Shown: positions 1-64,000 of the stretch, piece after piece
How the letters are laid out: each line of letters starts with the position of its first letter
How positions within the stretch are numbered: the first letter of the stretch is position 1
Made by a program: the position numbers and the translations under genes
Source of the DNA: an uncultured Rhodothermales bacterium
GTDB lineage: Bacteria > Bacteroidota > Rhodothermia > Rhodothermales > UBA10348
Assembly (NCBI GenBank): GCA_964383365.1
Contig: CAYLHF010000012.1
Span: 8,745 to 72,744 of the forward strand
DNA length: 64,000 bases
Reading direction: 5' to 3'
Notes under the pieces: model-generated
Seen by the model: the letters and a program-made list of their open reading frames with translations, nothing else
Told to the model about the DNA's origin: nothing
Databases searched by the model: none

Positions 1-1394
1 TCGGAGAAAGCAGTTTCGTGTACTCACAGAAATTTGTTGCCATGGACGTAGATGGAGACAACCAGCAGGAATTGCTCGTAGCCGCAAACGGCAACAGTGC
101 ACACGACGTATTCTACATCCTTTCAGTGACCGGCAACTATGAGATGAATGGATTCGGTACCACGTTTGAAACATGGGGTATCGAAGGCCGCGAGGCGCCC
201 AGAACACGCGATATCGGCGGTGGAAGTCCTTACGGACTCATTCCCGCTGATCTGAATGGCGATGGATTCATGGATCTGTCGTTTCATTCGTGGAATAATT
301 TCAATTTCTTCAACTGGACGACGAATGGTGCCAACTCGTATGTACCCGCACCGGACGGAGGCAATTTCAAGGCCTCCCCGGGTGATCATGTCTCCCTGTT
401 CGGCGGCGTCGCCGGAGATATCGACGGAGACGGCAACGACGAAGTATTCTGGCCTAACTTCTTCACGGGCAAGACAAGCGTGCTCGATTATTCGTCGTTC
501 GAGAATGTGTTGACCGTGGACGCCAGTCATTTTGCATATGATGCAATTCCGTTGTCGGCAACCGGTGGAGCTGCTTTTGGTGACATCGACGGTGATGGCC
601 TCATGGAGATCATCGAAGGGGGCTCGTCCTACACCATCGAGAAACTCAATAACAACACGCCGTCTGAGTACATCCATGTTGCCGAATATCTGGGTAGCGG
701 AGATCCCAAAGATGGATCAAGCTATCAGATTTACAACATCGATACGTCATCTCCCCTCGATACATTAGGATTCCATACGGTACATAGAGATTCTCTCGGA
801 ACGATGACCTCTTTCCACGAGACCGCTCAATCCAAACAGGGAACGACCAAATCCAGCGACGGAGATCCGGTATTCCCTTCGGGAATCGCGTTTCTGGGAG
901 ATGCTGATGGAGACGGCACGACGGAGATCGCGCTGTCCTTCCAGGGTGTCGATGACAGCCTGTACGTTTATAACGAAGTTTGGAACGCAGACTCCCTTCG
1001 TTACGACCGGACCGTCGCGTCCCGGCAGGCCAACCCGGTGCGCGCCTTCGTTCGGGTGATATCGATGGCAGGCTTGAACGTAGCGGTAGAAGACAACACC
1101 ATCGTGCTTCCATCTGACTATGTGCTGGAGCAGAACTATCCGAATCCGTTCAATCCATCGACGACGATTCGATTCACATTGCCGCTCGACAAAGCAGTCT
1201 CGGTCAGCGTGTACGACGTTTCGGGACGTCTCGTCAAGCGCGTCGTAAACAACCAGTTCTATTCTCGTGGTACGTACGAGGTCACATGGGACGGGACGAC
1301 TCAGGCAGGCCTTCAGGCCGCGAGCGGGACGTACCTCTACAGCCTCGAATACGGCAACTTCCGCCAGACCAAAACCATGGTTCTGCTCAAGTAG
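1..1394 (+). CDS. FG-GAP/VCBS-repeat protein with T9SS C-terminal sorting domain (5' end cut by window edge)
   Basis: The frame is open to the window start, with no stop upstream of the GTG at 18. Repeated Asp/Gly loops (DVDGDNQQELLV, DLNGDGFMDL, GDIDGDGNDEVF, GDIDGDGLMEII, GDADGDGTTEIAL) are typical of FG-GAP/VCBS repeats. The C-terminus LEQNYPNPFNPSTTIRFTLP...GTYLYSLEYGNFRQTKTMVLLK fits the T9SS type-A sorting domain pattern. Confidence 0.75.
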   Translation, partial: GESSFVYSQKFVAMDVDGDNQQELLVAANGNSAHDVFYILSVTGNYEMNGFGTTFETWGIEGREAPRTRDIGGGSPYGLIPADLNGDGFMDLSFHSWNNFNFFNWTTNGANSYVPAPDGGNFKASPGDHVSLFGGVAGDIDGDGNDEVFWPNFFTGKTSVLDYSSFENVLTVDASHFAYDAIPLSATGGAAFGDIDGDGLMEIIEGGSSYTIEKLNNNTPSEYIHVAEYLGSGDPKDGSSYQIYNIDTSSPLDTLGFHTVHRDSLGTMTSFHETAQSKQGTTKSSDGDPVFPSGIAFLGDADGDGTTEIALSFQGVDDSLYVYNEVWNADSLRYDRTVASRQANPVRAFVRVISMAGLNVAVEDNTIVLPSDYVLEQNYPNPFNPSTTIRFTLPLDKAVSVSVYDVSGRLVKRVVNNQFYSRGTYEVTWDGTTQAGLQAASGTYLYSLEYGNFRQTKTMVLLK

Positions 1395-1414
1395 TCTTTT
1401 TCTTTGACAATTAG

Positions 1415-1446
1415 AGGGGAGGCTCTGACGAGCCTCCCCTTTTTTT
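1415..1446 (+). terminator. Rho-independent terminator after the FG-GAP gene
   Basis: A perfect 11-bp GC-rich stem, aggggaggctc (1415-1425) / gagcctcccct (1430-1440), has the loop tgac and is followed by TTTTTT (1441-1446). It lies about 20 nt after the stop at 1394. Confidence 0.85.
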
Positions 1447-1516
1447 GCCTAGTTTCGAGACTTACGTCCTGTTTTTTGCAATATCACGTGCTACGAGAGT
1501 GATTTCCCACAGACAA

Positions 1517-4318
1517 ATGAATTCAGGTCTACGCTCAATCGTTGCATCTCGGCCATTCTCCCTCGCGCCGACATGTACCCTTTTCGCCTTTCTGGTACTG
1601 CTTATCAGCCCCTATACCGCTTCCGGGCAGGGTAAAATTGCAGGGCGGGTGATCGATAAGGACTCAGGAGAGGCCTTGATAGGTGTAAATGTCGTCATCG
1701 ACGGGACGACCCAGGGAACCGTGACAGACACCAACGGCAATTATATCATTCTAAACGTCCGTCCGGGTGATTATACACTCGCGTTCTCCTACATCGGTTT
1801 CACCCGGGAAGTCGTTTCCGGACTCCGGGTTACTACGGGGCAGACGACACGGTACGATATTGCTCTCAGCGAACAGGTCATTGAGGGAGAAGAAATTGTC
1901 GTGCGTGCCGACCGTCCTCTGGTACGGAAGGACCTGACGGCATCGCGCAAAACGGTTGTGGCAGAAGAGATTGCTGCGTTACCCGTGGAAGGTTTTTTCG
2001 GCGTACTCGTTACCCAGGCGGGCGTTACCCAGGGCCCCAGTGGGGAGATACATATAAGAGGAGGACGAAGTAACGAGATTTCATACCTCGTCGACGGAAT
2101 GTCAGTCGGCAATCCGTTTGATACCAATGGATTGGCAACTTCTGTTGCGACGGATGCCATTCAGGAAATGACCGTGATTTCCGGCGCATTCAACGCCGAA
2201 TATGGAAAGGCGATGTCCGGTATCGTGAACCTCGTTACAAAAGAAGGATCCGATAAACTCCACGGATCTTTCAGTTACTATGGTGGCGACAATGCGACGA
2301 GCCACGGTGACTTATTCGGCACACCGAGTGGGTTCGGTGTCAACGTATTCACCTTGGAAGGAACGCTCAGTGGCGCCATCCCGCTCGCCCGAAACCTGCA
2401 CTTCTTCGTCAGCGGTCGCTACGATCAGAATGACGGAACCATTTTTGGGTGGCGCGAGCATCTTCCATCGGACTCGGCAAATTTCAATGGCGATCCGGCT
2501 CTGCTCGAAACGATCCGACAGTTCAGGCCGGACTACAATGGACCTGCGTGGTACTACGAATTGAATGGAAAACCCTGGTACGAATACGGTGAGAATGAAC
2601 AGATCCCTTCCGAAAGAGTCGCAATGAATCCCCGGAATGGACGAAATTTTATCACAAAAATAAACGGGCGTCCCTGGTCGGGTACCAAACTCGAGTATTC
2701 GCTCATTCTCGACGGTGCCAAGAGAAAGAGGTTCAATTTTGCCTATCGCTACAACCCGGACGGCGTACTCACTACACGGGACCACAGCATCAATCAGAGT
2801 CTACACTGGACTCATACGCTGACCGATAGAGCTTTCTACACCGTCCGTGCATCCGTCGCCAATAACACCCTTCGATCCCGGCTCTACTCAGATCCGGTCG
2901 ATCCGAGATACGTGTCTACCGGAAGCGTTATCGGCTTTCCTGGAAACCAGTTTCTGTTCGGAGGAAATCAGAAGGGAAACGTAAAAGAAGAATCTAAATC
3001 GTTTCGTCTGAAATCAGACTTCACGTGGCAGATTGGAATTATCCACGAAATGAAAGTAGGAGCTGAATTTCAGTCTCATCAGCTTTCAAGAGAGAATTTC
3101 ACCGTCCTGTTTGACGGGGATCGATACAGGACTCCGGAGGTTCCGGATGTAAGCACCCCCGCTCATGATCGATACGTTGACCAATCGGTACAGGAGTTCA
3201 GTGCGTATGCGCAAGACAAGCTTGAATTCGAGAATTTCATCATCAACGCAGGTCTTCGTTTTGAGCGATTCAATCCCAATGGGTCCTACATACCAGACCT
3301 GCTGAATCCGTTTACTCCCGTCGATGAGTTGGCGACGGCCAATCCTACAACGCTGTTGATGCCTCGGATAGGCGTGAGTTTCCCGATTACAGATAACGGA
3401 ATTATTCACTTTTCATACGGACATTTTGCGCAGATGCCGACACTTCGCAATTTATATCGTAACCCCGAATTTGAGTTTGGTGTCGGCTCTACGCCTACGT
3501 TCGGAAATACGAACATGAGACCCGAGCGAACCGTCACGTACGAGATGGGTCTTCAGCAACAGATTTCAGATCTGGTGGCGTTTGATATAACAGGATTCTT
3601 CAAAGACATTCGCGATTACCTCGCTCTGGAGACCCTTCGATTCAGCACCATCGCGGGCGAAGACGTGTACCGGATATATCTTAACAAGGACTACGCCAAT
3701 GTGAAGGGGATGACGTTCTCGTTGACCAAGCGGCGGAGTCGAAACGGATATCTGTCAGCCACTCTTGACTATACGCTGCAGGTAGCGGAGGGCAATAATA
3801 ATGATGCCAACTCATTCTTCTTCAACTTCCTGTCCGGAAAAGAAAATGAGTTTGAACTGGTCCCGCTATCGTTCGACCAGCGGCACATTATCTCATCTAC
3901 AATCACGCTCTCGAATCCGGGCAGTTGGGGGATCTCCTTCATCGGACAGTATGGTTCAGGGTATCCGTATACCCCACTCCTGATCGATCAGAAAATTGAT
4001 CAGCTTCCCAACCAGGGTCGTAAACCGTCCCAGTTGAAACTCGACATGCAGGCACACAAGGTGTTCACCCTTGCAGGAAGAACCAAATTGAAAGTATTTG
4101 CCAAGGTCTTTAATCTCCTCGATCGTCTCAACGAACGTTTCGTGTTCAATGACACGGGTCGTGCCACGTACTCTCTGAATGGAGAACGAGGAGTCCATGC
4201 ATCCTGGATTCCGGCATACGGCCTCCCTGGCATACATGACCTCAACGAATACAATTCACGCCCCAATTTTTATAATTCGCCACGAGAAATCAGGATCGGT
4301 GCCACGCTCAATTTCTGA
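1517..4318 (+). CDS. TonB-dependent outer-membrane receptor with N-terminal carboxypeptidase-regulatory-like domain
   Basis: GKIAGRVIDKDSGEALIGVNVVIDGTTQGTVTDTNGNYIILNVRPGDYTLAFSYIGF is the CarboxypepD_reg-like fold. A plug-like segment (EIHIRGGRSNEISYLVDGMSVGNPF) and a long barrel region follow, and the protein ends in IRIGATLNF with a terminal Phe. The ORF track starts at TTG 1445, but ATG 1517 (MNSGLRSIV...) precedes the hydrophobic signal and is more plausible. Confidence 0.85.
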   Translation: MNSGLRSIVASRPFSLAPTCTLFAFLVLLISPYTASGQGKIAGRVIDKDSGEALIGVNVVIDGTTQGTVTDTNGNYIILNVRPGDYTLAFSYIGFTREVVSGLRVTTGQTTRYDIALSEQVIEGEEIVVRADRPLVRKDLTASRKTVVAEEIAALPVEGFFGVLVTQAGVTQGPSGEIHIRGGRSNEISYLVDGMSVGNPFDTNGLATSVATDAIQEMTVISGAFNAEYGKAMSGIVNLVTKEGSDKLHGSFSYYGGDNATSHGDLFGTPSGFGVNVFTLEGTLSGAIPLARNLHFFVSGRYDQNDGTIFGWREHLPSDSANFNGDPALLETIRQFRPDYNGPAWYYELNGKPWYEYGENEQIPSERVAMNPRNGRNFITKINGRPWSGTKLEYSLILDGAKRKRFNFAYRYNPDGVLTTRDHSINQSLHWTHTLTDRAFYTVRASVANNTLRSRLYSDPVDPRYVSTGSVIGFPGNQFLFGGNQKGNVKEESKSFRLKSDFTWQIGIIHEMKVGAEFQSHQLSRENFTVLFDGDRYRTPEVPDVSTPAHDRYVDQSVQEFSAYAQDKLEFENFIINAGLRFERFNPNGSYIPDLLNPFTPVDELATANPTTLLMPRIGVSFPITDNGIIHFSYGHFAQMPTLRNLYRNPEFEFGVGSTPTFGNTNMRPERTVTYEMGLQQQISDLVAFDITGFFKDIRDYLALETLRFSTIAGEDVYRIYLNKDYANVKGMTFSLTKRRSRNGYLSATLDYTLQVAEGNNNDANSFFFNFLSGKENEFELVPLSFDQRHIISSTITLSNPGSWGISFIGQYGSGYPYTPLLIDQKIDQLPNQGRKPSQLKLDMQAHKVFTLAGRTKLKVFAKVFNLLDRLNERFVFNDTGRATYSLNGERGVHASWIPAYGLPGIHDLNEYNSRPNFYNSPREIRIGATLNF

Positions 4319-4369
4319 GCCACAAGCGGACAGTCCCTTCCGATATATTCTATCCCGACATTATTCGTT

Positions 4370-7300
4370 ATGAATCGAATCAAGCGACTCTCAACGCTGA
4401 CTCTCCTACTACTGATTGCGGGGAGTGCCAATGCGCAGACCCGGGAACGTGGGTGGTCGTATTCTCGACAGGCCAAATGGATTTACCAACAGGCACAGAA
4501 GGGAGGATCGTTTGCTGGCGCTGACTGCTTTGAGGACACTACGAAGCGACGCGACGCAGTCATGAATGGTAATCGAATTACGACTCAGATCCTGAATTTT
4601 GGATCTATCTCCTCTCCTGGAAACACGATCACCGATATTGTCTGGAACGGATTGGGGTACGGTTTTGAGTTCGGCCCGTTTGTCGGTGCCGAAATTGTGG
4701 ATGAAGGCCATAAGGACCCCAAGAGCGTGATCCAGCGTGATGACGCGGGAGCCCCGGTTCTCGATGCCAACGGTGATCCGGTATACGTCATGCATATCGT
4801 TTCTGACGGTATCGTGTCCAACGGCGGTGAAGTTTCACCCGACGGGACAACGTTCTGGGGATGGCAGCCCATCCCGTGTGCCGAGCCGGTCGGTAATTTC
4901 GAGGGAATCGAGGTCGTAAACAAAGACTCGAAGCTGATCCCGACGAGCGATGCCGAGGACAAAAATCTGGATGGTCAGCCCGATTCCTGGCCCGGTTCCT
5001 GGTTCAATGCCAATCTGAAGCAGTACGTCTGGCCGGGGGCTCTTCAACAGGGTTCGTCGAATGCCGACAAGGAGGCGCTCTACTTCATGAATGATGCGTC
5101 AAACAGCGAGTTCGTCTACTATCCGTTCCCATCCGACAGTACCAGACGCGGTCTGGGCCTCGAGGTCGAAGTGCGGACGTATCAATGGTCGAACCCACTG
5201 GCTGAGGACGCCATGTTCCTGGTTTACAAGATCACCAACAAGAGTGAAAAAGACCTCGACAAAGTAGTATTCGGCATGTGGGGTGATCCTCACATCGGAG
5301 GCCCGGGCGATTGGCCCGACGATCTGGCTTTCTTCGACAAGGACCTGAATATGGTCTTCGCATGGGACTCTGATGGCAGATCAGACATTCCGGGACGTCC
5401 GCCGGGATATTTCGGGTATAAATTTCTGGAGAGCCCTGGACGTGGAGTCGAGAACATAGGAGGACAACGGTTTCCGGGCGACGGCATTGACAACGACGGG
5501 GATGGGATGATCGATGAGTCGTGGACAGACGGACTGGACAATGACGGCGATTGGAATTCCGATACGGATGATGTGGGTCTGGATGGTATACCCGGTACAG
5601 GAGATTTCGGAGAAGGAGACGGTATCCCTACGGCGGGTGATCAGTTCGACATCACCAAACCGGGAGAACCAAATTTTGAATTCACCGACATCGATGAGAG
5701 CGATATGATCGGATTGACTTCGTTCGCCTCTCCCAGATTTGCAGGAAGTCGGATCAGGGAAGATGAGCAGGTCTGGGACTGGGTAACGCCGGGAAGATTT
5801 GACGACGTCCCCGGCGAACCGGGGGACTACGTTTTTCTGTACGGATCGGGCTCCTTTCCGCTCCGTGCCGGTGAGACCAAACGCTTTTCGATCGCCCTGA
5901 TCGTCGGAGCCAGTTTCGAAGATCTTCGACTCAACGCAGAGACAGTTCAACAGATTTTTAACGTCGGATATCGCTTCGCTAAGCCACCGGCCAAGCCCCA
6001 CGTAAGAGCCGTTGCAGGAAATAAAAAAGTGACACTGTACTGGGATGACCGTTCAGAACAATCAGTAGATCCCCTCAGCCGTACGAAGGATTTTGAAGGA
6101 TATACCATCTACCGGTCAACCGATCACGAATTTAGTGATCAGCAGACTATCACCGATATAAATGGAACGCCCTTTCTGTTCAAGCCGCTCACGAACCAGC
6201 TGGGTGTAGAGGCTAAATTTGATCTGGACAACGGGCTGAATGGTCCGTCTCCGATCGTCTTCCCGAAACGTGGTGTGGCGTTTGATCTTGGAGATGACAC
6301 GGGACTCTTTCATACGTTCGTCGATTCCAATCGGGTTATCAATGGACAGACGTATTATTACTCCGTGGTCGCGTACGACCGAGGCTTCGCGGGTGGTTCG
6401 GAGACCAGTTTTGCTAACGGTATTCCGCCGAGTGAAACAAGCAAGACCATTACGTTCAACCCAACCACCGATGATTTTATTTTCGATGTAAACACAATCT
6501 CGGTCACGCCTCGTCCGAAGGTCGCGGGTTACGTACCTCCATCCATTGAAGCGACAGGAGGTCTCAGACACATTGGCGGTGCGGCGACAGGCCCCATCGT
6601 CCTGCGGATTCTGGATGATCTTGCCGTACCCGCTGAAGGAAAGTATACACTCCAGTTCTCACGCAATTCGGGAACCGCCTCCTACAGCGTCACCAACGAC
6701 CATCCGGTGTCAACGACGGTTAGAGCCGTCCTCGGAAAAACCTCATCGCTCGGCTATGCTAATATTCTTCCGGAATCGTTCAGCCTCGTAAGCTCCGGAG
6801 GGGCCGTTCTGACACCTGCCACCGACTATCTGCTCAACTCACTCCTCGGATCGGTAGAAGTCCTCGCCACCTCATCGGTCACAGACGGAGATTCGCTTAT
6901 TGCGACTTTTAAATACCAACCGATAGCGTTGAGTACGCGGACTCAATTCGAGGAATCGAATCCTATTTTCGACGGAATGCAGCTCTTTGTTCAGGATGAA
7001 CCCCTTGAACTGGATCTCGATCAAACGGGTTGGGCCGTAGGTGGAAGCGATATAGCCTTCGATGTCGCCCAGGCAACCGCAGGACCTGGACGTATTCCCC
7101 AGCCTTCCGATTACGAAATCACGTTTTCCAACGACATCCTGACAACAGGATTCAGCAACAATCTTCCCCTACCATTCCGGATTGTGAATGTGACTCGCGC
7201 GAATGAGGAAATACAGGCCTTCGCGCCAGATATCAACCGAAACGGTGCGTGGGATGTGGGAGAGCAGATCATTTTTCTGGAAATGATCAACAATACACTG

Positions 7301-7771
7301 ACCGCTACGTGGCAGGTTAAATACGTCGATGACGGCAAAATCCCTGGAAATGGAGACGTGTTCTTCGTCCGGACGACAAAGCCTTTCTCGAGCGATGACG
7401 TTTTCTCTTTCGAGACGGCCGGGGCCCGAACCGATCCCGAACTGGTAAAAAAGGAGCTTCGCGACATCTACGCAGTCCCTAATCCATACGTAGGTACCAA
7501 CGAGATTGAGCCGCGTAATCCAGTTACGCGATCAGATCGAGGTGATCGACGAATGTATTTCGCGAATGTCCCCAGGACGTGCACGATAAGAATCTATACG
7601 GTGAACGGCGAACTCGTCGATACCATCGAACATGATTCATTTCTTGACGACGGGAAGGCGTTCTGGGACCTTCGAACCAAAGACAACATGAACATCGCAT
7701 ACGGCCTGTACATATTCCATGTGGAATCAGCAGAAGGATCATTCATTGGCAAATTCGCGGTAATCAAATGA
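4370..7771 (+). CDS. Large secreted protein with Asp/Gly-rich calcium-binding-like repeats and a T9SS-CTD-like C-terminus; function unknown
   Basis: It has a signal peptide (TLTLLLLIAGSANAQ). An acidic run, DGIDNDGDGMIDESWTDGLDNDGDWNSDTDDVGLDGIPGTGDFGEGDGIP, resembles thrombospondin-type-3/dockerin-like Ca sites. The last ~90 aa (YAVPNPYVG...IRIYTVNGELV...GLYIFHVESAEGSFIGKFAVIK) resemble a CTD variant. The stop overlaps the next start (ATGA at 7768-7771). Confidence 0.6.
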   Translation: MNRIKRLSTLTLLLLIAGSANAQTRERGWSYSRQAKWIYQQAQKGGSFAGADCFEDTTKRRDAVMNGNRITTQILNFGSISSPGNTITDIVWNGLGYGFEFGPFVGAEIVDEGHKDPKSVIQRDDAGAPVLDANGDPVYVMHIVSDGIVSNGGEVSPDGTTFWGWQPIPCAEPVGNFEGIEVVNKDSKLIPTSDAEDKNLDGQPDSWPGSWFNANLKQYVWPGALQQGSSNADKEALYFMNDASNSEFVYYPFPSDSTRRGLGLEVEVRTYQWSNPLAEDAMFLVYKITNKSEKDLDKVVFGMWGDPHIGGPGDWPDDLAFFDKDLNMVFAWDSDGRSDIPGRPPGYFGYKFLESPGRGVENIGGQRFPGDGIDNDGDGMIDESWTDGLDNDGDWNSDTDDVGLDGIPGTGDFGEGDGIPTAGDQFDITKPGEPNFEFTDIDESDMIGLTSFASPRFAGSRIREDEQVWDWVTPGRFDDVPGEPGDYVFLYGSGSFPLRAGETKRFSIALIVGASFEDLRLNAETVQQIFNVGYRFAKPPAKPHVRAVAGNKKVTLYWDDRSEQSVDPLSRTKDFEGYTIYRSTDHEFSDQQTITDINGTPFLFKPLTNQLGVEAKFDLDNGLNGPSPIVFPKRGVAFDLGDDTGLFHTFVDSNRVINGQTYYYSVVAYDRGFAGGSETSFANGIPPSETSKTITFNPTTDDFIFDVNTISVTPRPKVAGYVPPSIEATGGLRHIGGAATGPIVLRILDDLAVPAEGKYTLQFSRNSGTASYSVTNDHPVSTTVRAVLGKTSSLGYANILPESFSLVSSGGAVLTPATDYLLNSLLGSVEVLATSSVTDGDSLIATFKYQPIALSTRTQFEESNPIFDGMQLFVQDEPLELDLDQTGWAVGGSDIAFDVAQATAGPGRIPQPSDYEITFSNDILTTGFSNNLPLPFRIVNVTRANEEIQAFAPDINRNGAWDVGEQIIFLEMINNTLTATWQVKYVDDGKIPGNGDVFFVRTTKPFSSDDVFSFETAGARTDPELVKKELRDIYAVPNPYVGTNEIEPRNPVTRSDRGDRRMYFANVPRTCTIRIYTVNGELVDTIEHDSFLDDGKAFWDLRTKDNMNIAYGLYIFHVESAEGSFIGKFAVIK

Positions 7772-8877
7772 CTGTCATGAAGTATTTCACGTATGGCAGA
7801 CGCGTGTTCTGTCGCTCATCGGCTTCGACGACCAGATGGACGTTTATTTGCATCTGCATCACGGTCTTGAATGTGGGCCACGGCGTCGCAGCTCAATCAC
7901 TGTCTGAGGGTGGAAAGACTAGAACGATCACAAAAGTGGGAACCACGGCCGCCCAATTTCTGAAAATAGGTGTCGGGGCACGGGCGATTGCTCTTGGTGG
8001 ATCGTTCGTCGCAGAAGCCAGTGATTTGTCTGCACTGTACTGGAATCCGGCGGGACTGTCGACGATAAGAGGCGGTGCCTTTTCGATCTCACACACACAG
8101 TATCTTGCTGATATCGATTACAATTATGCCGCATTCGGATTCAATCTCGGAAATCTGGGGTCACTGGCTGCTTCATTGATCTTTCTGGATTCCGGAGATA
8201 TGGAGGTTCGGACTACGCGACAACCGGAGGGCACGGGCGAGTTATTCAGGAGTCAGGACTACGCGCTCCAACTGTCATATGCCCGATCGCTCACCGATCG
8301 TTTCTCAATCGGAACGACGTTCAAGTATATCAATCAGAAGATCTGGCACAGCACGGCATCTGCCGTTGCCTTCGATGTTGGTGTCCTGTTCACAACACCG
8401 TATCGCAATTTGAGGCTAGGAGCCAGTATTGCCAATTTCGGACCGAAAATGAAAATGAACGGTCGAGATATCATTTTCAGTACCGACCCGAGCCCTGATC
8501 AGGAAGGCAACGTTGAAATCGTAAATTCGGAGTTCTTATTGGACAGGCATCCCCTTCCGCTATTATTTCGGGTGGGTCTGGCCTGGGATGCCTTCAAGAG
8601 TTCGGATCATCGAATCGTACTGCTAACCGATGCAGCGCATCCGAATGACAACAGTGAATATGTAAATATGGGTGCCGAATACAGTTTTCGGAATCTTTTC
8701 TCCCTTCGGGCTGGATTCAAGAATGCGTTCGAGGAAGACGGCGAACAAGGCCTGACATTGGGTGCTGGTTTAAACATGAGAATTGACCGCTCCATTCGTG
8801 CCCGGTTCGATTATGCGTATGCCGACTTTGGAAGACTCGAGCAGACGCATTGGTATACCTTTAACCTGATTTTCTGA
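7768..8877 (+). CDS. PorV/PorQ-family outer-membrane beta-barrel protein (T9SS-associated)
   Basis: GTTAAQFLKIGVGARAIALGGSFVAEASDLSALYWNPAGL matches the conserved N-terminal signature of PorV/PorQ proteins. The 369-aa size and C-terminal ...THWYTFNLIF (terminal Phe) fit a beta-barrel. A 4-nt ATGA overlap with the upstream gene suggests translational coupling. Confidence 0.7.
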   Translation: MTVMKYFTYGRRVFCRSSASTTRWTFICICITVLNVGHGVAAQSLSEGGKTRTITKVGTTAAQFLKIGVGARAIALGGSFVAEASDLSALYWNPAGLSTIRGGAFSISHTQYLADIDYNYAAFGFNLGNLGSLAASLIFLDSGDMEVRTTRQPEGTGELFRSQDYALQLSYARSLTDRFSIGTTFKYINQKIWHSTASAVAFDVGVLFTTPYRNLRLGASIANFGPKMKMNGRDIIFSTDPSPDQEGNVEIVNSEFLLDRHPLPLLFRVGLAWDAFKSSDHRIVLLTDAAHPNDNSEYVNMGAEYSFRNLFSLRAGFKNAFEEDGEQGLTLGAGLNMRIDRSIRARFDYAYADFGRLEQTHWYTFNLIF

Positions 8878-8889
8878 TCGCTCCGCCAG

Positions 8890-10527
8890 ATGCCAAACAG
8901 ATTTCTGCTCTCGTTCCTGCTATCTCTGCTGATCATCACAACGAGCCGGGCTCAGGTTCTGGACGATGTCAGCGAGACGGAAGTAACATTTCAATCCGCG
9001 AACGAGGAACGTCTCGGCAAGACCCTCACGCTGACGTCCGTCAGTCAACCGATTCTGGCTTCCTTCACGGGAGTCGTATTCGAAATAGCCTCGACGGCGG
9101 AATCCATCCAGGCCGCGGTCCGATTTGAAGCGGACGGGTCCTGGGGCCCGTGGATTGACCTCTATTCGGTCCGTTCGGTCACCGAAGATCTGTTTGTCGC
9201 CGGATTCCATGGAGAAACGTTGCGATCGGGAGTCCGGATGGAGATTCGCGTTTCAAATTCATCTTCGAGTCCCTTAACGCTGCGAGACGCCGGTATCTTC
9301 GACAACCGAACCGACGAGGATGCAACGTCATCGGCCCTACCGGCCGCCCCGAACGGAATCACAGGAAAAAAGGCTGGAAAAATAATTCCACCAGCCCTCA
9401 TTACCCGCGCCGACTGGGGCGCGTCACCGTTTCGAGGTTCACCCGTCGATCTTGCCCGACCGACCATTGATTTCCTGACGTTTCATCATGCGGCAGGTTT
9501 CAGTGCCACGTCCAGGGAGGATGGTATTCGACAGGTAAAGGCTATTCAGGACTTCCATCAGAATATCCGCGGTTGGAGCGATATTGGATATCAGTTCGCG
9601 ATCGACCGCAGTGGCCGACTCTATCAGGGAAGGCCGTTTCTTGATGCAAGCACCTCGCTGGCGCAAGTTCCTCGTCTGGCTCTTGGAGCCCACGTCGGAG
9701 GGCACAATACGGGCAACATCGGAACGGTTTTACTTGGGTGCTATCATCCTCCAGAGGGCAGTTTCTGCGAAGAAGTACCCACTCCGGAAGCACTCGCCAC
9801 GTACAAAACCCTTTTTGCTTTCCTGAGTGAGCGATACCATGTTGCCCCGACGCTGATCAGAGGCCACAGAGATTTCAGTGCGACTGCCTGTCCAGGTGAC
9901 AACAATTATGTTCGCCTTCCTCAGTTGAGAACAGATGTAGCCCGGCTTCTCGTAACGGGTAATCAATCACTCGGTACCGCCTCTCTCACCGCAGTAGTAG
10001 ACGACGAAGGCTTTGTAAGACTTTCGTGGGAGTTTCTCGAAGACTTCGGAATCGATGGATTCAGACTGGAACGAACGTTTCAGGACCGGACCGATACGAT
10101 CACCAGCGGAACGGGTGCACAGAATGGAACGTCGCTGGATGCTGGAATCACGCTGGCAGGCGACGTTTCGTATTTCCTCTATGCTGAATCTGCTGATGGA
10201 CGCGTTCAGAGACTCGCATCTCTTGAGCTGACCATGGATACGCCCGGGGAGTTTCTACTCGCGCGCGCATTTCCAAATCCGGCGAGTAGCCGAATTCAGA
10301 TACGGTACTTTGTGGCTCACAAAGGTGTCGTTCATTTAAACCTTTTCGATGCCACAGGGCGCCGCGTCAGATCGCTCGACGATTCCTTCCGAACGGAAGA
10401 CCGTTGGTATACATCAAGTCTGGATGTTTCCGGTTTGCCGGGAGGGATCTATTACTATCGGCTACGAATTGATGGTTTTTCTGGAATTGTCTTCGACAAG
10501 ACGCGCTCGATAGCCATCGTGCGTTAG
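8890..10527 (+). CDS. N-acetylmuramoyl-L-alanine amidase (Amidase_2/PGRP fold) with T9SS C-terminal sorting domain
   Basis: It has a signal peptide. The amidase core reads ITRADWGASPF...FLTFHHAAG...IQDFHQNIRGWSDIGYQFAIDRSGRLYQGRP...GAHVGGHNTGNIGTVLLG...GHRDFSATACPG, with His/His/Cys Zn-site positions. The C-terminus is AFPNPASSRIQIRYFVAHKGVVHLNLFDATGRRV...GIYYYRLRIDG. Confidence 0.8.
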   Translation: MPNRFLLSFLLSLLIITTSRAQVLDDVSETEVTFQSANEERLGKTLTLTSVSQPILASFTGVVFEIASTAESIQAAVRFEADGSWGPWIDLYSVRSVTEDLFVAGFHGETLRSGVRMEIRVSNSSSSPLTLRDAGIFDNRTDEDATSSALPAAPNGITGKKAGKIIPPALITRADWGASPFRGSPVDLARPTIDFLTFHHAAGFSATSREDGIRQVKAIQDFHQNIRGWSDIGYQFAIDRSGRLYQGRPFLDASTSLAQVPRLALGAHVGGHNTGNIGTVLLGCYHPPEGSFCEEVPTPEALATYKTLFAFLSERYHVAPTLIRGHRDFSATACPGDNNYVRLPQLRTDVARLLVTGNQSLGTASLTAVVDDEGFVRLSWEFLEDFGIDGFRLERTFQDRTDTITSGTGAQNGTSLDAGITLAGDVSYFLYAESADGRVQRLASLELTMDTPGEFLLARAFPNPASSRIQIRYFVAHKGVVHLNLFDATGRRVRSLDDSFRTEDRWYTSSLDVSGLPGGIYYYRLRIDGFSGIVFDKTRSIAIVR

Positions 10528-10550
10528 GTCGATAGCCATCGTGCGTTAGG
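10507..10550. repeat. Perfect 22-bp tandem duplication (2 copies) spanning the amidase stop codon
   Basis: tcgatagccatcgtgcgttagg occurs at 10507-10528 and again at 10529-10550, followed by tc. The TAG stop (10525-10527) lies in copy 1. Confidence 0.95.
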
Positions 10551-10965
10551 TCCATAACCGGGTTCGGTCTCGATCAGCAGATGCATACTATCCGCGTCGA
10601 AGATGCCCTCCGAAGGAGAGGTAGCGATCCCGTTCCCGGACGAATCATTTCTCAATGTTTCCCGGATAAAAGCATGCCCGGTTTTGGCTGTACCAAAACC
10701 GGGCAGCTTCACCCAGAACCAATCATCACTGAGAGGTGATCCACCGACGCAGAGCCAGGTCCTAATCCTGGGACGTGGCGGTCGGTGGCTGAGTCAAGGA
10801 TACGAATTCGTTGAAAAGACGTCTGTAGGAATAATTGAACCTCGTCGTGTAGGGCGTTTCCCTACGCATCTGAAGGGCTTCATGAGTGCGCTGTGGGGAT
10901 CGCTTCACCTTCAGAATGGGCGTATCGAGCCGATAACTGGCATGAAAGCTGTCTCACAGTAAGAC

Positions 10966-10981
10966 TGGCACAGTATTAGCC
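10966..10981 (+). promoter_or_regulatory. Candidate sigma-54 (-24/-12) promoter upstream of the exopolysaccharide cluster
   Basis: The sequence is TGGCACagtatTAGCc. The -24 TGGCAC is perfect and the GG-N10-GC spacing is correct, but the -12 element is TAGC rather than TTGC. It lies ~45 nt upstream of ATG 11025. Confidence 0.4.
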
Positions 10982-11024
10982 AAGTCATTGTCGACTGGTT
11001 ATCGCAAATACACGCCTTCAAAAA

Positions 11025-12137
11025 ATGTCCAACGCTAGAACTCTGACAAGAACCCTCATAGCAGGTGGGTCCGGCTTTATCGGCTCCCACCTCTGCGAAC
11101 GATTCCTTGAGGATGGACATCACGTTATCTGCGTCGACAATCTCATTACGGGACGTCGATCCAATATCAAACATCTACTGGGACATCCTCGATTTGCGTT
11201 CCTGGAACAGGATGTTTCGGTCTCCTTCACCATTGATGGTCCACTCGACAATATTCTTCACTTTGCCTGTCCCGCGTCCCCCATCGACTATTTGAAATAC
11301 CCGCTGGAAACACTGCAGGTGGGATCAGCCGGAACCAAGAATCTGCTTGACCTTGCCGTAGAGAAGAAATCCCGATTCCTTTTCGCGTCCACCAGTGAAG
11401 TTTACGGAGACCCTCTGGTTCACCCGCAAAAGGAATCATACTGGGGCAACGTAAATCCCATCGGTCCCCGAAGTGTATACGATGAGTCCAAACGTTTCTC
11501 AGAGGCGATCGTCTCTGCCTATCGCAGGGAAATGGGCGTTGAAGCCCGCATTATACGAATATTCAATACGTATGGGCCCCGCATGCGGCTCGACGACGGG
11601 AGGGTCCTTCCAACATTCATGGGACAGGCCCTCAGAGGCGAGCCTCTCACCATATTCGGAGATGGATCGCAGACCCGGTCTTTTTGCTATGTAGACGATC
11701 TGGTAGAAGGAGTTGTTCGGCTGCTCCAGAGCAACGAACCGTTGCCGGTGAACGTCGGAAACCCGGAAGAAATATCGATTGGTGGATTTGCCGAGGAAGT
11801 GATTGCCCTGACCGGTGCAAGGAGTTCTGTAACGTATCGAGCCCTGCCGGAAGACGATCCGAAAATTCGAAAGCCGGACATCACCCGCGCCTTCAATATC
11901 CTGGGTTGGTTCCCGAAAGTCGATCGTTCGAACGGACTGAAGAGAACACTTTCGTACTTCCAAAACGAAGTTCGGTGTGAAGCGTCCCCCGTATCCGAGC
12001 GGATGTCGGGTTTCGCTACAGAGTCGACGAAAAACCACACAACCCGGGTCACTCCTGATCGACAACCATCGGCACCACATGGTCATACTAACGGATTAAG
12101 AAACCCGGCCGATATTAAATCCCGTATGGTGGATTGA
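11025..12137 (+). CDS. UDP-glucuronate decarboxylase (UDP-xylose synthase-type SDR) with an atypical ~55-aa C-terminal tail
   Basis: It has the [35 protein letters not shown] Rossmann motif, then [40 protein letters not shown] with the YxxxK catalytic motif, which is characteristic of UXS/ArnA-decarboxylase-type enzymes. The low-complexity tail runs from about [12 protein letters not shown] to the end. Confidence 0.8.
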
Positions 12138-12155
12138 CCGAATACGCACCTGGAA

Positions 12156-14738
12156 ATGAATAACAGTATAGACCACGATCACAGTTCTCAGCCCGTTCGA
12201 GAGCCAGGAAATGAGCACTCGGACGCACTACGCTGGCAGGCTCCGAGACCGCGCATTGACCACGATTCATCGGATGTTCCGTCTGATTCGGAATCCCGGC
12301 GTCCCACACGACATGGTCGCCGATCGAATGCCGATCCGGACACCCACGCGGACTCCGGATCATCTGAACTGCTGCCGGCTCTTCCATCGTCGACTCCGCC
12401 CGAGTGGACACGTCTGGTCGATGGCCGCCCTCAATCCGCACCCGCCCCTCCCCCGTTGTTTCCGGAACCTGCCCCAGCTGATTACGGTGGAGCCGATGAG
12501 TCTGTACTGGCCGTTCTGGGAAGAAGAAAAGCTGTTTTCTTACTAATCGCGATTCTTAGTTGGCTCTCCGTAGCGGCATATATCACTATTGTACCTCCAT
12601 CGTATGAGGCAACGACGCTCCTCATGGTCGATACTCGGGGATTCAGAAAGGAGGTGGAGGATCTTCCTCGAATAAATCGCGAATCGGCTCAGTTCGGGCT
12701 CGGTAAGATTGCGAACCACGCGCTCATATTGCAGACCTCGAATGAACTGGTTGAGACCACCGTGGATCAGCTCCTCGCAATGAAGCATGCGGGACTCATT
12801 ACGACTCCATTAACACTGTTCGACGGACTCGATCCCAATTTGGGTCGGGCCTCGGTTCTGAAACGATTCAGGAAAAAATTTGTCACGGTCAGTCCTCAAC
12901 CCAATGACGACGATGAACCCGATGCCATAATGGTCAGTGCCCTGAGCACCGAACCTGCGGAAGCTGCTCTGATTTCAAACCTGTATGCCCAGTCATATAT
13001 AAAGTCTGTTGTCGGAGCCCTGGAAGCGCAATATGTCGAAGCCCGGCAGTATTATGCTGATCTTCTGGTTAGCCAGGATGTAGTGATGGCAAATCTCGAT
13101 TCTTCTCTGCACGCTTTCGCCGCAAAGAGAGGAGACATTATGCTGGAGGAAGAAGAGTCTCACACAGTCAAGCAAATTTCCCTGCTTCGATCCAAGCTTG
13201 ATGACTCCCGGATCGAAATAAGTCAGTATGAAGCCAGAATATCCTCGCTGATCGATCAATTCAACAAACTGGAGCCGCAATTGCACGCTGAGCAAGCGGC
13301 ATCCGGATTGGATACACGTCTCCAGCAAACGAATGCCCGAATCGCAGAGGTAGAGTTGTCCATCGAGCAGTTCTATACCAAAAATCCCGGACTCCGAGAG
13401 CATCCCGAGACGAGCGAAGACTTGATGGATCTGCTTCTTGAAGCGGAATCACTTCGTCTCAGAATTAATCGGCTTTCAGCGGATTATGTGGATCAGGTCG
13501 TTGCCGTTGGAGGAATCGATCTTCAGAAGCTGGACTCTGGCGTTGCCATTATGGCCCAGCTGCGGCGCCAAATCGCGGAAGAGCGCGTGTCCCTGTCCGC
13601 TGAAAAGGCACGGGAAGCCGCTATTCTGACCCGCCTGGCCCAATATGAGCAACAGCGAAAAATTCTTCCGACTCAGCAGGTCGACCTCGAAAAACTTGAG
13701 CGCCAGCATGCCGTTGCGGAGACCAGACACGACGAACTGAAAGAGAAAATCAGAAAAATAGACGAGGCAGAGAGTTCACAGCGAATATTTGCCCAGGTAG
13801 CCGTACCCGCCGTAACCCCGATTGAACCCGTACGGGCACCGTCAGTAATCGGCGGTCTCGGATTCGTTTTGGGCATCTTACTGGCCATCGGCGGCGCATT
13901 TGCCCGCGACAAAACCGATTCTCGGATATTTGAACCGACCGATATGGTCCCGGACCAGATTGATCTCATCGGAACTATACCCGATCTGCGGAAAGAGCAT
14001 TCGATCTTCAGAAGCAGGAAATCATTTGCACCCTTCTTCGAGAGAACGGTATCTACAGATCTGGTCAGCCTACTTCACCCACAGTCTGCCGTATCTCACG
14101 CGATCAAGAGTCTTCAAATGCGCCTTTCCGGGGATCCCTCCGAAATGCAGGTATTTGTTGTCACGAGCCCGGAAATGGAAGACGGCAAGAGTATGATCGC
14201 TGCGAATTTCGCCGTAACACTCGCCCAATCCGGCTATCGAACGCTCCTTCTTGATGCAGATATCTACCATCCATCCGTCAGCCGGTTACTGGGTCTTACC
14301 AAGCAGGCTGAGTTCGATCTGGAGACCTGTACGTTTTCTGACGGACGGGGCGTAGAGGCCTTTTCCGCAGCCCTGCCGAATCTTTACGCACTCTCCCTGC
14401 ATGGACCTGATAACGGAACTGCTGAATTCTTGATGTCCACGCACCTGGTCCCTGTTATCGAACGGGTCAGAAATCATTTCGATGTCGTCGTAATCGATAC
14501 GCCACCGGTAACGCACTCAACCGATGCGTTGCGACTCGGTCAACTCAGTGACGAGGTATTTCTGGTTGCACGCACCGGCAAGACGCATTTCGAGTTATTC
14601 CAGAAATCCGTAACGGATATAGACCGTGCGGCCAGCCGACCTCCTCGCGTCATATTGAATGGCTACACGGATAAGGCGGACGCCAGTAAGCACAAGCGAC
14701 GGCGCTACAACAAACGCACGCAGCACAGAACGTCGTGA
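12156..14738 (+). CDS. Polysaccharide co-polymerase / BY-kinase-like protein (Wzc/GumC type), non-canonical
   Basis: A ~120-aa disordered Pro/Ser/Asp-rich N-terminus is followed by a TM helix, a long coiled-coil periplasmic region and a second TM helix. The P-loop domain has VFVVTSPEMEDGKSM (Walker A), LLLDADIYHPS (Walker A'-like, lacking the usual Arg) and VVVIDTPPV (Walker B). The C-terminal tail (GYTDKADASKHKRRRYNKRTQHRTS) has only 2 Tyr and no Tyr cluster. Confidence 0.75.
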   Translation: MNNSIDHDHSSQPVREPGNEHSDALRWQAPRPRIDHDSSDVPSDSESRRPTRHGRRSNADPDTHADSGSSELLPALPSSTPPEWTRLVDGRPQSAPAPPPLFPEPAPADYGGADESVLAVLGRRKAVFLLIAILSWLSVAAYITIVPPSYEATTLLMVDTRGFRKEVEDLPRINRESAQFGLGKIANHALILQTSNELVETTVDQLLAMKHAGLITTPLTLFDGLDPNLGRASVLKRFRKKFVTVSPQPNDDDEPDAIMVSALSTEPAEAALISNLYAQSYIKSVVGALEAQYVEARQYYADLLVSQDVVMANLDSSLHAFAAKRGDIMLEEEESHTVKQISLLRSKLDDSRIEISQYEARISSLIDQFNKLEPQLHAEQAASGLDTRLQQTNARIAEVELSIEQFYTKNPGLREHPETSEDLMDLLLEAESLRLRINRLSADYVDQVVAVGGIDLQKLDSGVAIMAQLRRQIAEERVSLSAEKAREAAILTRLAQYEQQRKILPTQQVDLEKLERQHAVAETRHDELKEKIRKIDEAESSQRIFAQVAVPAVTPIEPVRAPSVIGGLGFVLGILLAIGGAFARDKTDSRIFEPTDMVPDQIDLIGTIPDLRKEHSIFRSRKSFAPFFERTVSTDLVSLLHPQSAVSHAIKSLQMRLSGDPSEMQVFVVTSPEMEDGKSMIAANFAVTLAQSGYRTLLLDADIYHPSVSRLLGLTKQAEFDLETCTFSDGRGVEAFSAALPNLYALSLHGPDNGTAEFLMSTHLVPVIERVRNHFDVVVIDTPPVTHSTDALRLGQLSDEVFLVARTGKTHFELFQKSVTDIDRAASRPPRVILNGYTDKADASKHKRRRYNKRTQHRTS

Positions 14739-14811
14739 ATCCACATTTTCAGGGCATTCAGGCAACGGATTCCGGGCCGGGTCGGGTATAATAGCAAACA
14801 GGCAACATGGC

Positions 14812-16986
14812 ATGCCCGCAAATCAACCAAAATCAGCCCCTAAGACCGCGCATCGTCTGGACTCATGGATAGAGCGGGCTCGACTGTTTCGGCCCTTCCG
14901 ATCAAACGCTGTTTGGGCGCTCCTCGACCAGGGTTTTGTGAGTGTCTGCAATTTTACGACCATTTTTCTCATTGCCCGATTTACGTCTGCCGAGACACTC
15001 GGGCTATTTGTTCTTCTGTACAGCATCCTGCTGCTCGCCACCGACCTACAGCACGCCTCGCTCACACAGGCACATAACGTCCTGGTACCCCAACTGTCTA
15101 CACGTGAGACCAATTCCTTCACGTCAGTTCTATTCGAACTTCAACTCGCCGGCGGAACGGTCACTGCGCTCCTATTCGGTCTCGCAGCTGTACTATTCCA
15201 TTATGCTGGATCGACCGAAGTAGCCCATGCCGTTCTGTGGCTCTCGATCACAGCGCTACCGTGGCTCATTCAGGATGCAATTCGGAGAGTCATGTACACA
15301 GCGGGAGATTCCAGGTCGGCACTCAAGAATGACGCCCTCTCCTATGGATTACAGGCACTGTCTATAGCGGTACTGGTAACCGGTCAAACGCCCCGTGTCG
15401 GAGATCTATATGCAGTAATTGGAATGTCATCGGGCGTCGCCGTCGGTTATGGACTTTGGCAGTTGAGAAAGCACTTACACTTTGTCCGTCCCTCCTCTCC
15501 TTCTTTCTGCTCCATTACCCGTCGAATATGGCAGTTCAGCAGGTGGCTGACCGGAAGCGAGGTACTCCATTGGATCGGTCGACACGGAAATGTATGGGTG
15601 CTCGGAGCGTTCGTCGGAATCGGTCCGGTCGGGACGTTCAAGGCTGTAATCCAGCTTACCAACATACTGAATCCAATCAAACTGGCGACATTTACGTATC
15701 TCCCGTCTCGGGCGAGTCGGATTCTTCATGAGACAGGAAAGGACAGCTTTCGACGATGGTTAATGCGGGTCGGTGGGTTGATTCTGATTCCGTATACCAT
15801 GGTAATTCTCACCCTGATAGTGTTTTCACGTCAGATACTGCATTTTGCCTACAACGGACATTACGATGGCTCCGGTCTCGCCATCATTTTGTCCCTCGGT
15901 GCGCTCGGGCACCTCCTCTATTTTGTCCGTTCACTGATACAGATCGATCTCATTTCCAGAGGCCGCAATTCGGCAATATTCACAGACAGTTTCCTCTCCG
16001 TCGTCATGCTACTGACAATCGGAGTTTTCAGTATCAGCATCCTGGGTATAAAGGGAGCGGTCATATTCGAAATCATCATGGCTTCTGCCCTCATCCTGTA
16101 CAACGTGCTCGTGTATAGAGGGAAACTGGATCCCGGAGATGTACGGGATAGAGAGCTCGGGGCTGATTCTCAGGAACGCGCCGCTGCCGATATTCTCGAC
16201 CGGAGCCAGTTAATCGACCGCGGCTCTGAGGCCAACATCTACCTCACTGAATCGAAAAGAACGGTCATCAAGGTGTACGAGGGTGACAATAAGGTAGATA
16301 AACTCAGGAATGCCCGGTACGAATTTGAAACGCTGAAACGTCTGGAGCGCCAGAGAACAGGAGTTGGTTGTGTCGACCTTCCGCGGGTCATTCGGCTCAG
16401 TACGAACCCGGCCGCTGTTGAAATGACGAGATTGAAGGGCCTGCCTCTGCTTGATTTGATTGCGAGTACAGATATTGACTCGGGAGATGTGCCTGGAATA
16501 GCCGTGAAACTTCTCGCCGGCCTTACCTACGTTTCCAGACTCCTGAAAGGACCGTATAGAGATTTCAGTGTGAGAAATGTATTGATGGACCCTGCGACCG
16601 GTCGCCTCTCATTTCTCGATTTCGGTCCCGGCCAGTGGAACGCGATAACGCAGGTTCAGTCGTCATCAATCGCCACGTCCGTTGGACACTTCGTAGGTGA
16701 TGGTCTGTATCAGCTGACGAGGCCTGAATTCGTAGCGAATGGTAGACTGAAGCGACTCATGCCGGAGTTGTGCTCTGCCCTGCTGATGGAGTTGGCAGAA
16801 CATGAATCGGTTGGTTTGAACATAATGGATGACCTTCATCACTTCATGGATGAGAAGTTTTCTGCCAATACGTCCCAGGGAGGTCTCATTCGAAGAAGTT
16901 GGTATGCTTCCTTCGGGAACGCCCGGTTCAGAATGCATACCTCTCGCCTTCGCAGGCGATTCCCCACTGGCGAAAATGAAGTCTGA
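14812..16986 (+). CDS. Fusion protein: Wzx-like polysaccharide flippase (MOP superfamily) plus C-terminal Bud32/RIO/Kdo-kinase-like kinase domain
   Basis: The N-terminal ~440 aa form a multi-helix hydrophobic domain typical of oligosaccharide flippases. From ~16189 the sequence reads RGSEANIYLTESKRTVIKVY (G-loop plus Lys, aag 16270-16272), YRDFSVRNVLMD (catalytic D..N, 16561-16584) and LSFLDFG (DFG, 16618-16626). The ORF track starts at 14659 inside the previous gene, so ATG 14812 is preferred. Confidence 0.7.
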   Translation: MPANQPKSAPKTAHRLDSWIERARLFRPFRSNAVWALLDQGFVSVCNFTTIFLIARFTSAETLGLFVLLYSILLLATDLQHASLTQAHNVLVPQLSTRETNSFTSVLFELQLAGGTVTALLFGLAAVLFHYAGSTEVAHAVLWLSITALPWLIQDAIRRVMYTAGDSRSALKNDALSYGLQALSIAVLVTGQTPRVGDLYAVIGMSSGVAVGYGLWQLRKHLHFVRPSSPSFCSITRRIWQFSRWLTGSEVLHWIGRHGNVWVLGAFVGIGPVGTFKAVIQLTNILNPIKLATFTYLPSRASRILHETGKDSFRRWLMRVGGLILIPYTMVILTLIVFSRQILHFAYNGHYDGSGLAIILSLGALGHLLYFVRSLIQIDLISRGRNSAIFTDSFLSVVMLLTIGVFSISILGIKGAVIFEIIMASALILYNVLVYRGKLDPGDVRDRELGADSQERAAADILDRSQLIDRGSEANIYLTESKRTVIKVYEGDNKVDKLRNARYEFETLKRLERQRTGVGCVDLPRVIRLSTNPAAVEMTRLKGLPLLDLIASTDIDSGDVPGIAVKLLAGLTYVSRLLKGPYRDFSVRNVLMDPATGRLSFLDFGPGQWNAITQVQSSSIATSVGHFVGDGLYQLTRPEFVANGRLKRLMPELCSALLMELAEHESVGLNIMDDLHHFMDEKFSANTSQGGLIRRSWYASFGNARFRMHTSRLRRRFPTGENEV

Positions 16987-17049
16987 CGAATTCGGATCAA
17001 GATTTTCTACATCGTGTCGATACCGAACGTGGTAAATCGGATCTAATTC

Positions 17050-18531
17050 ATGCATTCGCCTGCTTCTCAGAACTACGAAGGAAGACGCCCTACCGGCAGC
17101 CGGTCCAATTCGCGATCGACCCGACCGGCAGATGATCGTCGCACGCCCCGACGAAATGCTGCTCGTAGGATAACTCGCGGAGGAAGGTCAAGACCTGAAT
17201 CACCGGAAGCATACTGGATTGCCCGGGACCGATCGGCCGGTGTTCTGGGACGTTGGTTTCTGATTCTGCTCTCAATTGTTCTCACCGGGTACACTTTTTT
17301 TGGCCGGGGATTCGCATATATCGGTGTCGCACCGGTTTTCATCGGAGAAATCACACTCTTTTTGGGCGGTCTGGCAGCCATTCAATCTCATAAACTGGGG
17401 TATGTATGTAGACTCCCCGTTGTTCGGGTACTTCTTCTGGTGATGATCTGGGGGGCCATCAACACGGTTCCATACATAGACCGGTATGGAGCAACAGCGC
17501 TCAGAGACGGAGCGATATGGGGATACGGAACGTTTGCAATCATAGTGGCAGCCGTAATACTCGCTCATCCAGATCGGATCCGGATTCTACTCGTACGATA
17601 CCGGCTTTTTGCTCTTGGTTTCGCTCTATCCGCTGCGGCGCTTTACATCCTTGCCAACGTCACGAACGGCGGTTTTACGGTTCCCGGTTCACCGTCACCG
17701 ATTCTGACGGCCAAAGGGGGAGATATGCAGGTTCACCTTGCGGGCATAGCCATTTTCACCATGATAGGGTTCGCAAATAAGCGACCATTGATACTCACCA
17801 TGACGGCCATAGATTTGGTGGTCATCATGGTTAGTAATCGAGGCGGGATGGTTTCATTCATGCTCGCCATTACGTTTCTACTGATTCTCAGGCCTCCGAG
17901 GCTCAGGGTCGCCCCGATCATATATGGCCTGCTCCTGGTAGTGGTAACCGTCATTCTGATCAACCCCGTGATTCACATCAACAAACGACGAACGCTCTCG
18001 CTTGAGCAGGTACAGGAGAACGTGGAGAGTGTTTTGTACAGTTCCAGAGCTTCCAGCCTCGAAAGTACCAAGGCGTGGCGAGTCCACTGGTGGGTCGATA
18101 TAATCAACTACACCGTGTTCGGAAAGTATTTCTTCACCGGCAAGGGCTATGGAATCAATCTGGCGAACTCGGACGGATACCAGGTATACAAAAACGAGTC
18201 GCTCCGGAGCCCGCACAGTGCCCACATGACATTCCTGGCAAGATCAGGGGTCCCGGGGTTGCTGTTATGGATACTTTTTCTGTCGTCGTGGTGGATCGGG
18301 ATGATGAAGGTGACGCTGTCAACTCGAAAACGCGGAGAAACCAGGTGGTTTGGGATTTTTGCATTTCTGACTACGTATTGGACCGCATTCGTTATCAATT
18401 CGTCGTTTGATGTTTTCCTTGAGGGTCCCATGGGAGGTATCTGGTTCTGGTGCGTGACTGGCGTCGGGATCGCCGCACTTGAATTATATAGAACGCAACC
18501 CGAACTATTTCTGGAGCGATCTGAGGCATGA
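17050..18531 (+). CDS. O-antigen ligase/polymerase-family (Wzy-like) membrane protein with Arg-rich N-terminal tail
   Basis: The body is polytopic and hydrophobic, with a large loop containing SDGYQVYKNESLRSPHSAHMTFLARSGVPGLLLW (Wzy_C-like H..H/R motif region). The first ~60 aa are Arg/Ser/Pro-rich (RRPTGSRSNSRSTRPADDRRTPRRNAARRITRGGRSRPE). Confidence 0.7.
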   Translation: MHSPASQNYEGRRPTGSRSNSRSTRPADDRRTPRRNAARRITRGGRSRPESPEAYWIARDRSAGVLGRWFLILLSIVLTGYTFFGRGFAYIGVAPVFIGEITLFLGGLAAIQSHKLGYVCRLPVVRVLLLVMIWGAINTVPYIDRYGATALRDGAIWGYGTFAIIVAAVILAHPDRIRILLVRYRLFALGFALSAAALYILANVTNGGFTVPGSPSPILTAKGGDMQVHLAGIAIFTMIGFANKRPLILTMTAIDLVVIMVSNRGGMVSFMLAITFLLILRPPRLRVAPIIYGLLLVVVTVILINPVIHINKRRTLSLEQVQENVESVLYSSRASSLESTKAWRVHWWVDIINYTVFGKYFFTGKGYGINLANSDGYQVYKNESLRSPHSAHMTFLARSGVPGLLLWILFLSSWWIGMMKVTLSTRKRGETRWFGIFAFLTTYWTAFVINSSFDVFLEGPMGGIWFWCVTGVGIAALELYRTQPELFLERSEA

Positions 18532-19322
18532 AATATCCGTCTGAATATATTGTCGGTATGCGGGTAGACGTCCTGAATTACGAGACAGCGACTGATCAAA
18601 TTCTTCAGTGGTCGGAAGAGCGAAGCAACCGGCGGGTGTGTGTGGCCAACGTCCACATGGCCATGGAATCACACGATGACAAGTCTTTCAACGAGGTGGT
18701 GAACCGCGCCGACATGGTCACCTCCGACGGAATGCCACTCGTATGGGCGCTCAAGATACTGGGACATAAAGACGCTTCTCGAGTGTACGGTCCTGACCTG
18801 CTTCTAGAGATCTGCCGTGGAGCCTCCAAGCGGAAGATTCCTATAGGTCTCTACGGAGGTACGAGCGACCGCCTACGTGAATTCAAGGAAACACTCGAAC
18901 GCAGATTTCCGGATATCGTCATCGCATGTTCTATCGCTCCTCCATTCAGACCCCTCACGGAAGATGAGGACGACGCGTACACCCGCGAACTGGTCGAAAG
19001 TGGCGTTCGCATCATCTTCGTTGGAATAGGGTGTCCGCGCCAGGAGCGCTGGATGGCAGATCATGCAAGACAAATTCCGGCAACGATGATTGGTGTCGGG
19101 GCTGCATTTGATTTCCACAGCGGACATGTACGACAGGCACCGGTCCTCCTGCAGCGGTTCGGGATGGAATGGGCGTTTCGCCTGGCTATGGAACCCCGAA
19201 GGTTATGGAAGCGATACATGAAACATAACCCCAGATTTGTCTTCCTCTTTCTGCATCAAGTCCTGTGGTCGAATCGTTCGAACCATTCGTCTGATACTTC
19301 AACCGCAGCGGTACACCCGTAG
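18528..19322 (+). CDS. WecB/TagA/CpsF-family glycosyltransferase
   Basis: Family-typical motifs are present: VCVANVHMAMESHDD, ADMVTSDGMPLVWALKILG, RVYGPDLL, IGLYGG, IFVGIGCPRQERWMADH, GVGAAFDFHSGHVRQAP and GMEWAFRLAMEPRRLWKRY. A 4-nt overlap (ATGA) links it to the upstream gene. Confidence 0.85.
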   Translation: MKYPSEYIVGMRVDVLNYETATDQILQWSEERSNRRVCVANVHMAMESHDDKSFNEVVNRADMVTSDGMPLVWALKILGHKDASRVYGPDLLLEICRGASKRKIPIGLYGGTSDRLREFKETLERRFPDIVIACSIAPPFRPLTEDEDDAYTRELVESGVRIIFVGIGCPRQERWMADHARQIPATMIGVGAAFDFHSGHVRQAPVLLQRFGMEWAFRLAMEPRRLWKRYMKHNPRFVFLFLHQVLWSNRSNHSSDTSTAAVHP

Positions 19323-19325
19323 CGG

Positions 19326-20489
19326 ATGAAAATTCTCCTGGTACATAACTACTATCGAGAGCGGGGTGGCGAGTATCGCGTTTTCAAAGATGAAGCAGAG
19401 ATGCTTCGAAGACACGGTCACGATGTTCAGACGTTTACCAGGCATAATGATGATACGAAGGGAATGAACGCCCTTGAGCTCGCCCGGAAAACGGTCTGGA
19501 ACAGGGAGATCTACGATGAGATGGGGGCGATACTGCAGACAGAACGGTTTGATATCGTTCACGTTCACAACACACTGGCCCTCGTATCCCCGGCGGTCTT
19601 TCATGCGTGCAGAGACAATAACGTACCGGTCGTTCAGACCTTACACAATTATCGTCTGGTTTGTGCGAACGGTCTGTTGTTCAGAGACGGATCCATCTGC
19701 GAAAACTGTCTAAAGACGTCGTTTCCTTTCCCTGCGTTGATGTACGGATGTTACCGGAATAGTCGTTTAGCCACTGCCGGCGTTGTAGCATCGACTATGT
19801 GGCACAAGAAAATGGGTACGTGGTCGGACGTAGTATCTGGTTTCATCACGTTGAATTCTTCAGCCAGAGATATTTATCGTGAACATGGAATTCCGGATAC
19901 AAAACTTTTCATCAAGCCCAATGCGGTAGATACGCGAAATCTTCCCGGAAACGGTGACGGTGGGTATGCCCTGTTCGTGGGACGCTTGGTTCCGGAGAAG
20001 GGCGTAGAGACACTCGTTTCGGCCTGGAAAGACGCCTCCGTACAGACCCCCCTTAAAATCGTAGGAGATGGCCTCCTGATGGACGATCTGACCACACTGG
20101 CTGCCGGACTTCCCATCGAATTTGAAGGACTGAAAACCAGATCAGAGACACTCGAGCTGATGAGAAACGCGGCTCTCCTTGTTTTTCCGTCCACGTGCTA
20201 CGAGGGCTTCAGCAGGGTACCGATCGAGGCACTGGCCATGGGTACCCCGGTCCTGGCATCCAGACTGGGTGCCGTTGTGGACGTCGTCATTGAGGGTCAG
20301 ACCGGATATTTCTTCGATGCCGGTGATCCCGCATCACTCGGAGAACGAATGAAGGCAATTGAGTCCGACGTCTCCGTCCTCTCTCGAATGCGGCCGCACG
20401 CAAGAAATGATGCGGTCCGGCGATTTGGAGAGGATGCGAATCATCACATGCTCATGTCCATCTACGAATCCATCATCGATTCGGCCTGA
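19326..20489 (+). CDS. Glycosyltransferase family 4 (GT-B fold)
   Basis: MKILLVHNYYRERGGE marks the N-terminal GT4 domain. The C-terminal domain has YALFVGRLVPEKGVETL...LLVFPSTCYEGFSRVPIEALAMGTPVLASRLGAV...GQTGYFFDAGD (E-x7-E region). Confidence 0.8.
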   Translation: MKILLVHNYYRERGGEYRVFKDEAEMLRRHGHDVQTFTRHNDDTKGMNALELARKTVWNREIYDEMGAILQTERFDIVHVHNTLALVSPAVFHACRDNNVPVVQTLHNYRLVCANGLLFRDGSICENCLKTSFPFPALMYGCYRNSRLATAGVVASTMWHKKMGTWSDVVSGFITLNSSARDIYREHGIPDTKLFIKPNAVDTRNLPGNGDGGYALFVGRLVPEKGVETLVSAWKDASVQTPLKIVGDGLLMDDLTTLAAGLPIEFEGLKTRSETLELMRNAALLVFPSTCYEGFSRVPIEALAMGTPVLASRLGAVVDVVIEGQTGYFFDAGDPASLGERMKAIESDVSVLSRMRPHARNDAVRRFGEDANHHMLMSIYESIIDSA

Positions 20490-20512
20490 TATGGCTTTAG
20501 GAATCGGCATTT

Positions 20513-22147
20513 GTGGCCGAAAACAGAGACGTATCGTTTCGTCTTCCGGAAGGAGGCAGAGCGGTAGACCCACAACGTTTTTCCCGGGTATTATTGATGT
20601 CAACTTCTTCCGAACAGGCGCAGATGCGACTGGTGAAACGACCCAGTGGTCGTCATCACGAGAAGGATTCGTGCGTTTATCAGCATATTTCGCTCTCCGA
20701 GACGATGGTGAACGCCAGTGCCGGTGTTCAGCGAGGAAATGGTGACCATGCCTCTCCTGTCGCTTTTGAGTATCGGCGTGTTTTTAATACCATTTCTCTC
20801 GCAACGGGTGATGCGGCCGCACTGGCGCTCTCTCTGACGTTAGCGGGTGCGCTGCATTATTTTGTATCAGGAGCGCCGCTTTTCCAGTGGTGGATCAATC
20901 TCATTCTTCCCATCTGGATGGCGAGTGCGGTAATGTTTCGTTTGTATCCTGGTTGGGGATTGGGAGCCATTGAAGAACTCAGACGTGAAGTGTTGGCTAC
21001 CAGCCTTACGTTTGGTTTTGCCGCAATCCTTCTCTTCTGGGGAAAGATGGCAGCCGATACCAGTCGATTCTCCTTTTCCATTGCCTTTCTAATTTCTCTT
21101 GTCCTCATCCCCGCATTACGGAGATCCATCAAGGCCCTGCTCGTTCGAACGGGTCGTTATGGACTACCGGTCGTCCTCTACGGCGCCGGTGAGACCGGAC
21201 AGGAGGTCGTGAGGTCACTTCGGGCTGAATCTGGACTCGGATACCGACCGATTGCTTTTCTGGATGACCACCCGGGATTCTGGGGTGAATTTGTCGAGGG
21301 AATCCCGGTCCTCGGAGACACCAATCTGGTTCTCCCGGATGCCCAGGCTGCCATTCTGGCCATGCCGAGAGCAGAGCGGGAATTCAAAATGCATCTGCTT
21401 GAAGGGCCGCTCTCCTATTACCGAAATGTTATCATTTTGCCGGACATGAGTGAGATGCCGTCACTCTGGGTCCGAACATTTGATCTGGGGGGAATCCTCG
21501 GTCTGGACATCAAGCTGAATCTTGCAGATACCACGTCCAGAATACTGAAGCGGTCATTTGACCTCGCCTTCACGCTCCTGTTCTCTCCGCTCTGGATTAC
21601 TCTCTGCAGCGTCGTGGCGGTGATGATCTGGCTGGAAGACGGACAGTCACCCCTTTTCCGGCAAACCCGCATAGGATTACGTGGCAATTCTTTTCAGACC
21701 CTCAAATTCAGAACGATGGTTTCAGACGCTGACAGCGTCCTGGAAAGGTATCTGAATGCTGACCCGGCATTGAGAACGGAATGGGAGACGCGCTGTAAAC
21801 TGGAAAATGATCCGCGCATCACACGGATTGGAAAAGTATTAAGACGCCTTTCAATCGATGAACTTCCTCAACTGATCAACGTCATCCGGGGAGACATGTC
21901 GCTCGTTGGGCCAAGGCCGCTGCCTGATTATCATGAAACCGAGCTCGTGAACCGGGTGAAATCGCTAAGGCGCAGGGTCAGACCCGGTCTTACCGGCTTG
22001 TGGCAGGTTTCCGGCCGATCCGACACCGGCAATGCCGGGATCGAACAGTATGACGCCTACTACGTGAGGAATTGGTCAATCTGGTTAGACATCGTGATTC
22101 TTGTTCGGACCGTACGGGCCGTGATTCGATCGTCGGGAGCCTACTAA
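20513..22147 (+). CDS. Polyprenyl-phosphate hexose-1-phosphate transferase (WbaP/exopolysaccharide priming sugar transferase)
   Basis: N-terminal TM helices are followed by a central Rossmann-like region (VVLYGAGETGQEVVRSL) and the C-terminal bacterial sugar-transferase domain KRSFDLAFTLLFSPLWI...PLFRQTRIGLRGNSFQTLKFRTM...RITRIGKVLRRLSIDELPQLINVIRGDMSLVGPRPL. The true start is uncertain, since internal Met codons at 20597 and 20708 are possible. Confidence 0.85.
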   Translation: MAENRDVSFRLPEGGRAVDPQRFSRVLLMSTSSEQAQMRLVKRPSGRHHEKDSCVYQHISLSETMVNASAGVQRGNGDHASPVAFEYRRVFNTISLATGDAAALALSLTLAGALHYFVSGAPLFQWWINLILPIWMASAVMFRLYPGWGLGAIEELRREVLATSLTFGFAAILLFWGKMAADTSRFSFSIAFLISLVLIPALRRSIKALLVRTGRYGLPVVLYGAGETGQEVVRSLRAESGLGYRPIAFLDDHPGFWGEFVEGIPVLGDTNLVLPDAQAAILAMPRAEREFKMHLLEGPLSYYRNVIILPDMSEMPSLWVRTFDLGGILGLDIKLNLADTTSRILKRSFDLAFTLLFSPLWITLCSVVAVMIWLEDGQSPLFRQTRIGLRGNSFQTLKFRTMVSDADSVLERYLNADPALRTEWETRCKLENDPRITRIGKVLRRLSIDELPQLINVIRGDMSLVGPRPLPDYHETELVNRVKSLRRRVRPGLTGLWQVSGRSDTGNAGIEQYDAYYVRNWSIWLDIVILVRTVRAVIRSSGAY

Positions 22148-22167
22148 CGGACACTCCGGAGGCGACC

Positions 22168-23937
22168 ATGATACATCACATCCCGCGTGAGTTAACGGCC
22201 GAGCACGTCTCGATTGCAAATGGTAAATCGATAACCGGCGGCGCGACCTTCGTAGGAAGCATACGAGCCGTATCCATTCCTCTCCTGCTGACAGCCTTCT
22301 ACTATTACTCGTTCCATGCCCTGAGTATCACTGGAGCGGACCTCATCTCAGCCGGATATAAGATTTTGGTTTCGGCGATGGTCCTTACGACCGTGCTCGC
22401 AACCGAGTGGCGGATGAGCCGGATTCTTGCTCTGACCGGTCTCACAATCGGGTACGCTGTCAATGCCATCCATTTTTATAGATACGGCGGACCGCTATCC
22501 CCCGGAGGATTGAGTTCTTCCCTCGAATCCAATTCCCGGGAAGTCGTCGAGTTTTTGTCCCTCATTCCAGCTCGATCCATCGTACAGACGATTGTATTCA
22601 TCGTCGTCGGAGTCTTCTCCATCCGCCGTTTTACGGCACTCCAGACCCGGGACAAAAAGCGCCTGATTCGAGCACGCTTTGCGTGGACCGTCCTCATACC
22701 CCTACTTCTTGTCCCGTTTATCCGGAGATCTGCCAGTACAAAATTCTGGCGGGAAATTTCCCGGAATCCGGTGGCCGTGACAGCCAACCTATATACCCAC
22801 GTACCCGTGATCGGCGAAGCGCTCCTGACGCTGGGCTATTATGAGCAACGAGCGGGACTCACCAGGCTCGAGGAAACGACACAGCCGACCAATATTGTCG
22901 GATTCTCGGACATCGGGACACCAGAGATTGTCGTCCTCGTCATTGGCGAAACCACTCCGAAAAATCATCTGTCGGCCTATGGATACGGTATCGATACCTC
23001 GCCATTTTTGTCGGATCTCAGGTCCGATCCTGGTGCGATATTTATGGAAAACGCAGTCGCTCCCGCTTCTATCACGAGGGAATCTCTCATCCGCGTGCTC
23101 TCATTTGCCACCACGTATGAAAGGAAACCGTACCTCAACAACTGGAATGTCATTGACGTGGCAAGGAATGCCGGGTACTCGACCGATTGGCTCTCGAATC
23201 AGTGGCCGTATGGCTCTGACGAGAGTGCCGTGGGAGCGGTCGCACATCTCGCCGATCGGACCGAGTATATTCAGTTCGATGCTGAAGGACCAACTTTCGA
23301 CACGGACCTTGCGGATCGATTCGGGGAGGTACTAAATGCTCCGGAAAGAGCGCTCTCGAGTAAGAATTCGCCGGACGAGAACAAACGATTTTTTGTTTTG
23401 CATCTGGCCGGAAGTCATTACAGATATGACGCCCGCAGCACGTCTGAAGACAAGGCGTATATCCAAGCGACCCGATCCGAAGAGCCCGAGTTCGATGCCA
23501 GCGTCTACGAAACAGACCGGACTCTTCAGCGCGTCATCGAAACCCTGAGGATTCGGGAGGAATCTTCAGTGGTCCTCTTCGCCTCGGACCACGGTGAAGA
23601 GGTGGGCCTCAAGAGTCACGGTTTTCCGGAACTCAGCAGGGTCCAGGTTGAGGTCCCGTGTGTAATCTGGGCCAATCACCCCCCGAGTGCCGGTTCAATT
23701 CTTGCAGGCATCGCCTCCAACAGGATTAAGCCCTTCTCTACGGAAAATGTACCCTTTATCCTGTCGAAACTTTTCGGATGGACCCTTCGACCCGATCCGC
23801 GAAGAGATCCGTCTCTGATGGCATATTTTCCCGGAACGCTACAGGTTTTGAACGTCGACGGTAGAATAATTCCCGTTGACGACAGCCTCCCCTACTCGCT
23901 TGGTAATCGAGCCGGTTCGTGGCTATTTGGATATTGA
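22168..23937 (+). CDS. Membrane-anchored sulfatase-fold phosphoethanolamine (or related phospho-substituent) transferase, EptA/LptA-like
   Basis: N-terminal TM helices precede the motifs VVLVIGETTPKNHLSAYGY, HLAGSHYRYDAR and LFASDHGEEVG, which are typical of EptA-family alkaline-phosphatase-superfamily transferases. ATG 22168 is preceded by ggagg and avoids overlap with the upstream gene. Confidence 0.7.
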   Translation: MIHHIPRELTAEHVSIANGKSITGGATFVGSIRAVSIPLLLTAFYYYSFHALSITGADLISAGYKILVSAMVLTTVLATEWRMSRILALTGLTIGYAVNAIHFYRYGGPLSPGGLSSSLESNSREVVEFLSLIPARSIVQTIVFIVVGVFSIRRFTALQTRDKKRLIRARFAWTVLIPLLLVPFIRRSASTKFWREISRNPVAVTANLYTHVPVIGEALLTLGYYEQRAGLTRLEETTQPTNIVGFSDIGTPEIVVLVIGETTPKNHLSAYGYGIDTSPFLSDLRSDPGAIFMENAVAPASITRESLIRVLSFATTYERKPYLNNWNVIDVARNAGYSTDWLSNQWPYGSDESAVGAVAHLADRTEYIQFDAEGPTFDTDLADRFGEVLNAPERALSSKNSPDENKRFFVLHLAGSHYRYDARSTSEDKAYIQATRSEEPEFDASVYETDRTLQRVIETLRIREESSVVLFASDHGEEVGLKSHGFPELSRVQVEVPCVIWANHPPSAGSILAGIASNRIKPFSTENVPFILSKLFGWTLRPDPRRDPSLMAYFPGTLQVLNVDGRIIPVDDSLPYSLGNRAGSWLFGY

Positions 23938-24707
23938 CGTCCCACGCCCACATAGAACATCCACACTCTCTCAAACGTGACATTTTTGTCACCACCAGTT
24001 GGGATGATGGACATCCCTCGGATTTCAGACTCGCAAATCTCCTGCTGAAGTACGGCCTTCGGGGGACATCGTATATTCCAATCAGAAACACAGAGCATGC
24101 GGTCCTCGATGCGTCGGGAATCAGGGCACTTTCCGAATCTGGCCTGGAGATAGGCGCACATACGTACAATCACGTTCGTATCGACCGCATGTCCTACGCT
24201 GACGCCCTTCGGGAAGTCGAATCAGGAAAAAATACCCTGGAAGATATCACGGGGACTGTCGTCTCAACCTTCTGCTACCCGAAAGGAAAAATCAGTAGTC
24301 GGGCAAGACGCGCGGTTCGAGACGCGCAGTTTATCTACGCAAGAACGACGAAAGCCTTCCACACGATGCCTCCGGCCGATCGCCTTCTGGCACCGGTAAC
24401 ACAGCAGATTTATGATCACGCCCCACAAGTCCATGTCAGGCATGGGGTTAAGGAGGCGAACTGGACGGGACTGAAGAATTGCTTTCCGGTGATTATTCGT
24501 ACTCGGTCTCTTTCCGATCAAATTCGAAAGCACATCGAGTACGTCGAAATGAATGGAGGTATTCTGCACCTCTGGGGCCATTCATGGGAACTCGACGAAC
24601 ATAATCTCTGGTCCCTCACGGAAGAAATTTTTCAACTTCTGGCCAGCATTCGAGGTGCGCGCTTCCTCACGAACTCAGAGTTGAGTGTGCCGATCGTGGC
24701 GAGTTGA
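23919..24707 (+). CDS. Polysaccharide deacetylase (NodB homology domain)
   Basis: FVTTSWDDGHPSDFRLANLLLKYGLRGTSYIP (TxDDG-type motif 1), LEIGAHTYNHVRI (H-x4-H-like motif 2) and FCYPKGK are present. The start is GTG and overlaps the upstream gene by 19 nt. Confidence 0.7.
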   Translation: MAIWILTSHAHIEHPHSLKRDIFVTTSWDDGHPSDFRLANLLLKYGLRGTSYIPIRNTEHAVLDASGIRALSESGLEIGAHTYNHVRIDRMSYADALREVESGKNTLEDITGTVVSTFCYPKGKISSRARRAVRDAQFIYARTTKAFHTMPPADRLLAPVTQQIYDHAPQVHVRHGVKEANWTGLKNCFPVIIRTRSLSDQIRKHIEYVEMNGGILHLWGHSWELDEHNLWSLTEEIFQLLASIRGARFLTNSELSVPIVAS

Positions 24708-24860
24708 TCATCAGAAGCCGTACCTAACCGGGAGATCGGCCCGCACCGTTCCGGGAAATAATTGCTCGCAGTTCCTTAACAGCGGGCAAAAAGAGCCGAA
24801 ACCCGACGTGGACTCTAATCTGATTTTTTAGACTCGGAATCCGATCCTGTAAATGAATCC

Positions 24861-27800
24861 GTGCTTTATGCACCTGACTCTATGTACGCTTACCGCGCTA
24901 CTTACTTTCTGCTGTTGACGCTGGTACTTGCGTTTGCACCAAATAGATCGGCTACTGCTTTTCAGGTAGTTCCGACGCTGGATCCGGAAAAACGGATTTC
25001 CCAGTATGGTTTACAGACATGGTCCGAGGATGACGGCCTCCCGCAAAGTACCATTTCAGCCATTGCAGAGACCAGCGACGGGTACCTCTGGCTGGGCACA
25101 CAGGAAGGGCTCGCCCGCTACAACGGAATTACTTTCGACGTTTTCAACAAGGGTAATACGCCCGCCTTCGGAAAAGATCACAAGATTGTTTCACTGCTCG
25201 TTGACACCTCTGATCGTTTATGGATTGGACTGGACGCAGGATTAGTCCGATTTGAGAACGGCAGATTCGTAAATGTAGGCGATCAGATTGGTCGCGGGCT
25301 TCGTGTGGTGAATTCCATCATCGAGGACGAGACGGGTACCATATGGGTCGGAAGCGCCAAGGAAGGGCTTTTCTCTATACAACCCGGTTCGAATACGCTC
25401 GAAAAAAGCGATTATGCTATCGCCGATGACGACAAAATTTCGTCGCTCGTGGCCGATATGGACGGAAGTCTGTGGATCGGAACCAACAATGGCCTGATTC
25501 ACCAGCGAAATAAATTAGTCAGGAGATATTCGGAGAAAGACGGGCTTCCTTCTGTTAAAATTGAGGCACTCTTCAGAGACCAACAGGGCATCGTGTGGGT
25601 TGCGACAGAATCCGGAATCGTAACACTCAGCCATGAGTTGATAAAAGAGCCCACCTATCGTCCATTGCGATCAATGAAGGCCCAGGTATTCTTCGAGGAT
25701 CGAGTGGGTACACTTTGGATCGGAACATCCGATCAGGGTTTAGCCCGAATTACGTCCTCCGGGGTCGAAATATTTTCAAAAAAAGGAGATTCTACCGGTG
25801 GTCTCACCTATCAGTCTATCTCATCGATTTATGAAGATGATGAGGGAAGCCTTTGGCTCGGGACCGACGGCGGTGGCCTAAACAGGCTCTACGAGGGCGC
25901 CTTCACCTCGTATACGACAATGGAAGGACTGTCTGAAAATATGATCTGGAGTGTTTTCGAGGACTCGCACGGCGGAATGTGGTTCGGGACCGAGTCTGGT
26001 GGTGTTGACCACCTGGTAAATGATCGTGTCGAGACGTTCAGTACGGATACCGGCCTGTCCCACAATCAGGTATCGGGTCTCGCTGAGACGGCAGATGGAA
26101 CTATCTGGATCGGAACGTATGGTGGCGGTCTCAACGCAATCCGAAATGGGACCATCAGGCATTTTACCACAGACGACGGCATGGCTGACAACCGAATTTC
26201 CGGAACCTATACGGACTCCCAGGATCGGTTGTGGATTGCAACAGACGGTGGTATTTCCATCTACGATCACGGGACGTTTACGAATCTGACATCCAAGGAT
26301 GGCCTCGCGAGTGACTACATCTCGGTTATTTATGAGGGATCAGACAGCGATATGTGGGTCGGCACCTATAAGAGTGGTCTCAACAGAATTACAAAGAGTG
26401 GAATTGAAACGTATACGGCTGCCGACGGACTTGGGAGTGACAACGTGACGGCCCTCTACGTCGACGAAGAAAAAACCGTTTGGATCGGCACGTACGGCGG
26501 AGGTCTCACCAGACTGAAAGATGACACGTTCACCACATACTCGATGACGGATGGACTGTTCAACGATTATATCTACCTGATTCTGGAAGACGATGACGGC
26601 GCTCTCTGGATGACCTGCAACAAGGGTATATTCAAGGTGAGCAAGAATGCCTTGAACACTTTCAAGCCGGGATCAACGGAACGAATCACCTCACGGGTGT
26701 ACACCAAGCAGGACGGTCTGAAGGAAGTAGAAATGAATGGCGGATTTCAGCCCGCCGGATGGAAAGGTGCAGATGGTCGACTCTGGTTTCCGTCCATAGG
26801 GGGTGTTCCGATGATCAACCCGACAGATCCACACTCCAATCTGACCCCTCCTCCCGTTCATGTAGAACGATTTGTGGTCGATGGAGTGAACATGGATCCG
26901 AATCAGAGTCTCAGCCTGGAGGATGGTGCTGACAAGATCGAGTTCTTTTTTGCGGCTCTCAGCTTTCAAGCGCCGAAGCAGAATCGCTACCAGTACAAGT
27001 TGGTCGGCTACAATGAGGATTGGACGCTCACATCCGATCATTCTGCCACGTATACGAACCTGGATCCCGGTAATTACCAATTCGTGGTAATAGGATCCAA
27101 TAACGATGACGTGTGGAATGAACAGGGTGCAAGTGTTTCCTTCTATCTCCGACCGAGCTTTTATGAGACGTGGTGGTTCATCTCGTTGAGTGTTCTCTCT
27201 TTGATTCTGCTTGCCGGCGCTACGTACCGCATCCGGATCTCACAGCTCAGAAAACGCCATGAGGAACTCGAAAGAGAAAGAGACAAAGCGCGGGCAGCCA
27301 ACGAATTCAAATCGGTCATTCTTGATAACCTGAGCCACGAATTCAGAACACCGCTTACGGGAATTCTGGGATATTCAGATATATTGATGTCCGAGGCCGA
27401 GGGTGAAGAACGTGAGTTCGCGGGCTACATCAAGGCCAACGGAAACAGACTCCTTCATACGCTCGATTCACTTCTTGAACTGGCCCGGGTTCAGCGCATG
27501 GACCTCGAGCTGAAACCCGAACCAGTCCTCGTATCAGACCTGATTCACGAAATTATTGCGCTTCAAAATGAGCAGAGAAAGAACGTAGATGTTGCTCTGG
27601 AGGCAGCCATACATTCCAGTCCTGGTGAAATGAATCTGGACCGGCGGAGCATCGCCTACGCTATTCGGGCCCTCGTTGACAACGCACTTAAATTTACCGA
27701 CCGTGGCAAGGTAGTCGTGCACCTCGAGGCCAGTGAGTCCGAAACAGTAATCCGGGTCGCGGATACGGGAATCGGAATCAGCAGATCCGATTTTACTCGT

Positions 27801-28103
27801 GTGTTCGAACCATTCAAACAGGCATCTGAAGGCCTCGACAGAAGTCATGAAGGAGCAGGAGTCGGTCTGACGGTTGCACGTCACCTGATTGAATCAATGA
27901 AGGGTAGGCTCGAACTCGAATCGAGTGGGGTTGACGGATCTACGTTTATTATCACCCTTCCGATCCATAAAGAGAATTCCGACGGAGGGTCAGCCGGGTC
28001 CGTCCACTCCCGCCATCGACCCCACGGTGATCGATTCAGTCTTCATCGGCGCAATTCGGACCGAGTATCGTCTATCGACCACGCGTCCGACCTCATCGGG
28101 TAG
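24861..28103 (+). CDS. Sensor histidine kinase with extracytoplasmic Reg_prop beta-propeller repeats and Y_Y_Y domain, HisKA/HATPase_c transmitter
   Basis: There are many repeats of the form DG.LWIGT..GL, then YQYKLVGYNEDW (Y_Y_Y), a TM helix (WWFISLSVLSLILLAGATY), the H-box LSHEFRTPLTGILGYSDIL and an ATPase region (DNALKFTD, DTGIGIS, GAGVGLTVARHL). The start may be the Met at 24882. Confidence 0.85.
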   Translation: MLYAPDSMYAYRATYFLLLTLVLAFAPNRSATAFQVVPTLDPEKRISQYGLQTWSEDDGLPQSTISAIAETSDGYLWLGTQEGLARYNGITFDVFNKGNTPAFGKDHKIVSLLVDTSDRLWIGLDAGLVRFENGRFVNVGDQIGRGLRVVNSIIEDETGTIWVGSAKEGLFSIQPGSNTLEKSDYAIADDDKISSLVADMDGSLWIGTNNGLIHQRNKLVRRYSEKDGLPSVKIEALFRDQQGIVWVATESGIVTLSHELIKEPTYRPLRSMKAQVFFEDRVGTLWIGTSDQGLARITSSGVEIFSKKGDSTGGLTYQSISSIYEDDEGSLWLGTDGGGLNRLYEGAFTSYTTMEGLSENMIWSVFEDSHGGMWFGTESGGVDHLVNDRVETFSTDTGLSHNQVSGLAETADGTIWIGTYGGGLNAIRNGTIRHFTTDDGMADNRISGTYTDSQDRLWIATDGGISIYDHGTFTNLTSKDGLASDYISVIYEGSDSDMWVGTYKSGLNRITKSGIETYTAADGLGSDNVTALYVDEEKTVWIGTYGGGLTRLKDDTFTTYSMTDGLFNDYIYLILEDDDGALWMTCNKGIFKVSKNALNTFKPGSTERITSRVYTKQDGLKEVEMNGGFQPAGWKGADGRLWFPSIGGVPMINPTDPHSNLTPPPVHVERFVVDGVNMDPNQSLSLEDGADKIEFFFAALSFQAPKQNRYQYKLVGYNEDWTLTSDHSATYTNLDPGNYQFVVIGSNNDDVWNEQGASVSFYLRPSFYETWWFISLSVLSLILLAGATYRIRISQLRKRHEELERERDKARAANEFKSVILDNLSHEFRTPLTGILGYSDILMSEAEGEEREFAGYIKANGNRLLHTLDSLLELARVQRMDLELKPEPVLVSDLIHEIIALQNEQRKNVDVALEAAIHSSPGEMNLDRRSIAYAIRALVDNALKFTDRGKVVVHLEASESETVIRVADTGIGISRSDFTRVFEPFKQASEGLDRSHEGAGVGLTVARHLIESMKGRLELESSGVDGSTFIITLPIHKENSDGGSAGSVHSRHRPHGDRFSLHRRNSDRVSSIDHASDLIG

Positions 28104-28252
28104 CGTCCTCCGTTTCGTAGTCAATGAGCCGAGGAAACGAAATCCTCCGACGGAACCTTCTGGAAAACAGGTAGGTTGTACGCCACAGTTTTGAACGACT
28201 CGATCTCTTCTCTCGTTAGGGTCGTTTTGGCCTGTCAATCGAAGCACGTCAA

Positions 28253-29404
28253 ATGTCTCCAGAATCTCGTCTCCGTATCAAAGGAGAGTCCATCGATTGG
28301 ACCAACCTGTCATTTATAGGAGGATACCATCTTCTTCTCCTGATTCTGCTACCGATATATCTTGCCCTTAAGGTTCCGTCCCTTGAGCTCGTCGGCATGG
28401 CGGTAGTTCTGTCGGGCGGTTGTCTGCTGAGTATTACCACGGGGTACCATCGTCTGTATGCGCACAAGACGTATAGAACCCGCCGGGCAGTCGAATCGGT
28501 TCTCCTCTTTTTCGCAACCCTGGCCACAGAGGGGAGCGCGTTAAAATGGTCACATGATCACCGGTTGCATCACCGTCATGTGGACACGAACCGAGATCCG
28601 TATGGCACATCCATCGGATTCTGGCACTCTCATATATTGTGGATGTTCAAGCATCCCGCTCCGTGGGACGAGCGACTCGTCCGGGACCTTGAGACGAATC
28701 CCCTGCTCAGAATCCAGCACAGGTATTACGGCCTATGGGTCGCAGTAACGAATATTTTGGTCGTACTCCTGACCTGGCTTGTCGTCGGCGATCTATTCGG
28801 GTCCGTCGTTTTCGCGCTACTCGCACGACTGTTCGTAGTCCATCACAGCACGTGGTTTATCAATTCTCTTGCCCATATGTGGGGTAGTAAGCCATATTCA
28901 ACGGAGCATTCGGCCGTAAATAATTTCATTCTCTCCCTCCTTACGTACGGCGAGGGATATCATAATTACCATCATACGTTTGCCGGTGACTATCGAAATG
29001 GAGTCAGGTGGTTTCAATTCGATCCACCGAAGTACATCATCTGGGCGATGAGTAAAGTGGGTCTGGCTTCTGGCCTGAAAAGGGTAGATCGTCTGACGAT
29101 CAAGAGGAAACTGGTTTCGGCAGACCGCAAACTGATGCTCGCACACCTAGATCTGGTCACACGGATGGACACCGAACCCATCCGGGAAATGATCGATCGG
29201 ATGTTCGAGCCACTGACTAAAAATCTGGTCGGGCTCAAGATTTCGACCGAAAAATATCGGGAGCTACGAAGAAGAGGCTCCGAAGAAGTCGCGTACGTCA
29301 GGGAAGTGCTGAAGTCAAATCGTCAGCGTGTTTCCCAGGAAATGGATGAGTGGGGAGAACTCGTCCGGTTCGTTTTGACACTCCGCCCCCATCGAGCTGT
29401 ATGA
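28253..29404 (+). CDS. Acyl-CoA (delta-9-type) fatty acid desaturase
   Basis: Three His boxes are present: HRLYAHKTY, HDHRLHHRHVDT and HNYHHTF. There are TM segments and a coiled C-terminal extension. Confidence 0.85.
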   Translation: MSPESRLRIKGESIDWTNLSFIGGYHLLLLILLPIYLALKVPSLELVGMAVVLSGGCLLSITTGYHRLYAHKTYRTRRAVESVLLFFATLATEGSALKWSHDHRLHHRHVDTNRDPYGTSIGFWHSHILWMFKHPAPWDERLVRDLETNPLLRIQHRYYGLWVAVTNILVVLLTWLVVGDLFGSVVFALLARLFVVHHSTWFINSLAHMWGSKPYSTEHSAVNNFILSLLTYGEGYHNYHHTFAGDYRNGVRWFQFDPPKYIIWAMSKVGLASGLKRVDRLTIKRKLVSADRKLMLAHLDLVTRMDTEPIREMIDRMFEPLTKNLVGLKISTEKYRELRRRGSEEVAYVREVLKSNRQRVSQEMDEWGELVRFVLTLRPHRAV

Positions 29405-29411
29405 GTCTATC

Positions 29412-31319
29412 TTACTCTGGAACTACGCCCAGTTCAATGTATGACGCGTGCGTTCCTGAACGGTAGATTTGCTCGGTCGCGACCTGAAAATCCTCCTCTC
29501 GGGCCGTGTAAATGTTTCCGTAGGTCTGTGGATTTCGGTCGACCAGCGGGAACCAGCTACTCTGAATCTGCACCATAATCCGATGTCCCTTCAGAAACGT
29601 ATGGTAACTATCCGGTGCATCGAACGAGATCTCGGTTATCTGTCCAGGTACAAGTGGCTCCGGATGCTCGTAGCTATTCCTGAATTTAGCTCTGAAGACG
29701 TCGCCCCGGACTAACATCTGATACCCGGCCATCTTGTCCGGCAGGTATTTTTCTTCTTCCGCCTGCCATTCCGGCTCGTCCGGAGGAAATTCATCGATTA
29801 GTTTTACCACGTAGTCCGCATCAGAACCCGACGTCGAGACGAAAAGGTGCGCCGTAACCGGGCCCGCTATGGTGACATCAGCACTCAAAAGATCCGACCG
29901 GTAAACGATAACATCTTCGCGCCCGGCGGCAAAGCGCTGATCTTCAACTATATATTCTCTGGTCCGGTCTATTCGCACCTCACTGGTATACGGCACCGGA
30001 TCTCCCGGATCCGACGTGTACTCATCGTGCGCCTCGTCGGAAGTCTTCGGACGTTCCGGGGAAAGGCCCCCATCGGCCTGCAAATAGAAAGCGGTTCTTT
30101 CAGCGGTGTCCGGGGGCCAGGAATCCAGTTCGTGCCATGTGTTCGATCCCGTGGAATACGCATATACTTCCGGGAGCTGATTTTCCCCCTTGTCCTTCAG
30201 GTAGTAGTTAAAAAATGGGAGATCAATTTTTTCCTGATAGAATACAGACGTCTTGTTGTCAAATGACACATTACCAAGGTGATCACCATCGGCGCGGACC
30301 CATCCACCATGAAACCACGGCCCCATGACCAGGGTGTTGTTTGAAGCCGGATTATTTTCTTCAACCGACTGGTAGATATGCGTCGGACCATAGGGATCCT
30401 CGGCGTCGAAAAAGCCACCAACGGTCATCATGTTGGTTGTAACTCCTGTCATATTTGGAACGATATTCCGGCGCTTCCAGAAAGTATCATACGTGCCGTG
30501 GGCCATGAGGGAGTCCCAGAACGCGATCTTCCCGTGGAAATACTTCTCGTTAGCGTTTTTCAGAGGACCCATATCGAGAAAAAACTGATAGGCGTCGTCC
30601 GTGGGAAAATCAAATCCAGCATTCCAGTGGTCGGTGGGATTCGGATCCGGACTCTCGAAAAAAGGAAAAAAACGGAATGCATCCTGCAGGTAAAACGCAC
30701 CGTGGTGGTGAAAGTCATCTCCGACAAACCAGTCGGCGATCGGAGCCTGCGGTGAGGCCGCCAGAAGAGCCGGATGCGAATCTATCGAACTGGCGGCGGC
30801 ATAGAAACCCGGATAAGAGATTCCCCAGATACCGGCCCTCCCGTTGTTGGGCTCTACGTTTCTCAGTAGCCAATCGACGGTATCGTACATATCTGTACCC
30901 TCGTCGACATCAGTCGAGTCTTTCTCGGTGGGGATATCGGGTGTCATGTTTACAAACCGTCCCTCCGACATGAACCTTCCCCTGACGTCTTCATAGACAA
31001 AAATATAGCCTTCATCAGCAAATCGATCGGAACCGTTGGGTCCCAGATGATTCGGGTAGGAATCCGGTCCGTACGGTCCGGAGCTATAGGGAGATTTCTT
31101 GATCAGAAAGGGATACGTCTGTGTTTGGTCACGGGGGATATATACTGCGGCATACAGGTGTACACCGTCACGCATCGGAATCTGTACTTCCTTTTTCACG
31201 TACTCCCGGACGATCTTGTTATCAGGCTCCTGACACGCTGTAAGAGACAGCATAATGAGTGTAATCAGGGCTCCCACCCTCACACAGGACTGGCTGCAGG
31301 ATATTCGATTTGGATGCAT
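29412..31319 (-). CDS. CocE/NonD-family serine hydrolase (S15 Xaa-Pro dipeptidyl-peptidase-like), lipoprotein
   Basis: The lipoprotein signal is LSLTAC. The nucleophile elbow is GIWGISYPGFY. The size, the alpha/beta-hydrolase domain and a C-terminal beta-sandwich all fit the CocE/NonD family. Confidence 0.75.
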   Translation of the reverse strand: MHPNRISCSQSCVRVGALITLIMLSLTACQEPDNKIVREYVKKEVQIPMRDGVHLYAAVYIPRDQTQTYPFLIKKSPYSSGPYGPDSYPNHLGPNGSDRFADEGYIFVYEDVRGRFMSEGRFVNMTPDIPTEKDSTDVDEGTDMYDTVDWLLRNVEPNNGRAGIWGISYPGFYAAASSIDSHPALLAASPQAPIADWFVGDDFHHHGAFYLQDAFRFFPFFESPDPNPTDHWNAGFDFPTDDAYQFFLDMGPLKNANEKYFHGKIAFWDSLMAHGTYDTFWKRRNIVPNMTGVTTNMMTVGGFFDAEDPYGPTHIYQSVEENNPASNNTLVMGPWFHGGWVRADGDHLGNVSFDNKTSVFYQEKIDLPFFNYYLKDKGENQLPEVYAYSTGSNTWHELDSWPPDTAERTAFYLQADGGLSPERPKTSDEAHDEYTSDPGDPVPYTSEVRIDRTREYIVEDQRFAAGREDVIVYRSDLLSADVTIAGPVTAHLFVSTSGSDADYVVKLIDEFPPDEPEWQAEEEKYLPDKMAGYQMLVRGDVFRAKFRNSYEHPEPLVPGQITEISFDAPDSYHTFLKGHRIMVQIQSSWFPLVDRNPQTYGNIYTAREEDFQVATEQIYRSGTHASYIELGVVPE

Positions 31320-31686
31320 TTGCTTCCCTCCATCGCTGACTTACTGAATGCACGATCCACCAATGTAGAGGGCCGGTAACAATAAAGCGTTCGCGGACCG
31401 AGTGGGGATGTTTCCCATTTAACGTGTAGGGGATTTCTCGTCAAGAAAATCACGGTACCAACCTCAAGACGCAAACGTCACTCGCATCGTAGAGAATGCA
31501 CAGGATCAGACCGTACCGCCATATAGCTGTGAACAGTAATGGTTTGCCAGATTTTCTGCCAAAACGACAGATATCTGGACACGTTCAGCGGGCCTTATCC
31601 GGATTACATACGGTATCCTGTGATGCGTCCCGGGTCATCCTGGAGCCTGTAGCGACTGACCAGATCGCCACTCAACCAGACGGGGA

Positions 31687-33069
31687 TCACTCCAGATCGC
31701 CAGAAAGGACGTTTTCAGGCAACGCCAACTGGCGGGCTGCCGTTTCGACAGGCTCGATCGAACCTACGTCTTTTGAACTCCCGGCCCCCATCTCCTTGAA
31801 TTTTCGCGCTGAAACCAGTACCCGGGATTCCATGGACCCGACGGCTTTGTTGTAGCTTGAAACAGCGGAATCAAGTCGTTTCCCTACGGCCGAGAAATGA
31901 TCCACCATGACCGCCATACGTTCGTAGAGTTCCTGCCCCAGATTGCTAATTTGCTGGGCATTTGCTGCTATGCGTTCCTGCCGCCATCCGTACGCCACAG
32001 CCCTCAAGAGAGCGATGAGCGTGGTTGGTGTAGAAATAATCACGCTCCTTTCGACGCCGTACTCGATCAGCGAAGGATCTTCCGTCAGGGCCGCGTAGAA
32101 AAATGACTCTCCCGGCAGAAACATCACGACCATGTCGGGCGAGGTATCAAACTGATCCTGATAGGCCTTGGCAGAGAGTTGCTTGACATGCGTTCTGATC
32201 TGCTCTGCATGTCGGTGAAGACCGACGGATCGCACGGATTCGTCTTCCGACTCGATGGCATCCAGATACGCTTCGAGCGGTGCTTTGGCGTCCACGACGA
32301 TAATCTTGTCTCCAGGTAGGTGTATGATAAGATCGGGGCGCAATCGTCCTTCATCAGTCTCAATGCTGTGCTGTTCCTCAAAGTCACAATAGTCCACCAT
32401 TCCGGCCATCTCGACGACGCGGCGTAATTGGATTTCACCCCATCGTCCCCGAACCGTTGGTTTTCGGAGGGCAGAGACAAGATTTCCCGCTTCTTTCTGA
32501 AGCTCAGCCTGTGCCTGTGAGAGTCCTTTGACCTGTTCGGTCAACGACGAGTAGGCTTTCACGCGCTCTTTCTCTATCTCTCCAATCTGACTCGTCACTG
32601 TTTTCAGCGATTCCTTCAGGGGATCGACGAGCTTCTGCATTTCGGTCGAACGCTTCTGCTGCGATTTTTCAGCTTCCGAAACCAGTTTCTCGACCTGACC
32701 TTTAGCAATCTGTAGAAACTGCTCGTTATTGGATTTTAATGCCTTGTGAGACAGGGACTCGAATTGGACGAGGAGATCCTTCTGTGCGTCCTGTAGCAGT
32801 TTCATTTTTTCCTCAGCAGCACGCCGCTCCTCTTCCCGACCGGCTTCCAGCGCGGAGAGTCGGCTCTGCAGGTCAATTCGACGGTCTCTCTCCGAAATTA
32901 ATTCGGAATTTGCTCGCTCCAGACTTTCTTCTCGCTCAGAAAGACGCGCGGCCGTCGCATTATTGTTCGCACGCATGACGAGGACGGCTACGATCCCTCC
33001 GGCTATCAGCCCGATCAAAATACCGATGATTCCTTCCACCATTTCCGTTCCCAGGCTGTATGACGACAT
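31687..33069 (-). CDS. rmuC: DNA recombination protein RmuC
   Basis: An N-terminal TM helix is followed by a long coiled coil and then the conserved RmuC core (VRGRWGEIQLRRVVEMAGM...CDFEEQ...RPDLIIHLPGDKIIVVDAKAPL). Confidence 0.8.
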   Translation of the reverse strand: MSSYSLGTEMVEGIIGILIGLIAGGIVAVLVMRANNNATAARLSEREESLERANSELISERDRRIDLQSRLSALEAGREEERRAAEEKMKLLQDAQKDLLVQFESLSHKALKSNNEQFLQIAKGQVEKLVSEAEKSQQKRSTEMQKLVDPLKESLKTVTSQIGEIEKERVKAYSSLTEQVKGLSQAQAELQKEAGNLVSALRKPTVRGRWGEIQLRRVVEMAGMVDYCDFEEQHSIETDEGRLRPDLIIHLPGDKIIVVDAKAPLEAYLDAIESEDESVRSVGLHRHAEQIRTHVKQLSAKAYQDQFDTSPDMVVMFLPGESFFYAALTEDPSLIEYGVERSVIISTPTTLIALLRAVAYGWRQERIAANAQQISNLGQELYERMAVMVDHFSAVGKRLDSAVSSYNKAVGSMESRVLVSARKFKEMGAGSSKDVGSIEPVETAARQLALPENVLSGDLE

Positions 33070-33180
33070 TCGTCCATGAGTGATTCAAGACTCCGCCGCA
33101 AAGCGCAAACAGAACATGCACTCGCGGACCGGCTCTGGTAAATTCCGACCTATATCGTCGGAATACAACCAGAACGGCGG

Positions 33181-36100
33181 CTATTCGACCGGCATAAATG
33201 TGCTTTCTTGTACGGACCAGAGTCCGGCCCGAATCGACGTGGCTCCAGTCAGATGTTGCCAACTGTCTATATACGCTTGCAACTGTCCTGCATAGTGCGT
33301 CAGTAAACTACGTTCAGTACGAGCATCCGTTTTGTAGTCCACGATCGTCCATTGAGGGCCGACTCGAAAAACAAGATCCATTATGCCTGATACGACCTGA
33401 ACCGGCTCCGTATTCTTCAGACTATGGGTGAAAGGCAATTCAGTGTAACACTCATCCGAATCGCAGACTGAATGCCAGATTTCGGACTTTCGAAAATCGC
33501 ACAACGCTCGAATCGCACTCCCCTCCAGGTCCGATAGATCCCTCCCATTGCTTCCCTCAATTTCTTCTTGAAGATAGTAGCTGCACCACCGTGCATCATC
33601 CATCGGTTTACCCAGAAGATGTTGTTCAATTGCGTACTCAAACAGGCGATGTACCGCCCGTCCATATCCACGACCACGCCCACGATACGACTCGTCGATA
33701 GTAGACGACCCTACTGATTCGACCTCTGGTTTACTCGGACGGATCAATTGCCACGTCGGCACACGGCCTGCCTCCATTCGTTCCCTGTTGATACGGAGAT
33801 TCTCGAATGCATCGTTAAAACTGGATTCATCCCTGGATGCGTCCGAGTGACAGTTGCCGGCTTCATCCTCCAAGGGATTCAGATCGTCTCCGTCGGCCTC
33901 CAGGGGCAGATGGTCGTAAAACGGAGCCCAGAACCCTTTTTCGTCTGACCCCATATACCTCGTAATAAAGAGTTGCTCGCGCGCGCGAGTCGCCGCGACG
34001 TACCGGAGACGATTATCTTCTGCTGCAGAAAACCTCTTTTCTTCTTCCATGGCATTCGTCCAGGACGTGGGCTCGGCTATCGGTTGCTCCCTGAATCCCG
34101 CCTTTTTTCGGACCGGAACGATTACTCTCGCACCACCCTCCCGCCGTTCGACAAAGAATTGTGGTTCGCGGGCACGGACCGAGGGGTCTGCATCCACCAG
34201 AAAAACGACGTCGGCTTCCAATCCCTTTGCCTGATGAATATTGAATATTCGGACGGCCCTACCCTGACCTGATTCGAGGGTCAGACCTTCCTGGTCCAGT
34301 TCGCCTCGACTGAGTCGCAGCAGTTCCTGCCTTGCCTCCAGCCAATTCATCCCGGCCGATTCCCACGTACGCAGCAGTACGAGAACCTTTTCGAGTGCCC
34401 CCGCCTCTGTCGATCCGGCATCTTCCTGGGCATAGGCAGCCAGTAGTCCCGTTGTCATCAATATATGTTCCATCGCCTGCGCCACCGGCCATCGAATCAG
34501 GGCCAGGCGAGAAGATTCGACGAGCGCCCGGGCCGTGGTTACGGCGTACGCCAGGGCATCATCCGTTTCGGATGGGACCGGAAGACGAAGATCGATGGCT
34601 CCCGTCATTGACCGGAAATCGACCAGCATTTTGTCCGAAAATCCGCACAAAGGACCCCTCAGATAAGCGATGAGAGAAACCGAATCCGAAGGATTTCTCA
34701 CTACGTTCAACAGATGCAGGATAGTTCTCAGGGAGACGGCCCGGTGCAACGACCTCGACCCGGCTGTTTCGAAAGGAATTCCGGACTGTCGAAGAGCGTC
34801 AATAAACAGGTGCATCCGGTTCGAGACGCGAGTGAGTAGCAGAAAATCTCCGTAATCTCTGCTCCCGTCCTTGCCCGTCATCTCCCTGATAATCGAAACA
34901 ATTTTTCCCGCTTCCAGTCGGGCTATAGACTCCGACAAATGTCCTCGTTGTCTCGGGATGGAAAGCGTGCAGACGGACTTTACCGGGCCGGTTTCCGATC
35001 TGGCCGCAGAAAGTGGTTCATACACCGCCTGGTAGGTTGCCCCATCCTGACCAAAAGATTCCATCAACGCATTGTTTATCCATGCGCACAGTGACGGAGT
35101 CGATCGGAAATTAGACGTCAAATTCAAGACCCTCCCATCGGACTGTCGGATCAATTTCTCACAGATCGAAAAAACCCTGACATCTGCTCCCCGAAACCGG
35201 TAGATCGCCTGCTTGTCATCACCGACGATCATCAGAGAGCCGGGGCGGGGCTTGCACGCTCTCCAGTCCGTCTCCTTGGTGTTTTTTGCCGTCAGCAGAA
35301 ACAGGAGCTCTGCCTGAAGCGGATCGGTATCCTGAAACTCGTCGACCAGGATGCGCCCAAATCGAGACGAAAAATGGACTCGGGCGGACTCCGATGTCCT
35401 GAAGAGTCTGACACAGAGTTGCAGCAAGTCTCGAAACACCAGCCTGCCTTCTGACACTCGATACGTGAAATACGCATCGACCGCATCATGAACGATTTCC
35501 TCTATCTCCGGATAGATATGTTCACGCCACGCCTGTACGACGGGTCGAATATGAAGCAGGATGAAGTGCACGAGGGTCGATTCGCCCAATTTCGCGCTCC
35601 CCTTCAACGACTGGGCAAACCGATACGCTTCCGACTTCTTGTCCGGCGACCAACGATTGAGCGTGATAAGACCACTCTTGAGCGATCCGGAAGGTGAGAC
35701 GAGATTGTCAAACAGTCGCAACCATTCTACAATAACCGCATCCGTATCGAGGGAAATACTCTTTCTGAATCGATCGGCGCGTTCGAGCGTGAGCATCAGT
35801 GGGTCCCGCTTTCCCGCTCCGGGAACATACCGAAGGAGGTGATCCAGAAATTCTTCGGTTACGCTGAGCGCCGTAGATGCGTCCGGTTTCTCCGAAGATT
35901 CTGTACCTATCGGCAGGCCGTGTAACCCGGAGCGAACACGGAAATAATCATACAGATCTGGAAGATGGATTCCATTCGTCGCCAGGGACTGCATCCGTTC
36001 TGCAGCGGAATTCGTCTGCGCATCAAGGAATCGTCTCCAACATACCGCTGACATACGCTCCTCATCCAGAGGATCTATAACCGAAAAATCTGCCGGAAGA

Positions 36101-36543
36101 CCGACCAGAAAAGGACGCTCCGAAAGTATTCGCTGGCAGAATGCATGAATCGTGTCGATAAAGATCTGATCGATTACCGATAACGCATAGCGAAGGAGTT
36201 CTCGTTCATGAACGAGAGACTGAACGTCACTGCTCTCGTCCGGGATCGTATCGAGAATGCCTGAAATAGTCCGTATGGCATCCCGCAGGTGGCTGAAGAA
36301 ACGACCCCTCATTTCTCCTGCAGCCTTGCGAGTAAATGTGATTGCCACGATCGACTCTGGTGCTACTCCCGATCGGATGAGGGCCGTCATCCGGGCAACA
36401 AGGACCGTGGTTTTGCCCGACCCAGCCGCTGCTCGTACCACCAGGTTTGAATCCGCCAAGAATAGATCGTCCGACCCGATGGGACCGGAAAGATCATGGG
36501 TGCCGCAGATCATGCGACGAGCTTCGGAGTCAGATAATATCAT
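33181..36543 (-). CDS. addA: UvrD/Rep-type helicase with C-terminal PD-(D/E)XK nuclease (AddA-like)
   Basis: It has Walker A AAAGSGKTTVLVARM, helicase motifs (ILVDEFQDTDP, VGDDKQAIYRFRGAD, TSNFRS, IFNIHQAKGLEADVVFL) and the C-terminal nuclease motif WTIVDYKTD. ATG 36543 is preferred, because it lies 10 nt after the addB stop. The ORF track instead extends to 36651 and overlaps addB. Confidence 0.8.
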   Translation of the reverse strand: MILSDSEARRMICGTHDLSGPIGSDDLFLADSNLVVRAAAGSGKTTVLVARMTALIRSGVAPESIVAITFTRKAAGEMRGRFFSHLRDAIRTISGILDTIPDESSDVQSLVHERELLRYALSVIDQIFIDTIHAFCQRILSERPFLVGLPADFSVIDPLDEERMSAVCWRRFLDAQTNSAAERMQSLATNGIHLPDLYDYFRVRSGLHGLPIGTESSEKPDASTALSVTEEFLDHLLRYVPGAGKRDPLMLTLERADRFRKSISLDTDAVIVEWLRLFDNLVSPSGSLKSGLITLNRWSPDKKSEAYRFAQSLKGSAKLGESTLVHFILLHIRPVVQAWREHIYPEIEEIVHDAVDAYFTYRVSEGRLVFRDLLQLCVRLFRTSESARVHFSSRFGRILVDEFQDTDPLQAELLFLLTAKNTKETDWRACKPRPGSLMIVGDDKQAIYRFRGADVRVFSICEKLIRQSDGRVLNLTSNFRSTPSLCAWINNALMESFGQDGATYQAVYEPLSAARSETGPVKSVCTLSIPRQRGHLSESIARLEAGKIVSIIREMTGKDGSRDYGDFLLLTRVSNRMHLFIDALRQSGIPFETAGSRSLHRAVSLRTILHLLNVVRNPSDSVSLIAYLRGPLCGFSDKMLVDFRSMTGAIDLRLPVPSETDDALAYAVTTARALVESSRLALIRWPVAQAMEHILMTTGLLAAYAQEDAGSTEAGALEKVLVLLRTWESAGMNWLEARQELLRLSRGELDQEGLTLESGQGRAVRIFNIHQAKGLEADVVFLVDADPSVRAREPQFFVERREGGARVIVPVRKKAGFREQPIAEPTSWTNAMEEEKRFSAAEDNRLRYVAATRAREQLFITRYMGSDEKGFWAPFYDHLPLEADGDDLNPLEDEAGNCHSDASRDESSFNDAFENLRINRERMEAGRVPTWQLIRPSKPEVESVGSSTIDESYRGRGRGYGRAVHRLFEYAIEQHLLGKPMDDARWCSYYLQEEIEGSNGRDLSDLEGSAIRALCDFRKSEIWHSVCDSDECYTELPFTHSLKNTEPVQVVSGIMDLVFRVGPQWTIVDYKTDARTERSLLTHYAGQLQAYIDSWQHLTGATSIRAGLWSVQESTFMPVE

Positions 36544-36553
36544 TGTTCGTCTC

Positions 36554-39500
36554 TCATTGACTGTCCACGCCTTCGGATGAGATTCTGCGCGATGTCGGCG
36601 GCCAGATAGATAAAACGTCTCCGATCGGCGTTCCCGTCTGTGTCTCGTCAAGCTTTCGTATCAGGCGACGCTTCACCGTGTCCGCATCACCGCATACCGG
36701 GGAGAATTCACAATACGAGCACACGCCCGTAAACGCTCCGGACGGCACAAATGCCCCTTCATCGGTAAGACATTTGGCTGCCGAAATGAGGGACTCGATA
36801 TCGGCTCGAACCTCGCCGGGGTCTGCCGATATCCGTCGTCCCATCGTCTGTTCATTCAGAAAAAGGTACCCCGATTCTATCACGTCCTTTTCAAACATCG
36901 TCTCCACCGCATAGGCGTACAGCGCCCACTGCAGGTGAACGCCTCCACCCAGCAAGTCCTCAGACTCGTACGAGCCATCAGAACCTGTCTTGTAGTCCGT
37001 TATGGACAGGCGACCATCTGGATCCACGTCGATACGGTCGATTCTTCCCGTCAGGTTTATGTGCTCGTTACCCAGATCGATCTGGACGGATAGATTTTCA
37101 TGATCCGTTGAATCTTGCTCCGGGGAGGATATTACCCGTTCGACACCCAAGGGCACATAGTTACCTCTATTCGAGGTGCGATCGGCCATGTAGAGCAGAC
37201 TGATTCTCCTGAAGTAGTGCAGTTCCTTCTCGTAAACGGCCGCGTTTGGCGGGGCAGACAGGGCCGCATAATCATCTACCAGGGAGGTAAACAGGCTGGA
37301 AAGGCCGTCGACCGGGGCTGTGATTATCTGATCCCTGACAGCTGGTTCGACCCACCGACGCAGGCCTTCGTGAACGATGCGACCTCTTGTAAGTGGAGAG
37401 ATCCAGACCCCCTCGTCGATCTCGTCCGGTCGTGAGGCCTTAAGTACGTATCTGAGAAAAAACCTGTACGGACAGGAAAATAGTGTCTCGAGCCGGGACG
37501 CAGACACCTCCTGCCCGGTCAAGTCCGGGTCCAACCCTTTCCGGGATATGAGTCCATCGAATCCAGACCAGTCCGGGAGTTCTCGCGCGCGAATCGCCAA
37601 CCTGCCGGCTGCCAGATTACGATTGAGTCGCTCAAGATCTGCAATCGCCCTCGTATTCTTTCCAAGCGCGAGATAGACATCTGTACGGTCAAGAAAACAA
37701 CTCTTCGACTTGTTTCCCGGTATCCAGGAGACGATGGGAAGGTCCGTATCTCGAATGCTGTGTCGGGCCATTATTCCCAGCAGGGCTGCCGACGGAAACT
37801 GTTCGCGTCCGTCGGAGGGGTCGTAAAATGCGTATGAAAGACACCGATGACCGACGCTATTCGAAAGGGCATATTCCAGATACCATTGTCTCGACCGGGC
37901 AAAGCTTGAGGTCATGGATATCCGGGTTGACCCATCTCGTTCGACTGCTTCCCGGTCAGAATCCGGAAAGAACGGATCGTCCGATGCGTGGCGCCCGAAT
38001 GTATTGTCGTCGAGACCGACAATGAATGCGTGCGGTCTGCCTGAAAAGCCGCTTCCGGTCAGTGGGACTACATGAACCGCTCCCGGCGCTGCAGCCCGGG
38101 CACGAACAAAATGGTCGCCCAGGTACTCGATAGCCAGTCGTAGCAGTTCTGTCCGGTCGATCGATACATCAATCAAGTCAGACAGGCTGGTGAAACGCGA
38201 ACCGAGTTCGCGTTTCGCCACGTGTTCGAGATGATCGTCAGGCAGATGGGGCTCCAGCGGTACAAAACGATCCAGAAAGATCCGGACCAGATCCGAGAGA
38301 TCCCGGGGCGTCGCAACGCGATCAGGTCCACAAATCTTAAGCAACGGAGAAAGGTATTGCAGTACAGAGCGGACTCTGTGCGCGCTCCATGCCGTATCCG
38401 AAAACGGCGAATTTCCTCTGGCTTCGATCGCAACCCTTTTCTCCAGATGTCTGACGTATGCATCTGGAGTACCTGCTATTCGAACACCAGACAGGTAATC
38501 CGCTACCACCATATTTCGATCTTCAGGTTCTTCGCCGGAAAATGTCACCGCCAATTCGATAAACCGACCCCGTAATGCCTCGACCAGCACCTCGCTCGAA
38601 TACCCTCCCGCCATCCATTCCAGAAACATTTTCAGCGCCATACCCGATCGGGTCGACGTAACAGGCACTCCCGCTGCCAGGGTTATAGGGATATCATACC
38701 TGTTCGAGAGCGATCGGACAATCCGAACGTACGGGTCATAAACCGGATACGTAATCTCGACGTCATCAAATACCAGGCCCCGCCTGATGATCTCCTGAAA
38801 CACCCCCCTGATTTCGTTCTCGGGACCCACCGCTCTGAATATGATTGGGGATTCTGAGGAGCCAGGGGCGTCAGTGTCCGGTTCCGGAGTTATATCGGGC
38901 ACCTCTTCGGGGCGATGGTCTCTACTGAACCCATGCGCGAATCTATCGGTGGCACTCAGATGAAGGGGTGGCAGACGTTGGCCGGGTTGCGTCATCACTT
39001 CGAAACCGATACTCAGCCCGGCCACCTCTCGAACAAATCTGAATGCCAACTCACTCAGTTGAACAGACCCCACGACCACGAGATAGAACGGTGGGAGTAC
39101 ATCGGCTGTCCTCCCGATTCCTTCAACAACACGACGATATAGTTCCGCATCATCTATCTGATCATTAACATCCAGATACCCTTCATAGGCGCGATAGATT
39201 TTGCCGATGACACGTCGATGTTCTGATCGAGACACGCTACGGTACGCGTCAGCACTGATGTCTGCCTGTCTCAAATCTGTGATTGTCCGGGCCACATGTG
39301 AGGCTGATTTTCGAACGGGAGAGTCAGCGAGATCGGGCATCTGATCCATCAGTGACGCTACGAGAAACGGCACGGAGGCTGCGGAGAGTCTCCTATGGGT
39401 CGCCTGTTCCGGGTCCCGCTCATGGATATATGCGGCCAGGGAAAGCGTATTTTGAAAACTGACATTGATCGAAGAAAATCCAGCCCGGGCTGCGGCAATA

Positions 39501-39628
39501 CGAAGCTCCTGCCCACTCTGAGCAGACGGGGTAATCACGATTTTTTTTAGATAGCGGGTCGAAGGTCCTGAGAAGATGCCGCCGAGACGCTGAATTATAT
39601 TATGCTGATGCTGATTAATCACGGGCAA
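36554..39628 (-). CDS. addB: PD-(D/E)XK nuclease-family AddB-like subunit with Fe-S cysteine cluster
   Basis: The C-terminal region contains CPYRFFLRY ... ITDYKTG ... CSYCEFSPVCG, which is the 1+3 Cys pattern plus RecB-type nuclease motif of AddB. I saw no Walker A motif at the N-terminus. It lies immediately upstream of addA. Confidence 0.7.
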   Translation of the reverse strand: MPVINQHQHNIIQRLGGIFSGPSTRYLKKIVITPSAQSGQELRIAAARAGFSSINVSFQNTLSLAAYIHERDPEQATHRRLSAASVPFLVASLMDQMPDLADSPVRKSASHVARTITDLRQADISADAYRSVSRSEHRRVIGKIYRAYEGYLDVNDQIDDAELYRRVVEGIGRTADVLPPFYLVVVGSVQLSELAFRFVREVAGLSIGFEVMTQPGQRLPPLHLSATDRFAHGFSRDHRPEEVPDITPEPDTDAPGSSESPIIFRAVGPENEIRGVFQEIIRRGLVFDDVEITYPVYDPYVRIVRSLSNRYDIPITLAAGVPVTSTRSGMALKMFLEWMAGGYSSEVLVEALRGRFIELAVTFSGEEPEDRNMVVADYLSGVRIAGTPDAYVRHLEKRVAIEARGNSPFSDTAWSAHRVRSVLQYLSPLLKICGPDRVATPRDLSDLVRIFLDRFVPLEPHLPDDHLEHVAKRELGSRFTSLSDLIDVSIDRTELLRLAIEYLGDHFVRARAAAPGAVHVVPLTGSGFSGRPHAFIVGLDDNTFGRHASDDPFFPDSDREAVERDGSTRISMTSSFARSRQWYLEYALSNSVGHRCLSYAFYDPSDGREQFPSAALLGIMARHSIRDTDLPIVSWIPGNKSKSCFLDRTDVYLALGKNTRAIADLERLNRNLAAGRLAIRARELPDWSGFDGLISRKGLDPDLTGQEVSASRLETLFSCPYRFFLRYVLKASRPDEIDEGVWISPLTRGRIVHEGLRRWVEPAVRDQIITAPVDGLSSLFTSLVDDYAALSAPPNAAVYEKELHYFRRISLLYMADRTSNRGNYVPLGVERVISSPEQDSTDHENLSVQIDLGNEHINLTGRIDRIDVDPDGRLSITDYKTGSDGSYESEDLLGGGVHLQWALYAYAVETMFEKDVIESGYLFLNEQTMGRRISADPGEVRADIESLISAAKCLTDEGAFVPSGAFTGVCSYCEFSPVCGDADTVKRRLIRKLDETQTGTPIGDVLSIWPPTSRRISSEGVDSQ

Positions 39629-39793
39629 TTATTTTTCTGCTCTTACATCCATACCATGGGATCCGGGGCCGGATGAGCGAACTTGGATAGCCGTCGTTTT
39701 AGAATATAGATTTCTTCGTATGACACCTAGATGTCATAGGGTAGGTACTATTTTTCACCAACCACTTAATACTGATGCGGAGATTGTGTAGTC

Positions 39794-40609
39794 ATGAGTA
39801 AAGTAATGATAGCATTTGATGTCGAAACCACCGGCAAAAATGCTGAAACAGATCAAATCGTAGAGATTTCGATGTGTCTGTATGAAAACGGACAAGAGCG
39901 TAGCTATCACCGTCTTCTACGACCAAAGGTACCCATTTCAGAAGGGGCAAGAAACGTACATGGAATCAGCATGGAGGACGTAAAAGACGCCCCCGGATTT
40001 GGTGATGTGGCTGACGAAATTCTCGAGTTTCTGTCTGCAGCAGACGTGATTGTGGGATATAACGTCCGGTTCGACATTCGATTTGTAGAAAAGGAGTTTT
40101 CCCGTATCGGTCGGACCGTCGTACTCTATGAAAAGCTCGTCGTCGATCCGTACCGAATCTGGCAGGCGATGGAGCCCCGTTCACTGGTAGATGCCCATCG
40201 AAGATTCGTTGGGACGGAAATGGAGAATGCGCACAGCGCGGAGGCAGATGTTCAGGCCGCAGTCCGCGTCCTGCGAGGAGTCAGAAAATCCTTCAATCTA
40301 CAGGAAGCATCCTGGGAAGACCTGGCTCAGATTACCACACCCGAACTGGCCTTCTGGATCGGTTCCTCCGATCACTTTATCTGGGAAAATAACCGCGTGA
40401 CGGTGGGATTCGGCAAGCACGGAGGAAAACCTCTTTTCGATATTGTCCGAGATGCTCCGGACTATCTTAAATGGGTGATGGGAGCCAATTTCCCGTCGCA
40501 TGTTGGGAGTCTCTGCAAAGGAGCGCTCTCAGGCATAGACGAAGAGGAATTCAACAAGAGAATTGTAGCGTTTTATGGACCACCGCCGGAGGAAAAAAAT
40601 CCGTCGTAA
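39794..40609 (+). CDS. DEDDh 3'-5' exonuclease (DnaQ/epsilon-like) with C-terminal DUF3820/ExoX-C-like domain
   Basis: The exonuclease motifs are ExoI IAFDVETTG, ExoII VGYNVRFDIRFV and ExoIII HSAEADVQA. The C-terminal FGKHGGKPLFDIVRDAPDYLKWVM resembles the ExoX-like C-terminal domain. Confidence 0.8.
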   Translation: MSKVMIAFDVETTGKNAETDQIVEISMCLYENGQERSYHRLLRPKVPISEGARNVHGISMEDVKDAPGFGDVADEILEFLSAADVIVGYNVRFDIRFVEKEFSRIGRTVVLYEKLVVDPYRIWQAMEPRSLVDAHRRFVGTEMENAHSAEADVQAAVRVLRGVRKSFNLQEASWEDLAQITTPELAFWIGSSDHFIWENNRVTVGFGKHGGKPLFDIVRDAPDYLKWVMGANFPSHVGSLCKGALSGIDEEEFNKRIVAFYGPPPEEKNPS

Positions 40610-40740
40610 GGTTCGTACCTTCGAAGCGACCCGAAAGATCATTTTGCAGGAAATTTTGGGCGATCGCATCGGTAGCCACGTGAGTTGCGTTCCTGTTCTC
40701 TCATCCATTTATTCGGCTATTCATCATCATATGCATAGAG

Positions 40741-41166
40741 GTGTACATTATGTACAATCCTGATCTTCTGGCCGTTCTGATTGCAGGAATAATACCCATG
40801 GTCCTGGGAGCTCTCTGGTACGGACCGCTCTTCGGGAGTAAGTGGATGGAACTCATGGGTACGTCGGAGGAAGAGCTTCGCGATGGATTTAATCCACTCA
40901 AATCGTATGGCGTCACATTTGTTATGTCACTCGTGATGGCCTACGTACTGGCGCACATTTTGCAGGCGTTCGATGACGCGTATGCGCTCACCGGATGGGC
41001 AGCTGGTGTCAAGGGCGGTTTCTTTGTCTGGCTTGGATTTGTTCTGACGATCGGATGGCAAAACGTATCGTTTGAAGGGCAAAATATCGGCGTATACTGG
41101 CTAAACATGGCATATAATCTGGTTGCCCTGCTGGCGATGGGTGCCCTTCTTGGTGTCTGGAGATAG
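40741..41166 (+). CDS. DUF1761-family small membrane protein
   Basis: NPDLLAVLIAGIIPMVLGALWYGPLFGSKWMELMG plus three further hydrophobic segments fit the DUF1761 pattern. Confidence 0.6.
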   Translation: MYIMYNPDLLAVLIAGIIPMVLGALWYGPLFGSKWMELMGTSEEELRDGFNPLKSYGVTFVMSLVMAYVLAHILQAFDDAYALTGWAAGVKGGFFVWLGFVLTIGWQNVSFEGQNIGVYWLNMAYNLVALLAMGALLGVWR

Positions 41167-41317
41167 CTCCGGACGAGTGCGGATGCCACCTGGTGCGCAA
41201 CCGAATCAGACTGCCCGACGTACGCTCCGGGGGTAATAACCCGGGATTCGTACGGCGAGTGGTAGATCGTTTGTCAACGCAGCGCGTTATTCCAAAACCA
41301 GTACCCAGGAGTACCCG

Positions 41318-41545
41318 ATGACCAGCAAGTACGAGACATCGATTTACACCCGTAAGCAACTCGACAGTGCGCGTCAGAAAGCTCAGGTTATCGGTTGGGT
41401 GCAGGGGGCCGGGTCCATGTTCCTTCTTCTCATGTTGCTCAATTTCATCGGATGGATTCCAGCAATACTCCTGACCGGTCTCGCAGGGTTTATTGGCTTC
41501 AAGTTCTTTTCCCGGCGCTCCTCTGCAAGCGAAGAATCCGCTTGA
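41318..41545 (+). CDS. Small hypothetical membrane protein (two predicted TM helices)
   Basis: The 75-aa ORF has a hydrophobic core, GAGSMFLLLMLLNFIGWIPAILLTGLAGFIGFKFF. I recognise no family. Confidence 0.4.
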   Translation: MTSKYETSIYTRKQLDSARQKAQVIGWVQGAGSMFLLLMLLNFIGWIPAILLTGLAGFIGFKFFSRRSSASEESA

Positions 41546-41554
41546 TTTGTGGCA

Positions 41555-42322
41555 TCATATGACCCGTCTGGTCAGGAATATGATCGCAAGTACGATTACG
41601 ATGCCCAGTGTTCGCTGAATGGACTTTCCCGAGAAGCGGGCGGCGCCCAGATAAGATCCCAGTGCTCCACCGAGAAAGACGGCCGCGATTACAGGCCACC
41701 AGTACGACCAGTCCAGCGAATGATACTGGACGCGGGCGGCGACACCGGCAATCGAATTGGCCAGAATGAAGATTGACCCGGTAGCAGCTGCTTCTTTCTC
41801 TGAGCCCAGGTTGAAGACCAGAATCAGAGGTACCAGAAATATACCGCCCCCGATACCTACAATTCCGGCCAACATTCCGAGTATCGCACCGAGTACGAAC
41901 GGAAGAGCGCGTTTCATCGGGCCCGGCAATGCGTACTGGATCTGTACATCGGTCCAGAAGTAGATTCGAAAGGCCACGAATACAAGCGACGACAACAGTA
42001 ACCATTCAAAAACGACTCTTGAAATGGAGAGGGATCCGCCCAGAAAGGCCATCGGAATCGATGTTATCAAGAAAGGCAACACCAGACGGTAATTGACGTG
42101 CTTGAATCGAGCGTAATTCAGCGAACCAACAGACGTCACTGTAAGATTCAGGAGCAGAGATATCGTCGGTATTGATCCGAAACCGACTCCGGCAATTGAA
42201 AGCAACGCCGTGTAACTGGATCCGCCTCCCAGTCCGACCGAGGAATACATGAGAGCTACACAGAAGAACACGAGTGCAAGAATCCACACCAGCGAACCAT
42301 CAAAAAAAATAGATTCGACCAT
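41555..42322 (-). CDS. TauE/SafE-family anion (sulfite-type) exporter
   Basis: The 255-aa polytopic protein has the duplicated Gly-rich helices typical of TauE/SafE: VGLGGGSSYTALL and GIVGIGGGIFLVPLIL. Confidence 0.7.
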   Translation of the reverse strand: MVESIFFDGSLVWILALVFFCVALMYSSVGLGGGSSYTALLSIAGVGFGSIPTISLLLNLTVTSVGSLNYARFKHVNYRLVLPFLITSIPMAFLGGSLSISRVVFEWLLLSSLVFVAFRIYFWTDVQIQYALPGPMKRALPFVLGAILGMLAGIVGIGGGIFLVPLILVFNLGSEKEAAATGSIFILANSIAGVAARVQYHSLDWSYWWPVIAAVFLGGALGSYLGAARFSGKSIQRTLGIVIVLAIIFLTRRVI

Positions 42323-42483
42323 TGCGTCGATGTCTTTCCGCAGCCGTTCAGGCAGGATTCATTGAGACTTCAGCGTCGGCTATCGGTAGCAGTGAACGCA
42401 TCTGCTCTTCTGGAGGTGTCTTTGAAAACCTGTCGTCACGCGATCATTCGGTCTGACAGCTGTTTCCCTCGATGGACGCTAAA

Positions 42484-43485
42484 TCAAAACAGATCGATTT
42501 GACCGTTGATATGCAGGTCTTTACCAATGATCTCCATGTTGGCATTTACGACACGCGGATGGCATCCATTGCACGTAGTGACCTGAAGGTGTCCCTTCGG
42601 CGGTAGATCGTGGCACGTTCCGCACGCGGCCTGACCGCTTCCGACCTCCGTCCACTTCATCACCAGATGATTGCCTTCTATCTGCGGCGCGATATAAATA
42701 CCCGGGGCTGCACTGTCGGCCTTCTTGAATTCAAAATTTCCATGACAGTATACATTACTGCACGTATTGGCGACCGGATCATAGACCGGTGTAAGCGTGC
42801 CATTTGCCGTTGCGAACGAACTGAACAGAAGATCCGCACTCGGGGGACCACCATCCGTATGTCCCTCGGAAGAATACCGTTCTGGCTTGTTGTGACAGTG
42901 GCTGCACTCGGGATTCAGAATATTGGTCAGATCGCTTCCACCCATATGCGTCTGATGAGCCCCGACGCCCGGTGAGGTCGTTGAAATATTTCCACGCAGA
43001 TCTTCGGGAGGGGCAATACTTCCATCACTTCCGTGACAGGTCGTGCACGCTTCCGGGCCATCCACGTCCGTATGACACGTGAGACAACTCTTACCGTCCG
43101 TGCCATTTCCTGCATAATCGCTACCGTGGCAATTCTGACACACGGTAAGATCCCAGTGAACCTGATCCGCAACAGCCTGCGTGTGGAGATTGAGCCCCAG
43201 TGTGTCTGCAAACGCGGCAGGGTGTGGAAATACGCTGTGACATCCTGACGACTGACAGCTCACGCCGGCTACTGACCCTGAAAAGTCGTCGCCGTGACAC
43301 GTTGCGCAGGTCTCGGTCTTACCCGGAGTTTCCAGTACGAATTGACCGTGGAACGTCGACGATTGCGGATCGGCCCAGCCCGCCGGGTGCGTCGTAACGT
43401 CCGGGGGTTGAGCTGGATCGCTGCATGCGACAACGGTGATTGCCGCGAGAAAAAATAGAAAACCGCAAAAAAACCACTGCTTCAT
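42484..43485 (-). CDS. Multiheme c-type cytochrome lipoprotein (7 CxxCH + 2 CxxxxCH), OmcB-position of a porin-cytochrome triad
   Basis: The lipobox is AAITVVAC-S. Heme motifs are CATCH, CQSSGCH, CQNCH, CLTCH, CTTCH, CSHCH, CSNVYCH, CGTCH and CNGCH. The paired CxxxxCH...CxxCH arrangement recalls the Geobacter C4xCH/C2xCH domain. Confidence 0.8.
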   Translation of the reverse strand: MKQWFFCGFLFFLAAITVVACSDPAQPPDVTTHPAGWADPQSSTFHGQFVLETPGKTETCATCHGDDFSGSVAGVSCQSSGCHSVFPHPAAFADTLGLNLHTQAVADQVHWDLTVCQNCHGSDYAGNGTDGKSCLTCHTDVDGPEACTTCHGSDGSIAPPEDLRGNISTTSPGVGAHQTHMGGSDLTNILNPECSHCHNKPERYSSEGHTDGGPPSADLLFSSFATANGTLTPVYDPVANTCSNVYCHGNFEFKKADSAAPGIYIAPQIEGNHLVMKWTEVGSGQAACGTCHDLPPKGHLQVTTCNGCHPRVVNANMEIIGKDLHINGQIDLF

Positions 43486-43497
43486 AGTCTAATCAAT

Positions 43498-44463
43498 CTA
43501 CAGGGTAGAGTCGTGACACGTACCGCAGACCACGTCTGCATCATCCACGTGACATGACATACAGGTCTGAATATCATTAAGTGCCTCCAACCGGTGACGT
43601 CCTCCGTCGCCTTCGATGCGATTTACCCATCCCGGTGTGTGGCTGTGGGGCATCACCAGGTTTTGTGTGTGACACTCGGCGCAAAACGTCAAGTCGCTGT
43701 GGCAACTCTGGCACGTGACTTCCGCTGACTGTGCCTCCAGCGCATGCGTGAACTCCCAGTTGAGTGGGTGCGTACGTTCATCTATGTTCTCACTCTCATG
43801 GCAGTCCTGGCAGAAGTCGTCCTGATGACATGTCTGGCATGTCTTCTCACCATCGATCAGATTGGCATCGAATCGCGAGAGATCAGCATGAACTCTCCTG
43901 AAATCACCGTCATGACTCGGTGGCTTCAGTCGGTCCGTACCCAGATGACACGTCTGACACGTTACGGATACGGAACGATCCTCATGGCAGTCAAGGCAGG
44001 CCACCATCGAAGGCAACACGATAGGATCAACTTCCGTCTTCTCCGGCATCACGGCATGGCATGTTACACATGACAGTTCCGCCGTGAGATGTCTGTTGTG
44101 AGAAAATTTCTTGTTATAATCGACGATTCTGATCAACTCTACCGGAGCATCGCCGTTTTCGTGACACTGTACACAGTTGTCTGGATCCTCCACCTCATGA
44201 CAGTCCTCGCATGTCTCATGATCGGGGATCAGGTTGTCTGCCCCTGTTTCACTGTCTTCGGCGCTATCATGACAATCCAGACACTCCAATTCTTCCTGAA
44301 TAACGTGCCGCTCGTGTGAGAAGGTGAGGTTTTCTATCGGTGTGTTCTGGACGGAATCCGGTTGGATAAAATCAGACACGTCCGGCTGCAATAAAAAGAA
44401 CCCGACAATCAAGATGACGGCCCCCGGCAGCAACAGACGATTCAAGTCAAGATTCGATCTCAT
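43498..44463 (-). CDS. Dodecaheme c-type cytochrome (12 CxxCH), periplasmic/membrane-anchored
   Basis: It has an N-terminal hydrophobic anchor (LLLPGAVILIVGFFLL) and 12 CxxCH motifs: CLDCH, CEDCH, CVQCH, CVTCH, CLDCH, CQTCH x2, CQDCH, CQSCH, CAECH, CMSCH and CGTCH. Confidence 0.85.
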   Translation of the reverse strand: MRSNLDLNRLLLPGAVILIVGFFLLQPDVSDFIQPDSVQNTPIENLTFSHERHVIQEELECLDCHDSAEDSETGADNLIPDHETCEDCHEVEDPDNCVQCHENGDAPVELIRIVDYNKKFSHNRHLTAELSCVTCHAVMPEKTEVDPIVLPSMVACLDCHEDRSVSVTCQTCHLGTDRLKPPSHDGDFRRVHADLSRFDANLIDGEKTCQTCHQDDFCQDCHESENIDERTHPLNWEFTHALEAQSAEVTCQSCHSDLTFCAECHTQNLVMPHSHTPGWVNRIEGDGGRHRLEALNDIQTCMSCHVDDADVVCGTCHDSTL

Positions 44464-44493
44464 AGTAATAAATTAAAATCAGTGCGGGCCTGT

Positions 44494-45687
44494 TTATCTA
44501 AGCGCGTAACTGAGGCGAAGAAGCAATCTGGTATCGCTGGTGAAGTAAGAATTAGCTGTCTGCTGTACTCTCGCGTCAAATAACACATTCGAAACAGGCC
44601 TGTATTTGAAACCGCCTGAGAATGATGTAGCGTCCTCATTAAACGAGAGACTGCGCCTCTCGTAGCTGTAGTAGCTGCTGCGAATATTGACCTCAAAAGA
44701 ACGGGTAAGCGGGTACTTGAGGTCTCCGAAGACACCGGTATTATCCCCTCCAAACCCGGTCTTGTATACGAACCCTGCCGTCCCATACCGTGTGTCGGCC
44801 GAAATAAATACCTCATCGGTCGTGGATGTCTCTTTAAAACTCGTATGGACATATCGCACACCCAATTGAGCTGTCTTCGATCTCCACGACGCCCCGATAC
44901 GGAATTGATCTGCAGCCACGAGTTCAAAGAAATTGAAAAACGAATCTTCGAATACTCTCGGCTTCTGGCTATTGTACTCTGCCGAAATGGCCCATTTATC
45001 GGGACGATAGGTCAATCGATAACGCATGCGCTGGATGGTGGAAGCCTTCAGGTTGTATTCCAATTGAGCCTGATAAAACACATTCGACAACCACGTCCCT
45101 GCAATACCGGCACCCGCCTGCTGCCACGCATTCTGTCTTCCACTACGACGATTGATGAAACTGACGTCCAGTCGTGGACCACCGGAAGACGGTCGATATT
45201 CGGAATAAAACCCGATCAGACCGGCATCATCATACGACTGGACCGCAAGCGAGCGATTCCACGCAACCCGAGTCCCGCCGATTACCTGAACACTCCACTC
45301 CGGACGAGGCCTGAACGCCATCGATAGCCCGTCGAAGGAGCCCGAAAGTACGCCCCGATACAGGAACTGCCGACCCAGTCGGGAGACGAGTTTCCCGGAC
45401 GAACTTCGGTAATTCGCATACGCACTGTAAACGCGCTCCGTCCAGTCTCCAGGATCTCCCCGTCGGGCGATTCGGAAATTGGTCTTCAGCGTGAGTCTGG
45501 AGTTGGACGGTCTAACGCGGACATTAAACCCCTGAAAATAGTCCCATTGCTGATTCGACGATGCATTCTCGAGTCCATAAAGCATCGAATACACCTGGCC
45601 GTCTACGCGAGCCTGGCCACGTGCGCTTCCGAACTCCGAGAACAGCAAAAATAAAACCAGGATACCGCACAGAAGCGATCTACTCAT
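44494..45687 (-). CDS. Outer-membrane beta-barrel (porin-like) protein
   Basis: It has a signal peptide (LVLFLLFSEFGSARGQ), alternating hydrophobic/polar strands rich in Y/R/S/G throughout and no Cys. At 397 aa the size is compatible with a medium-sized barrel. It sits between cytochrome genes. Confidence 0.6.
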   Translation of the reverse strand: MSRSLLCGILVLFLLFSEFGSARGQARVDGQVYSMLYGLENASSNQQWDYFQGFNVRVRPSNSRLTLKTNFRIARRGDPGDWTERVYSAYANYRSSSGKLVSRLGRQFLYRGVLSGSFDGLSMAFRPRPEWSVQVIGGTRVAWNRSLAVQSYDDAGLIGFYSEYRPSSGGPRLDVSFINRRSGRQNAWQQAGAGIAGTWLSNVFYQAQLEYNLKASTIQRMRYRLTYRPDKWAISAEYNSQKPRVFEDSFFNFFELVAADQFRIGASWRSKTAQLGVRYVHTSFKETSTTDEVFISADTRYGTAGFVYKTGFGGDNTGVFGDLKYPLTRSFEVNIRSSYYSYERRSLSFNEDATSFSGGFKYRPVSNVLFDARVQQTANSYFTSDTRLLLRLSYALR

Positions 45688-45777
45688 GACTCACAGGCGA
45701 TTACGAATGATCATACGATCCGACCAAGAATATCAGATCTGTCGGACGAAATTCCTAATTCAGATCACCGCTCAACG

Positions 45778-46401
45778 CTACTTACCGGCCAATATTTCGG
45801 CTTTCGTAGCTTCCGGGATCGGATGGGCGATTTTGGCTTTAGCTTCCTCAAAGTTGAATCCTTTGAAAGCGGGGCTTTCGTCATTATGACAGGTGAGACA
45901 GGTAGCCTCATCAGGGATCTTGAGACCAACCGACTCGGGAGTAATCTCTCCCTTGACGAGTGCAATCATCGTCTTCTTTTTGTAGTAATTCTGTCCAGCA
46001 TTATGGCAGGATTCACAGCCTACGCCGTCCTCCATTTTGTATTTCTTTCCCAGAAATTCCGGATCGACACCGTAGCCAGTTACATGACATTTCAGACACG
46101 CTGGATCTTCCTGAGGACTGTCTATGCCGACAGCGGCACCGTATTCCTTCGCCTTGTCTCCCGCCAGGGTTTCATAGGCCTTCGCGTGGGCTGTTTTCTG
46201 CCAGATTCCGTACTGCTCACCCTGTTCCACTTTTTTGTGACAGGTCTTGCATTTTGCAACGCCCTGATACACGGCTTGATCGATTCCAACCAGGTCGAAC
46301 TGTCCATTATTTTGAACGACGCTCGACCTCATGGCCGTGTTCATGAATGAAAACCCGACGATCACGACCATCAGAAAAACACCGGTGATCTCCCGCTTCA
46401 T
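45778..46401 (-). CDS. Tetraheme c-type cytochrome (cytochrome c554-like family)
   Basis: It has an N-terminal anchor and 4 CxxCH motifs (CKTCH, CLKCH, CESCH, CLTCH). The spacing and the GVGCESCHNAGQNY context are as in c554-type proteins. Confidence 0.75.
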   Translation of the reverse strand: MKREITGVFLMVVIVGFSFMNTAMRSSVVQNNGQFDLVGIDQAVYQGVAKCKTCHKKVEQGEQYGIWQKTAHAKAYETLAGDKAKEYGAAVGIDSPQEDPACLKCHVTGYGVDPEFLGKKYKMEDGVGCESCHNAGQNYYKKKTMIALVKGEITPESVGLKIPDEATCLTCHNDESPAFKGFNFEEAKAKIAHPIPEATKAEILAGK

Positions 46402-46526
46402 TATTCTACCTCTAATTCCTTTGTAACGTTAGCCTATCCAGGCGAATATCTTTCGTTTGAAGGGTATCGCAGAATGTTCAGAGTATCAAATAGATCGGTC
46501 CTATTCGCGACATTTCATTACAAGAT

Positions 46527-46799
46527 TCATTCCGAATCTACATTCTCGGAGCGTCCCTTTACAAATTCGCGCCGCAAACCGACGAAGACATAGGTCAGTA
46601 CACTGGCTAATCCTAAAAATACGGGAACTGCTACAAGACTGATACCGATGCTCGCACCCAATGCGTCCTGATATCGGAGCGACAGAGATACCAGATTTAT
46701 CATCCAGATCGTTATTCCTCCGACGAAAAACCAGATCGCTGAGACGCTCGCTACCTGTAAAATGAAAATGAAAGGGGTATTTGGATCTGTTTTCTTCAT
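46527..46799 (-). CDS. Small two-TM membrane protein, ActD-position subunit of the quinone-module
   Basis: The 90-aa protein has two hydrophobic helices. Its start overlaps the NrfD-like gene stop by 4 nt (46796-46799). I recognise no family. Confidence 0.5.
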   Translation of the reverse strand: MKKTDPNTPFIFILQVASVSAIWFFVGGITIWMINLVSLSLRYQDALGASIGISLVAVPVFLGLASVLTYVFVGLRREFVKGRSENVDSE

Positions 46800-48127
46800 G
46801 ACACATCGGGTAGATAACTTTCAATTCTTTCGGATACTTCTTCCACACTTTCATCGCGACCTTCCTCTATTTCCCATACAGAAATCAGAGGGAAGACCTT
46901 GGAGAACAGCAAGAATCCGAGCATAAATACGGCAACGGCACCTGCGAACAGAGACCACTCGACGAGAGACGGGAGATAAGATCCTATGGGTAGATCCACT
47001 CTCGGGTTTGCGAGTGACGGAACTACGATGATAAATCGTTCCAACCACATCCCGATCACTACCGTGATGGAAGCGATCAGAATACCGGGAATCGTCTTGA
47101 GTTTCTTGAACGAGAGTATCGTCACGGGAATGATGAAATTGCACACCACCATCGCCCAAAAGTACACCGCAAATGGACCGGTAAATTTGTACCAGATAAT
47201 ATCCATTTCATGGGGCTCATTACCGAATACGCCTGTCAGGAATTCTGAGAACGTAAAGTAGAACCACAGGATCGACATGATGAGCAACAGACGACTCAAA
47301 TAATCGAAATGGATGAATTTCAGATACGCTTCGAAGTGATAGAGCTTCCGGAAAAATATCATCACGATCAGAAGGGCGGCAATTCCCGAGAAGATTGCTC
47401 CCACAACGAAATACGGTCCGAATATCGTACTGTGCCATCCCGGTTGGAGCGTCATCGAGAAGATATACGAGATGATCGTATGTACCGAGACTGCGATGGG
47501 GATGACCATGACCATCAAAATACTGATCGCACGATCGAGGATTTTGTGCTGATGAGGTGTTCCGGTCCAGCCCCAGGCCATAAACGTATAGAGTTTATTC
47601 AGCCGACCTCCTCGATCCCGAAGTTTTGCAATATCAGGAATCATGGGCAGGTACAGATAGACTGTGCTTGCTGTAAAATATGCGGTAACACTGGTAACGT
47701 CCCAGAGAAGTGGCGACTGCAAACGACCGACCGTGAACAGGTTCAGCATTCGGTCGGGACGCCCGAGATCCAGGATCGGATGAAGCCCCCCGATGGCCAG
47801 TACAATCGCTGTGATGACTTCTGCCATCCTCGTAATCGGTCGCCTCCACTCGGCCTGAGACAGCCGTAGTATCGCGGATATCAGCGTACCCGCATGACTA
47901 ATTCCGATGAAGAACACGAAGTTTACGATGTAGAACCCCCATGTCACGGGTTCATTCATTCCTGTAACACCGAGTCCGTATCGGATCTGGGTAATATACA
48001 TGTAGAGTGCCCAGACGATTACCGCCACGAGCACCACAACCGAAATGTAGAATCCTCGTCCCGTCTCATAAATCGGCCGGTATAGCGCGGCATCGGTGCC
48101 ATAGTCCTTTTTCTGTGTTTCAGCCAT
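46796..48127 (-). CDS. NrfD/PsrC/ActC-type integral membrane quinone-interacting subunit
   Basis: The conserved N-terminal region is GLGVTGMNEPVTWGFYIVNFVFFIGISHAGTLISAILRLSQAEWRRPITRMAEV. About 10 TM helices are predicted. Confidence 0.85.
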   Translation of the reverse strand: MAETQKKDYGTDAALYRPIYETGRGFYISVVVLVAVIVWALYMYITQIRYGLGVTGMNEPVTWGFYIVNFVFFIGISHAGTLISAILRLSQAEWRRPITRMAEVITAIVLAIGGLHPILDLGRPDRMLNLFTVGRLQSPLLWDVTSVTAYFTASTVYLYLPMIPDIAKLRDRGGRLNKLYTFMAWGWTGTPHQHKILDRAISILMVMVIPIAVSVHTIISYIFSMTLQPGWHSTIFGPYFVVGAIFSGIAALLIVMIFFRKLYHFEAYLKFIHFDYLSRLLLIMSILWFYFTFSEFLTGVFGNEPHEMDIIWYKFTGPFAVYFWAMVVCNFIIPVTILSFKKLKTIPGILIASITVVIGMWLERFIIVVPSLANPRVDLPIGSYLPSLVEWSLFAGAVAVFMLGFLLFSKVFPLISVWEIEEGRDESVEEVSERIESYLPDVS

Positions 48128-48129
48128 GA

Positions 48130-48813
48130 TTATTCTTTCTCCGCGAGATAGTAGACTTTGGGTTCTGTGCCCAGGTCCTCCATAACCCGGAGGGCACGTG
48201 TGCTGTGGGAACGCTCATAGACCTTGCTACTCTTGTCGTCCAGATCTCCGAATGTGATGGCGTCGGCGGGGCAGCTTTCCGCGCAGGCAGGGACGTATTC
48301 ACCGTCACGTACCTCGCGATCCTCCAGTGCAGCCTGTTCACGCGCCTTGATCAGACGGTGAGCGCAGAACGAACACTTTTCAACGACGCCCTTCATCCGG
48401 AGAGATACATCTGGATTATGGGTGGCATCCTGTGCTTCATTCCACTCAGGTTCATACCAATTGAATGACTTCGCCGTGAACGGACACGCCGCCATACAAT
48501 AGCGACATCCTATACAGCGGTTATAGATCTGAGCTACGAGCCCTTCGTCGTTTATGTAGGTAGCGTGAACCGGGCAAACACGCGTACACGGTGGATTATC
48601 ACAGTGGAAACAAAGACGAGGCACTCGTTTGGCGCTCATATCAGGATAGTCCCCTTCGTAGGCGGTCGTCATGTCCATCCAGAACATGGCACGACTCGAA
48701 TTCGCCTCCTCCGGGCTGACCACGGCTACATTATTCTCGATTTTGCACGCCGCGACACAGTCGCCACAGCCGGTGCACTTATCGAGATCTATGACCATTC
48801 CCCATTTAGGCAT
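48130..48813 (-). CDS. 4Fe-4S ferredoxin-type iron-sulfur subunit (PsrB/NrfC/ActB2-like)
   Basis: MVIDLDKCTGCGDCVAACKIENN and further Cys clusters are present (CFHCDNPPCTRVCP, CIGCRYCMAACP, CSFCAHRL...CAESCP). Confidence 0.85.
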   Translation of the reverse strand: MPKWGMVIDLDKCTGCGDCVAACKIENNVAVVSPEEANSSRAMFWMDMTTAYEGDYPDMSAKRVPRLCFHCDNPPCTRVCPVHATYINDEGLVAQIYNRCIGCRYCMAACPFTAKSFNWYEPEWNEAQDATHNPDVSLRMKGVVEKCSFCAHRLIKAREQAALEDREVRDGEYVPACAESCPADAITFGDLDDKSSKVYERSHSTRALRVMEDLGTEPKVYYLAEKE

Positions 48814-48855
48814 TGTGTGATCCTCTCGATTGCTTGCTAGGGTTTTTCATTTTCG

Positions 48856-51219
48856 TCAGGCTCTTTTCTTGATGCGAACCAGCGTGGATTGCGTGGCCGG
48901 TGTTCCGCCGAGGCGATCATATATTCCGGCCATAATAGCGTTCGGATTCTCGCCAAATCCATCGGCGTTCTGTCCGAAATTAGTGTGCCCCATACCGAAT
49001 GGAATTGCGACCGTGTTCGGGACAATTCCCTCGTGAATTTTTGCTTGGACCCGAACGGCTCCCTGTCTGGACTCGATCCATACCCAGTCACCATCCTGAA
49101 TGTCATTGTCAGCAGCTGTGACGGGACTCATTTCGACCCAGGTGTTCCAGTAGCATCTTACTGCCTGGCCCATCATTTCCTGAAGCATGCGATCATTAGC
49201 ACCCCGTCCATCTCGGTGCGTGAGCGTCTGAAATGTGATTAGATTCAGGTCATACCCGTCGCTCTCTATCGTCTCACTATGGGCTCCAGTCTCCAGTAGA
49301 TGCGCTGTCGTAAGATCGTATTTCCTCGATGACGTGTGGAATACCGGCGGTTTCTCGTACCGGACGGAATCGGGATTCCACCAGCCGCCCCTGTCGACCA
49401 ATTTTTTCCAGAACGAATCGAAGGAGCGCTCTCTTCCGGGAGTATGATTCGGTCGCGACGAACGATCCGACCAGAATTCCCCCGCGCTCTCAGACGCAAT
49501 CATTCCGGTACCGGATTCGAAGAGACCCCGGGTTTGATTTTTGATGGTTTCCTTCAGCGTTTTATATGGGTACGCTGCAGATACAGAGTCATCAAGCCGA
49601 TTCGCGATGTCAATCAGTACATCGGCAGGGGTTCTTGACTCATAGAAAGGAGCAATAACCGGCTGTTGGACACCCACATACGACATGGGAACCGTGGGAA
49701 CAGAATCGACGACACCCCAGGACTCCAGAAACGTGCTTGCCGGGAGGATGAGATCAGCATTTGCATTCGTTTCGTTCTGGAATACGTCAAAACTCACTGT
49801 CAGGGGTGTATTTCGAAGCAACGACTCGAAATCGTGATGACGGATCGAAGAAAACAACGGATTCCCACCAAAAAGGAACAGCACACTGACCGGATACGGA
49901 TCCTGAGCGCCGGCGTTGTTGATGAGTTCATCCGGGCTGAAGGCAACTGCCGGATAATCGCCCTTGGTGGAGCGACCAATCGGCAGGGCCTTGATACCCT
50001 CCCTAGCAATAGAATCAGGTTTTACGCTGGCAAAGGATGCAAAGGGAACGTCAGATGGTCGAACGACTCCGCCCTTCTTTCCAAGATTTCCCAGGAGCAC
50101 ATTCAGAGCGTGGACGGCGAGTGCCCCGGTTGTACCGTCAGTCGTAGAACGTAGGCCCTGGTCGCCCAGAATAATGGCATGATCGGCATGTCCGACCTCG
50201 CGCGCAATCGACTCGATCGTCTCCGATGGAATCCCGGTAAGCTCACCGACTTTCGCGGGATGATACGAGTCCATTACGATGGATTTGAATCCAGCGTGTT
50301 TTACACCCCGAGCGTCTTTCCAATCGTCAAAACCAACGGTTCTTTTGTCGACAAAAGATGCGTCATACAAATTGTCACGAATCAACACATGGGCTATACC
50401 CAGCGCAAATGACGCATACGTCCCTGGTTTGATAGGGACCCATTGGTCAGCATTCGACGCAGACAGATTCAGCCTGGCGTCAGCATGTATGATTCGTGCC
50501 CTAGATCCATCTTCGCGGTCCCTGGAACGACTGAATACCTTCGTATGGTATACGGGAGCATATCCCTCTTCAAGGTAATTGGCGCCCACGCTCAGTATGA
50601 CATCTGCATTTCCTGTGTCGTATGCCGGTAACGTACGTGTCCCTTCTGCCATCTCATGCGCCGCACCGGCAAAAACATCGTCAGCAAATCGATAATAATT
50701 TGGCGATCCAAACGCCTGCATGAATCGGTCAATATGCTGCTGCTCAAACGCCGATTCGTCGGAGCCGAGACAGACCAATTCTTCCGTCCTTTTCTCTCGA
50801 CGAAGTGTTGAGAGAGCTTCGTTAATCATATTGAGCGCCTCGTCCCACGAGATCTCCTCCCAATGACCATCTCCAGGTGATCCTACATGTCTCACTGGCT
50901 GCTTCAAGCGATCGGGGTTGAAGAGCATTCCGATCGAACTTCGGCCGAGCGGGCAAATTCCTCCGAGACTGATCGGATTCATCGGATTACCTTTGACCAT
51001 TATCGGGACATCGTCTATGAGGCGCACAGACAATCCGCATCCCCCCGGACATCGCCGGCAGATGGTATTCTTCCATGTCTCAATCCCTTTTCCCCTCTTG
51101 ACCTGCTCGACGAGTTCGTCCGGCACATCGATCATTTCATCGATACCAAATCCACCGAGAGCAATCGCTCCCGACACACCGCCCAGCAATCTCAAAAATT
51201 CGCGTCGCTGTATCTTCAT
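48856..51219 (-). CDS. Tat-exported molybdopterin-oxidoreductase-family (CISM) large subunit, PsrA/QrcB/ActB1-like; substrate and cofactor status unknown
   Basis: It has the twin-arginine signal MKIQRREFLRLLGG and an N-terminal Cys group C54-x2-C57-x3-C61...C89 (ICRRCPGGCGL...GGICPLG), which is typical of the FS0 [4Fe-4S] site. The length and overall pattern fit the family. Confidence 0.75.
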   Translation of the reverse strand: MKIQRREFLRLLGGVSGAIALGGFGIDEMIDVPDELVEQVKRGKGIETWKNTICRRCPGGCGLSVRLIDDVPIMVKGNPMNPISLGGICPLGRSSIGMLFNPDRLKQPVRHVGSPGDGHWEEISWDEALNMINEALSTLRREKRTEELVCLGSDESAFEQQHIDRFMQAFGSPNYYRFADDVFAGAAHEMAEGTRTLPAYDTGNADVILSVGANYLEEGYAPVYHTKVFSRSRDREDGSRARIIHADARLNLSASNADQWVPIKPGTYASFALGIAHVLIRDNLYDASFVDKRTVGFDDWKDARGVKHAGFKSIVMDSYHPAKVGELTGIPSETIESIAREVGHADHAIILGDQGLRSTTDGTTGALAVHALNVLLGNLGKKGGVVRPSDVPFASFASVKPDSIAREGIKALPIGRSTKGDYPAVAFSPDELINNAGAQDPYPVSVLFLFGGNPLFSSIRHHDFESLLRNTPLTVSFDVFQNETNANADLILPASTFLESWGVVDSVPTVPMSYVGVQQPVIAPFYESRTPADVLIDIANRLDDSVSAAYPYKTLKETIKNQTRGLFESGTGMIASESAGEFWSDRSSRPNHTPGRERSFDSFWKKLVDRGGWWNPDSVRYEKPPVFHTSSRKYDLTTAHLLETGAHSETIESDGYDLNLITFQTLTHRDGRGANDRMLQEMMGQAVRCYWNTWVEMSPVTAADNDIQDGDWVWIESRQGAVRVQAKIHEGIVPNTVAIPFGMGHTNFGQNADGFGENPNAIMAGIYDRLGGTPATQSTLVRIKKRA

Positions 51220-51247
51220 TTGTACTCTCTCTGATAGAAGGTGAACC

Positions 51248-51766
51248 TCATCGGTGGCAGGAAAGACAGTCGGTTTTCGCTTCCAGTTTTCGATGACAGT
51301 CCAGACATGCGTCCATCGAAAGTGGATAAAATGGAACCTCCGCGGGGGCCGTTAACTCACCCACGGGACCGTGGCAATTGGAACATTCCAGGTCGCCCGA
51401 AACAACATGTCGGCGATGCGAAAAGTAGACATGGTCTGGAACGGAATACACTCGCTGCCAATCGATTTCGGAGCCTGCCTCGATATGGGCAATCAGTTTG
51501 GCTTCTTCTGCAGAATCATCGGCGAGTGGATCCGAGTCATGACAGTCCAGGCAGACTTCCAGGTCAGGGAGCGTCGCCCTCGGAGACTCTTCTACCCGTT
51601 GATGACAATCCGTGCACTCGAGACCTTCCCCTTCCACATGAATATTGTGATTGTAAGCGATCGGCTGCACGACCGGATCAGGGGACGCAAAAATTGTCAA
51701 TCGCAGTACAAACGCAATGAGTAGGAACGGAATAGCAAAGCCGAAGACCTTCATTAGGGAAGACAT
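51248..51766 (-). CDS. Membrane-anchored pentaheme c-type cytochrome (cytochrome c3/ActA/QrcA-like)
   Basis: It has an N-terminal TM helix (VFGFAIPFLLIAFVL) and 5 CxxCH motifs (CTDCH, CLDCH, CSNCH, CLDCH, CLSCH). It is the first gene of the Mo/FeS/NrfD module. Confidence 0.8.
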   Translation of the reverse strand: MSSLMKVFGFAIPFLLIAFVLRLTIFASPDPVVQPIAYNHNIHVEGEGLECTDCHQRVEESPRATLPDLEVCLDCHDSDPLADDSAEEAKLIAHIEAGSEIDWQRVYSVPDHVYFSHRRHVVSGDLECSNCHGPVGELTAPAEVPFYPLSMDACLDCHRKLEAKTDCLSCHR

Positions 51767-51810
51767 TTCTGTTCGATCCGGTAAGTGAACGAGAATCTGA
51801 TTATCGAATC

Positions 51811-51850
51811 TGACCGGGGCGCTACACGAACCCGCGCAGCGCCCCGGTCA
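51811..51850 (-). terminator. GC-rich 13-bp hairpin between the EB_dh-like gene and the pentaheme gene (possible partial terminator/processing site)
   Basis: tgaccggggcgct (51811-51823) pairs perfectly with agcgccccggtca (51838-51850) around a 14-nt loop. The hairpin lies 27 nt downstream of the stop at 51877 on the minus strand and has no clear U-tract. Confidence 0.4.
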
Positions 51851-51876
51851 AATCGTCACGTGAATGACACGAGGCT

Positions 51877-54006
51877 CTACTTCAGCAGAACCATCTGACG
51901 GGTCTCTACACTCTTCTGAGCCATCAGCTGGTAGAAGTAGATCCCGGAAGCCAAGCCTTCTCCGGAGAACTCAACCTCGTACCGACCCGGAACCATATCG
52001 CGATTTACGAGCGTCTTGACGAGACGACCAAGCGAATCGTAGACATTTAGCGCGACGTGTTCTGAGTTCGATACATTGAAACGGATTCTCGTAACAGGAT
52101 TAAACGGGTTGGGATAATTCTGTTCGAGATCATACGTCACTGGAATCTCATCCGTAGCAAGTTCCTCTACACCCGTAATGGTAGAGAAGTCCAGGGTGTA
52201 AATGGTTCCATCAATGCCGTCGTTTGGATGCTCGTGTCCTTCGTTGTCGAAGATCTCATGGGTGAAATCTACGGTCCCGCCCGGAACGACTGCGAAGTCA
52301 TGCTCCGTACCGGCGTAGGCACGTTTGAATTCGACGGTCCACACACCATTTTTATAGCTACTGGATGTGGTAACGGATGCTCTGTCTCCATCGGGTACTC
52401 GCATGACGTAACCGGGAATTGTACTACCATTTACCCAGGCGGCATTCGGATCGAACGTCGTGGCCATGGACACTGCCGCCGACGAGTGAGCCGTCATGGC
52501 CGTCATCGCGGCGGCGTCCATCCCGAGGAATACCGGGCTTTCTGCCGGCCCGTTGGCCGCCATGAATTGTGGATTTCCATTGGCATCGGCCCCGTTGTCG
52601 GAATAGGCGCTCGTACCGCTGTCTCCATGCATGGTATCTGTTCCAACCCATTTATCATCGACATATCCCAGCGCTGTTCCGCCGCGAGCGGCCTTCCAGT
52701 GCCAGTTGTCTACGACACCGTTATTGGTTCTCATCACACCGTCAAAATGGCACATGGTTGTACAATTGGCGCCGTCAGTGCCGTTAAGTCCCATGTCGAA
52801 GATGAGTCCGAATCTATCTTCGTCGCCGGATTGTGTCCAGGACGTGCCATCGTACGCCCAGAGATGTTTATTAATGGACTCCGTCCCGGACTTATCGACC
52901 CACTGTGCGGACAGGTAGAAATCGTTCCCGTCGGCCATGGCATTCATCGTGACGCCATTGGCAGTGATGAGCGGCTGCGAGGTCCACTCACCCGGAGTGA
53001 CCGTACCATCCATTACCGGTGCTCCGCTGCCAACTACCAATCGCGTTGATCCTGTCAGTTGAGCGAAATCAAGCGTGTAGATGGTCCCGTCAACTCCATC
53101 GTTGGGATGGCTCCCTCCTTCATTGTCGAAGATTTCGTGCGTGAATGCCACGCTCCTACCCGGTGTAACCGTGAAGTCACCCGGAGATCCTGCATAAGAA
53201 CGTTTGAATTCGACCGTCCATACTCCATTGTCAAAAGTCGCCCGAGAAAGAACCGAAGCTCTGTCGCCCGACGGCACCCGGTTGATATATCCGGGAATTT
53301 TGGCACCGGCCGCCCAACCGGCATTCGGATCAAACGGAACAGCTATGGCTGCTGGAAGTGAGGTGTTCGCCTGCGCCAGGTCCTGTGCTGCCTGATCTTG
53401 CGTCAGATACGTGACACTCGTTCCCGGTCCACCCGTCGGCATGAAACTCGGATTTCCATTCGAATCGGACCCATTATCGGCATATGCACTGACGCCAGCA
53501 TCTCCGTGAAAATTATCGGTCCGAACATTTTTGTCATCGACGTACCCCATCGCCACACCACCACGTGCAGCCTTCCAGTGCCAGTTATCAGCGATGCCTG
53601 TATTGGTTCTCATCAGGCCGTCGAAATGACACATGGTCGTGCAACTCGCGCCGTCTGCACCGTTGAGGCCCATGTCGAATATGAAACCAAACCGATCTTC
53701 ATTTCCCGTCTGACTCCACGCGGTTCCGTCGTACGTCCACAGGTGTTTGTCGACGCTCATGGTATTCGTTTTATCCGTCCACTGCACCGCGAGATACAGA
53801 TCGTTTCCGTCCCCCATCGCGTACATCGTCACGTTGTTTGCCGTAACCAGGGCCGGGCCCGTGTATTCTCCCGAAGAGATAACGCCATCGAGTGTCGCGC
53901 TCCCGGGTGTGGCCGTCAGCGTGGTCTGAGCACTGGCATCGACTGCCAGAGCTGCGACGAAAACGGCGAATAGAAGTTGTTGTATATGTCCTCTCATTTT
54001 AGGCAC
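51877..54006 (-). CDS. T9SS-sorted surface protein with two tandem EB_dh/DOMON-like putative heme-binding domains, each carrying a CTTMCH motif
   Basis: It has a signal peptide (LLFAVFVAALAVDASAQ). An internal duplication covers aa ~29-320 and ~321-612, and each copy contains EDRFG.IFDMGLNG.DGA.CTTMCHFDG.MRTN.G..DNWHWKAARGG..GYVDDK, which is the EB_dh-like W.WKA signature. The CTTMCH codons are at 53626-53643 and 52747-52764. The C-terminus LEQNYPNPFNPVTRIRFNV...GIYFYQLMAQKSVETRQMVLLK is a T9SS CTD. The GTG at 54006 and the ATG at 53997 are both possible starts. Confidence 0.7.
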   Translation of the reverse strand: MPKMRGHIQQLLFAVFVAALAVDASAQTTLTATPGSATLDGVISSGEYTGPALVTANNVTMYAMGDGNDLYLAVQWTDKTNTMSVDKHLWTYDGTAWSQTGNEDRFGFIFDMGLNGADGASCTTMCHFDGLMRTNTGIADNWHWKAARGGVAMGYVDDKNVRTDNFHGDAGVSAYADNGSDSNGNPSFMPTGGPGTSVTYLTQDQAAQDLAQANTSLPAAIAVPFDPNAGWAAGAKIPGYINRVPSGDRASVLSRATFDNGVWTVEFKRSYAGSPGDFTVTPGRSVAFTHEIFDNEGGSHPNDGVDGTIYTLDFAQLTGSTRLVVGSGAPVMDGTVTPGEWTSQPLITANGVTMNAMADGNDFYLSAQWVDKSGTESINKHLWAYDGTSWTQSGDEDRFGLIFDMGLNGTDGANCTTMCHFDGVMRTNNGVVDNWHWKAARGGTALGYVDDKWVGTDTMHGDSGTSAYSDNGADANGNPQFMAANGPAESPVFLGMDAAAMTAMTAHSSAAVSMATTFDPNAAWVNGSTIPGYVMRVPDGDRASVTTSSSYKNGVWTVEFKRAYAGTEHDFAVVPGGTVDFTHEIFDNEGHEHPNDGIDGTIYTLDFSTITGVEELATDEIPVTYDLEQNYPNPFNPVTRIRFNVSNSEHVALNVYDSLGRLVKTLVNRDMVPGRYEVEFSGEGLASGIYFYQLMAQKSVETRQMVLLK

Positions 54007-54184
54007 CTCGTAGCGTGCGAAAAAATTTATGTAGTACTTACAGAATGGGATTCGAATGCGTGGTTTCCCGCTACAGACGGATCCGTGATTTCCACCCGAA
54101 TGGTACAGGCTTTTCTCACACGAAGATCGCGGGTGATGGACACACTTCGTGGCAGGTAAGCCTTAAGAACAATGTGAGTAAACA

Positions 54185-54225
54185 CCTGCGCTGTATGTAG
54201 GGGTTTTCCCTACATACAGCGCAGG
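54185..54225. other. Perfect 18-bp inverted repeat (stem-loop)
   Basis: cctgcgctgtatgtaggg (54185-54202), loop gtttt, ccctacatacagcgcagg (54208-54225). It lies between the stop of the 415-aa gene (54388) and the start of the EB_dh-like gene (54006). Neither side has a U-tract. Confidence 0.8.
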
Positions 54226-54305
54226 TCTGGCTGATCGGTAAAAGACACGTCGACGGACGTAACGCTCGCCGTGCCAGACTAATTATGCCAGAAATGCCCG
54301 GTACG

Positions 54306-54321
54306 TGCACTTTGCGTTCCC
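54306..54321 (-). promoter_or_regulatory. Weak candidate sigma-54 promoter facing the EB_dh-like gene
   Basis: The minus strand reads gGGAACGcaaaGTGCA. The GG-N10-GC spacing is correct, with GGAACG against the consensus GGCACG and GTGCA against TTGCA. It lies ~300 nt upstream of the start at 54006. Confidence 0.3.
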
Positions 54322-54387
54322 GTTCTCGATTAATCGGGTGCACGTCCGGACATGTTCTGGTCGTTGAGTACCGTTCGGTTGCAAGCG

Positions 54388-55602
54388 TTATGCTGCGCGC
54401 CGATCCGGCGAGGAAGGGCCACATCCTTCCACCCGGCGAAGGGTACTCTTTCTCCTGATATCGCTTGTTTTCCGCGAGACGAGGCGTTTCATATACGCCA
54501 TGATAGCCTCAGCCCCGCTGTGCCCGTGTGGATCTGATTCAATAACGGGAATACCCTCACGAATCCCCTCCAGATCGGCACCTATCGGACCCGATCCCGT
54601 GTTGACAATGGCGACAATGGGCACGCCGATCTCTTCGAGAATCTTCACACCTGTCGCCGCCGCGAGGGCCGTGGGAGCTAACAGTAAGACTCCTGATATT
54701 CCGGGGAGAGACGCCAGTTCGGTAAGAACGACCTGTGATTCGGTATTCAATATTCCGTCAGAAATCTGTCCGACAATCACGTCAGGCCGCGGAATGGAAG
54801 CATCTGTTATCAGCGTGTAAAATAGCTGAGCGACTTCTACAGGTCGTGCTCCCCGGGTCGAAGGGAATCCATATTCGGCGAGATCACGAACGCTCGTGGC
54901 CGAACTGGATAGCATTTCGTCCAGATCGGGTGAACTCATTTCTCCCGTCAGACGACACATGGAGGCCCGAACCTTGTGTTCGGCCAGATGATTCACGAGT
55001 CCCGCGCTGGATTCGGTCAGGCCCTTCTCTGTGTCTGTTCCCACGGTAAGGAAGATGGGCGGAAGCGCGACCCGATTACGTGCCGGTTCAAAAAAGAGAT
55101 TCTTCAGGTTGATTCTGGAGCCTGCCTCGTCCCCGAGCACACCGCGCAATACCACGCGTGTCGGTGTTTGCTCTATCGCGTCGGGCAGTCGTCCAACGAT
55201 CCCTTCTTCCGACCACATCTCAAAGAAGCCTTCATTGGTAATCGGGAGCCGTTTTCCGCTCTTCTCCTGTTGTCCGATAATACCGATAATTACGTCACCG
55301 ACATGGAGTCGCATCCAGGCGCTGCTCTTTGTTCGGACATGGGCGATGTCGCCTACCGAACCAACTTCGACAATAACGACATCTCCAGGCCTGAGCGGGG
55401 GACGGTTCTTAATGTCGAGTTGTTGAAAAAGTCGTTTACTCTGCAGACTGCGACACGCCCAACTCCACCGTGTTCTTCCAGTTGCGTTCACACAATTCTG
55501 ACTTTTAACCAGCGTTCGCCGATCCATCTCGGAAGCGGTCGTGCCGGAGGGGATCATGAATCGAGTCTGTGCAGTTACGAGTGGTAATGATTTGTTTGTC
55601 AT
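54388..55602 (-). CDS. Hypothetical protein (about 400 aa), no family confidently recognised
   Basis: This is a long, clean ORF co-directional with its neighbours. ATG 55602 is preceded by gagg, and the ORF track uses GTG 55635. Only faint resemblance to alpha/beta nucleotide-binding-type proteins is visible (IFLTVGTDTEKGLTES..., Gly-rich C-terminal half). Confidence 0.5.
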   Translation of the reverse strand: MTNKSLPLVTAQTRFMIPSGTTASEMDRRTLVKSQNCVNATGRTRWSWACRSLQSKRLFQQLDIKNRPPLRPGDVVIVEVGSVGDIAHVRTKSSAWMRLHVGDVIIGIIGQQEKSGKRLPITNEGFFEMWSEEGIVGRLPDAIEQTPTRVVLRGVLGDEAGSRINLKNLFFEPARNRVALPPIFLTVGTDTEKGLTESSAGLVNHLAEHKVRASMCRLTGEMSSPDLDEMLSSSATSVRDLAEYGFPSTRGARPVEVAQLFYTLITDASIPRPDVIVGQISDGILNTESQVVLTELASLPGISGVLLLAPTALAAATGVKILEEIGVPIVAIVNTGSGPIGADLEGIREGIPVIESDPHGHSGAEAIMAYMKRLVSRKTSDIRRKSTLRRVEGCGPSSPDRRAA

Positions 55603-55873
55603 GGTTCGCCTCGAAATATTGGGAACGCAATTCACTCCATGACGAACTTCATGCCAAAATAAATAATTTAATTATTTGTCCCTTTTCAGGCCCTTGTAGT
55701 TGTTTACAAGGATTTTACATACTTTTTATGTGACTCACTGACACACGGATTAACACCGCTTGTATCAACGATCTGTCTCAATGAAACAGCCGGGTGTACC
55801 GTCGACGGAGAGATTGCGGGAACGGACAGAGAACGAGCGTCCGTCCAAAGAAGTAGGACCGTTGAATCGGGGC

Positions 55874-57562
55874 TCAGACCTGATCCAGCTTGAACTCGGT
55901 CAGCCTGCGATAGAACGTCGCCCGAGATATGCCAAGCAATTTGGCGGCCGCTTTGCGGTTGCCCTCCGTGTGCCGAAGGGCCGCCAGGATACGATCACGC
56001 TCATCGTCGGGTAATCCGTCAGGAAGCAAATCGGCCGCCACCGACGTGCGAACCTCCGGCGGGAGCGAATTCGCCTCGATGATACTCCCGGGAGTATGAA
56101 TCATTGCGTATTCAATCGCATTGGCAAGTTCGCGCACGTTTCCCGGCCAATTGTACTCCAGCATGCAACGGACCGCCGATTCACCGAGTGTGTCAATTTC
56201 TACTCCTGATTTTGCCGATAGGCCACTCAGGAAGTGGTACGCAAGGAGTGGAATATCGCTTCTCCGTTCCCGGAGAGGAGGCAGCTCCAGGCGGGCGACT
56301 CGGATGCGGAATAACAGGTCCTGTCTGAAGGTCCCGTTCTCGACCTCGGTGGGAAGATGTCGGTGCGAAGCGGCAACAATACGAACATCTACCTTTCTTG
56401 CCTTGGTCTCACCGACACGCGTAACGGTTCGTTCCTCCAGGACGCGAAGCAGATTCACCTGAATATCCAACGGAATATCTCCAATCTCATCCAGGAACAA
56501 GGTTCCCCCGTTCGCAGCGCCAAAGTAGCCGGGTTCGTCCGAAATGGCACCGGTGAATGAGCCTCTCTTATGTCCGAAAAGCTGACTCGCTACCAGCGAC
56601 TCTGTGAGTGCACCGCAGTTCACTGCTACAAAGGGCTTGGATGCCCTGGCACTGGCATCGTGAATGGCACGAGCAACGAGTTCTTTTCCGGTCCCCGTCT
56701 CTCCCTCTATTAAGACAGTAGAATCGAAGCGTGCGGCCGACTTGATTTGATCAAAAATGCGATTCATCGGCTCACTGTCGCCGATAATGTCTCCGCCTTT
56801 GTTTTGTCGGGCCAGCTGTCGTCGGAGGTCATGGACCTTCGTAACATCGTAAAAAACGAACAAGCGCCGTCGCTTTTCCTGAGGATCTCTGCGGATGTCG
56901 AGTTCCATGTGATAGGATTGGCCGTGGTCGAGAGAAATCCTCGTAGGAATACGCGTCGACGTTCCGTCTTCAGAATCAAATTTAGCGCGTACGCGCGAGA
57001 TCGTCTCCGACTGAAAGGGCAGCACTCGATCCCACATAAGGCCCAGGGCATCAGACTCATTGATTCCGAGTAATCGTCGAGCTACCTGACTGACGAACAC
57101 GATTCTACCGTCCGCGTCCGTAATTACCGTCCCGATTCGGAGTCCGTCGAGCAGAAGCTGCAAATTATCCCGATCCCGGCGAAGTAGTCTGTGAGATCTG
57201 TATTTGGATAATGCAACCTCGATATTCGCACGTAACTCGCTCTCCTGAAACGGTTTGATCACATACCCGAATGGTCCGGTGGCGTTGGCTCTATTGAGCG
57301 TTTGTTCGTCTCCAAAAGCCGTGAGAAAAACAACAGGCACGTCTTGTGACTCCCTGATCAACTGCGCAGCTTCGATCCCATCCATCGTCCCTTCCAGATG
57401 GACATCCATGAGGATCAGGTCCGGCCGTAGAGCCGACGCTCGCCTGACGGCCTGCTCGCCTGAAACAACTTTATCGACCACCTGATACCCCAGCTGCTGC
57501 AGGTGGTATTCCAACTCCAGAGCGGTTATCGCTTCATCTTCAACTATCAGTACCTTTACCAC
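55874..57562 (-). CDS. Sigma-54-dependent response regulator (REC-PAS-AAA+-HTH, NtrC family)
   Basis: The REC domain is VLIVEDE...DLILMDVHL. The AAA+ sigma-54 interaction domain has GETGTGKELVARAIH, GHKRGSFTGA and LFLDEIGD. The C-terminal Fis-type HTH is NRKAAAKLLGISRATFYRRL. Confidence 0.9.
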   Translation of the reverse strand: MVKVLIVEDEAITALELEYHLQQLGYQVVDKVVSGEQAVRRASALRPDLILMDVHLEGTMDGIEAAQLIRESQDVPVVFLTAFGDEQTLNRANATGPFGYVIKPFQESELRANIEVALSKYRSHRLLRRDRDNLQLLLDGLRIGTVITDADGRIVFVSQVARRLLGINESDALGLMWDRVLPFQSETISRVRAKFDSEDGTSTRIPTRISLDHGQSYHMELDIRRDPQEKRRRLFVFYDVTKVHDLRRQLARQNKGGDIIGDSEPMNRIFDQIKSAARFDSTVLIEGETGTGKELVARAIHDASARASKPFVAVNCGALTESLVASQLFGHKRGSFTGAISDEPGYFGAANGGTLFLDEIGDIPLDIQVNLLRVLEERTVTRVGETKARKVDVRIVAASHRHLPTEVENGTFRQDLLFRIRVARLELPPLRERRSDIPLLAYHFLSGLSAKSGVEIDTLGESAVRCMLEYNWPGNVRELANAIEYAMIHTPGSIIEANSLPPEVRTSVAADLLPDGLPDDERDRILAALRHTEGNRKAAAKLLGISRATFYRRLTEFKLDQV

Positions 57563-57586
57563 TATCCTTCTCCGACTGGTCGTCGA

Positions 57587-60500
57587 TCAGTGAGTACCCA
57601 TTTTTTGCCTGACCTCATCCTCCGATACGGACCCATGAATCGAAACGACTGGAAAAATGATGTCAAAACGGGCACCCTGAGGACCTGACTTCCGTGTTTC
57701 AGCTATCGTAAAACGACCGCCCAGACGCGAGACCAGACCTCTTACAAGATTCAGTCCAAGAGACGCCTCGGTGTGCGTTGCATAATCGTCTGACAGTCCC
57801 GCTCCGTCGTCGGATACCGTGAGACGATAAAATTCCTGTTCACGCTCCATACGGATTTTAATCGTGCCCCCTTCGGAATTATCTGGAAAGGCATGCTTCA
57901 GCGCGTTTGACACCAGTTCTGTCAGAATCAACCCGCAAGAGATAGCCCTGTCTACGTCCATATAATGTATGGGACACTGAATCTGAATAAGAATGTTTCT
58001 GTTTTGCGCATCATAGGATACGAGCAGTTGCTCCGTAATACCTCTAAGGTAGCCGTCAAAATCCAACTCGGCCAGATTGTCAGACCTGTACACTCGTTCG
58101 TGGATCGTAGAAATCGAATAAATTCGATCCCGACATTCGTCAAACAGGCGTTTTGTCGCATCGTCACTAACCTGGCGAGACTGCAAGCGAAGAAGACTCG
58201 AGATCATCTGCAGGTTATTCTTGACTCTGTGATGGACCTCCCGGAGTAGAATATCTTTCTGTTCGAGAGAATCCCTGAGCTCTTCGGTTGTGGCCTGAAG
58301 TTCATCGGTCGCCGTCTCAAAATCATGGGTTCTCGCAGTTACCTCCTTCTCAAGAATTTTCTGCCTGTGACGGAGACTCCTGACCCGAACCCTATGTCCG
58401 AACGCAATAGCTCCGGAAAAGAGTAGACCGACGATTATCCAGAAGAATATCGTCTGGTAGAAGAACGGTTCGACCGTGAACGAAATGGAAGCTCCCTCTC
58501 GATTCCAAACGCCATCATTGTTGGATGCCATTAACTCGAACGTATACGTACCGGGAGCCAGATGAGTAAATGTGGCAGACGTTTCATTGTCAGCATTTAC
58601 CCATACATCCTCGTAACCCTCGAGTCGATATCGGTATGAAACCGTATTCGGGTCAACCAGACTCAATCCGGCATACGCTATCTCGATTCTCTTGACACTC
58701 GGAGATACCTCGACCCCTTTTCTGAGATCTGCCCGAATATCATCCAGATAGACGCTCTCGATAACGACGGGAGGAATCGTCTCATTCCGTCTGAGATTTG
58801 TCGGATTTACGACGGCTACGCCGGAGACTGTCGGAAACCACAGGCGTCCATCGGAACCACGCCAACCTGCCGGCTGAACCCCACCATTTACCTCGCGAGT
58901 TCGGAGTCCGTCGTCGGTACCATAGATCGCGTTGCCTACCCGGTCGGCTGCTCCACGTCCCACGTCGTCGAGATCGCGTTTAGAAACTGAAAACACGCCC
59001 CGATTACAACCCATCCACAGGTTGCCGTTATCATCTTCGAGAATTTGAAAAATTTTATCGTCGAACAGCCCCTCTCTGGATCCGAATGTCAGGAAGCGAT
59101 TGTCCTTAAATCGAGTCAAGCCGCCACCGTACGTTCCTATCCAGAGCGTACCGTCCTGATCCAGGTAAAGGGCAGATATGGTGTTACTCCCGAGTCCCGA
59201 ATCGGTCGTAAACGACGTAAATTTGCCGTTATTGAAGAGATTGAGCCCGTCTTCGTAGGTTCCTATCCAGAGCTCACCGTTCGGGCTCTCTGCAATCGCT
59301 GTTACCGAATTACCCGACAGCCCATCGGCAGTCGTATACGACCGGATAGATGACCCGTCAATAACAGAAAGTCCGTTGTCGGTACCTACCCAGAGGCGGC
59401 CATCAAATGACGTGTACAACGCATAAACGGCGTTACTGGCCAACCCGTTAGTCGACGTGTAGGACCGAATTCGCCGGTCTTTCCAGAGAGTGAGCCCGGC
59501 GTCCACCGTTCCAATCCAATATGCTCCGTTCGGGGCGCCGGCTATACTCGTGACCACGTTACTCGGTAGTCCGGACTCGGTCGTGATCGATGTCAGACTC
59601 GATCCAACTAATTTGGAAATTCCACCACCGAATGTGCCAACAAGAATGGCACCGGCTCTGTCCTCAAAGACTGTTGATACGGCGTTGGAAACAAGTCCTT
59701 CTCGCTCTGACCACGTCGTAAATGCTCCGTCACGTAGCCTGTTGAGTCCACCGCCACCGGTTCCTATCCAGAGACTTCCCTCTCGATCTTCCATCACGGA
59801 GAGTACGCGCCCGTTGGAGAGACCTTCCTCCGGCGTGAAGGTATCCATCGAGCCATCATGATATCTGGCCATTCCAGTATGGTCCAGGCCCAGCCAAATG
59901 GACCCGGAACCATCTTCAACAATAGACCACACGACATCTTCAGGCCACCCGTTGGACGGGTCAAGATGCCGTACATGCTCTCCTTCGATTCTCATCAACC
60001 CCGAGTGTGTCCCGACCCAGACACGATCTTCCCGGTCGATATAGAGTTCCTGGACCAGCGACCCCGAAACGCTTCGGATCTCATGGGGTGCCTGGTCCGC
60101 TCCGACGTGCATTTCTGCCAGGCCCTGATCCGTTCCGATCCATAATTCATCGCTCGCCGAAAGTGCGATCGTCTGGACAAGATTCCCTGGAAGCCCCTTC
60201 GACGTATCGAACTTCGTACAAACATCCTGGACGCATGAAAGCAGACCATTTTTACTCGTGCCCAGAAATAGAGTACCATTCGATGATAGTTCTATATCAT
60301 TGATTCGAACGGACCCGAAAGATGTCAGGGGCATATAGTTTTGGACGACGCCATCCCGATAATACAGGACGCCGGCACCGTCCGTCCCAATCCATATTCG
60401 CCCGTCTGCACCCTCTTTCAGGGCGAGAACATTATGACCTCGCTCGAATGCCAGCGTATTTCTTCCGTTATACACTGTAAACGTGCGACCATCGAAGCGA

Positions 60501-60721
60501 GCGAGACCTTCTTCGGTGCCTAACCACAGATATCCGTTCGAAGATTGGATGAGGGCATGAACTGTATTCTGAGGTAGGCCTTCGTCGTACTGCCAGACAT
60601 CGTGTAAAAGCTGGGTGATGGCCTTCTGCGGATCCAGAGGTTGAAACAATCCTGTTGCCGACAGTCTTACGGGCTGGGTGAGACTGACGAGGGCGACGAC
60701 AGCAGATAAGACTTTATTCAT
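57587..60721 (-). CDS. Sensor histidine kinase with Reg_prop beta-propeller repeats, Y_Y_Y domain and HisKA_2-type transmitter
   Basis: Propeller repeats (DG.LWIGT..GL) are followed by YRYRLEGYEDVW, a TM helix (IFFWIIVGLLFSGAIAF), a coiled coil, LLREVHHRVKNNLQMISSLLRLQ (HisKA_2/HWE-like H-box) and an ATPase region (ELVSNALKHAF, DDGAG). It ends 24 nt upstream of the regulator gene. Confidence 0.85.
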   Translation of the reverse strand: MNKVLSAVVALVSLTQPVRLSATGLFQPLDPQKAITQLLHDVWQYDEGLPQNTVHALIQSSNGYLWLGTEEGLARFDGRTFTVYNGRNTLAFERGHNVLALKEGADGRIWIGTDGAGVLYYRDGVVQNYMPLTSFGSVRINDIELSSNGTLFLGTSKNGLLSCVQDVCTKFDTSKGLPGNLVQTIALSASDELWIGTDQGLAEMHVGADQAPHEIRSVSGSLVQELYIDREDRVWVGTHSGLMRIEGEHVRHLDPSNGWPEDVVWSIVEDGSGSIWLGLDHTGMARYHDGSMDTFTPEEGLSNGRVLSVMEDREGSLWIGTGGGGLNRLRDGAFTTWSEREGLVSNAVSTVFEDRAGAILVGTFGGGISKLVGSSLTSITTESGLPSNVVTSIAGAPNGAYWIGTVDAGLTLWKDRRIRSYTSTNGLASNAVYALYTSFDGRLWVGTDNGLSVIDGSSIRSYTTADGLSGNSVTAIAESPNGELWIGTYEDGLNLFNNGKFTSFTTDSGLGSNTISALYLDQDGTLWIGTYGGGLTRFKDNRFLTFGSREGLFDDKIFQILEDDNGNLWMGCNRGVFSVSKRDLDDVGRGAADRVGNAIYGTDDGLRTREVNGGVQPAGWRGSDGRLWFPTVSGVAVVNPTNLRRNETIPPVVIESVYLDDIRADLRKGVEVSPSVKRIEIAYAGLSLVDPNTVSYRYRLEGYEDVWVNADNETSATFTHLAPGTYTFELMASNNDGVWNREGASISFTVEPFFYQTIFFWIIVGLLFSGAIAFGHRVRVRSLRHRQKILEKEVTARTHDFETATDELQATTEELRDSLEQKDILLREVHHRVKNNLQMISSLLRLQSRQVSDDATKRLFDECRDRIYSISTIHERVYRSDNLAELDFDGYLRGITEQLLVSYDAQNRNILIQIQCPIHYMDVDRAISCGLILTELVSNALKHAFPDNSEGGTIKIRMEREQEFYRLTVSDDGAGLSDDYATHTEASLGLNLVRGLVSRLGGRFTIAETRKSGPQGARFDIIFPVVSIHGSVSEDEVRQKMGTH

Positions 60722-60923
60722 AGCTATAGGTACGCGCTACAAAATGACGGAAACCGGTAATTTCCGATCACAAAAACCAATCCAAATCGATCTTTAATAG
60801 AAATTTAATTTTGAATCAACAGAAATGGATGGGATGTGAAGGATAATATAGATTCTATTCCGTATTTACCGTAGCAGGCCAATGAAAGAGCGTCCTACCG
60901 TGCCACCCCCACCGTTTTACTTT

Positions 60924-60939
60924 GGCACCGCTTTTGCAA
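60924..60939 (+). promoter_or_regulatory. Consensus sigma-54 (-24/-12) promoter of the S8 protease gene
   Basis: TGGCACcgcttTTGCA is an exact match to TGGCAC-N5-TTGCA. It lies ~40 nt upstream of ATG 60980, in the divergent intergenic region shared with the kinase/NtrC-type regulator operon. Confidence 0.8.
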
Positions 60940-60979
60940 GTTCAGCCTGCCCCTTCGTTCGAAAGAACCGTTGACCGTT

Positions 60980-62353
60980 ATGAACAAGCAGAGAAAGTGG
61001 GTTCTCCACGGAACCCTCCTCATCACGTTCCTGCTGACATCGCGATGCACTGACCGTGCTCCGACGTCTGCCATGGAATCTGACCCGGTATTCTCCGTCG
61101 AGAGTACTGCCAAGACTCGCCATATGAACCTCCTCGGGACGTCCTTCGATGCTCTCGGGAAGGGCTCAGGCACGGCACAAATAATCGTCAAATTTTCCAA
61201 CCCTACGCTTGATGCGAATGGTTGGCTTCGTCGCTATGGATGGCTCAGGCGATACGGCTGGCTGCGACGTCATGACGTGACAGGATCCATAGTCGATCTG
61301 GGTGTGGCCGCGACGATGAATAAAAAAGATATTCGGAAGGCCCTCGGAATCGGAGATCATGAAGACGCGCTGGCTACAGCCATCGAGTTGTTGTCCGGAG
61401 ATCCGGATGTGAGTCTTATCGAACCGGATATTCCGGTGTCCGGTCCTGACGGCGGGTTCTCCGGAGCGAAGATGAAAGACCAGTATATCTCGTGGGGGAT
61501 CCGTGATATCGGAGCGATCGGAGGGTCTGACGGAGAGGATCAGGATGACGGCGATGATGAGGATCGGGACGAGATGGATGATGTGGAAGACGTAAGCGTT
61601 TTCGTTCTCGATACGGCATTTGGCAAAGACGATCTTAATCTGAAAGAGGAGCGTATTTTCAGTAACGGTAAGGGGCCTAAATACTTCACACACGGCTATC
61701 ATATTGCGGCGACAATCGGAGCAAAAGACAATGACAAGGGTGTTTTGGGCGTTGCTCCAGGTGTGGAAATGAACAGTTTTGTTGTTCTCAATGCGGCGGG
61801 GAAAACAGATGAATCCGTGGTCATTCAGGCATTGAATGAAGTCATGGCCTATGCCGCGTCGAACGGCGACAAGCATTCGAATCCCATCATTGTCAGTCTC
61901 AGTCTCGGGGAGAACATCCATTCAACAGAGGCTACGCTTCTCGATGACGCTATCACGGACGCAGTAGCCATGGGTATCACCGTGGTTGTCTCGGCAGGTA
62001 ATGACGGCGTCGATGCCGCTACGGTCACACCCGCCCATGCATCCGGAGCCATCACAGTCGGTGCGTATGATCATGATCACGACTGGGCATCGTTTTCGAA
62101 CTATGGTAAGACCGTCAATATCGTAGCTCCCGGAGTCGATGTCGTTTCTCTGGGACGGATCAAAAAGGGACGGACGGAACTGACTATCGCAACCGGCACA
62201 TCCATGGCGGTACCCTATGTAGTCGGTGCCGCAGCTCGTTACCTGAGTGAGCACCCGGGAGCCGACCGTGAGGAAGTCCTCAACGCCCTGATGAGCTCAC
62301 CGATCTCCGGTCCAGATGGTGCAAGTTATCCTATGGTCACCGTCAGAGAGTAG
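60980..62353 (+). CDS. Subtilisin-like serine protease (peptidase S8) with unusual N-terminal region
   Basis: The catalytic triad contexts are VFVLDTAF (Asp), HGYHIAATIG (His) and GTSMAVPYVVGAAA (Ser). The N-terminal signal-like segment is WVLHGTLLITFLLTS. The pro-region contains GWLRRY GWLRRY GWLRRH and an acidic tract GEDQDDGDDEDRDEMDDVED. I saw no T9SS CTD. Confidence 0.85.
   Translation: MNKQRKWVLHGTLLITFLLTSRCTDRAPTSAMESDPVFSVESTAKTRHMNLLGTSFDALGKGSGTAQIIVKFSNPTLDANGWLRRYGWLRRYGWLRRHDVTGSIVDLGVAATMNKKDIRKALGIGDHEDALATAIELLSGDPDVSLIEPDIPVSGPDGGFSGAKMKDQYISWGIRDIGAIGGSDGEDQDDGDDEDRDEMDDVEDVSVFVLDTAFGKDDLNLKEERIFSNGKGPKYFTHGYHIAATIGAKDNDKGVLGVAPGVEMNSFVVLNAAGKTDESVVIQALNEVMAYAASNGDKHSNPIIVSLSLGENIHSTEATLLDDAITDAVAMGITVVVSAGNDGVDAATVTPAHASGAITVGAYDHDHDWASFSNYGKTVNIVAPGVDVVSLGRIKKGRTELTIATGTSMAVPYVVGAAARYLSEHPGADREEVLNALMSSPISGPDGASYPMVTVRE
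61220..61273 (+). repeat. Three tandem 18-nt units encoding GWLRRY/GWLRRY/GWLRRH with divergent codons
   Basis: The units are ggt tgg ctt cgt cgc tat / gga tgg ctc agg cga tac / ggc tgg ctg cga cgt cat. Every degenerate codon position differs between copies while the peptide is conserved. Confidence 0.95.
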
Positions 62354-62385
62354 ACCGTATACAGGAACGGGATCCAGACCAGCTT

Positions 62386-62426
62386 TTGAGCCGCTCTCGA
62401 CTGAGTCGAGAGCGGCTCAATTTTTT
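62386..62426 (+). terminator. Rho-independent terminator of the S8 protease gene
   Basis: A perfect 16-bp stem, ttgagccgctctcgac (62386-62401) / gtcgagagcggctcaa (62405-62420), has the loop tga and is followed by TTTTTT (62421-62426). Confidence 0.9.
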
Positions 62427-62490
62427 CGTTCCAATGCACATCGCACGCCGAGAAAAACCCCGAAATATATGGCCGCCCTGAATCATTAAT

Positions 62491-62541
62491 GTGTCTCACA
62501 TGAGACACGCATGAGACACCGACGAGACACTTTCTGTGTCT
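62491..62541. repeat. Helically phased heptamer array: GTGTCTC - GAGACAC x3 - GTGTCTt
   Basis: The copies are GTGTCTC at 62491-62497, GAGACAC at 62502-62508, 62513-62519 and 62524-62530, and the inverted GTGTCT at 62536-62541. Start-to-start spacings are 11, 11, 11 and 12 bp. The array lies between convergent genes, downstream of the terminator at 62386-62426. Confidence 0.9.
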
Positions 62542-62605
62542 TTTGACGGGCCCGAGACCTGGATGCAACCGCAACACCCGTCGTGGAGGGAGCCGTCTAC
62601 ACCCA

Positions 62606-64000
62606 CTAACGAATGAGCGTCAGCGTGTGGGTTCGCTGTCCAGACGGAGCCACCAACCTGCATAGATAGGTTCCGCCGGCGAGTTGATCGGGCGTGAACT
62701 CCATCTCGTGTACCCCCATCGAGAGCCTGCCAGAGAACACAGAACCCACTCTCCGACCCGTCATATCGAATACGTCCACGGAAACATCGCCCGCCTTTGC
62801 GATGGAAAACCGGATCGTTGTTCGGTCCGAGAACGGATTGGGGTAGTTTTCGAATGTGGACTCGATGTCTAACGGAGCATCCTGATCCGTCCGTTCTGTC
62901 AATCGGTTACCGTCATAGACCGCTTCGCCCGTTCCGTCTGATACGGCTCGATGAGAGGCTGAAAGGTCTACACGCGTGGGGATTTCGACGTATCTCTTTC
63001 CCCCGGCTGTCTGAATTCTAATCGTGTATTGATCGGGTATTTCACGTACGATCCAGGTCCACGAGCGTTCTTCAAGTGGAATACCTGACGCCAGCGTAGT
63101 AAAGTCATTTCCACTTCCGCGCGAAATCAAGATATCGACACTTCCGGATCGAAAACCTTTGTATTTCCACGTGATGGGCACCTCATCGTTAATAACAACA
63201 GAAGAGAGCCCGGTTTTGTCAGGGGCAATCATAACTCCAAGTTCGTACGGCGTAATGCGCACCTTTCCCCGTACATCGACAAATTGCCCCGTTGTCTGAT
63301 CGTAAATTCCGACATCATAGGAACCTGATCCGTCCAGACAGTCAATCCGCATGGGTTCACGGGGTAATTCAATCCGGACCACCTCGGTTTGTCCTGCCGG
63401 AATCCGAAGCTTTGCCGTCGTCACGTGGCAATCGAGTTGAAGGAATACCGGTCCACCTGTTCTGACAGGTGCCATATAAATGTCCAGTGGATACTCGCCC
63501 GAATCGTGCTTAGTCGTGTTGGAAACAGACAGACTCAACAAACGGCCATCTCGGCGATCCATTGGGATACGGGTAGTCGAAACCGATTCAGCATCTTCAG
63601 GAGATAAGGTGAGATGAACCCAATTGTCGAAACGTACGGTCTCGGTCGGTCCCTGAAACCCATCATCTGTCATCGCCCGGACGTACCACGTTCCCGGCGA
63701 GAGACAGGCAATGTCATCCGGACGAATGGTAACATCGCCCGAGAGCGCTTCGTCCGGATCAAAATGGAATTCAAGCGACGAGACCATGCAGTCGTTGAGA
63801 TCGACCTGGGTATCCGATGAAAAGTACAAGCTGATATAGTCGGTCCGAAACTCGGTCTTATTATTTCTGGCAGCTACCCGAAGTACGATCACCTGATCCT
63901 CCCCTTCCGGAGGAGTCAATCCGATATCTGAAACAACACTCAAGAAATGGTTGGTATCGCCCGGAGTCCCCGGGTTTCCCATCGTGCCAGAGATACGTCT
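62606..64000 (-). CDS. T9SS-sorted hypothetical protein (5' end beyond window)
   Basis: The frame stays open to the window end, with no stop upstream of the ATG at 63982. The C-terminus ENYPNPFSDRTTIRFSIAKAGDVSVDVFDMTGRRV...GTYLCRLVAPSGQRTHTLTLIR is a T9SS CTD. The body looks like beta-sandwich repeats and I recognise no catalytic motif. Confidence 0.65.
   Translation of the reverse strand, partial: RRISGTMGNPGTPGDTNHFLSVVSDIGLTPPEGEDQVIVLRVAARNNKTEFRTDYISLYFSSDTQVDLNDCMVSSLEFHFDPDEALSGDVTIRPDDIACLSPGTWYVRAMTDDGFQGPTETVRFDNWVHLTLSPEDAESVSTTRIPMDRRDGRLLSLSVSNTTKHDSGEYPLDIYMAPVRTGGPVFLQLDCHVTTAKLRIPAGQTEVVRIELPREPMRIDCLDGSGSYDVGIYDQTTGQFVDVRGKVRITPYELGVMIAPDKTGLSSVVINDEVPITWKYKGFRSGSVDILISRGSGNDFTTLASGIPLEERSWTWIVREIPDQYTIRIQTAGGKRYVEIPTRVDLSASHRAVSDGTGEAVYDGNRLTERTDQDAPLDIESTFENYPNPFSDRTTIRFSIAKAGDVSVDVFDMTGRRVGSVFSGRLSMGVHEMEFTPDQLAGGTYLCRLVAPSGQRTHTLTLIR

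Follow-up and report, generated by a model that had tools for sequence, protein, structure and literature searches.

A predicted Wzx-type flippase fused to an apparently competent, unclassified protein-kinase-like domain in an exopolysaccharide operon of a Rhodothermales bacterium

The sugars of the LPS core are phosphorylated by WaaP, WaaY, and KdkA, and the polyprenol-linked polymannan of E. coli O9a is capped by WbdD; how Wzx flippases recognize a completed repeat unit, and how it is handed over to them, is a long-standing question. The phosphate added by the LPS-core kinases can later bear phosphoethanolamine (PMC3526765), and WbdD is a proven glycan kinase in which a methyltransferase domain precedes the kinase domain (PMC3482155). 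Mycobacterial MurJ (MviN) carries an intracellular pseudokinase domain, as reported by Gee et al. 2012 and related in PMC6180346; it provides a partial precedent for the gene described here, for which the first-pass annotation had known of no characterized flippase-kinase fusion. This gene lies in a 64,000-nucleotide stretch of DNA from an uncultured Rhodothermales bacterium (the window), and its product joins a flippase to a protein-kinase-like (PKL) domain, called K below (Table 1).

The open reading frame extends over 14659..16986 of the forward strand, and the ATG at 14812, also the start in the public gene call on a JGI contig, gives a product of 724 aa. The fusion is confirmed as a genuine single ORF, since it is likewise intact in that contig (99.7% identical to the window; the gene of public protein P0001 differs by 4 nt and 3 aa) and recurs in diverged Wzx+K proteins with 21-29% identity to the window protein (P0062, P0072, P0075/P0117, P0109, P0113, P0087, and L008), which come from independent assemblies (Logan, ENA, JGI, and NCBI). 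A frameshift at 16100-16200 joining two adjacent genes had been feared from the outset. Such an error is conceivable in that flippase and K are separate genes with overlapping ends in loci L004, L016, and L018, where a change of 1 nt could fuse them. However, two distinct, near-identical sequences each carry the intact ORF, the fusion recurs in six or more diverged lineages that were assembled independently, and the junction at 16100-16200 contains no long homopolymer run, no in-frame ATG, GTG, or TTG, and no ORF in another frame that would continue either domain. We therefore regard an assembly or frameshift artifact as extremely improbable.

Table 1. Features of the flippase-kinase gene and of the surrounding polysaccharide operon (window coordinates)
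Feature	Position	Strand	Details
NAD-dependent sugar epimerase/dehydratase	11025..12137	+	First gene of operon; syntenic in L005, L006, L018
Wzc-like polysaccharide co-polymerase, BY-kinase-type ATPase domain	12156..14738	+	Adjoins flippase-K gene
Whole gene, predicted Wzx-type flippase + PKL kinase domain	14812..16986	+	724 aa; stop codon included
N-terminal cytoplasmic basic segment (predicted)	14812..14904	+	aa 1-31; 7 Lys/Arg in aa 1-35; low pLDDT
Predicted MOP/Wzx flippase domain, 12 TM	14905..16122	+	aa 32-437; Pfam PF01943; AlphaFold helices; WzxE structural match
Interdomain linker	16123..16194	+	aa 438-461, ~25 aa; partly helical; no internal start codon
Protein-kinase-like domain K	16195..16956	+	aa 462-715, ~255 aa; HMMER family, model, Foldseek
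Nucleotide-binding loop RGSEANIY	16219..16242	+	aa 470-477; Gly471 67% conserved in K family
Beta-3 lysine Lys487 (VIKVY)	16270..16272	+	98% conserved
Helix-C glutamate Glu504	16321..16323	+	91% conserved
Catalytic loop YRDFSVRNVLMD	16555..16590	+	aa 582-593; Asp584 97%, Asn589 96%; no Lys at D+2
DFG motif	16618..16626	+	Within LSFLDFG, aa 599-605; Asp603 99% conserved
K-specific C-terminal motif R-R-x-W-Y-x-x-x-G	16891..16917	+	Arg694 86%, Trp697 88%, Tyr698 80%, Gly702 79%
Wzy-type polymerase (Wzy_C)	17050..18531	+	Orthologues E 1e-113 to 1e-125 in K-bearing loci
WecG/TagA-family glycosyltransferase	18528..19322	+	In operon
GT4 glycosyltransferase	19326..20489	+	In operon
WbaP-type initiating polyprenyl-phosphate hexose-1-phosphate transferase	20513..22147	+	TIGR03022, 423.7 bits vs cutoff 403
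Phosphoethanolamine-transferase-like membrane protein (EptA/CptA superfamily)	22168..23937	+	Pfam Sulfatase; start as in public gene call
Polysaccharide deacetylase (Polysacc_deac_1)	23919..24707	+	In operon

The N-terminal half is predicted to be a Wzx-type flippase of a Wzx/Wzy-dependent exopolysaccharide pathway. Residues 31-287 match Pfam Polysacc_synt with 37.9 bits, where the gathering score is 28.2 (E 1.8e-9), and the AF2 model, for which the composite alignment of the full-length protein left out locus-derived sequences, has 12 long helices in this half, ending where a polytopic flippase-like domain had been read by eye; aa 440-451 of the linker are modeled with low confidence. The closest structure is that of the lipid III flippase WzxE (9g9p/9g9n; TMt 0.80, rmsd 4.0-4.3). 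A cytoplasmic location of K, for which a topology prediction had been proposed as a check, is supported by the 12 modeled helices together with the distribution of Lys and Arg over the flippase loops, 25 on the N-terminal side versus 4 on the opposite side. Genes for Wzy_C, the Wzc-like co-polymerase, and the WbaP-type transferase all lie in the same operon. The Wzc-like protein has Walker A (DGKS), A' (DADIYHP), and B (VVVIDTPP) motifs, and the phosphoethanolamine-transferase-like protein matches the NCBIfam CptA subfamily with E 4.9e-37, below the cutoff.

All the kinase motifs originally noticed, RGSEANIY, VIKVY, YRDFSVRNVLMD, and LSFLDFG, are where they had been placed, in a domain of nearly the ~260 aa first estimated for the soluble part. 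With the C-terminal 279 aa as query, exhaustive searching by HMMER yielded 112 clusters of homologues (E<=1e-3), of which 31 reached E<=1e-10, whereas word-indexed searches remained nearly empty (four matches for the full protein, two for the K-family alignment, and three for the fusion alignment). A search for related loci from a three-sequence alignment gave seven. Computed over the 112 K domains, conservation of the catalytic lysine, glutamate, two aspartates, and asparagine is 91-99%. The model of K (pLDDT 92) has a bilobal protein-kinase-like fold and produces 946 kinase-fold matches in the PDB at E<=1e-3, and the K-family profile matches solved kinases, namely COQ8B (3e-11), MELK (6e-9), and also ULK3, PknB, and StkP. 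The size of the family, the conservation, the profile matches, and the fold argue against chance matches of the motifs, and by sequence criteria K is apparently catalytically competent and no pseudokinase, as was suspected initially. A basic tail follows the C-terminal RRxWYxxxG motif; the idea that the tail serves as a membrane anchor was not borne out, as just two of 64 tails are TM-like and most are short and basic/hydrophobic. The neighbor-joining tree of K domains is star-like and supports only at least two origins of the fusions to Wzx-like and MurJ-like flippases.

Assignment of K to a known family proved more difficult, and judging by its profile matches it is a rare, unclassified PKL family covered by no Pfam or NCBIfam model. 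The structure-based classification proposed at the outset returned a kinase fold, and the label "Bud32/RIO-like" holds for the minimal fold, PRPK/Bud32 being the top, if weak, Foldseek match (E 1.9e-7, TM 0.53/0.63-0.65), closely followed by PsiK, APH(2''), MTR kinase, RIO2, NleH, and COQ8A. It does not hold for family membership: RIO1 (PF01163), Bud32, and Kdo models from Pfam and NCBIfam found no match in the window protein (for RIO and Bud32 at E<=1), and the Bud32 chain 8k20_B matches the K-family profile at 4e-6, more weakly than COQ8 and the eukaryotic-type kinases. Among 55 K-family members, weak Pfam matches were obtained for APH (12), ABC1 (10), Pkinase (9), and RIO1 (2). The Kdo/WaaP family (PF06293) matched neither the window protein nor any of these 55, and the APH family (PF01636) did not match the window protein, although two fused relatives, P0113 (35.3 bits) and P0075 (26.9 bits), exceed the APH gathering score of 23.2. 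A Hanks-type kinase was rejected given the loop RGSEAN in place of GxGxxG, the catalytic loop YRDFSVRN, the missing APE, and the lack of a Pkinase match; Lys is not among the commonest residues of the family at D+2. Membership in UbiB/ABC1 was rejected too: ABC1 did not match the protein, K begins at beta-1 right after the linker with no KxGQ, and the COQ8B match covers just ~110 residues from helix C to DFG. Among PKL families, CapK was named as an orphan one by Kannan et al. 2007 (PMC1821047).

A survey of the architecture, as the first-pass annotation had advised, revealed not only the diverged flippase+K proteins but K fused to MurJ-like flippases, GT4, GT2, and SAM-methyltransferases, in the arrangements Wzx-K, K-GT4, Wzx-K-GT4, MurJ-K, MTase-K, and K-K; K also adjoins Wzx-like or MurJ-like flippases as a separate gene. 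The order flippase, K, glycosyltransferase is preserved whether fused or split. In L004 and L016 each of the three has a gene of its own, and the gene ends overlap; L018 shows full synteny with the window, yet its K is split from Wzx and joined to GT4; Rhodothermales combine Wzx, K, and GT4 in a single chain; and in L019 MurJ+K is followed by GT4. Proteins P0018 and P0050 have a methyltransferase before K, and L016 and L020 contain two or three K paralogues each. In K-less loci with the same flippase subfamily, the gene right after the flippase encodes another repeat-unit-decorating enzyme: a pyruvyl transferase (L002, L010, and L014), a hexapeptide acyltransferase (L009), or a methyltransferase (L012).

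We propose, with moderate confidence, that cytoplasmic K, in analogy to WaaP and WbdD, phosphorylates the lipid-linked repeat unit before passing it on to its own flippase. The WbaP-type transferase, the WecG-type glycosyltransferase, and GT4 would assemble the repeat unit, carried by undecaprenyl diphosphate, on the cytoplasmic side; K would use ATP to place a phosphate, a non-sugar decoration, on a sugar hydroxyl of the unit and, tethered to the flippase or encoded beside it, would pass the finished unit straight to it; after flipping, the periplasmic phosphoethanolamine-transferase-like enzyme of the window may decorate it further. A lipid-linked glycan as the substrate is suggested by the fusion partners, all of which are enzymes or transporters of such glycans. 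The methyltransferase+K order is that of WbdD, the paralogues within one locus point to site-specific modifying enzymes (cf. WaaP and WaaY) and not to a single regulator, and the enzymes that occupy the slot of K in K-less loci argue for a decorating role. From the recurrent fusion and adjacency of K and flippases we infer that phosphorylation and flipping are coupled, in agreement with the initial suggestion; of the two substrates then considered, the glycan repeat unit is favored over the neighboring Wzc-like protein. Several observations count against a glycan kinase. The nearest folds, Bud32/PRPK, RIO2, and COQ8, belong mainly to ATPases or protein-directed enzymes and not to sugar kinases. 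A search of K-associated flippases for additional conserved cationic residues that might bind a phosphorylated substrate found none beyond those of K-less flippases, the conserved charges D39, R56, R158, R159, R244, and K277 being common to both, a result that tells little either way. Standalone protein P0012 (L015) is found in a non-polysaccharide, metabolic context. Finally, within the available DNA the phosphoethanolamine-transferase gene occurs in the window alone among K loci, and a conserved kinase-transferase pair was rejected on this ground.

The absence from K of a D+2 Lys, of an APE motif in the short post-DFG segment, and of GxGxxG favors a glycan over a protein substrate. Nevertheless, the profile also matches true protein kinases, and K could regulate the assembly machine by phosphorylating the Wzc-like co-polymerase, the initiating transferase, the flippase, or K itself, replacing or supplementing tyrosine-autokinase cycling. 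The Wzc-like neighbors in K loci are poor in tail Tyr (2 in the window, 0 in L018 and L017) whereas that of K-less L012 has 7, a comparison covering very few loci; in the L018 copy simple Walker A, A', and B patterns were searched and none matched. MviN, FhaA, and PknB offer a precedent for a flippase kinase-fold domain working via protein phosphorylation (PMC6180346). However, degenerate co-polymerase kinases such as PslE occur without any K (PMC13434223), K lacks an extended activation loop and takes the place of decoration enzymes, and a regulator would hardly explain the GT4, GT2, and methyltransferase fusions or two to three paralogues per locus. We therefore find the regulatory function doubtful.

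If instead K left no phosphate on the glycan and acted as an ATPase or nucleotide-dependent switch, as Bud32/PRPK, RIO, and COQ8/UbiB might suggest, it would serve to detect or extract the polyprenyl-linked substrate and to permit or power the flipping step. COQ8B as the best profile match, COQ8A and PRPK among the top folds, the weak ABC1 matches in the family, and the tight coupling specifically to two MOP families, Wzx-like and MurJ-like, agree with it; but on inspection of the sequence K has neither the N-terminal extension nor the KxGQ motif specific for UbiB, close flippase relatives function with no K, and fusions to glycosyltransferases and methyltransferases, as well as standalone K genes with no flippase nearby, misfit a flippase-specific motor, which makes this function unlikely. 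The pairs AmgK with MurU and LicA with LicC are models for yet another role, in which a free small molecule (a sugar at C1 or an amino alcohol) is phosphorylated to feed the activation pathway of a substituent. We judge it slightly less probable still. The weak APH affinity of the family, the PsiK, MTR kinase, and APH(2'') folds, the NTP_transferase genes of L004 and L007, and the metabolic context of L015 would fit, yet nucleotidyltransferases are missing from the window operon, L005/L006, and L018, and covalent fusion to a flippase or glycosyltransferase has no obvious benefit for a soluble precursor. Moreover, CAK/APH kinases have a substrate-binding helical insert between subdomains VIa and VIb (PMC1821047), which K lacks, judging from its compact secondary-structure layout.

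A bolder version, rather unlikely in our opinion, has K as a checkpoint within the flippase, where phosphorylation or ATP hydrolysis on binding of the completed repeat unit would license the Wzx cycle. It would imply nucleotide-gated export by a MOP flippase, to our knowledge not a known control mode of Wzx proteins, and would make the K family a general 'modify-and-flip' module that includes MurJ-like flippases. As for repeat-unit phosphorylation, the reading we prefer, the natural fusion of a flippase with what is presumably the last cytoplasmic modifying enzyme offers a defined setting in which substrate hand-off or gating can be tested. It also marks the K family, 112 clusters outside the coverage of Pfam and NCBIfam, as one that probably phosphorylates glycans in exopolysaccharide pathways, and it predicts that Rhodothermales-like bacteria make polysaccharides bearing phosphate and possibly phosphoethanolamine. 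The varied fusions are a clear Rosetta-stone signal that can be used to annotate many loci.

Compared with the described systems, K would resemble WaaP, WaaY, and KdkA as a cytoplasmic PKL-fold enzyme that phosphorylates a sugar of a lipid-linked glycan before flipping, with several paralogues of distinct sites possible per locus; K differs in having no sequence match to the Kdo family, in being fused to a transporter, and in its predicted target, a Wzx/Wzy repeat unit and not lipid A-core. With Bud32/PRPK and RIO it shares the compact kinase fold with a small helical C-lobe and, in the window protein, the G-x-E-A-x-(I/V)-Y nucleotide loop; the C-terminal helices and the RRxWYxxxG motif of K are its own, and the biological context is unrelated. 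COQ8 and K are both tied to polyprenyl lipid chemistry, but K has no N-terminal KxGQ domain, and the similarity is confined to the short region noted above.

With WbdD, K would have in common a kinase fold that works on the cytoplasmic side on a glycan carried by polyprenol, and a short, non-regulatory activation loop, in addition to the domain order of P0018 and P0050. WbdD, however, is a chain terminator of an ABC-transporter pathway with a coiled-coil ruler and is not fused to a flippase, whereas the window locus is Wzx/Wzy-dependent; WbdD was not matched when P0018 was compared with PDB chains, so the analogy is functional only. MviN is likewise a MOP-superfamily flippase with a cytoplasmic kinase-fold domain after the last TM helix, and its domain, according to PMC6180346, is a Hanks-type pseudokinase that is catalytically dead, serves as a target of phosphorylation, and recruits FhaA; the catalytic residues of K are intact. 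MviN is a 14-TM MurJ with an extracellular domain, whereas here a 12-TM Wzx is predicted and the protein ends after K; a comparison of the MurJ+K relative P0021 with PDB entries matched no MviN pseudokinase. A kinase-fold (pseudokinase) domain on a MurJ flippase is thus already known, and what is new here is a predicted Wzx flippase carrying an apparently active, unclassified kinase.

The gene under study encodes a 724-aa protein in which a Wzx flippase is followed by a protein-kinase-like (PKL) domain at aa 462-715, here called K together with its homologue family. A Pfam Polysacc_synt match covers aa 31-287 of the N-terminal half above the gathering score. In the full-length AlphaFold model (pLDDT 88.6, pTM 0.70), aa 32-437 form 12 long helices; a low-confidence linker (aa 440-451) and a soluble domain come next. 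Foldseek comparison with the PDB matched the flippase half to MOP-superfamily transporters, the top TM-score being that of lipid III flippase WzxE (9g9p/9g9n; TMt 0.80, rmsd 4.0-4.3 Å, ~415 columns). Lys and Arg residues of the loops number 25 on the N-terminal side versus 4 on the opposite side; together with the 12 modelled helices, this bias places both termini, and thus the C-terminal domain, in the cytoplasm, as the first-pass annotation had supposed for the kinase.

The same annotation described the two halves as a single open reading frame, and all motifs it quoted are present: RGSEANIY (aa 470-477), VIKVY (containing Lys487), YRDFSVRNVLMD (aa 582-593) and LSFLDFG (aa 599-605). The start it chose, ATG 14812, agrees with the public gene call for a JGI metagenome contig (L001; KVRMV2_100026032, sample 3300002231, 91 kb) and is favoured by homologue alignments too; a second ATG lies at 14809. 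The two sequences are 99.7% identical over 22 kb (window 4835-26981), with 35 mismatches, several of them on N positions of the public record, and several indels, including an intergenic one of ~24 nt near 10539-10544. The window is a sequence distinct from L001, apparently a variant due to strain or assembly; within the gene, four nucleotides and three amino acids differ, and the full frame is kept in both. The junction (nt 16100-16200) contains neither a long homopolymer run nor an in-frame alternative start codon, and no other-frame ORF there continues either half. As the fusion also recurs in other assemblies, we regard it as genuine, and the probability of an artefact as practically negligible.

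Features of the window and of related loci
Locus	Positions	Strand	Feature
Window	18-10527	+	type-IX-secretion-related genes, directly 5' of the operon
Window	12156-14738	+	Wzc-like co-polymerase
Window	14659-16986	+	full ORF span
Window	14659-14811	+	51 codons 5' of the likely start; 80-nt overlap with the 3' end of the Wzc-like gene
Window	14812-16986	+	flippase-K gene
Window	16891-16983	+	RRxWYxxxG motif and the C-terminal segment after it
Window	22168-23937	+	EptA/CptA-like phosphoethanolamine transferase, 20 nt 3' of the initiating transferase
Window	24861-29404	+	hybrid sensor kinase (Reg_prop/Y_Y_Y domains) and fatty-acid desaturase, 3' of the operon
L018	1-2290		PorV-like and amidase pair
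L018	3941-6637		Wzc-like protein, 898 aa
L018	16950-17890		desaturase, next gene after the initiating transferase
L004	10316-11470		APH-family kinase-fold gene, 384 aa
L016	6396-7445		APH-family kinase-fold gene, 349 aa
L020	2976-8219		phytase-family gene, flippase and, 3' of it, three consecutive K domains (275-aa K gene, then K-K tandem)

Neither Pfam nor NCBIfam matched the C-terminal half, and a single-sequence search of PDB chains returned STK24 matches only, all sub-threshold. When 1.84 billion cluster representatives were scanned exhaustively with HMMER, 112 K homologues emerged at E<=1e-3 (31 at E<=1e-10), the majority being stand-alone proteins of 250-290 aa that span the whole domain. 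In an alignment with 54 homologues, Lys42 (Lys487 of the protein) and Asp158 (Asp603) are invariant, and Glu59, Asp139 and Asn144 at least 90% conserved; over all 112 domains the values are 98% for the Lys, 91% for the Glu, 97% for the catalytic Asp, 96% for the Asn and 99% for the DFG Asp. The active site thus appears intact, as the first reading had it. Its label 'Bud32/RIO-like' holds for the compact fold and does not extend to family membership. The K domain model (pLDDT 92) has a kinase fold, for which Foldseek ranked PRPK/Bud32 first (E 1.9e-7, TMq 0.53, TMt 0.63-0.65), followed within about two orders of magnitude in E by PsiK, MTR kinase, RIO2, APH(2''), NleH and COQ8A. Among solved kinases, the family profile matched COQ8B (3e-11) and MELK (6e-9), further ULK3, CaMKs, PknB and StkP, and then Bud32 (4e-6), and Pfam matches of 55 members were weak and divided between APH (12), ABC1 (10), Pkinase (9) and RIO1 (2). 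The catalytic loop follows the consensus E-P-Y-x-D-F-x-x-x-N-x-L-Y-D, with no Lys at D+2, and the family has no APE motif; motifs of its own are S-L-G-N-L-x-G ... R-P after DFG and G-x-x-x-R-R-x-W-Y-x-T-x-G near the C terminus. We conclude that K belongs to an unclassified PKL family and is, judged by sequence, an intact phosphotransferase or ATPase. Most members end in a short basic/hydrophobic segment, often phi-L-phi-A-R-R, in place of which the fused members P0062, P0072 and P0075 have a hydrophobic TM-like end; this segment may be a membrane-interaction element.

The host operon is of the Wzx/Wzy type, with the gene order epimerase, Wzc-like co-polymerase, flippase-K gene, Wzy, WecG-family GT, GT4, WbaP-type initiating transferase (TIGR03022 above cutoff), EptA/CptA-like phosphoethanolamine transferase and polysaccharide deacetylase. 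The phosphoethanolamine transferase (Pfam Sulfatase; NCBIfam CptA subfamily E 4.9e-37, under cutoff) is unusual in an EPS operon; it would agree with phosphoethanolamine being added at a later, periplasmic step. This is a local hint only, as the gene was not found in the other K loci within the DNA available for them. The Wzc-like protein is extended at its N terminus by ~110 aa rich in Pro, Ser and Asp; its Walker A' is a variant (DADIYHP), and its tail holds only two tyrosines, against none in the L018 counterpart. Of the proteins encoded by the type-IX-secretion-related genes, an FG-GAP protein and an amidase carry T9SS sorting domains (C-terminal in the FG-GAP protein); the others are a CarboxypepD_reg/Plug outer-membrane protein, a PorV-like barrel and one of 1133 aa that has no Pfam match. 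Among the genes scanned (window 18-33069), none was of the Wza/OPX export type.

Pfam scans of the 112 representatives revealed a variety of architectures, from Logan, ENA, JGI and NCBI assemblies: Wzx-like + K (P0072, P0075, P0109, and by alignment P0062 and P0113), Wzx + K + GT4 (P0087, and L008 from a Rhodothermales MAG), MurJ-like + K (P0027, P0021, P0026), K + GT4 (P0045, P0082, P0098), K + GT2 (P0028), SAM-methyltransferase + K (P0018, P0050) and K-K tandems (P0008, P0023). Loci L005/L006 (P0117) are syntenic with the window (epimerase, Wzc-like, Wzx+K, GT4, Wzy, WecG, GT4, GT4, beta-helix protein, PGT), their orthologues matching at E 1e-96 to 1e-133; the exception is the PGT match, which is truncated where the locus ends. 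The triple fusion occurs in L007/L011 and L008 (Rhodothermales). In L018 (P0045), which shares the operon and the upstream PorV-like and amidase genes, a 445-aa flippase stops where a K+GT4 protein begins. L004 and L016 encode flippase, K and GT separately, in genes whose ends overlap, and K genes flank the L016 flippase on both sides. Both L004 and L016 also have a second, different kinase-fold gene just 5' of a GT4. The L019 sugar-modification locus has MurJ+K followed by GT4 and PGT; L020 has flippase, K, K-K, GT2, GT4 and Wzy. Directly 5' of the L020 flippase, a gene of the beta-propeller phytase family (PF02333, E 3.4e-40) places a phosphatase next to the three kinases, a hint that the product is heavily phosphorylated. 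The methyltransferase fusion of L017 lies in a polysaccharide locus, and P0012 (L015) in a metabolic, non-polysaccharide one. Overall, K is fused to or directly adjoins a MOP flippase in nine independent locus types, a recurrence that fits the first-pass idea of phosphorylation coupled to flipping.

Close relatives of the flippase occur without K in L002, L009, L010, L012, L013 and L014. The window flippase resembles these (up to 38%) as closely as it does the K-associated ones, which makes K a modular accessory. In all five K-less loci where it is identifiable, the gene directly 3' of the flippase encodes a non-sugar decoration enzyme, namely polysaccharide pyruvyl transferase (L002, L010, L014), hexapeptide acyltransferase (L009) or methyltransferase (L012); K sits in this same slot.

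The decoration slot, the GT and methyltransferase fusions, two to three paralogues per locus, the cytoplasmic place, the conserved catalytic residues and the lack of typical features of protein-substrate kinases all point to a repeat-unit kinase, and we infer the Und-PP-linked unit as its substrate with about an even chance. K would phosphorylate a sugar of this unit at the cytoplasmic face, and the tethered flippase would take the unit immediately after the phosphate is added. The same fusions and multiple paralogues speak against a regulatory protein kinase, which we consider unlikely, although the MviN precedent, the few tail tyrosines of Wzc-like partners in K loci (a tiny sample) and the L018 Wzc-like copy, in which searches with simple patterns for Walker A, A' and B had no match, are in its favor. 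A nucleotide-dependent switch or ATPase resembling COQ8, Bud32 or RIO is suggested by these enzymes being the nearest sequence and fold neighbours of K; however, flippases without K and K proteins without a flippase argue against a dedicated motor, and such a role seems distinctly improbable. Slightly less probable still is a kinase of free precursors: weak APH affinity and NTP-transferase genes in two loci agree with it, but neither the window nor its closest syntenic loci have such a gene.

As a repeat-unit kinase, K would act in a manner analogous to WaaP, WaaY and KdkA, which phosphorylate the LPS core at the cytoplasmic face before flipping (PMC3526765), and to the WbdD kinase domain, which acts on polyprenol-linked polymannan (PMC3482155); no sequence kinship of K with these was detectable. 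The first-pass annotation knew of no characterised flippase-kinase fusion, but a partial precedent exists in mycobacterial MurJ/MviN, whose intracellular pseudokinase domain binds FhaA and is a phosphorylation target of PknB (PMC6180346). On this point, as on the kinase family, the annotation was imprecise, and its interpretation is upheld in part. The MviN domain is catalytically dead, and its transporter is a 14-TM MurJ with an additional extracellular domain; the active site of K, in contrast, is intact in sequence, and the MurJ+K relative P0021 matched no MviN pseudokinase entry in a PDB search. Uncharacterised PKL-domain proteins have been noted in EPS clusters, e.g., WpsI of Actinoplanes (PMC13390465), and in the literature searched neither a Wzx-kinase fusion nor the K family is described. 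Thus PKL-fold glycan kinases and flippase-pseudokinase fusions are already known, and we rate as new the K family (which may overlap with 'CapK', an orphan family in Kannan et al. 2007), together with its apparently intact catalytic site and its systematic coupling to flippases of the Wzx type. The flippase-K fusion is notable to the specialist and experimentally tractable, and extends known principles without overturning them.

Follow-up and report, generated by a model that had tools for sequence, protein, structure and literature searches.

A candidate envelope-spanning electron conduit with a predicted type IX-secreted heme protein in an uncultured Rhodothermales bacterium

Ten genes lying between positions 42484 and 54006 of a 64,000-nucleotide stretch of DNA from an uncultured Rhodothermales bacterium (the window) appear, on balance, to encode between them a single electron conduit across the cell envelope, with a heme protein delivered to the surface by T9SS at its outer end. 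Two modules, each conserved on its own, meet in the cluster: Module A comprises a T9SS EB_dh protein, a Qrc-like complex and a small TM subunit (g1-g6), and Module B comprises a c554-type cytochrome, a barrel, a 12-heme cytochrome and a lipoprotein cytochrome (g7-g10). The source is an uncultured metagenomic bin, a relative of the Bacteroidota, from a red mat at a hydrothermal site on the floor of the Santorini caldera, and the contig exists as identical JGI and NCBI copies.

All ten co-directional minus-strand reading frames of the original prediction are present on translation (Table 1), at intergenic distances, from g1 to g10, of 110, 28, 42, 2, -4, 125, 90, 30 and 12 nt. The heme tally proposed earlier, 30 CxxCH/CxxxxCH sites plus two CxxxCH sites (both CTTMCH, in g1), agrees with the motif count. 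Profile searches against Pfam and NCBIfam, TM prediction and structure comparison bear out the component identities, and each cytochrome carries a predicted export signal, lipobox or TM anchor, consistent with the export assumed for them. The small 2-TM gene also exists, but its correct frame is the 90-aa one, which overlaps g5 by 4 nt; a 117-aa overlapping ORF (46501-46854) was rejected, having no predicted TM segments. In public gene calls g1 begins with the ATG at 53997 (706 aa), as against a GTG at 54006 (709 aa), and the ATG is probably the true start.

Table 1. Features of the cluster and of the region upstream of it
Feature	Coordinates	Strand	Description and basis
g1	51877..53997	-	Predicted surface hemoprotein; 706 aa; EB_dh domains and T9SS sorting domain
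g2	51248..51766	-	Pentaheme cytochrome c, ActA/QrcA-like; 1 N-terminal TM anchor, 5 CxxCH
g3	48856..51219	-	Predicted Tat-exported molybdopterin-family subunit, QrcB-like; Pfam/NCBIfam, twin-arginine leader QRREFLR
g4	48130..48813	-	Predicted periplasmic poly-ferredoxin subunit, QrcC / ActB C-terminal half; 4Fe-4S dicluster domains
g5	46796..48127	-	NrfD-type integral membrane quinone-interacting subunit (predicted); 9-10 predicted TM segments
g6	46527..46799	-	90-aa protein, 2 TM segments; translation and TM prediction
g7	45778..46401	-	Predicted periplasmic tetraheme cytochrome, c554 type; 4 CxxCH; PF13435 (Cytochrome_C554) 79.6 bits
g8	44494..45687	-	Predicted outer-membrane beta-barrel, ~22-24 strands; 397 aa; AF2 model and Foldseek
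g9	43498..44463	-	Dodecaheme cytochrome, 321 aa; 12 CxxCH, c7-type triheme repeats
g10	42484..43485	-	Predicted lipoprotein multiheme cytochrome; lipobox ..TVVAC21; 7 CxxCH and 2 CxxxxCH
Inverted repeat	54184..54226	.	Perfect, 19 nt, 5-nt loop; repeat search; ~190 nt upstream of g1 start
Response regulator, sigma-54 type	55874-57562	-	Receiver, AAA+ sigma-54-activator and HTH regions; class read by eye from translation, with zero Pfam domains in the precomputed record
Histidine kinase	57587-60721	-	Beta-propeller/Y_Y_Y; Pfam domains

In the proposed path, the five-subunit complex encoded by g2-g6 would exchange electrons with menaquinone at the inner membrane, with g2 as its pentaheme anchor, g3 as a cofactor-less scaffold with FS0, g4 as the poly-FeS subunit, g5 as the ActC-like NrfD subunit and g6 as the small 2-TM subunit. 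Soluble g7 would ferry electrons over the periplasm between this complex and the outer-membrane conduit, in which g9 would sit within the g8 barrel as a trans-barrel wire, sheathed by g8, and pass electrons to g10 on the outer face. Meanwhile g1 would cross the inner membrane by Sec, receive covalent heme at both CxxxCH sites in the periplasm and then be carried out, heme-loaded, and fixed to the cell surface by the type IX system. There it would form the last redox station before minerals, humics or other cells. Heme attachment to g1 and its surface location, the physical assembly of the parts, the coupling of the modules, the substrate and the direction of flow are all predictions drawn from sequence.

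The comparisons suggest that g2-g6 is an ACIII/Qrc hybrid. Among solved structures, g2, g4 and g5 are closest to ACIII ActA (chains 8k9e_A, 6btm_A and 6f0k_A, E ~1e-24), the C-terminal half of ActB (FeS domain of 6f0k_B, residues 797-1023, E = 1.2e-58) and ActC (8k9e_C, 6lod_C, 6f0k_C and 6btm_C, E = 1e-75 to 1e-70), respectively. Among NCBIfam models, g2, g3 and g4 score highest with Qrc, yet below the cut-offs (QrcA 96.8 bits against 180, QrcB 309 against 440, QrcC 286 against 400; g4 also scores 189 bits with DsrO). The g5 product matches PF03916 (NrfD) at 128 bits and NCBIfam DsrP at 111 bits, and appears nearer to ActC, at 256 bits, than to QrcD, at just 36 bits. No match to g6 was found in Pfam, NCBIfam or the PDB; its homologues follow the NrfD gene in related loci L008, L092, L095, L098, L103, L125, L172 and others, and it is a predicted conserved fifth subunit of the Qrc-like complex, occupying the gene position of ActD in ACIII.

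Outward flow along the conduit, in which quinol is oxidised and an acceptor outside the cell, for instance Fe(III) oxide, is reduced, seems modestly the likelier direction, because g5 resembles quinol-oxidising ActC far more than QrcD and because the triad in sister loci is paired with modules of the NapC/NirT and Rieske/cytochrome b types, whose usual role is quinol oxidation. The chain can probably also run in reverse. It is possible, if less probable, that the same wire runs inward. Electrons would then be drawn at g1/g10 from extracellular Fe(II), from a syntrophic partner or from a cathodic mineral, and would pass through g9/g8, g7 and the Qrc-like complex to reduce menaquinone. Qrc runs inward in sulfate reducers, where it reduces quinone, a point against the outward reading. 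The Qrc scores of g2, g3 and g4 fit this direction, as does the hydrothermal mat source, on the assumption that vent fluids supply Fe(II) there. Against it stand, besides the ActC-like g5 and the partners of the triad in sister loci, the thermodynamics of menaquinone reduction by Fe(II), which is marginal at neutral pH, and the window itself, within which no linked carbon-fixation or terminal-oxidase genes were found. The relevant passage on dissolved Fe(II) in hydrothermal fluids concerns a different, buried site (PMC13534618). For syntrophic sulfate reducers, an earlier paper (PMC10553843) put forward electron uptake from an OM conduit through TpIc3/c554 and Qrc to quinone, and the conduit-c554/c3-Qrc-quinone logic is therefore not conceptually new. 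Within the literature searched, no paper connects T9SS cargo with multiheme cytochromes or with extracellular electron transfer.

At the outer membrane, g8 has no Pfam or NCBIfam match and models as a large beta-barrel, as had been predicted. The AF2 model, from 54 homologues, is an all-beta strand ladder (pLDDT 90.5, pTM 0.79), for which Foldseek against the PDB returns solely OM barrels (porins and ushers), the top query TM-score, 0.58-0.60, being with the FimD/PapC ushers, which have 24 strands. With 56 clusters the family is small, and it comes from Rhodothermia, Rhodothermales and Calditrichaceae MAGs. The g9 product has an N-terminal signal or anchor and matches PF14522 (53.7 bits); in the PDB it matches the Geobacter dodecaheme GSU1996 structure 3ov0 (318 aa) and c7 cytochromes, suggesting a likeness to that 12-heme 'nanowire' cytochrome. 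For g10, TIGR01904 (Geobacter CxxxxCH/CxxCH domain) gives 36.8 bits (cut-off 27) and PF09698 32.9 bits, and the lipobox Cys is kept in the orthologues of L001 (..IAAC) and L002 (..SFSC).

Five independent barrel loci were inspected. Module B recurs in Rhodothermia and Calditrichaceae, with the full set in L001, L005, L006 (from a Kolumbo chimney mat) and L091 and the triad alone in L002; a g9 orthologue follows the barrel in all five, and g7 orthologues (184-294 bits) lie directly upstream of it in the four full sets. Its partners in L001, L002, L005 and L006 are Rieske/cytochrome b or NapC/NirT-type modules, with no Qrc-like genes. Module A recurs without the barrel in Ignavibacteria/Bacteroidota-type contigs (L008, L173, L092 and L172), three of which (L008, L173, L172) have 4-heme and 9-heme cytochromes after it; this implies that a conduit next door is not a strict requirement for g1 and the Qrc-like complex. 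Among the related loci inspected, the complete ten-gene arrangement was seen on this contig only. Hence conservation of neighbourhood holds for each module but not for their combination, and the idea of one wire keeps its parts and two conserved sub-modules, but not a single conserved unit of ten genes.

An unlikely alternative is the chance meeting of two unrelated respiratory modules. In that case g1-g6 would be a quinol:cytochrome c oxidoreductase of the Qrc/ACIII type, accompanied by a secreted accessory hemoprotein, and g7-g10 would be a porin-cytochrome conduit of its own that receives its electrons from other enzymes of the inner membrane. This reading would account for the separation of Modules A and B in every other locus inspected, and for g7 orthologues travelling with the barrel and not with Qrc-like genes. 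It also fits the 125-nt gap between g6 and g7, where a weak promoter-like match at 46427-46400 suggests that the modules may be transcribed separately; however, no terminator-like site was found in this gap, and the genes share one strand with none between the modules. Furthermore, distant c554-like genes (63-128 bits) adjoin Qrc-like modules in L092, L093, L172 and L173, and their occurrence beside both kinds of module makes g7 a plausible common adaptor. Module B always adjoins some quinone module, for which g2-g6 is the sole candidate here, and a surface-exported g1 would need an electron route across the outer membrane, for which g8-g10 are the sole candidates in the window.

The assignment of g1 to the surface end of the conduit draws on its export signals and its heme domains. 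A Sec signal peptide is predicted, with cleavage between ..DASA and QTT, and the C-terminus is a predicted type A T9SS sorting domain (PF18962, Por_Secre_tail, 34.5 bits, cut-off 27; TIGR04183, 35.9 bits, cut-off 23), which in the AF2 model (pLDDT 87.4) matches RemA-CTD 8gl6_D by fold comparison with the PDB. The PF09459 (EB_dh) match, 139 bits against a cut-off of 33, is split over two stretches, corresponding to two EB_dh-fold domains of 62% mutual identity with one CTTMCH apiece; as modelled, they share the fold of the heme gamma-subunits NxrC (7b04_C) and EbdC (2ivf_C), the best PDB fold matches. The CxxxCH occurs once per EB_dh domain in 94 of the 94 g1-family members listed and is kept in 124 of 143 distant representatives, while C96, C100, H101 and M106 are invariant in the family alignment.

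That g1 has a job outside the wire, for example as a donor to secreted oxidative enzymes, a heme/iron scavenger or a redox sensor, is improbable. Hydrolases and adhesins are the bulk of T9SS cargo, and a second T9SS cargo gene in the window, at 62606-63982, is unrelated; the EB_dh, DOMON and CBM9 folds are related to one another, with CBM9 module 7nwo also among the Foldseek matches of g1, and g1-type genes exist without a nearby barrel. However, the invariant CxxxCH, a covalent heme c site, argues for a cytochrome rather than a reversible heme binder, and some relatives (P0132, P0134-P0140) carry multiheme cytochrome domains in the same polypeptide. At least five loci, namely the window, L008, L009, L092 and L173, have the gene directly upstream of a Qrc-like respiratory complex and co-directional with it. 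The T9SS cargo at homologous barrel loci likewise consists of multiheme cytochromes, which accompany Module B in three of four loci, within 10 kb of the triad (nine hemes in L001 and L002, eight in L006), giving the postulated T9SS-delivered outer end independent support from other genomes.

Within the inner-membrane complex, g3 has Molybdop_Fe4S4, Molybdopterin and Molydop_binding domains, its closest solved structures are ArrA 6cz7 (E = 6e-59) and PsrA 2vpw (E = 9e-46), and NCBIfam PhsA matches its full length at 269 bits. A catalytic Psr/Phs/Arr-type molybdoenzyme, a periplasmic reductase of polysulfide, thiosulfate or arsenate fed by the cytochromes, is nonetheless highly improbable, since the Mo-ligand Cys (C153 of the ArrA chain, C173 of PsrA) aligns with Ala184 or Phe183 in a segment that shows no conservation across 58 relatives, some of them annotated QrcB, the PhsA and ArrA scores fall far under the curated cut-offs of 694 and 1600, and the QrcA-B-C-D gene order is universal in 80 related loci. 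By contrast, the FS0 4Fe-4S cysteines C54, C57, C61 and C89 are kept, and are invariant across the 58 relatives. Loss of the Mo ligand marks g3 as a predicted non-catalytic electron-transfer scaffold, not a reductase, like the Mo-like subunits of Qrc and ACIII.

The histidine kinase and response regulator upstream of g1 are possibly associated with the cluster. Sigma-54 two-component pairs also lie ahead of the EB_dh gene in L008 and L173, and ahead of the T9SS cytochrome in L002. No TGGCAC-N5-TTGC site was found upstream of g1, and the sole perfect one (60923-60937, + strand) lies ahead of a divergent subtilase gene. The inverted repeat between the response regulator and g1 occurs just once in the window, and would serve either as an operator or to terminate transcription of the upstream ORF.

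Ten co-directional minus-strand ORFs are recovered between 42484 and 54006, as originally predicted, and the gaps separating them, from g1 at the upstream end to g10, are 110, 28, 42, 2, -4, 125, 90, 30 and 12 nt. The predicted heme-motif counts are exact, with five CxxCH in the pentaheme cytochrome g2, four in the tetraheme g7, twelve in g9, seven CxxCH and two CxxxxCH in the lipoprotein cytochrome g10, and two CTTMCH in g1, the T9SS cargo protein. The small gene with two transmembrane (TM) segments, g6, is also present, but its coordinates are corrected to a 90-aa frame that overlaps g5 by 4 nt; TM prediction and translation mark the longer, 117-aa ORF over this stretch as a shadow frame. 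In public gene calls g1 begins at the ATG at 53997 and encodes 706 aa. Family searches agree with the assignments made from the sequence (molybdopterin oxidoreductase, NrfD, 4Fe-4S, c554, EB_dh, TIGR01904 and the T9SS CTD). The proposal that all ten genes form one wire from quinone to cell surface is upheld only in part: the component parts and the synteny of sub-modules support it, but the whole ten-gene set does not emerge as a conserved unit. All functions ascribed to the cluster are inferred from sequence, predicted structure and synteny.

The inner-membrane genes g2-g6 are best described as an ACIII/Qrc hybrid, combining a Qrc-like split of the B subunit with an ACIII-like ActC-type subunit and a small TM subunit in the position of ActD. 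Molybdopterin oxidoreductase domains (Pfam, NCBIfam) and a twin-arginine leader visible in the translation are found in g3, 4Fe-4S dicluster domains in g4 and NrfD (Pfam, NCBIfam) in g5, and g2, a c7/c3-type cytochrome, has a single TM segment at its N terminus. The top NCBIfam names for g2, g3 and g4 are QrcA, QrcB and QrcC, yet all lie below cut-off; scores and cut-offs for the QrcA-D equivalogs are, in order, 96.8/180, 309.5/440, 286.1/400 and 36.0/570, and g5 reaches 111 bits against DsrP compared with 36 bits against QrcD. Among solved structures, g5 is nearest to ActC chains (E = 1e-75 to 1e-70), g2 to ActA (E about 1e-24), g4 to the FeS half of ActB (E = 1e-58), and g3 to ArrA (E = 6e-59) and PsrA (E = 9e-46), with ActB at only about 1e-12. 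In residue-level alignments Ala184/Phe183 of g3 lie opposite the Mo-ligand Cys of ArrA (chain C153) and PsrA (C173). An alignment of 58 g3 relatives, which takes in proteins named 'menaquinone reductase, molybdopterin-binding-like subunit' by JGI, shows the Mo-ligand segment to be unconserved and the four FS0 cysteines to be invariant. This argues that g3 is a cofactor-less electron-transfer scaffold, like its Qrc and ACIII counterparts, and not a reductase. A catalytic molybdoenzyme of the Psr/Phs/Arr kind is rejected because the Cys ligand to Mo is missing. A metagenome scan found 80 loci with g3 relatives of 31-43% identity; in nearly all of them the genes run g2-g3-g4-g5, and a g6-like gene is present too in the closer ones. 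With its two predicted TM segments, g6 stands after the NrfD gene, where ActD would be expected, and a PDB search found no detectable sequence match between g6 and solved chains.

Comparison with the two model complexes divides the likenesses between them. The type I cytochrome c3:menaquinone oxidoreductase QrcABCD, known from Desulfovibrio and other sulfate reducers, has the same four-gene order as g2-g5 and a Tat-exported Mo-fold subunit without Mo ligand. It differs in that the membrane subunit here is ActC/DsrP-like, an extra conserved 2-TM subunit is present, the host belongs to the FCB group and is not a sulfate reducer, and the module is physically fused to conduit genes. ACIII (ActABCDEF of Rhodothermus, Flavobacterium and Roseiflexus) shares the pentaheme anchor and the ActC-type NrfD protein, its small TM subunit ActD occupies the place that g6 takes here, and two of its hosts, Rhodothermus and Flavobacterium, are likewise of the FCB group. 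In contrast to ACIII, however, the ActB equivalent is not a single polypeptide but two ORFs, g3 and g4, 42 nt apart; the Mo-fold of g3 is far closer to ArrA/PsrA (E = 1e-59) than to ActB (1e-12); and neither a monoheme class I cytochrome (ActE) nor a second NrfD-like ORF (ActF) occurs between 42484 and 54006. A survey of the inner-membrane quinol oxidases of extracellular electron transfer (EET) deals with CymA, CbcL/MtoC and ImcH, and does not cover modules of the Qrc/ACIII type (PMC6295460).

The 397-aa product of g8 had been put forward as a β-barrel, and its AlphaFold model (pLDDT 90.5), built on 56 homologue clusters that come from Rhodothermia and Calditrichaceae, accords with this in having an uninterrupted ladder of about 22-24 β-strands. 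Foldseek searches with the model return only outer-membrane (OM) barrels, the best query coverage being that of 24-strand usher pores. As modelled, g8 would be wider than a diffusion porin, with dimensions that fit a sheath around a cytochrome. No NCBIfam or Pfam family matches g8 at E <= 0.01, and thus none of the MtrB/PioB family, a model of which is presumably included in NCBIfam. The neighbouring g9 has an N-terminal hydrophobic segment and packs its 12 hemes into 321 aa; it matches c7 repeats and also the dodecaheme GSU1996 structure (3ov0, 318 aa). In g10 a lipobox (TVVAC21) and nine heme sites accompany the Geobacter CxxxxCH/CxxCH domain (TIGR01904), which scores above cut-off; a PDB sequence search with g10 returned nothing useful. 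Preceding these, g7 encodes a c554-type cytochrome with a signal sequence. The products of g8, g9 and g10 are accordingly candidates, judged from their genes, for an electron-moving trans-OM complex.

At the gene level this is the arrangement of the Geobacter-type porin-cytochrome (Pcc) conduits (OmaB-OmbB-OmcB, Ext, and OetABI of syntrophic sulfate reducers), in which a barrel lies beside two multiheme cytochromes, one exported to the periplasm and the other a lipoprotein on the outer face; the TIGR01904 domain of g10 adds to the likeness. The heme numbers are nevertheless inverted, with 8 in OmaB and 12 in OmcB against 12 in the inner partner and 9 in the lipoprotein here. Here, too, a dedicated c554-type gene lies ahead of the barrel gene, a T9SS cargo protein is the extracellular partner encoded next door, and neither Pfam nor NCBIfam has a model for the g8 family. 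Earlier work describes Pcc clusters from Ignavibacterium album and from MAGs of Ignavibacteria (PMC4245776, PMC7399161).

The remaining gene, g1, encodes an N-terminal Sec signal peptide, two EB_dh domains (PF09459, 139 bits) sharing 62% identity, and a type A sorting domain (TIGR04183 35.9, cut-off 23; PF18962 34.5, cut-off 27). It is thus predicted to be exported and attached to the surface by the T9SS. A model of one domain with the CTD (pLDDT 87.4) has as its top fold matches NxrC (7b04_C) and EbdC (2ivf_C), and the CTD matches those of RemA (8gl6_D) and mirolase (8qb1_A); a PDB sequence search with g1 gave nothing useful. When 1.84 billion representatives were searched exhaustively, only 411 proteins matched at E <= 0.001. 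CxxxCH is kept in 124 of the 143 retrieved representatives, the others being mostly fragments, and there is exactly one such motif per EB_dh domain among the 94 relatives listed. C96, C100, H101 and M106 are invariant in the family alignment, and several relatives are fused with multiheme cytochrome domains. The picture is one of a small family of cytochromes in which the EB_dh fold would carry covalent heme, and whose FCB branch has gained T9SS sorting domains. The fold is common to the heme gamma subunits EbdC and NxrC of the type II DMSO-reductase family, which bind heme b non-covalently; in contrast, g1 is predicted from its invariant CxxxCH to carry covalent heme c, and it also has tandem domains, a bacterial T9SS sorting domain at its end and no type II alpha/beta partner, its neighbour g3 being ArrA/Psr/QrcB-like and scoring 47.8 bits against EbdA for a cut-off of 2000 (NCBIfam). 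Matches to CBM9 reflect a shared fold, and with the heme motif invariant a carbohydrate-binding role was rejected. An extracellular EBDH-gamma-like heme protein with a suggested role in electron transfer has been described from a Methanoperedens Borg.

The predicted signal-peptidase site of g1 is followed by Gln (ASA|Q), and Q25 is invariant in the barrel family; Gln after the predicted cleavage sites of both fits the 'Bacteroidetes Q-rule'. No T9SS machinery genes lie within the annotated parts of the window, and a second gene with a sorting domain (Table) suggests that the host uses the T9SS for other proteins too. In a contig scan the search profile of the g1 domain with the CTD was dominated by the sorting-domain pattern NYPNPFNP, and the 80 loci it gave (L010-L089) encode T9SS cargo unrelated to g1 and contain neither EB_dh nor Qrc-like nor barrel genes.

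Related loci resolve the cluster into two units. The c554, barrel, 12-heme and lipoprotein cytochrome genes form a conserved unit in L001, L005, L006 and L091, L002 has the barrel/12-heme/lipoprotein triad, and in the loci inspected the barrel family always adjoins the 12-heme and lipoprotein cytochromes. The quinone module next to this unit varies, being Rieske/cytochrome b with a 9-heme cytochrome in L001 and L006, and NapC/NirT-multiheme fusions in L002, L005 and L006. A T9SS-sorted cytochrome lies within 10 kb in three of four independent barrel loci. Separately, an EB_dh-T9SS gene directly precedes QrcA-like, B, C, NrfD and small TM genes in L008, L009, L173 and L092, and lies 10 kb upstream of the Qrc-like genes in L172; the protein pairs P0086/P0196, P0091/P0203, P0103/P0221 and P0058/P0173 among the listed homologues, whose contigs agree in length, suggest further EB_dh/Qrc-like pairings. 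A sigma-54 two-component pair often precedes this module. The barrel is absent from the EB_dh-T9SS/Qrc-like loci, where 4-heme and 9-heme cytochromes come after the module instead. Hence two modules, A (g1-g6) and B (g7-g10), meet in the window. The nearest module B relative, L091, has 63% barrel identity and shares downstream synteny with the window (TauE, DUF1761, RNase T); the L091 contig breaks off just upstream of c554, and the full arrangement was found only on the source contig of the window.

Rieske/cytochrome b pairs followed by a ~430-aa 9-heme cytochrome and a c554-like gene adjoin both module types, and two such pairs occur in L172, which suggests that interchangeable quinone modules form a shared pool in these lineages. 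CcmF-like heme-lyase genes (Cytochrom_C_asm and CcmF_C) directly follow the lipoprotein cytochrome in L006 and may provide dedicated maturation for the unusual CxxxxCH sites; no CcmF-like gene is found in the window.

Together, the parts encoded would suffice for a continuous heme/FeS path from quinone to surface. Electrons could pass from a quinone site in g5 through the FeS chain of g4 and the FS0 cluster of g3 to the pentaheme g2, be shuttled by g7 to the 12-heme wire of g9 inside the g8 barrel, and then reach the surface lipoprotein cytochrome g10 and finally the T9SS-anchored diheme g1. T9SS cargo is carried over the inner membrane by Sec and exported after folding in the periplasm, and periplasmic attachment of heme to g1 is compatible with this export route. 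Outward flow is favoured, because g5 is ActC-like and sister loci use quinol-dehydrogenase-type modules. Flow inward along the same path is a serious alternative, since Qrc itself provides a precedent and a chain from an OM conduit through c554/TpIc3 to Qrc has been proposed in ANME partner bacteria (PMC10553843). That the two modules adjoin by chance is a weaker explanation. It could draw on the 125-nt gap between g6 and g7, in which there is a weak promoter-like match, but the modules share a strand with no intervening genes, module B always lies beside some quinone module, and a surface heme protein needs a route across the outer membrane. A role for g1 outside the wire is similarly weakened by the invariance of its covalent-heme motif and the fusion of its relatives to multihemes.

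Overall, the system is of a known kind. What is new is the physical joining of a Qrc/ACIII hybrid to a conduit, together with a barrel family that appears novel in lacking a Pfam or NCBIfam model and the presence at these loci of heme proteins predicted to be cargo of the T9SS. Nothing linking the T9SS with multiheme cytochromes or EET was found in the searchable literature, in which EB_dh/PF09459 searches also returned nothing on such systems.

The mechanism of EET is understood almost only in Shewanella and Geobacter, whose surface cytochromes take the form of lipoproteins or filaments. Iron-rich mats, sediments and anode biofilms abound in bacteria of the FCB group (Ignavibacteria, Rhodothermia, Calditrichia, Bacteroidota), and we know of no account of the redox machinery on the outer surface of these organisms. 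It is conceivable, if on balance doubtful, that in these bacteria the T9SS is a dedicated route placing terminal EET redox proteins on the surface, and that the CxxxCH EB_dh-fold domain is an unrecognised class of surface cytochrome, genetically wired to a Qrc/ACIII hybrid and fed here by a new family of porin-cytochrome conduit. If so, the arrangement would parallel that of the T2SS-dependent MtrC/OmcA while sharing none of its parts, and extracellular redox biology would gain a further class of cytochrome. Mutants of cultivable relatives that lack the T9SS would then be expected to lose mineral or electrode respiration, and CTD-bearing cytochromes would offer a simple genomic marker across the whole superphylum. 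The locus and its relatives provide a testable parts list of barrel family, Qrc/ACIII-hybrid module and CTD-bearing heme proteins.

A perfect sigma-54 -24/-12 match occurs just once in the window, ahead of the subtilase gene divergent from a kinase/response-regulator pair, so that the target of this two-component system may be the protease instead of the cytochrome cluster. No sigma-54 promoter was found upstream of g1, the 44 matches with two or fewer mismatches being the number expected by chance, and scans for sigma-70 promoters and terminators gave sites no commoner than in shuffled sequence. An inverted repeat upstream of g1 could be a terminator or an operator. Downstream of the cluster, a UvrD-helicase/nuclease gene and a 1024-aa ORF are reminiscent of an AddAB-type repair pair; these and the RmuC gene in the same stretch seem to have no connection with the cluster.

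Features of the window and of related loci discussed in the text
Feature	Locus	Position	Strand	Remarks
RmuC gene, UvrD-helicase/PD-(D/E)XK nuclease gene (1156 aa), 1024-aa ORF	window	31687-39628	-	downstream of cluster
TauE/SafE-family membrane protein gene	window	41555-42322	-	immediately after g10
TauE/SafE-family membrane protein gene	L091	4010-4801		immediately after g10 counterpart
g6	window	46527-46799	-	90 aa, 2 predicted TM segments
Inverted repeat	window	54184-54226		perfect, 19 nt, 5-nt loop; between 389-aa ORF and g1; unique in window
389-aa ORF	window	54388-55557	-	between response regulator and g1; called in JGI record, no Pfam family
Sigma-54 response regulator	window	55874-57562	-	
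Propeller histidine kinase	window	57587-60721	-	
Sigma-54 -24/-12 match	window	60923-60937	+	TGGCACCGCTTTTGC; 34 nt upstream of subtilase gene
Subtilase (Peptidase_S8) gene	window	60971-62353	+	divergent from kinase/response-regulator pair
Second T9SS cargo gene	window	62606-63982	-	458 aa; Por_Secre_tail 29.3 bits, no other recognisable domain
T9SS-sorted cytochrome	L001			917 aa, 9 CxxCH
T9SS-sorted cytochrome	L002			873 aa, 9 CxxCH
T9SS-sorted cytochrome	L006			482 aa, 8 CxxCH
Rieske/cytochrome b pair, 9-heme cytochrome, c554-like gene	L172	3207-9320		
Rieske/cytochrome b pair, 9-heme cytochrome, c554-like gene	L001	6528-9381		
Rieske/cytochrome b pair, 9-heme cytochrome, c554-like gene	L006	6403-9263		
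CcmF-like heme-lyase genes	L006	13162-15630		

The red mats of Santorini are, we assume, rich in iron oxide. IMG metagenome 3300002231 contains an identical copy of the locus, on a contig of 91 kb. According to a 2026 paper this metagenome is that of 'RED', a red mat sample taken at 336 m on the North Santorini caldera floor, and the Kolumbo chimney mat 'V59' is the source of the related barrel locus L006 (PMC13534618).

Follow-up and report, generated by a model that had tools for sequence, protein, structure and literature searches.

The locus described here raises the question of whether a protein of the molybdopterin family, encoded beside a multihaem cytochrome and a quinone-interacting membrane protein, is part of a catalytic Mo reductase or of a complex that only carries electrons between quinol and cytochromes. 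Both options were left open in the original prediction, in which the genes were called an ACIII/Qrc-like module. Analysis of the window (the whole 64-kb stretch of DNA) and of 87 related loci indicated that the genes at 45778-51766 probably encode a cofactor-less, ACIII-like quinol/multihaem-cytochrome complex, likely the inner-membrane quinol oxidase of extracellular electron transfer (EET) and not an oxyanion reductase.

Layout of the gene module

The genes were found in the order, with the sizes and with the 4-nt overlap previously described, all on the minus strand (Table 1). The 90-aa ORF overlaps the stop of the NrfD gene, and the two genes are translationally coupled. The gene order A-B-C-D recurs in 75–87 of the 87 related loci; as the module is an observation of gene content, chance is not at issue. 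The operon proteins and window ORFs that were scanned included just one NrfD gene. The six genes had been recognised correctly, but the operon does not end with them: it runs on into an outer-membrane barrel gene and further cytochromes and, upstream, into a gene for a T9SS haem protein.

Table 1. Genes of the module and its surroundings, with positions in the window.
Feature	Positions	Strand	Properties or evidence
Pentahaem TM-anchored cytochrome c (ActA/QrcA-like)	51248..51766	-	172 aa, 5 CxxCH
Large Tat-exported Mo-bisPGD-fold protein ("B1")	48856..51219	-	787 aa, Pfam/NCBIfam matches
Four-cluster FeS subunit ("B2", QrcC/ActB-C-terminus-like)	48130..48813	-	227 aa, 16 Cys
ActC-type NrfD quinone-interacting membrane subunit, ~10 TM helices	46796..48127	-	443 aa
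90-aa two-TM subunit, family not recognised	46527..46799	-	2 TM helices
Tetrahaem cytochrome c554-like protein	45778..46401	-	207 aa, 4 CxxCH, PF13435
Outer-membrane β-barrel, putative porin	44494..45687	-	AF2 model, Foldseek
12-haem cytochrome c, N-terminal signal or anchor	43498..44463	-	12 CxxCH
Lipoprotein-like cytochrome c	42484..43485	-	7 CxxCH + CQSSGCH + CSNVYCH; ...VVACSD lipobox-like N-terminus
Two EB_dh repeats + T9SS C-terminal sorting domain	51877..54006	-	Pfam
σ54-dependent response regulator	55874-57562	-	Pfam
Reg_prop/Y_Y_Y histidine kinase	57587-60721	-	Pfam

Cofactor sites of the large subunit

The N-terminus of the 787-aa protein carries a twin-arginine motif (MKIQRREFL). 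Its only cysteines are C54, C57, C61, C89, C150 and C689, of which the first four form the N-terminal group reported earlier. Molybdop_Fe4S4, Molybdopterin and Molydop_binding domains were assigned by Pfam, and the NCBIfam models QrcB, PhsA and ArrA gave 309.5 (cut-off 440), 269 and 236 bits, respectively. The AF2 model of the subunit (pLDDT 88, pTM 0.90), according to which it retains the complete four-domain molybdoenzyme fold, was matched by Foldseek to ArrA 6cz7 (TM 0.79–0.80) and to PsrA (TM 0.76–0.81). Sequence comparison yielded 203 and 160 bits with ArrA and PsrA, versus 45–81 bits with the N-domains of solved ActB proteins. The best matches in both sequence and structure were the Arr/Arx and Psr/Phs enzymes (ArrAB 6CZ7, PsrABC 2VPW), which likewise have a Tat signal, an FS0 motif and genes in the order A-B-C.

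Such features would suit a working Mo/W-bisPGD enzyme, holding its cofactor either without a protein ligand, in the manner of arsenite oxidase, or through an unusual ligand such as D180/D181, and acting as a quinol-linked As/Se/S reductase or oxidase with the cytochromes as accessory wires. ArrA and PsrA are its nearest catalytic relatives, the model is confident, and 62/62 aligned relatives keep all four FS0 cysteines, which is unexpected in the sequence of a pure scaffold. Among 92 columns common to at least five of six reference Mo enzymes, chosen by this sharing and without coordinates for cofactor contacts, 52 were kept at ≥80% in the family and 13 were lost. Several columns common to all reference enzymes survive in the large subunit, E217 and D247 among them, and R249 is nearly invariant in its family.

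The residues expected at the cofactor itself gave a different picture. It had been noted that no Mo ligand was visible past residue ~170, and none that is conserved emerged from alignment. HMMER placed ArrA Cys193 at Ala184 and PsrA Cys173 at Phe183, inside the segment FADDVFAGAAHEMA, and MAFFT placed the ligand column at Val182 or a gap, so that the position depends on the aligner (A184/F183/V182). This column is hypervariable among 62 large-subunit homologues; in each of the B proteins with a linked pentahaem gene, the column is gapped or varies. The segment is both hypervariable and shortened across the clade, beyond mere change, which argues against catalysis. D180/D181 are not conserved either, the commonest residues in those columns being Ser and Ala/Leu.

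Arsenite oxidase AioA holds Mo-bisPGD without a protein ligand, so loss of the ligand alone is no proof that the cofactor is absent. Two further sites were, however, lost together with it. The relay residue between FS0 and pterin (ArrA R98, two residues past the fourth FS0 Cys) is K/R in 6/6 reference enzymes; the window protein reads C89-P-L91-G at this point, so that the relay is Leu, and mostly L/S/M with a few A/T occur in its clade. In the PGTD motif, Tyr268 takes the place of the Asp. Unlike Arr/Arx and Psr/Phs, the subunit lacks the Cys that binds Mo, the K/R between FS0 and pterin and the Asp of PGTD; the added pentahaem subunit and the missing TorD-type chaperone are further differences. 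No TorD or Moco genes were found in the 64-kb window, and a TorD-like gene is present in just 3/87 related loci. In one of these (L056) it comes after the module, a point that could speak for catalysis, yet the B protein of that locus also lacks a Mo ligand.

Two sets of proteins served for comparison. Three strict QrcB proteins (P0119, P0120 and P0101), scoring 521–526 bits on the NCBI QrcB model (cut-off 440), were degenerate at the same ligand, relay and PGTD sites as the window protein, and QrcB has been reported without Mo/W-pterin (PMC6303296; PMC13059093). Paralogues in related loci that lack the pentahaem, by contrast, show in their sequences how functional sites appear in this lineage. 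K, Cys and Asp are intact in L068|1497-3896, which has no pentahaem gene and adjoins a TorD-like gene, and in L067|4558-7134; in L032|17544-19733, R and Asp are intact and the Cys lies one column off the ligand column, as in PsrA. Coexistence with such intact paralogues also argues against catalysis by the window-type protein.

In the NJ tree, the window family, QrcB and a fused ActB were monophyletic (98% bootstrap), outside Arr, Arx and Psr. This clade was sister to Arr/Arx (86% support), a position that would also fit a catalytic enzyme. Strict QrcB, to which the large subunit is ~30% identical, formed a separate clade with 100% support. On the absence of a conserved Mo ligand, the relay and PGTD losses, the degeneracy of strict QrcB, the intact paralogues, the clustering with QrcB and a fused ActB, and the lack of TorD or Moco genes nearby, the large subunit is predicted to carry no Mo/W-bisPGD. 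Of the two options originally offered, pure quinol:cytochrome electron transfer is favoured and a catalytic reductase appears very unlikely. As the N-terminus of the FeS subunit (MPKWGMVIDLDKC) is devoid of a signal peptide and the large subunit has the RR motif, the latter may serve as a scaffold and Tat carrier that exports its partner.

This distinction matters for annotation. Relatives of the large subunit are annotated in genomes as "molybdopterin-dependent oxidoreductase", "DmsA precursor" or "selenocysteine-containing dehydrogenase", which invites false calls: Ignavibacteria, Bacteroidota, Calditrichota, KSB1 and other MAGs may be credited with the respiration of arsenate, selenate or sulfur. 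Joint degeneracy of ligand, relay and PGTD sites with constant pentahaem linkage would offer a simple rule for separating electron-transfer modules from true reductases. Used by itself, the motif PGT[YEM][GA]A[LF]ALG picked out at least 576 confirmed relatives in the GTDB species genomes.

The remaining subunits compared with ACIII and Qrc

The pentahaem protein has a single TM helix (residues 7–25), and its best solved relatives were ActA chains (8k9e_A, 6btm_A, 6f0k_A and 6lod_A, 84–89 bits); on the NCBIfam QrcA model it reached 96.8 bits (cut-off 180). Five haem motifs are carried by 74/74 homologues above 100 bits. In the FeS subunit, the cysteines are arranged as four ferredoxin-type groups, all 16 being kept in 77–79/79 homologues. 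It scored 201 bits against residues 797–1023 of R. marinus ActB, 133 against ArrB and 111 against PsrB, with 286.1 bits on the QrcC model (cut-off 400). Where it has Cys103, each of the four solved ActB chains has Thr, so that four [4Fe-4S] clusters are predicted, versus three and one [3Fe-4S] in ActB.

The NrfD subunit matched the ActC chains 8k9e_C, 6lod_C, 6f0k_C and 6btm_C over the full length (240–256 bits), with 37–39% identity to ActC as opposed to 22% to ArxC. It gave 36 bits on the QrcD model (cut-off 570), its BLASTP match to QrcD of the strict Qrc locus L011 was limited to a 109-residue patch, and as a query (E ≤ 1e-5) it missed the NrfD genes of the strict Qrc loci L011, L087, L089 and L090. 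In R. marinus ActC, three residues (H139, D169 and D253) have been assigned to the P-side quinol site; an E394-R395 pair is a further feature of ActC. D169, H247, E394 and R395 are retained in the window protein, whereas H139 is replaced by Asp and D253 by Ile; these positions are altered in 60–62/62 family members, with Ile/Val/Leu in the D253 column. Since two of the three residues are changed, the quinone chemistry would not simply be that of ACIII.

For the 90-aa two-TM protein, 38 distinct homologues adjoining the module were collected, sharing the motif DAPGASVGISIVAIPVF..LTYVFVGLQK. Its profile hit no Pfam family and nothing significant in the PDB (the top match, to a proton-gated ion channel, had E 0.022), with no ActD chain among the 60 matches listed. 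It is read as an additional membrane subunit confined to the window clade. The tetrahaem protein matched PF13435 (Cytochrome_C554) with E 3.4e-22; its gene is present in 35/87 loci, usually directly behind the module, and four haems are found in 27/38 copies. It probably stands in for ActE as the partner through which electrons leave or enter.

Comparison with the ACIII structures of R. marinus (6F0K), F. johnsoniae (6BTM) and R. castenholzii (6LOD) and with PDB entry 8K9E (ActABCDEF) revealed a TM-anchored pentahaem protein, an FeS module, a 10-TM-type NrfD subunit with D169, E394 and R395, and a Tat-targeted, Mo-enzyme-like part predicted to be cofactor-free as common features. Unlike in the solved complexes, B is split into two genes, the FS0 motif of the large subunit matches true Mo enzymes, H139 and D253 of ActC are substituted, and ActD, monohaem ActE and the second NrfD-like ActF are absent, their places being taken by the unrelated 2-TM protein and the tetrahaem cytochrome. 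Split ActB1/ActB2 forms are a known variant (PMC9386147).

An ordinary ACIII that passes its electrons to a terminal oxidase or to other reductases in the periplasm, and merely adjoins an unrelated barrel and cytochromes, would account for the ActA-, ActB2- and ActC-like subunits and for the split. It would also fit the loci L005, L006 and L007, where Rieske/cytochrome b and NapC/NirT-type genes adjoin the module and a barrel does not. The missing ActD, ActE and ActF, Cys103 and the altered quinol site make it extremely improbable all the same, as do the lack of oxidase genes, adjacent or elsewhere in the 64-kb window, and the gaps of only 12–125 nt on a single strand that join the module to the barrel–cytochrome genes. 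Moreover, a Gemmatimonadota MAG locus (L073) holds a canonical fused-ActB ACIII beside a copy of the window-type module, so that the two are paralogous systems.

Likeness to QrcABCD was seen in the four-part layout, in which B and C are encoded separately, in QrcA, QrcB and QrcC as the best NCBIfam matches of three subunits, in the degenerate large subunit of the same superclade, and in the FeS subunit, whose 16 Cys are shared with QrcC of L011 but not with solved ActB. If the complex worked inwards as a Qrc-type quinone reductase, donors in the periplasm or outside the cell would reduce the cytochromes, and menaquinone would be reduced electrogenically, as by QrcABCD; candidate donors are Fe(II), through the barrel–cytochrome conduit, and H2 or formate, through cytochromes. 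However, all four subunits stayed under the equivalog cut-offs (96.8/180, 309.5/440, 286/400 and 36/570), the membrane subunit is ActC-type and not QrcD-like, the large subunit stands apart from strict QrcB, and a 2-TM subunit and a tetrahaem are added. QrcABCD is the menaquinone reductase of sulfate reducers (Desulfobacterota), whereas the window host is an FCB-group bacterium with T9SS. Hydrogenase, formate dehydrogenase and cytochrome c3 genes are absent from the 64-kb window, and electron transfer from Fe(II) to menaquinone would be uphill. Inward operation of this kind is considered unlikely, if somewhat less so than catalysis by the large subunit. Fe(II) oxidisers do also employ porin–cytochrome conduits, and ACIII has been proposed as part of the EET conduit in neutrophilic Fe oxidisers (PMC5566968).

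The likeness to both systems named originally was borne out, but by the defining sequence features that were tested, the module belongs neither to Qrc nor to canonical ACIII. It reads as a hybrid, with pentahaem, FeS and NrfD subunits nearest to ActA, the ActB C-terminus and ActC, and a large subunit that groups with QrcB and a fused ActB. Most likely it is an uncharacterised variant of an already known kind of complex. ACIII-like clusters of MBNT15, known from genome description and likened to the module by description only, contain ActABCD-like genes and a four-haem ActE-like protein, apart from oxidase genes; they were proposed to hand quinol electrons to periplasmic multihaem cytochromes for Fe(III) reduction (PMC9386147).

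Flanking genes and the proposed electron path

For the barrel protein itself no Pfam match was obtained; several of its homologues match PF13609 (Porin_4). Its AF2 model (pLDDT 88.5) consists of a signal helix followed by ~24 β-strands, and Foldseek returned outer-membrane barrels only, namely porins and FimD/PapC usher pores (TMq 0.5–0.6). The model points to a putative porin of a porin–cytochrome conduit. The 12-haem cytochrome is a candidate periplasmic or in-barrel wire, 12–14-haem homologues coming after the barrel gene in 12 loci. The lipoprotein-like cytochrome, a candidate surface cytochrome, matches the GSu_C4xC__C2xCH domain, and in 10 loci it is found together with both the barrel and the 12-haem protein. 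The full set is present in a Caldithrix MAG locus (L024).

As in the Pcc conduits of Geobacter and the Mtr conduits of Shewanella, an outer-membrane barrel gene is flanked by a 12-haem cytochrome and a 7+2-motif lipoprotein; the likeness is one of gene layout, without demonstrated sequence homology of the barrel to MtrB or OmbB. The downstream barrel and cytochromes suggest extracellular electron transfer. Since they go with the module in only ~12/87 loci, the EET link applies to the window genome and some relatives, not to the whole family.

In the preferred reading of a cofactor-less quinol oxidase, the complex would lie on the periplasmic face of the membrane, with a path drawn by homology to ACIII and Qrc. 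Quinol would bind to the ActC-type NrfD subunit on its periplasmic side. From there, electrons would cross the FeS subunit (227 aa) by its four [4Fe-4S] clusters, reach the five haems of the ActA-like cytochrome anchored in the membrane and leave by the tetrahaem c554-like cytochrome; the large subunit would be an inactive scaffold and Tat carrier. The module may be co-transcribed or is at least clustered with the barrel, the 12-haem and 9-motif lipoprotein cytochromes and the T9SS-sorted haem-domain protein, from which its likely role is that of the inner-membrane quinol oxidase of an EET route, for example in Fe(III)/Mn(IV) reduction. Inward electron flow through the same hardware would be possible in principle. 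If the EET link is true, metal respiration in the FCB group gains a candidate quinol oxidase in this module; no inner-membrane component for that group was identified in the literature examined.

More tentatively, the module may represent a distinct respiratory complex family between molybdoenzymes, Qrc and ACIII, marked by a split, FS0-binding B, a four-[4Fe-4S] wire, an ActC-type quinone site with Asp/Ile and a private 2-TM subunit. It might then form the entry point of a new FCB-group EET route ending in a T9SS-displayed EB_dh/DOMON-like protein with covalent haem, a proposal that is possible but doubtful.

The gene for this EB_dh protein lies 110 nt upstream of the pentahaem gene, and Pfam identified EB_dh (2.6e-40) and Por_Secre_tail. 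CTTMCH occurs at C122 and C415, giving one CX3CH motif per EB_dh repeat. Strong homologues (625–995 bits) adjoin the module in several loci: the gene is immediately upstream of the pentahaem gene in a KSB1 MAG (L010/L044), an unclassified MAG (L049) and a Rhodothermales MAG (L077), and sits between the pentahaem and large-subunit genes in L043. The EB_dh domain is ethylbenzene-dehydrogenase γ/DOMON-like.

Further upstream, the response regulator and histidine kinase (55874..60721) are candidate regulators of the operon. A σ54-type response regulator was found in 26/87 related loci, mostly upstream of the module.

Gene order and distribution

Ten genes are arranged head-to-tail on the minus strand, with intergenic spacing ranging from -4 to 125 nt. 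The original prediction had described the middle six, from the pentahaem cytochrome to the tetrahaem, together with the N-terminal four-Cys motif (FS0, C54/C57/C61/C89) of the large subunit, and domain and motif checks agreed with that description exactly. The nearest relatives of both the large subunit and the barrel protein were found in Rhodothermales/Rhodothermia and Caldithrix/Calditrichaceae MAGs.

Features of the window and occurrence of the corresponding genes among 87 related loci, each carrying a large-subunit homologue
Feature	Position	Strand	Basis	Loci
σ54-dependent response regulator with PAS domain, upstream of operon	55874-57562	-		26/87
Reg_prop/Y_Y_Y histidine kinase, upstream of operon	57587-60721	-
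415-aa ORF between regulator and EB_dh gene, no Pfam/NCBIfam match	54388-55635	-		0/87
EB_dh protein, 709 aa, two EB_dh repeats and T9SS sorting domain	51877-54006	-	Pfam	9/87
Pentahaem cytochrome (A), 172 aa, 5 CxxCH, single N-terminal TM helix	51248-51766	-	motifs	78/87
Large subunit (B), 787 aa, RR Tat motif, Mo-bisPGD family domains	48856-51219	-	domains	87/87
FeS subunit (C), 227 aa, 16 Cys arranged as four groups	48130-48813	-	motifs	83/87
NrfD subunit (D), 443 aa	46796-48127	-		75/87
2-TM protein, 90 aa, 4-nt overlap	46527-46799	-		46/87
Tetrahaem, 207 aa, 4 CxxCH, c554-like	45778-46401	-		35/87
Barrel protein, 397 aa, no Pfam match	44494-45687	-		12/87
12-haem cytochrome, 321 aa, 12 CxxCH	43498-44463	-		12/87
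Lipoprotein cytochrome, 333 aa, 7 CxxCH + CQSSGCH + CSNVYCH, lipobox-like N-terminus	42484-43485	-		10/87
TorD-like				3/87
Por_Secre_tail cargo (T9SS)	18-1394; 8890-10527	+
PorV-like (T9SS)	7768-8877	+
Polysaccharide biosynthesis cluster (Wzy, WecG/TagA, glycosyltransferases, sugar transferase, sulfatase)	within 18-28103	+
Second Reg_prop/Y_Y_Y histidine kinase	24861-28103	+

When GTDB species genomes were scanned with the family pattern PGT[YEM]…, no fewer than 576 relatives were confirmed; the top 80 were without exception MAGs and came from many phyla. The complete A-to-I gene order was present in a Caldithrix MAG (L024).

For the 2-TM protein, 38 distinct homologues define a conserved family. 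Its identification as ActD was rejected, as PDB profile searches matched only channels and transporters at insignificant scores, and no Pfam family was matched. In the window, as in Caldithrix, KSB1 and others, the gene comes directly after that for NrfD; in an Ignavibacteria/Bacteroidota subgroup it instead precedes the pentahaem gene by about 1.2-1.8 kb (L005 7968-8243, L012 7974-8246, L020, L021, L026-L028, L030, L032-L036, L040-L042, L047 and L080).

Cofactor status of the large subunit

HMMER alignment placed the ligand Cys193 of ArrA, whose numbering was confirmed through the published H189-S190-…-C193-…-K198 string, at Ala184 of the large subunit, and the ligand Cys173 of PsrA at Phe183. 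Among 62 homologues, segment 176-189 was hypervariable throughout and held no conserved Cys, Ser or Asp. The possibility that D180 or D181 provides an Asp ligand was discarded, since neither column is conserved.

Six reference enzymes were aligned: ArrA, PsrA, two ArxA, a DmsA-family protein and FdhF, the last four taken from a tblastn search of plasmids, which returned no close relative (best 27% identity). Among 92 columns common to at least five of the six true enzymes, the family retains 52 and has lost 13, including the ligand, the PGTD Asp and ArrA R78, W342, A343 and E784. The PGTD Asp is replaced by Tyr268 (Tyr in 35/53). At the second residue past the fourth FS0 Cys, where Lys/Arg relays electrons to the proximal pterin, every one of the six references has K/R; the large subunit has Leu91, and the window's clade mostly L/S/M. 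The earlier remark that no Mo ligand could be located was thereby borne out, with ligand, relay and PGTD Asp all lost.

Homologues passing the NCBI QrcB model (521-526 bits, cut-off 440) displayed the identical three losses, and QrcB has been reported to lack a Mo/W-pterin (PMC6303296, PMC13059093). As internal controls, two paralogues (L068, 1497-3896; L067, 4558-7134) retain the K, Cys and Asp; the former has no pentahaem gene and adjoins a TorD-like gene. In a further homologue (L032, 17544-19733), both R and Asp are intact and, as in PsrA, a Cys sits one column away from that of the ligand. Neither TorD nor Moco genes were found within the 64-kb window. An AF2 model (pLDDT 88, pTM 0.90) showed the full four-domain fold, with TM-scores of 0.79-0.80 to ArrA and 0.76-0.81 to PsrA.

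The scaffold is preserved and the active-site residues are not. Judged from its sequence, the large subunit very probably carries no Mo/W-bisPGD, and the choice between electron transfer and a catalytic reductase, left open in the original prediction, resolves towards a non-catalytic role. A caveat to the ligand-loss argument is provided by arsenite oxidase, in which the metal has no protein ligand.

Four Anaerolineae loci within the large-subunit superclade are without a pentahaem gene (L066 9995-12334, L078 9998-12319, L085 9896-12325, and L068). They retain the relay Lys and carry either Ser or Cys in the column of the ligand; in L068 and L085 a TorD-like gene comes next. These relatives resemble genuine Mo enzymes surrounded in the tree by cofactor-less proteins; therefore, the cofactor may have been lost more than once, or the neighbour-joining topology may be unreliable around this group.

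The FS0 cysteines were invariant in 62/62 aligned relatives, QrcB-model passers included. A 2026 paper describes QrcB as being without redox cofactors (PMC13059093). Either FS0 persists as a cluster with a structural or dead-end role, or the Desulfovibrio QrcB that has been studied is different. The FS0 segment of the large subunit matched FS0 domains of true enzymes, and solved ActB chains gave a single, weak match. When one QrcB-model passer (P0119) was used as query, the best 120 homologues listed were all 60-87% relatives, those named being Desulfobacteraceae, Desulfatiglans and unclassified Deltaproteobacteria/Thermodesulfobacteriota MAGs.

Kinship with ACIII, Qrc and Arr/Psr

The individual subunits differed in their closest known counterparts. 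The NrfD subunit aligned over its full length with ActC of four solved alternative complex III (ACIII) structures (240-256 bits, 37-39% identity), compared with 22% identity to ArxC and essentially no match to QrcD; used as query, it detected none of the NrfD genes in the strict Qrc loci (L011, L087, L089 and L090) at E ≤ 1e-5. The closest PDB match of the FeS subunit was the ActB C-terminus (201 bits, versus 133 for ArrB); outside that comparison it was about equally close to a QrcC (243 bits). The pentahaem subunit was closest to ActA. In contrast, the large subunit was closest to ArrA and PsrA (203 and 160 bits) and far from the solved ActB N-domains (45-81 bits); its best family model was QrcB, at a score under the cut-off.

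In a neighbour-joining tree (50 bootstraps) with a single ActB, from a canonical ACIII locus of a Gemmatimonadota MAG (L073), the pentahaem-linked family, strict QrcB and this fused ActB formed one clade (98%), sister to Arr/Arx (86%). Clustering with ActB or QrcB, proposed earlier as a mark of a cofactor-less role, was thus recovered as a grouping, but strict QrcB formed its own separate clade (100%). The window's clade, comprising Ignavibacteria, Bacteroidota, Rhodothermales and Caldithrix, had 94% support and joined KSB1/Fidelibacterota at 92%.

The module differs from the solved ACIII complexes in that B is divided between two genes and ActD, ActE and ActF are all absent. In place of the Thr seen in each of the four solved ActB chains, the FeS subunit has Cys103, and its full set of 16 Cys is conserved in 77-79 of 79 relatives; the prediction is therefore four [4Fe-4S] clusters, as opposed to three plus one [3Fe-4S]. 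Among the ActC residues named in PMC8076601, D169, E394 and R395 are retained in 62/62 family NrfD subunits; H139 is replaced by Asp in 60/62 and D253 by Ile/Val/Leu in 62/62. H247 is invariant as well. On this alignment, the H139 and D253 changes are a family-wide signature of a putatively altered quinone pocket.

By the tested criteria, the module fits neither Qrc nor canonical ACIII and is an uncharacterised, widespread variant between the two. Papers on Melioribacter describe a canonical ACIII and Psr/Ttr, but not the split module. On one contig of the Gemmatimonadota MAG L073, a canonical ACIII (1923-9207; ActA, 1000-aa fused ActB, ActC and an ActF-like gene) is directly followed by the split module (9274-14434); the two systems are therefore paralogues maintained next to each other.

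Proposed electron route and neighbouring genes

From the observed gene content, motif conservation and homologies, we infer an electron path in which quinol would be oxidised at the ActC-type NrfD subunit and electrons would pass through four FeS clusters and five haems to the tetrahaem, and onward to the 12-haem protein, the barrel and the lipoprotein cytochrome. The large subunit would act as a scaffold and would carry the FeS subunit, which lacks a signal peptide, through the Tat system. The barrel model shows about 24 strands, and its structural matches were outer-membrane barrels only. Comparable 'ACIII-like' clusters have been proposed for Fe(III) reduction (PMC9386147), and porin-cytochrome clusters are described in Ignavibacteria (PMC7399161).

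In the window, a KSB1 MAG (L010/L044), an unclassified MAG (L049) and a Rhodothermales MAG (L077), the gene immediately upstream of that for the pentahaem is an EB_dh/T9SS gene; L043 has it between the genes for the pentahaem and the large subunit. EB_dh repeats are of the haem-b-type, DOMON-like class, a fold known for non-covalent haem b. The protein has two to three repeats (window; L010 6186-9293, L043 5799-7919, L049 6329-9334, L077 7209-9335), each with one conserved C-x3-C-H (CTTMCH, CLTMCH, CQAFCH, CGTMCH). Its sequence suggests covalent haem c in a fold of non-covalent haem b, displayed at the cell surface.

The σ54-type regulator was mostly located upstream of the module in the related loci. 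Matches to the σ54 −24/−12 consensus numbered 44, compared with 41.7 expected, none preceding the operon in the right place or strand, and a scan of 41.5-56 kb for σ70 promoters and terminators remained at chance level. Since the window also encodes the PorV-like protein and several T9SS cargo proteins, the organism is assigned to the FCB group.
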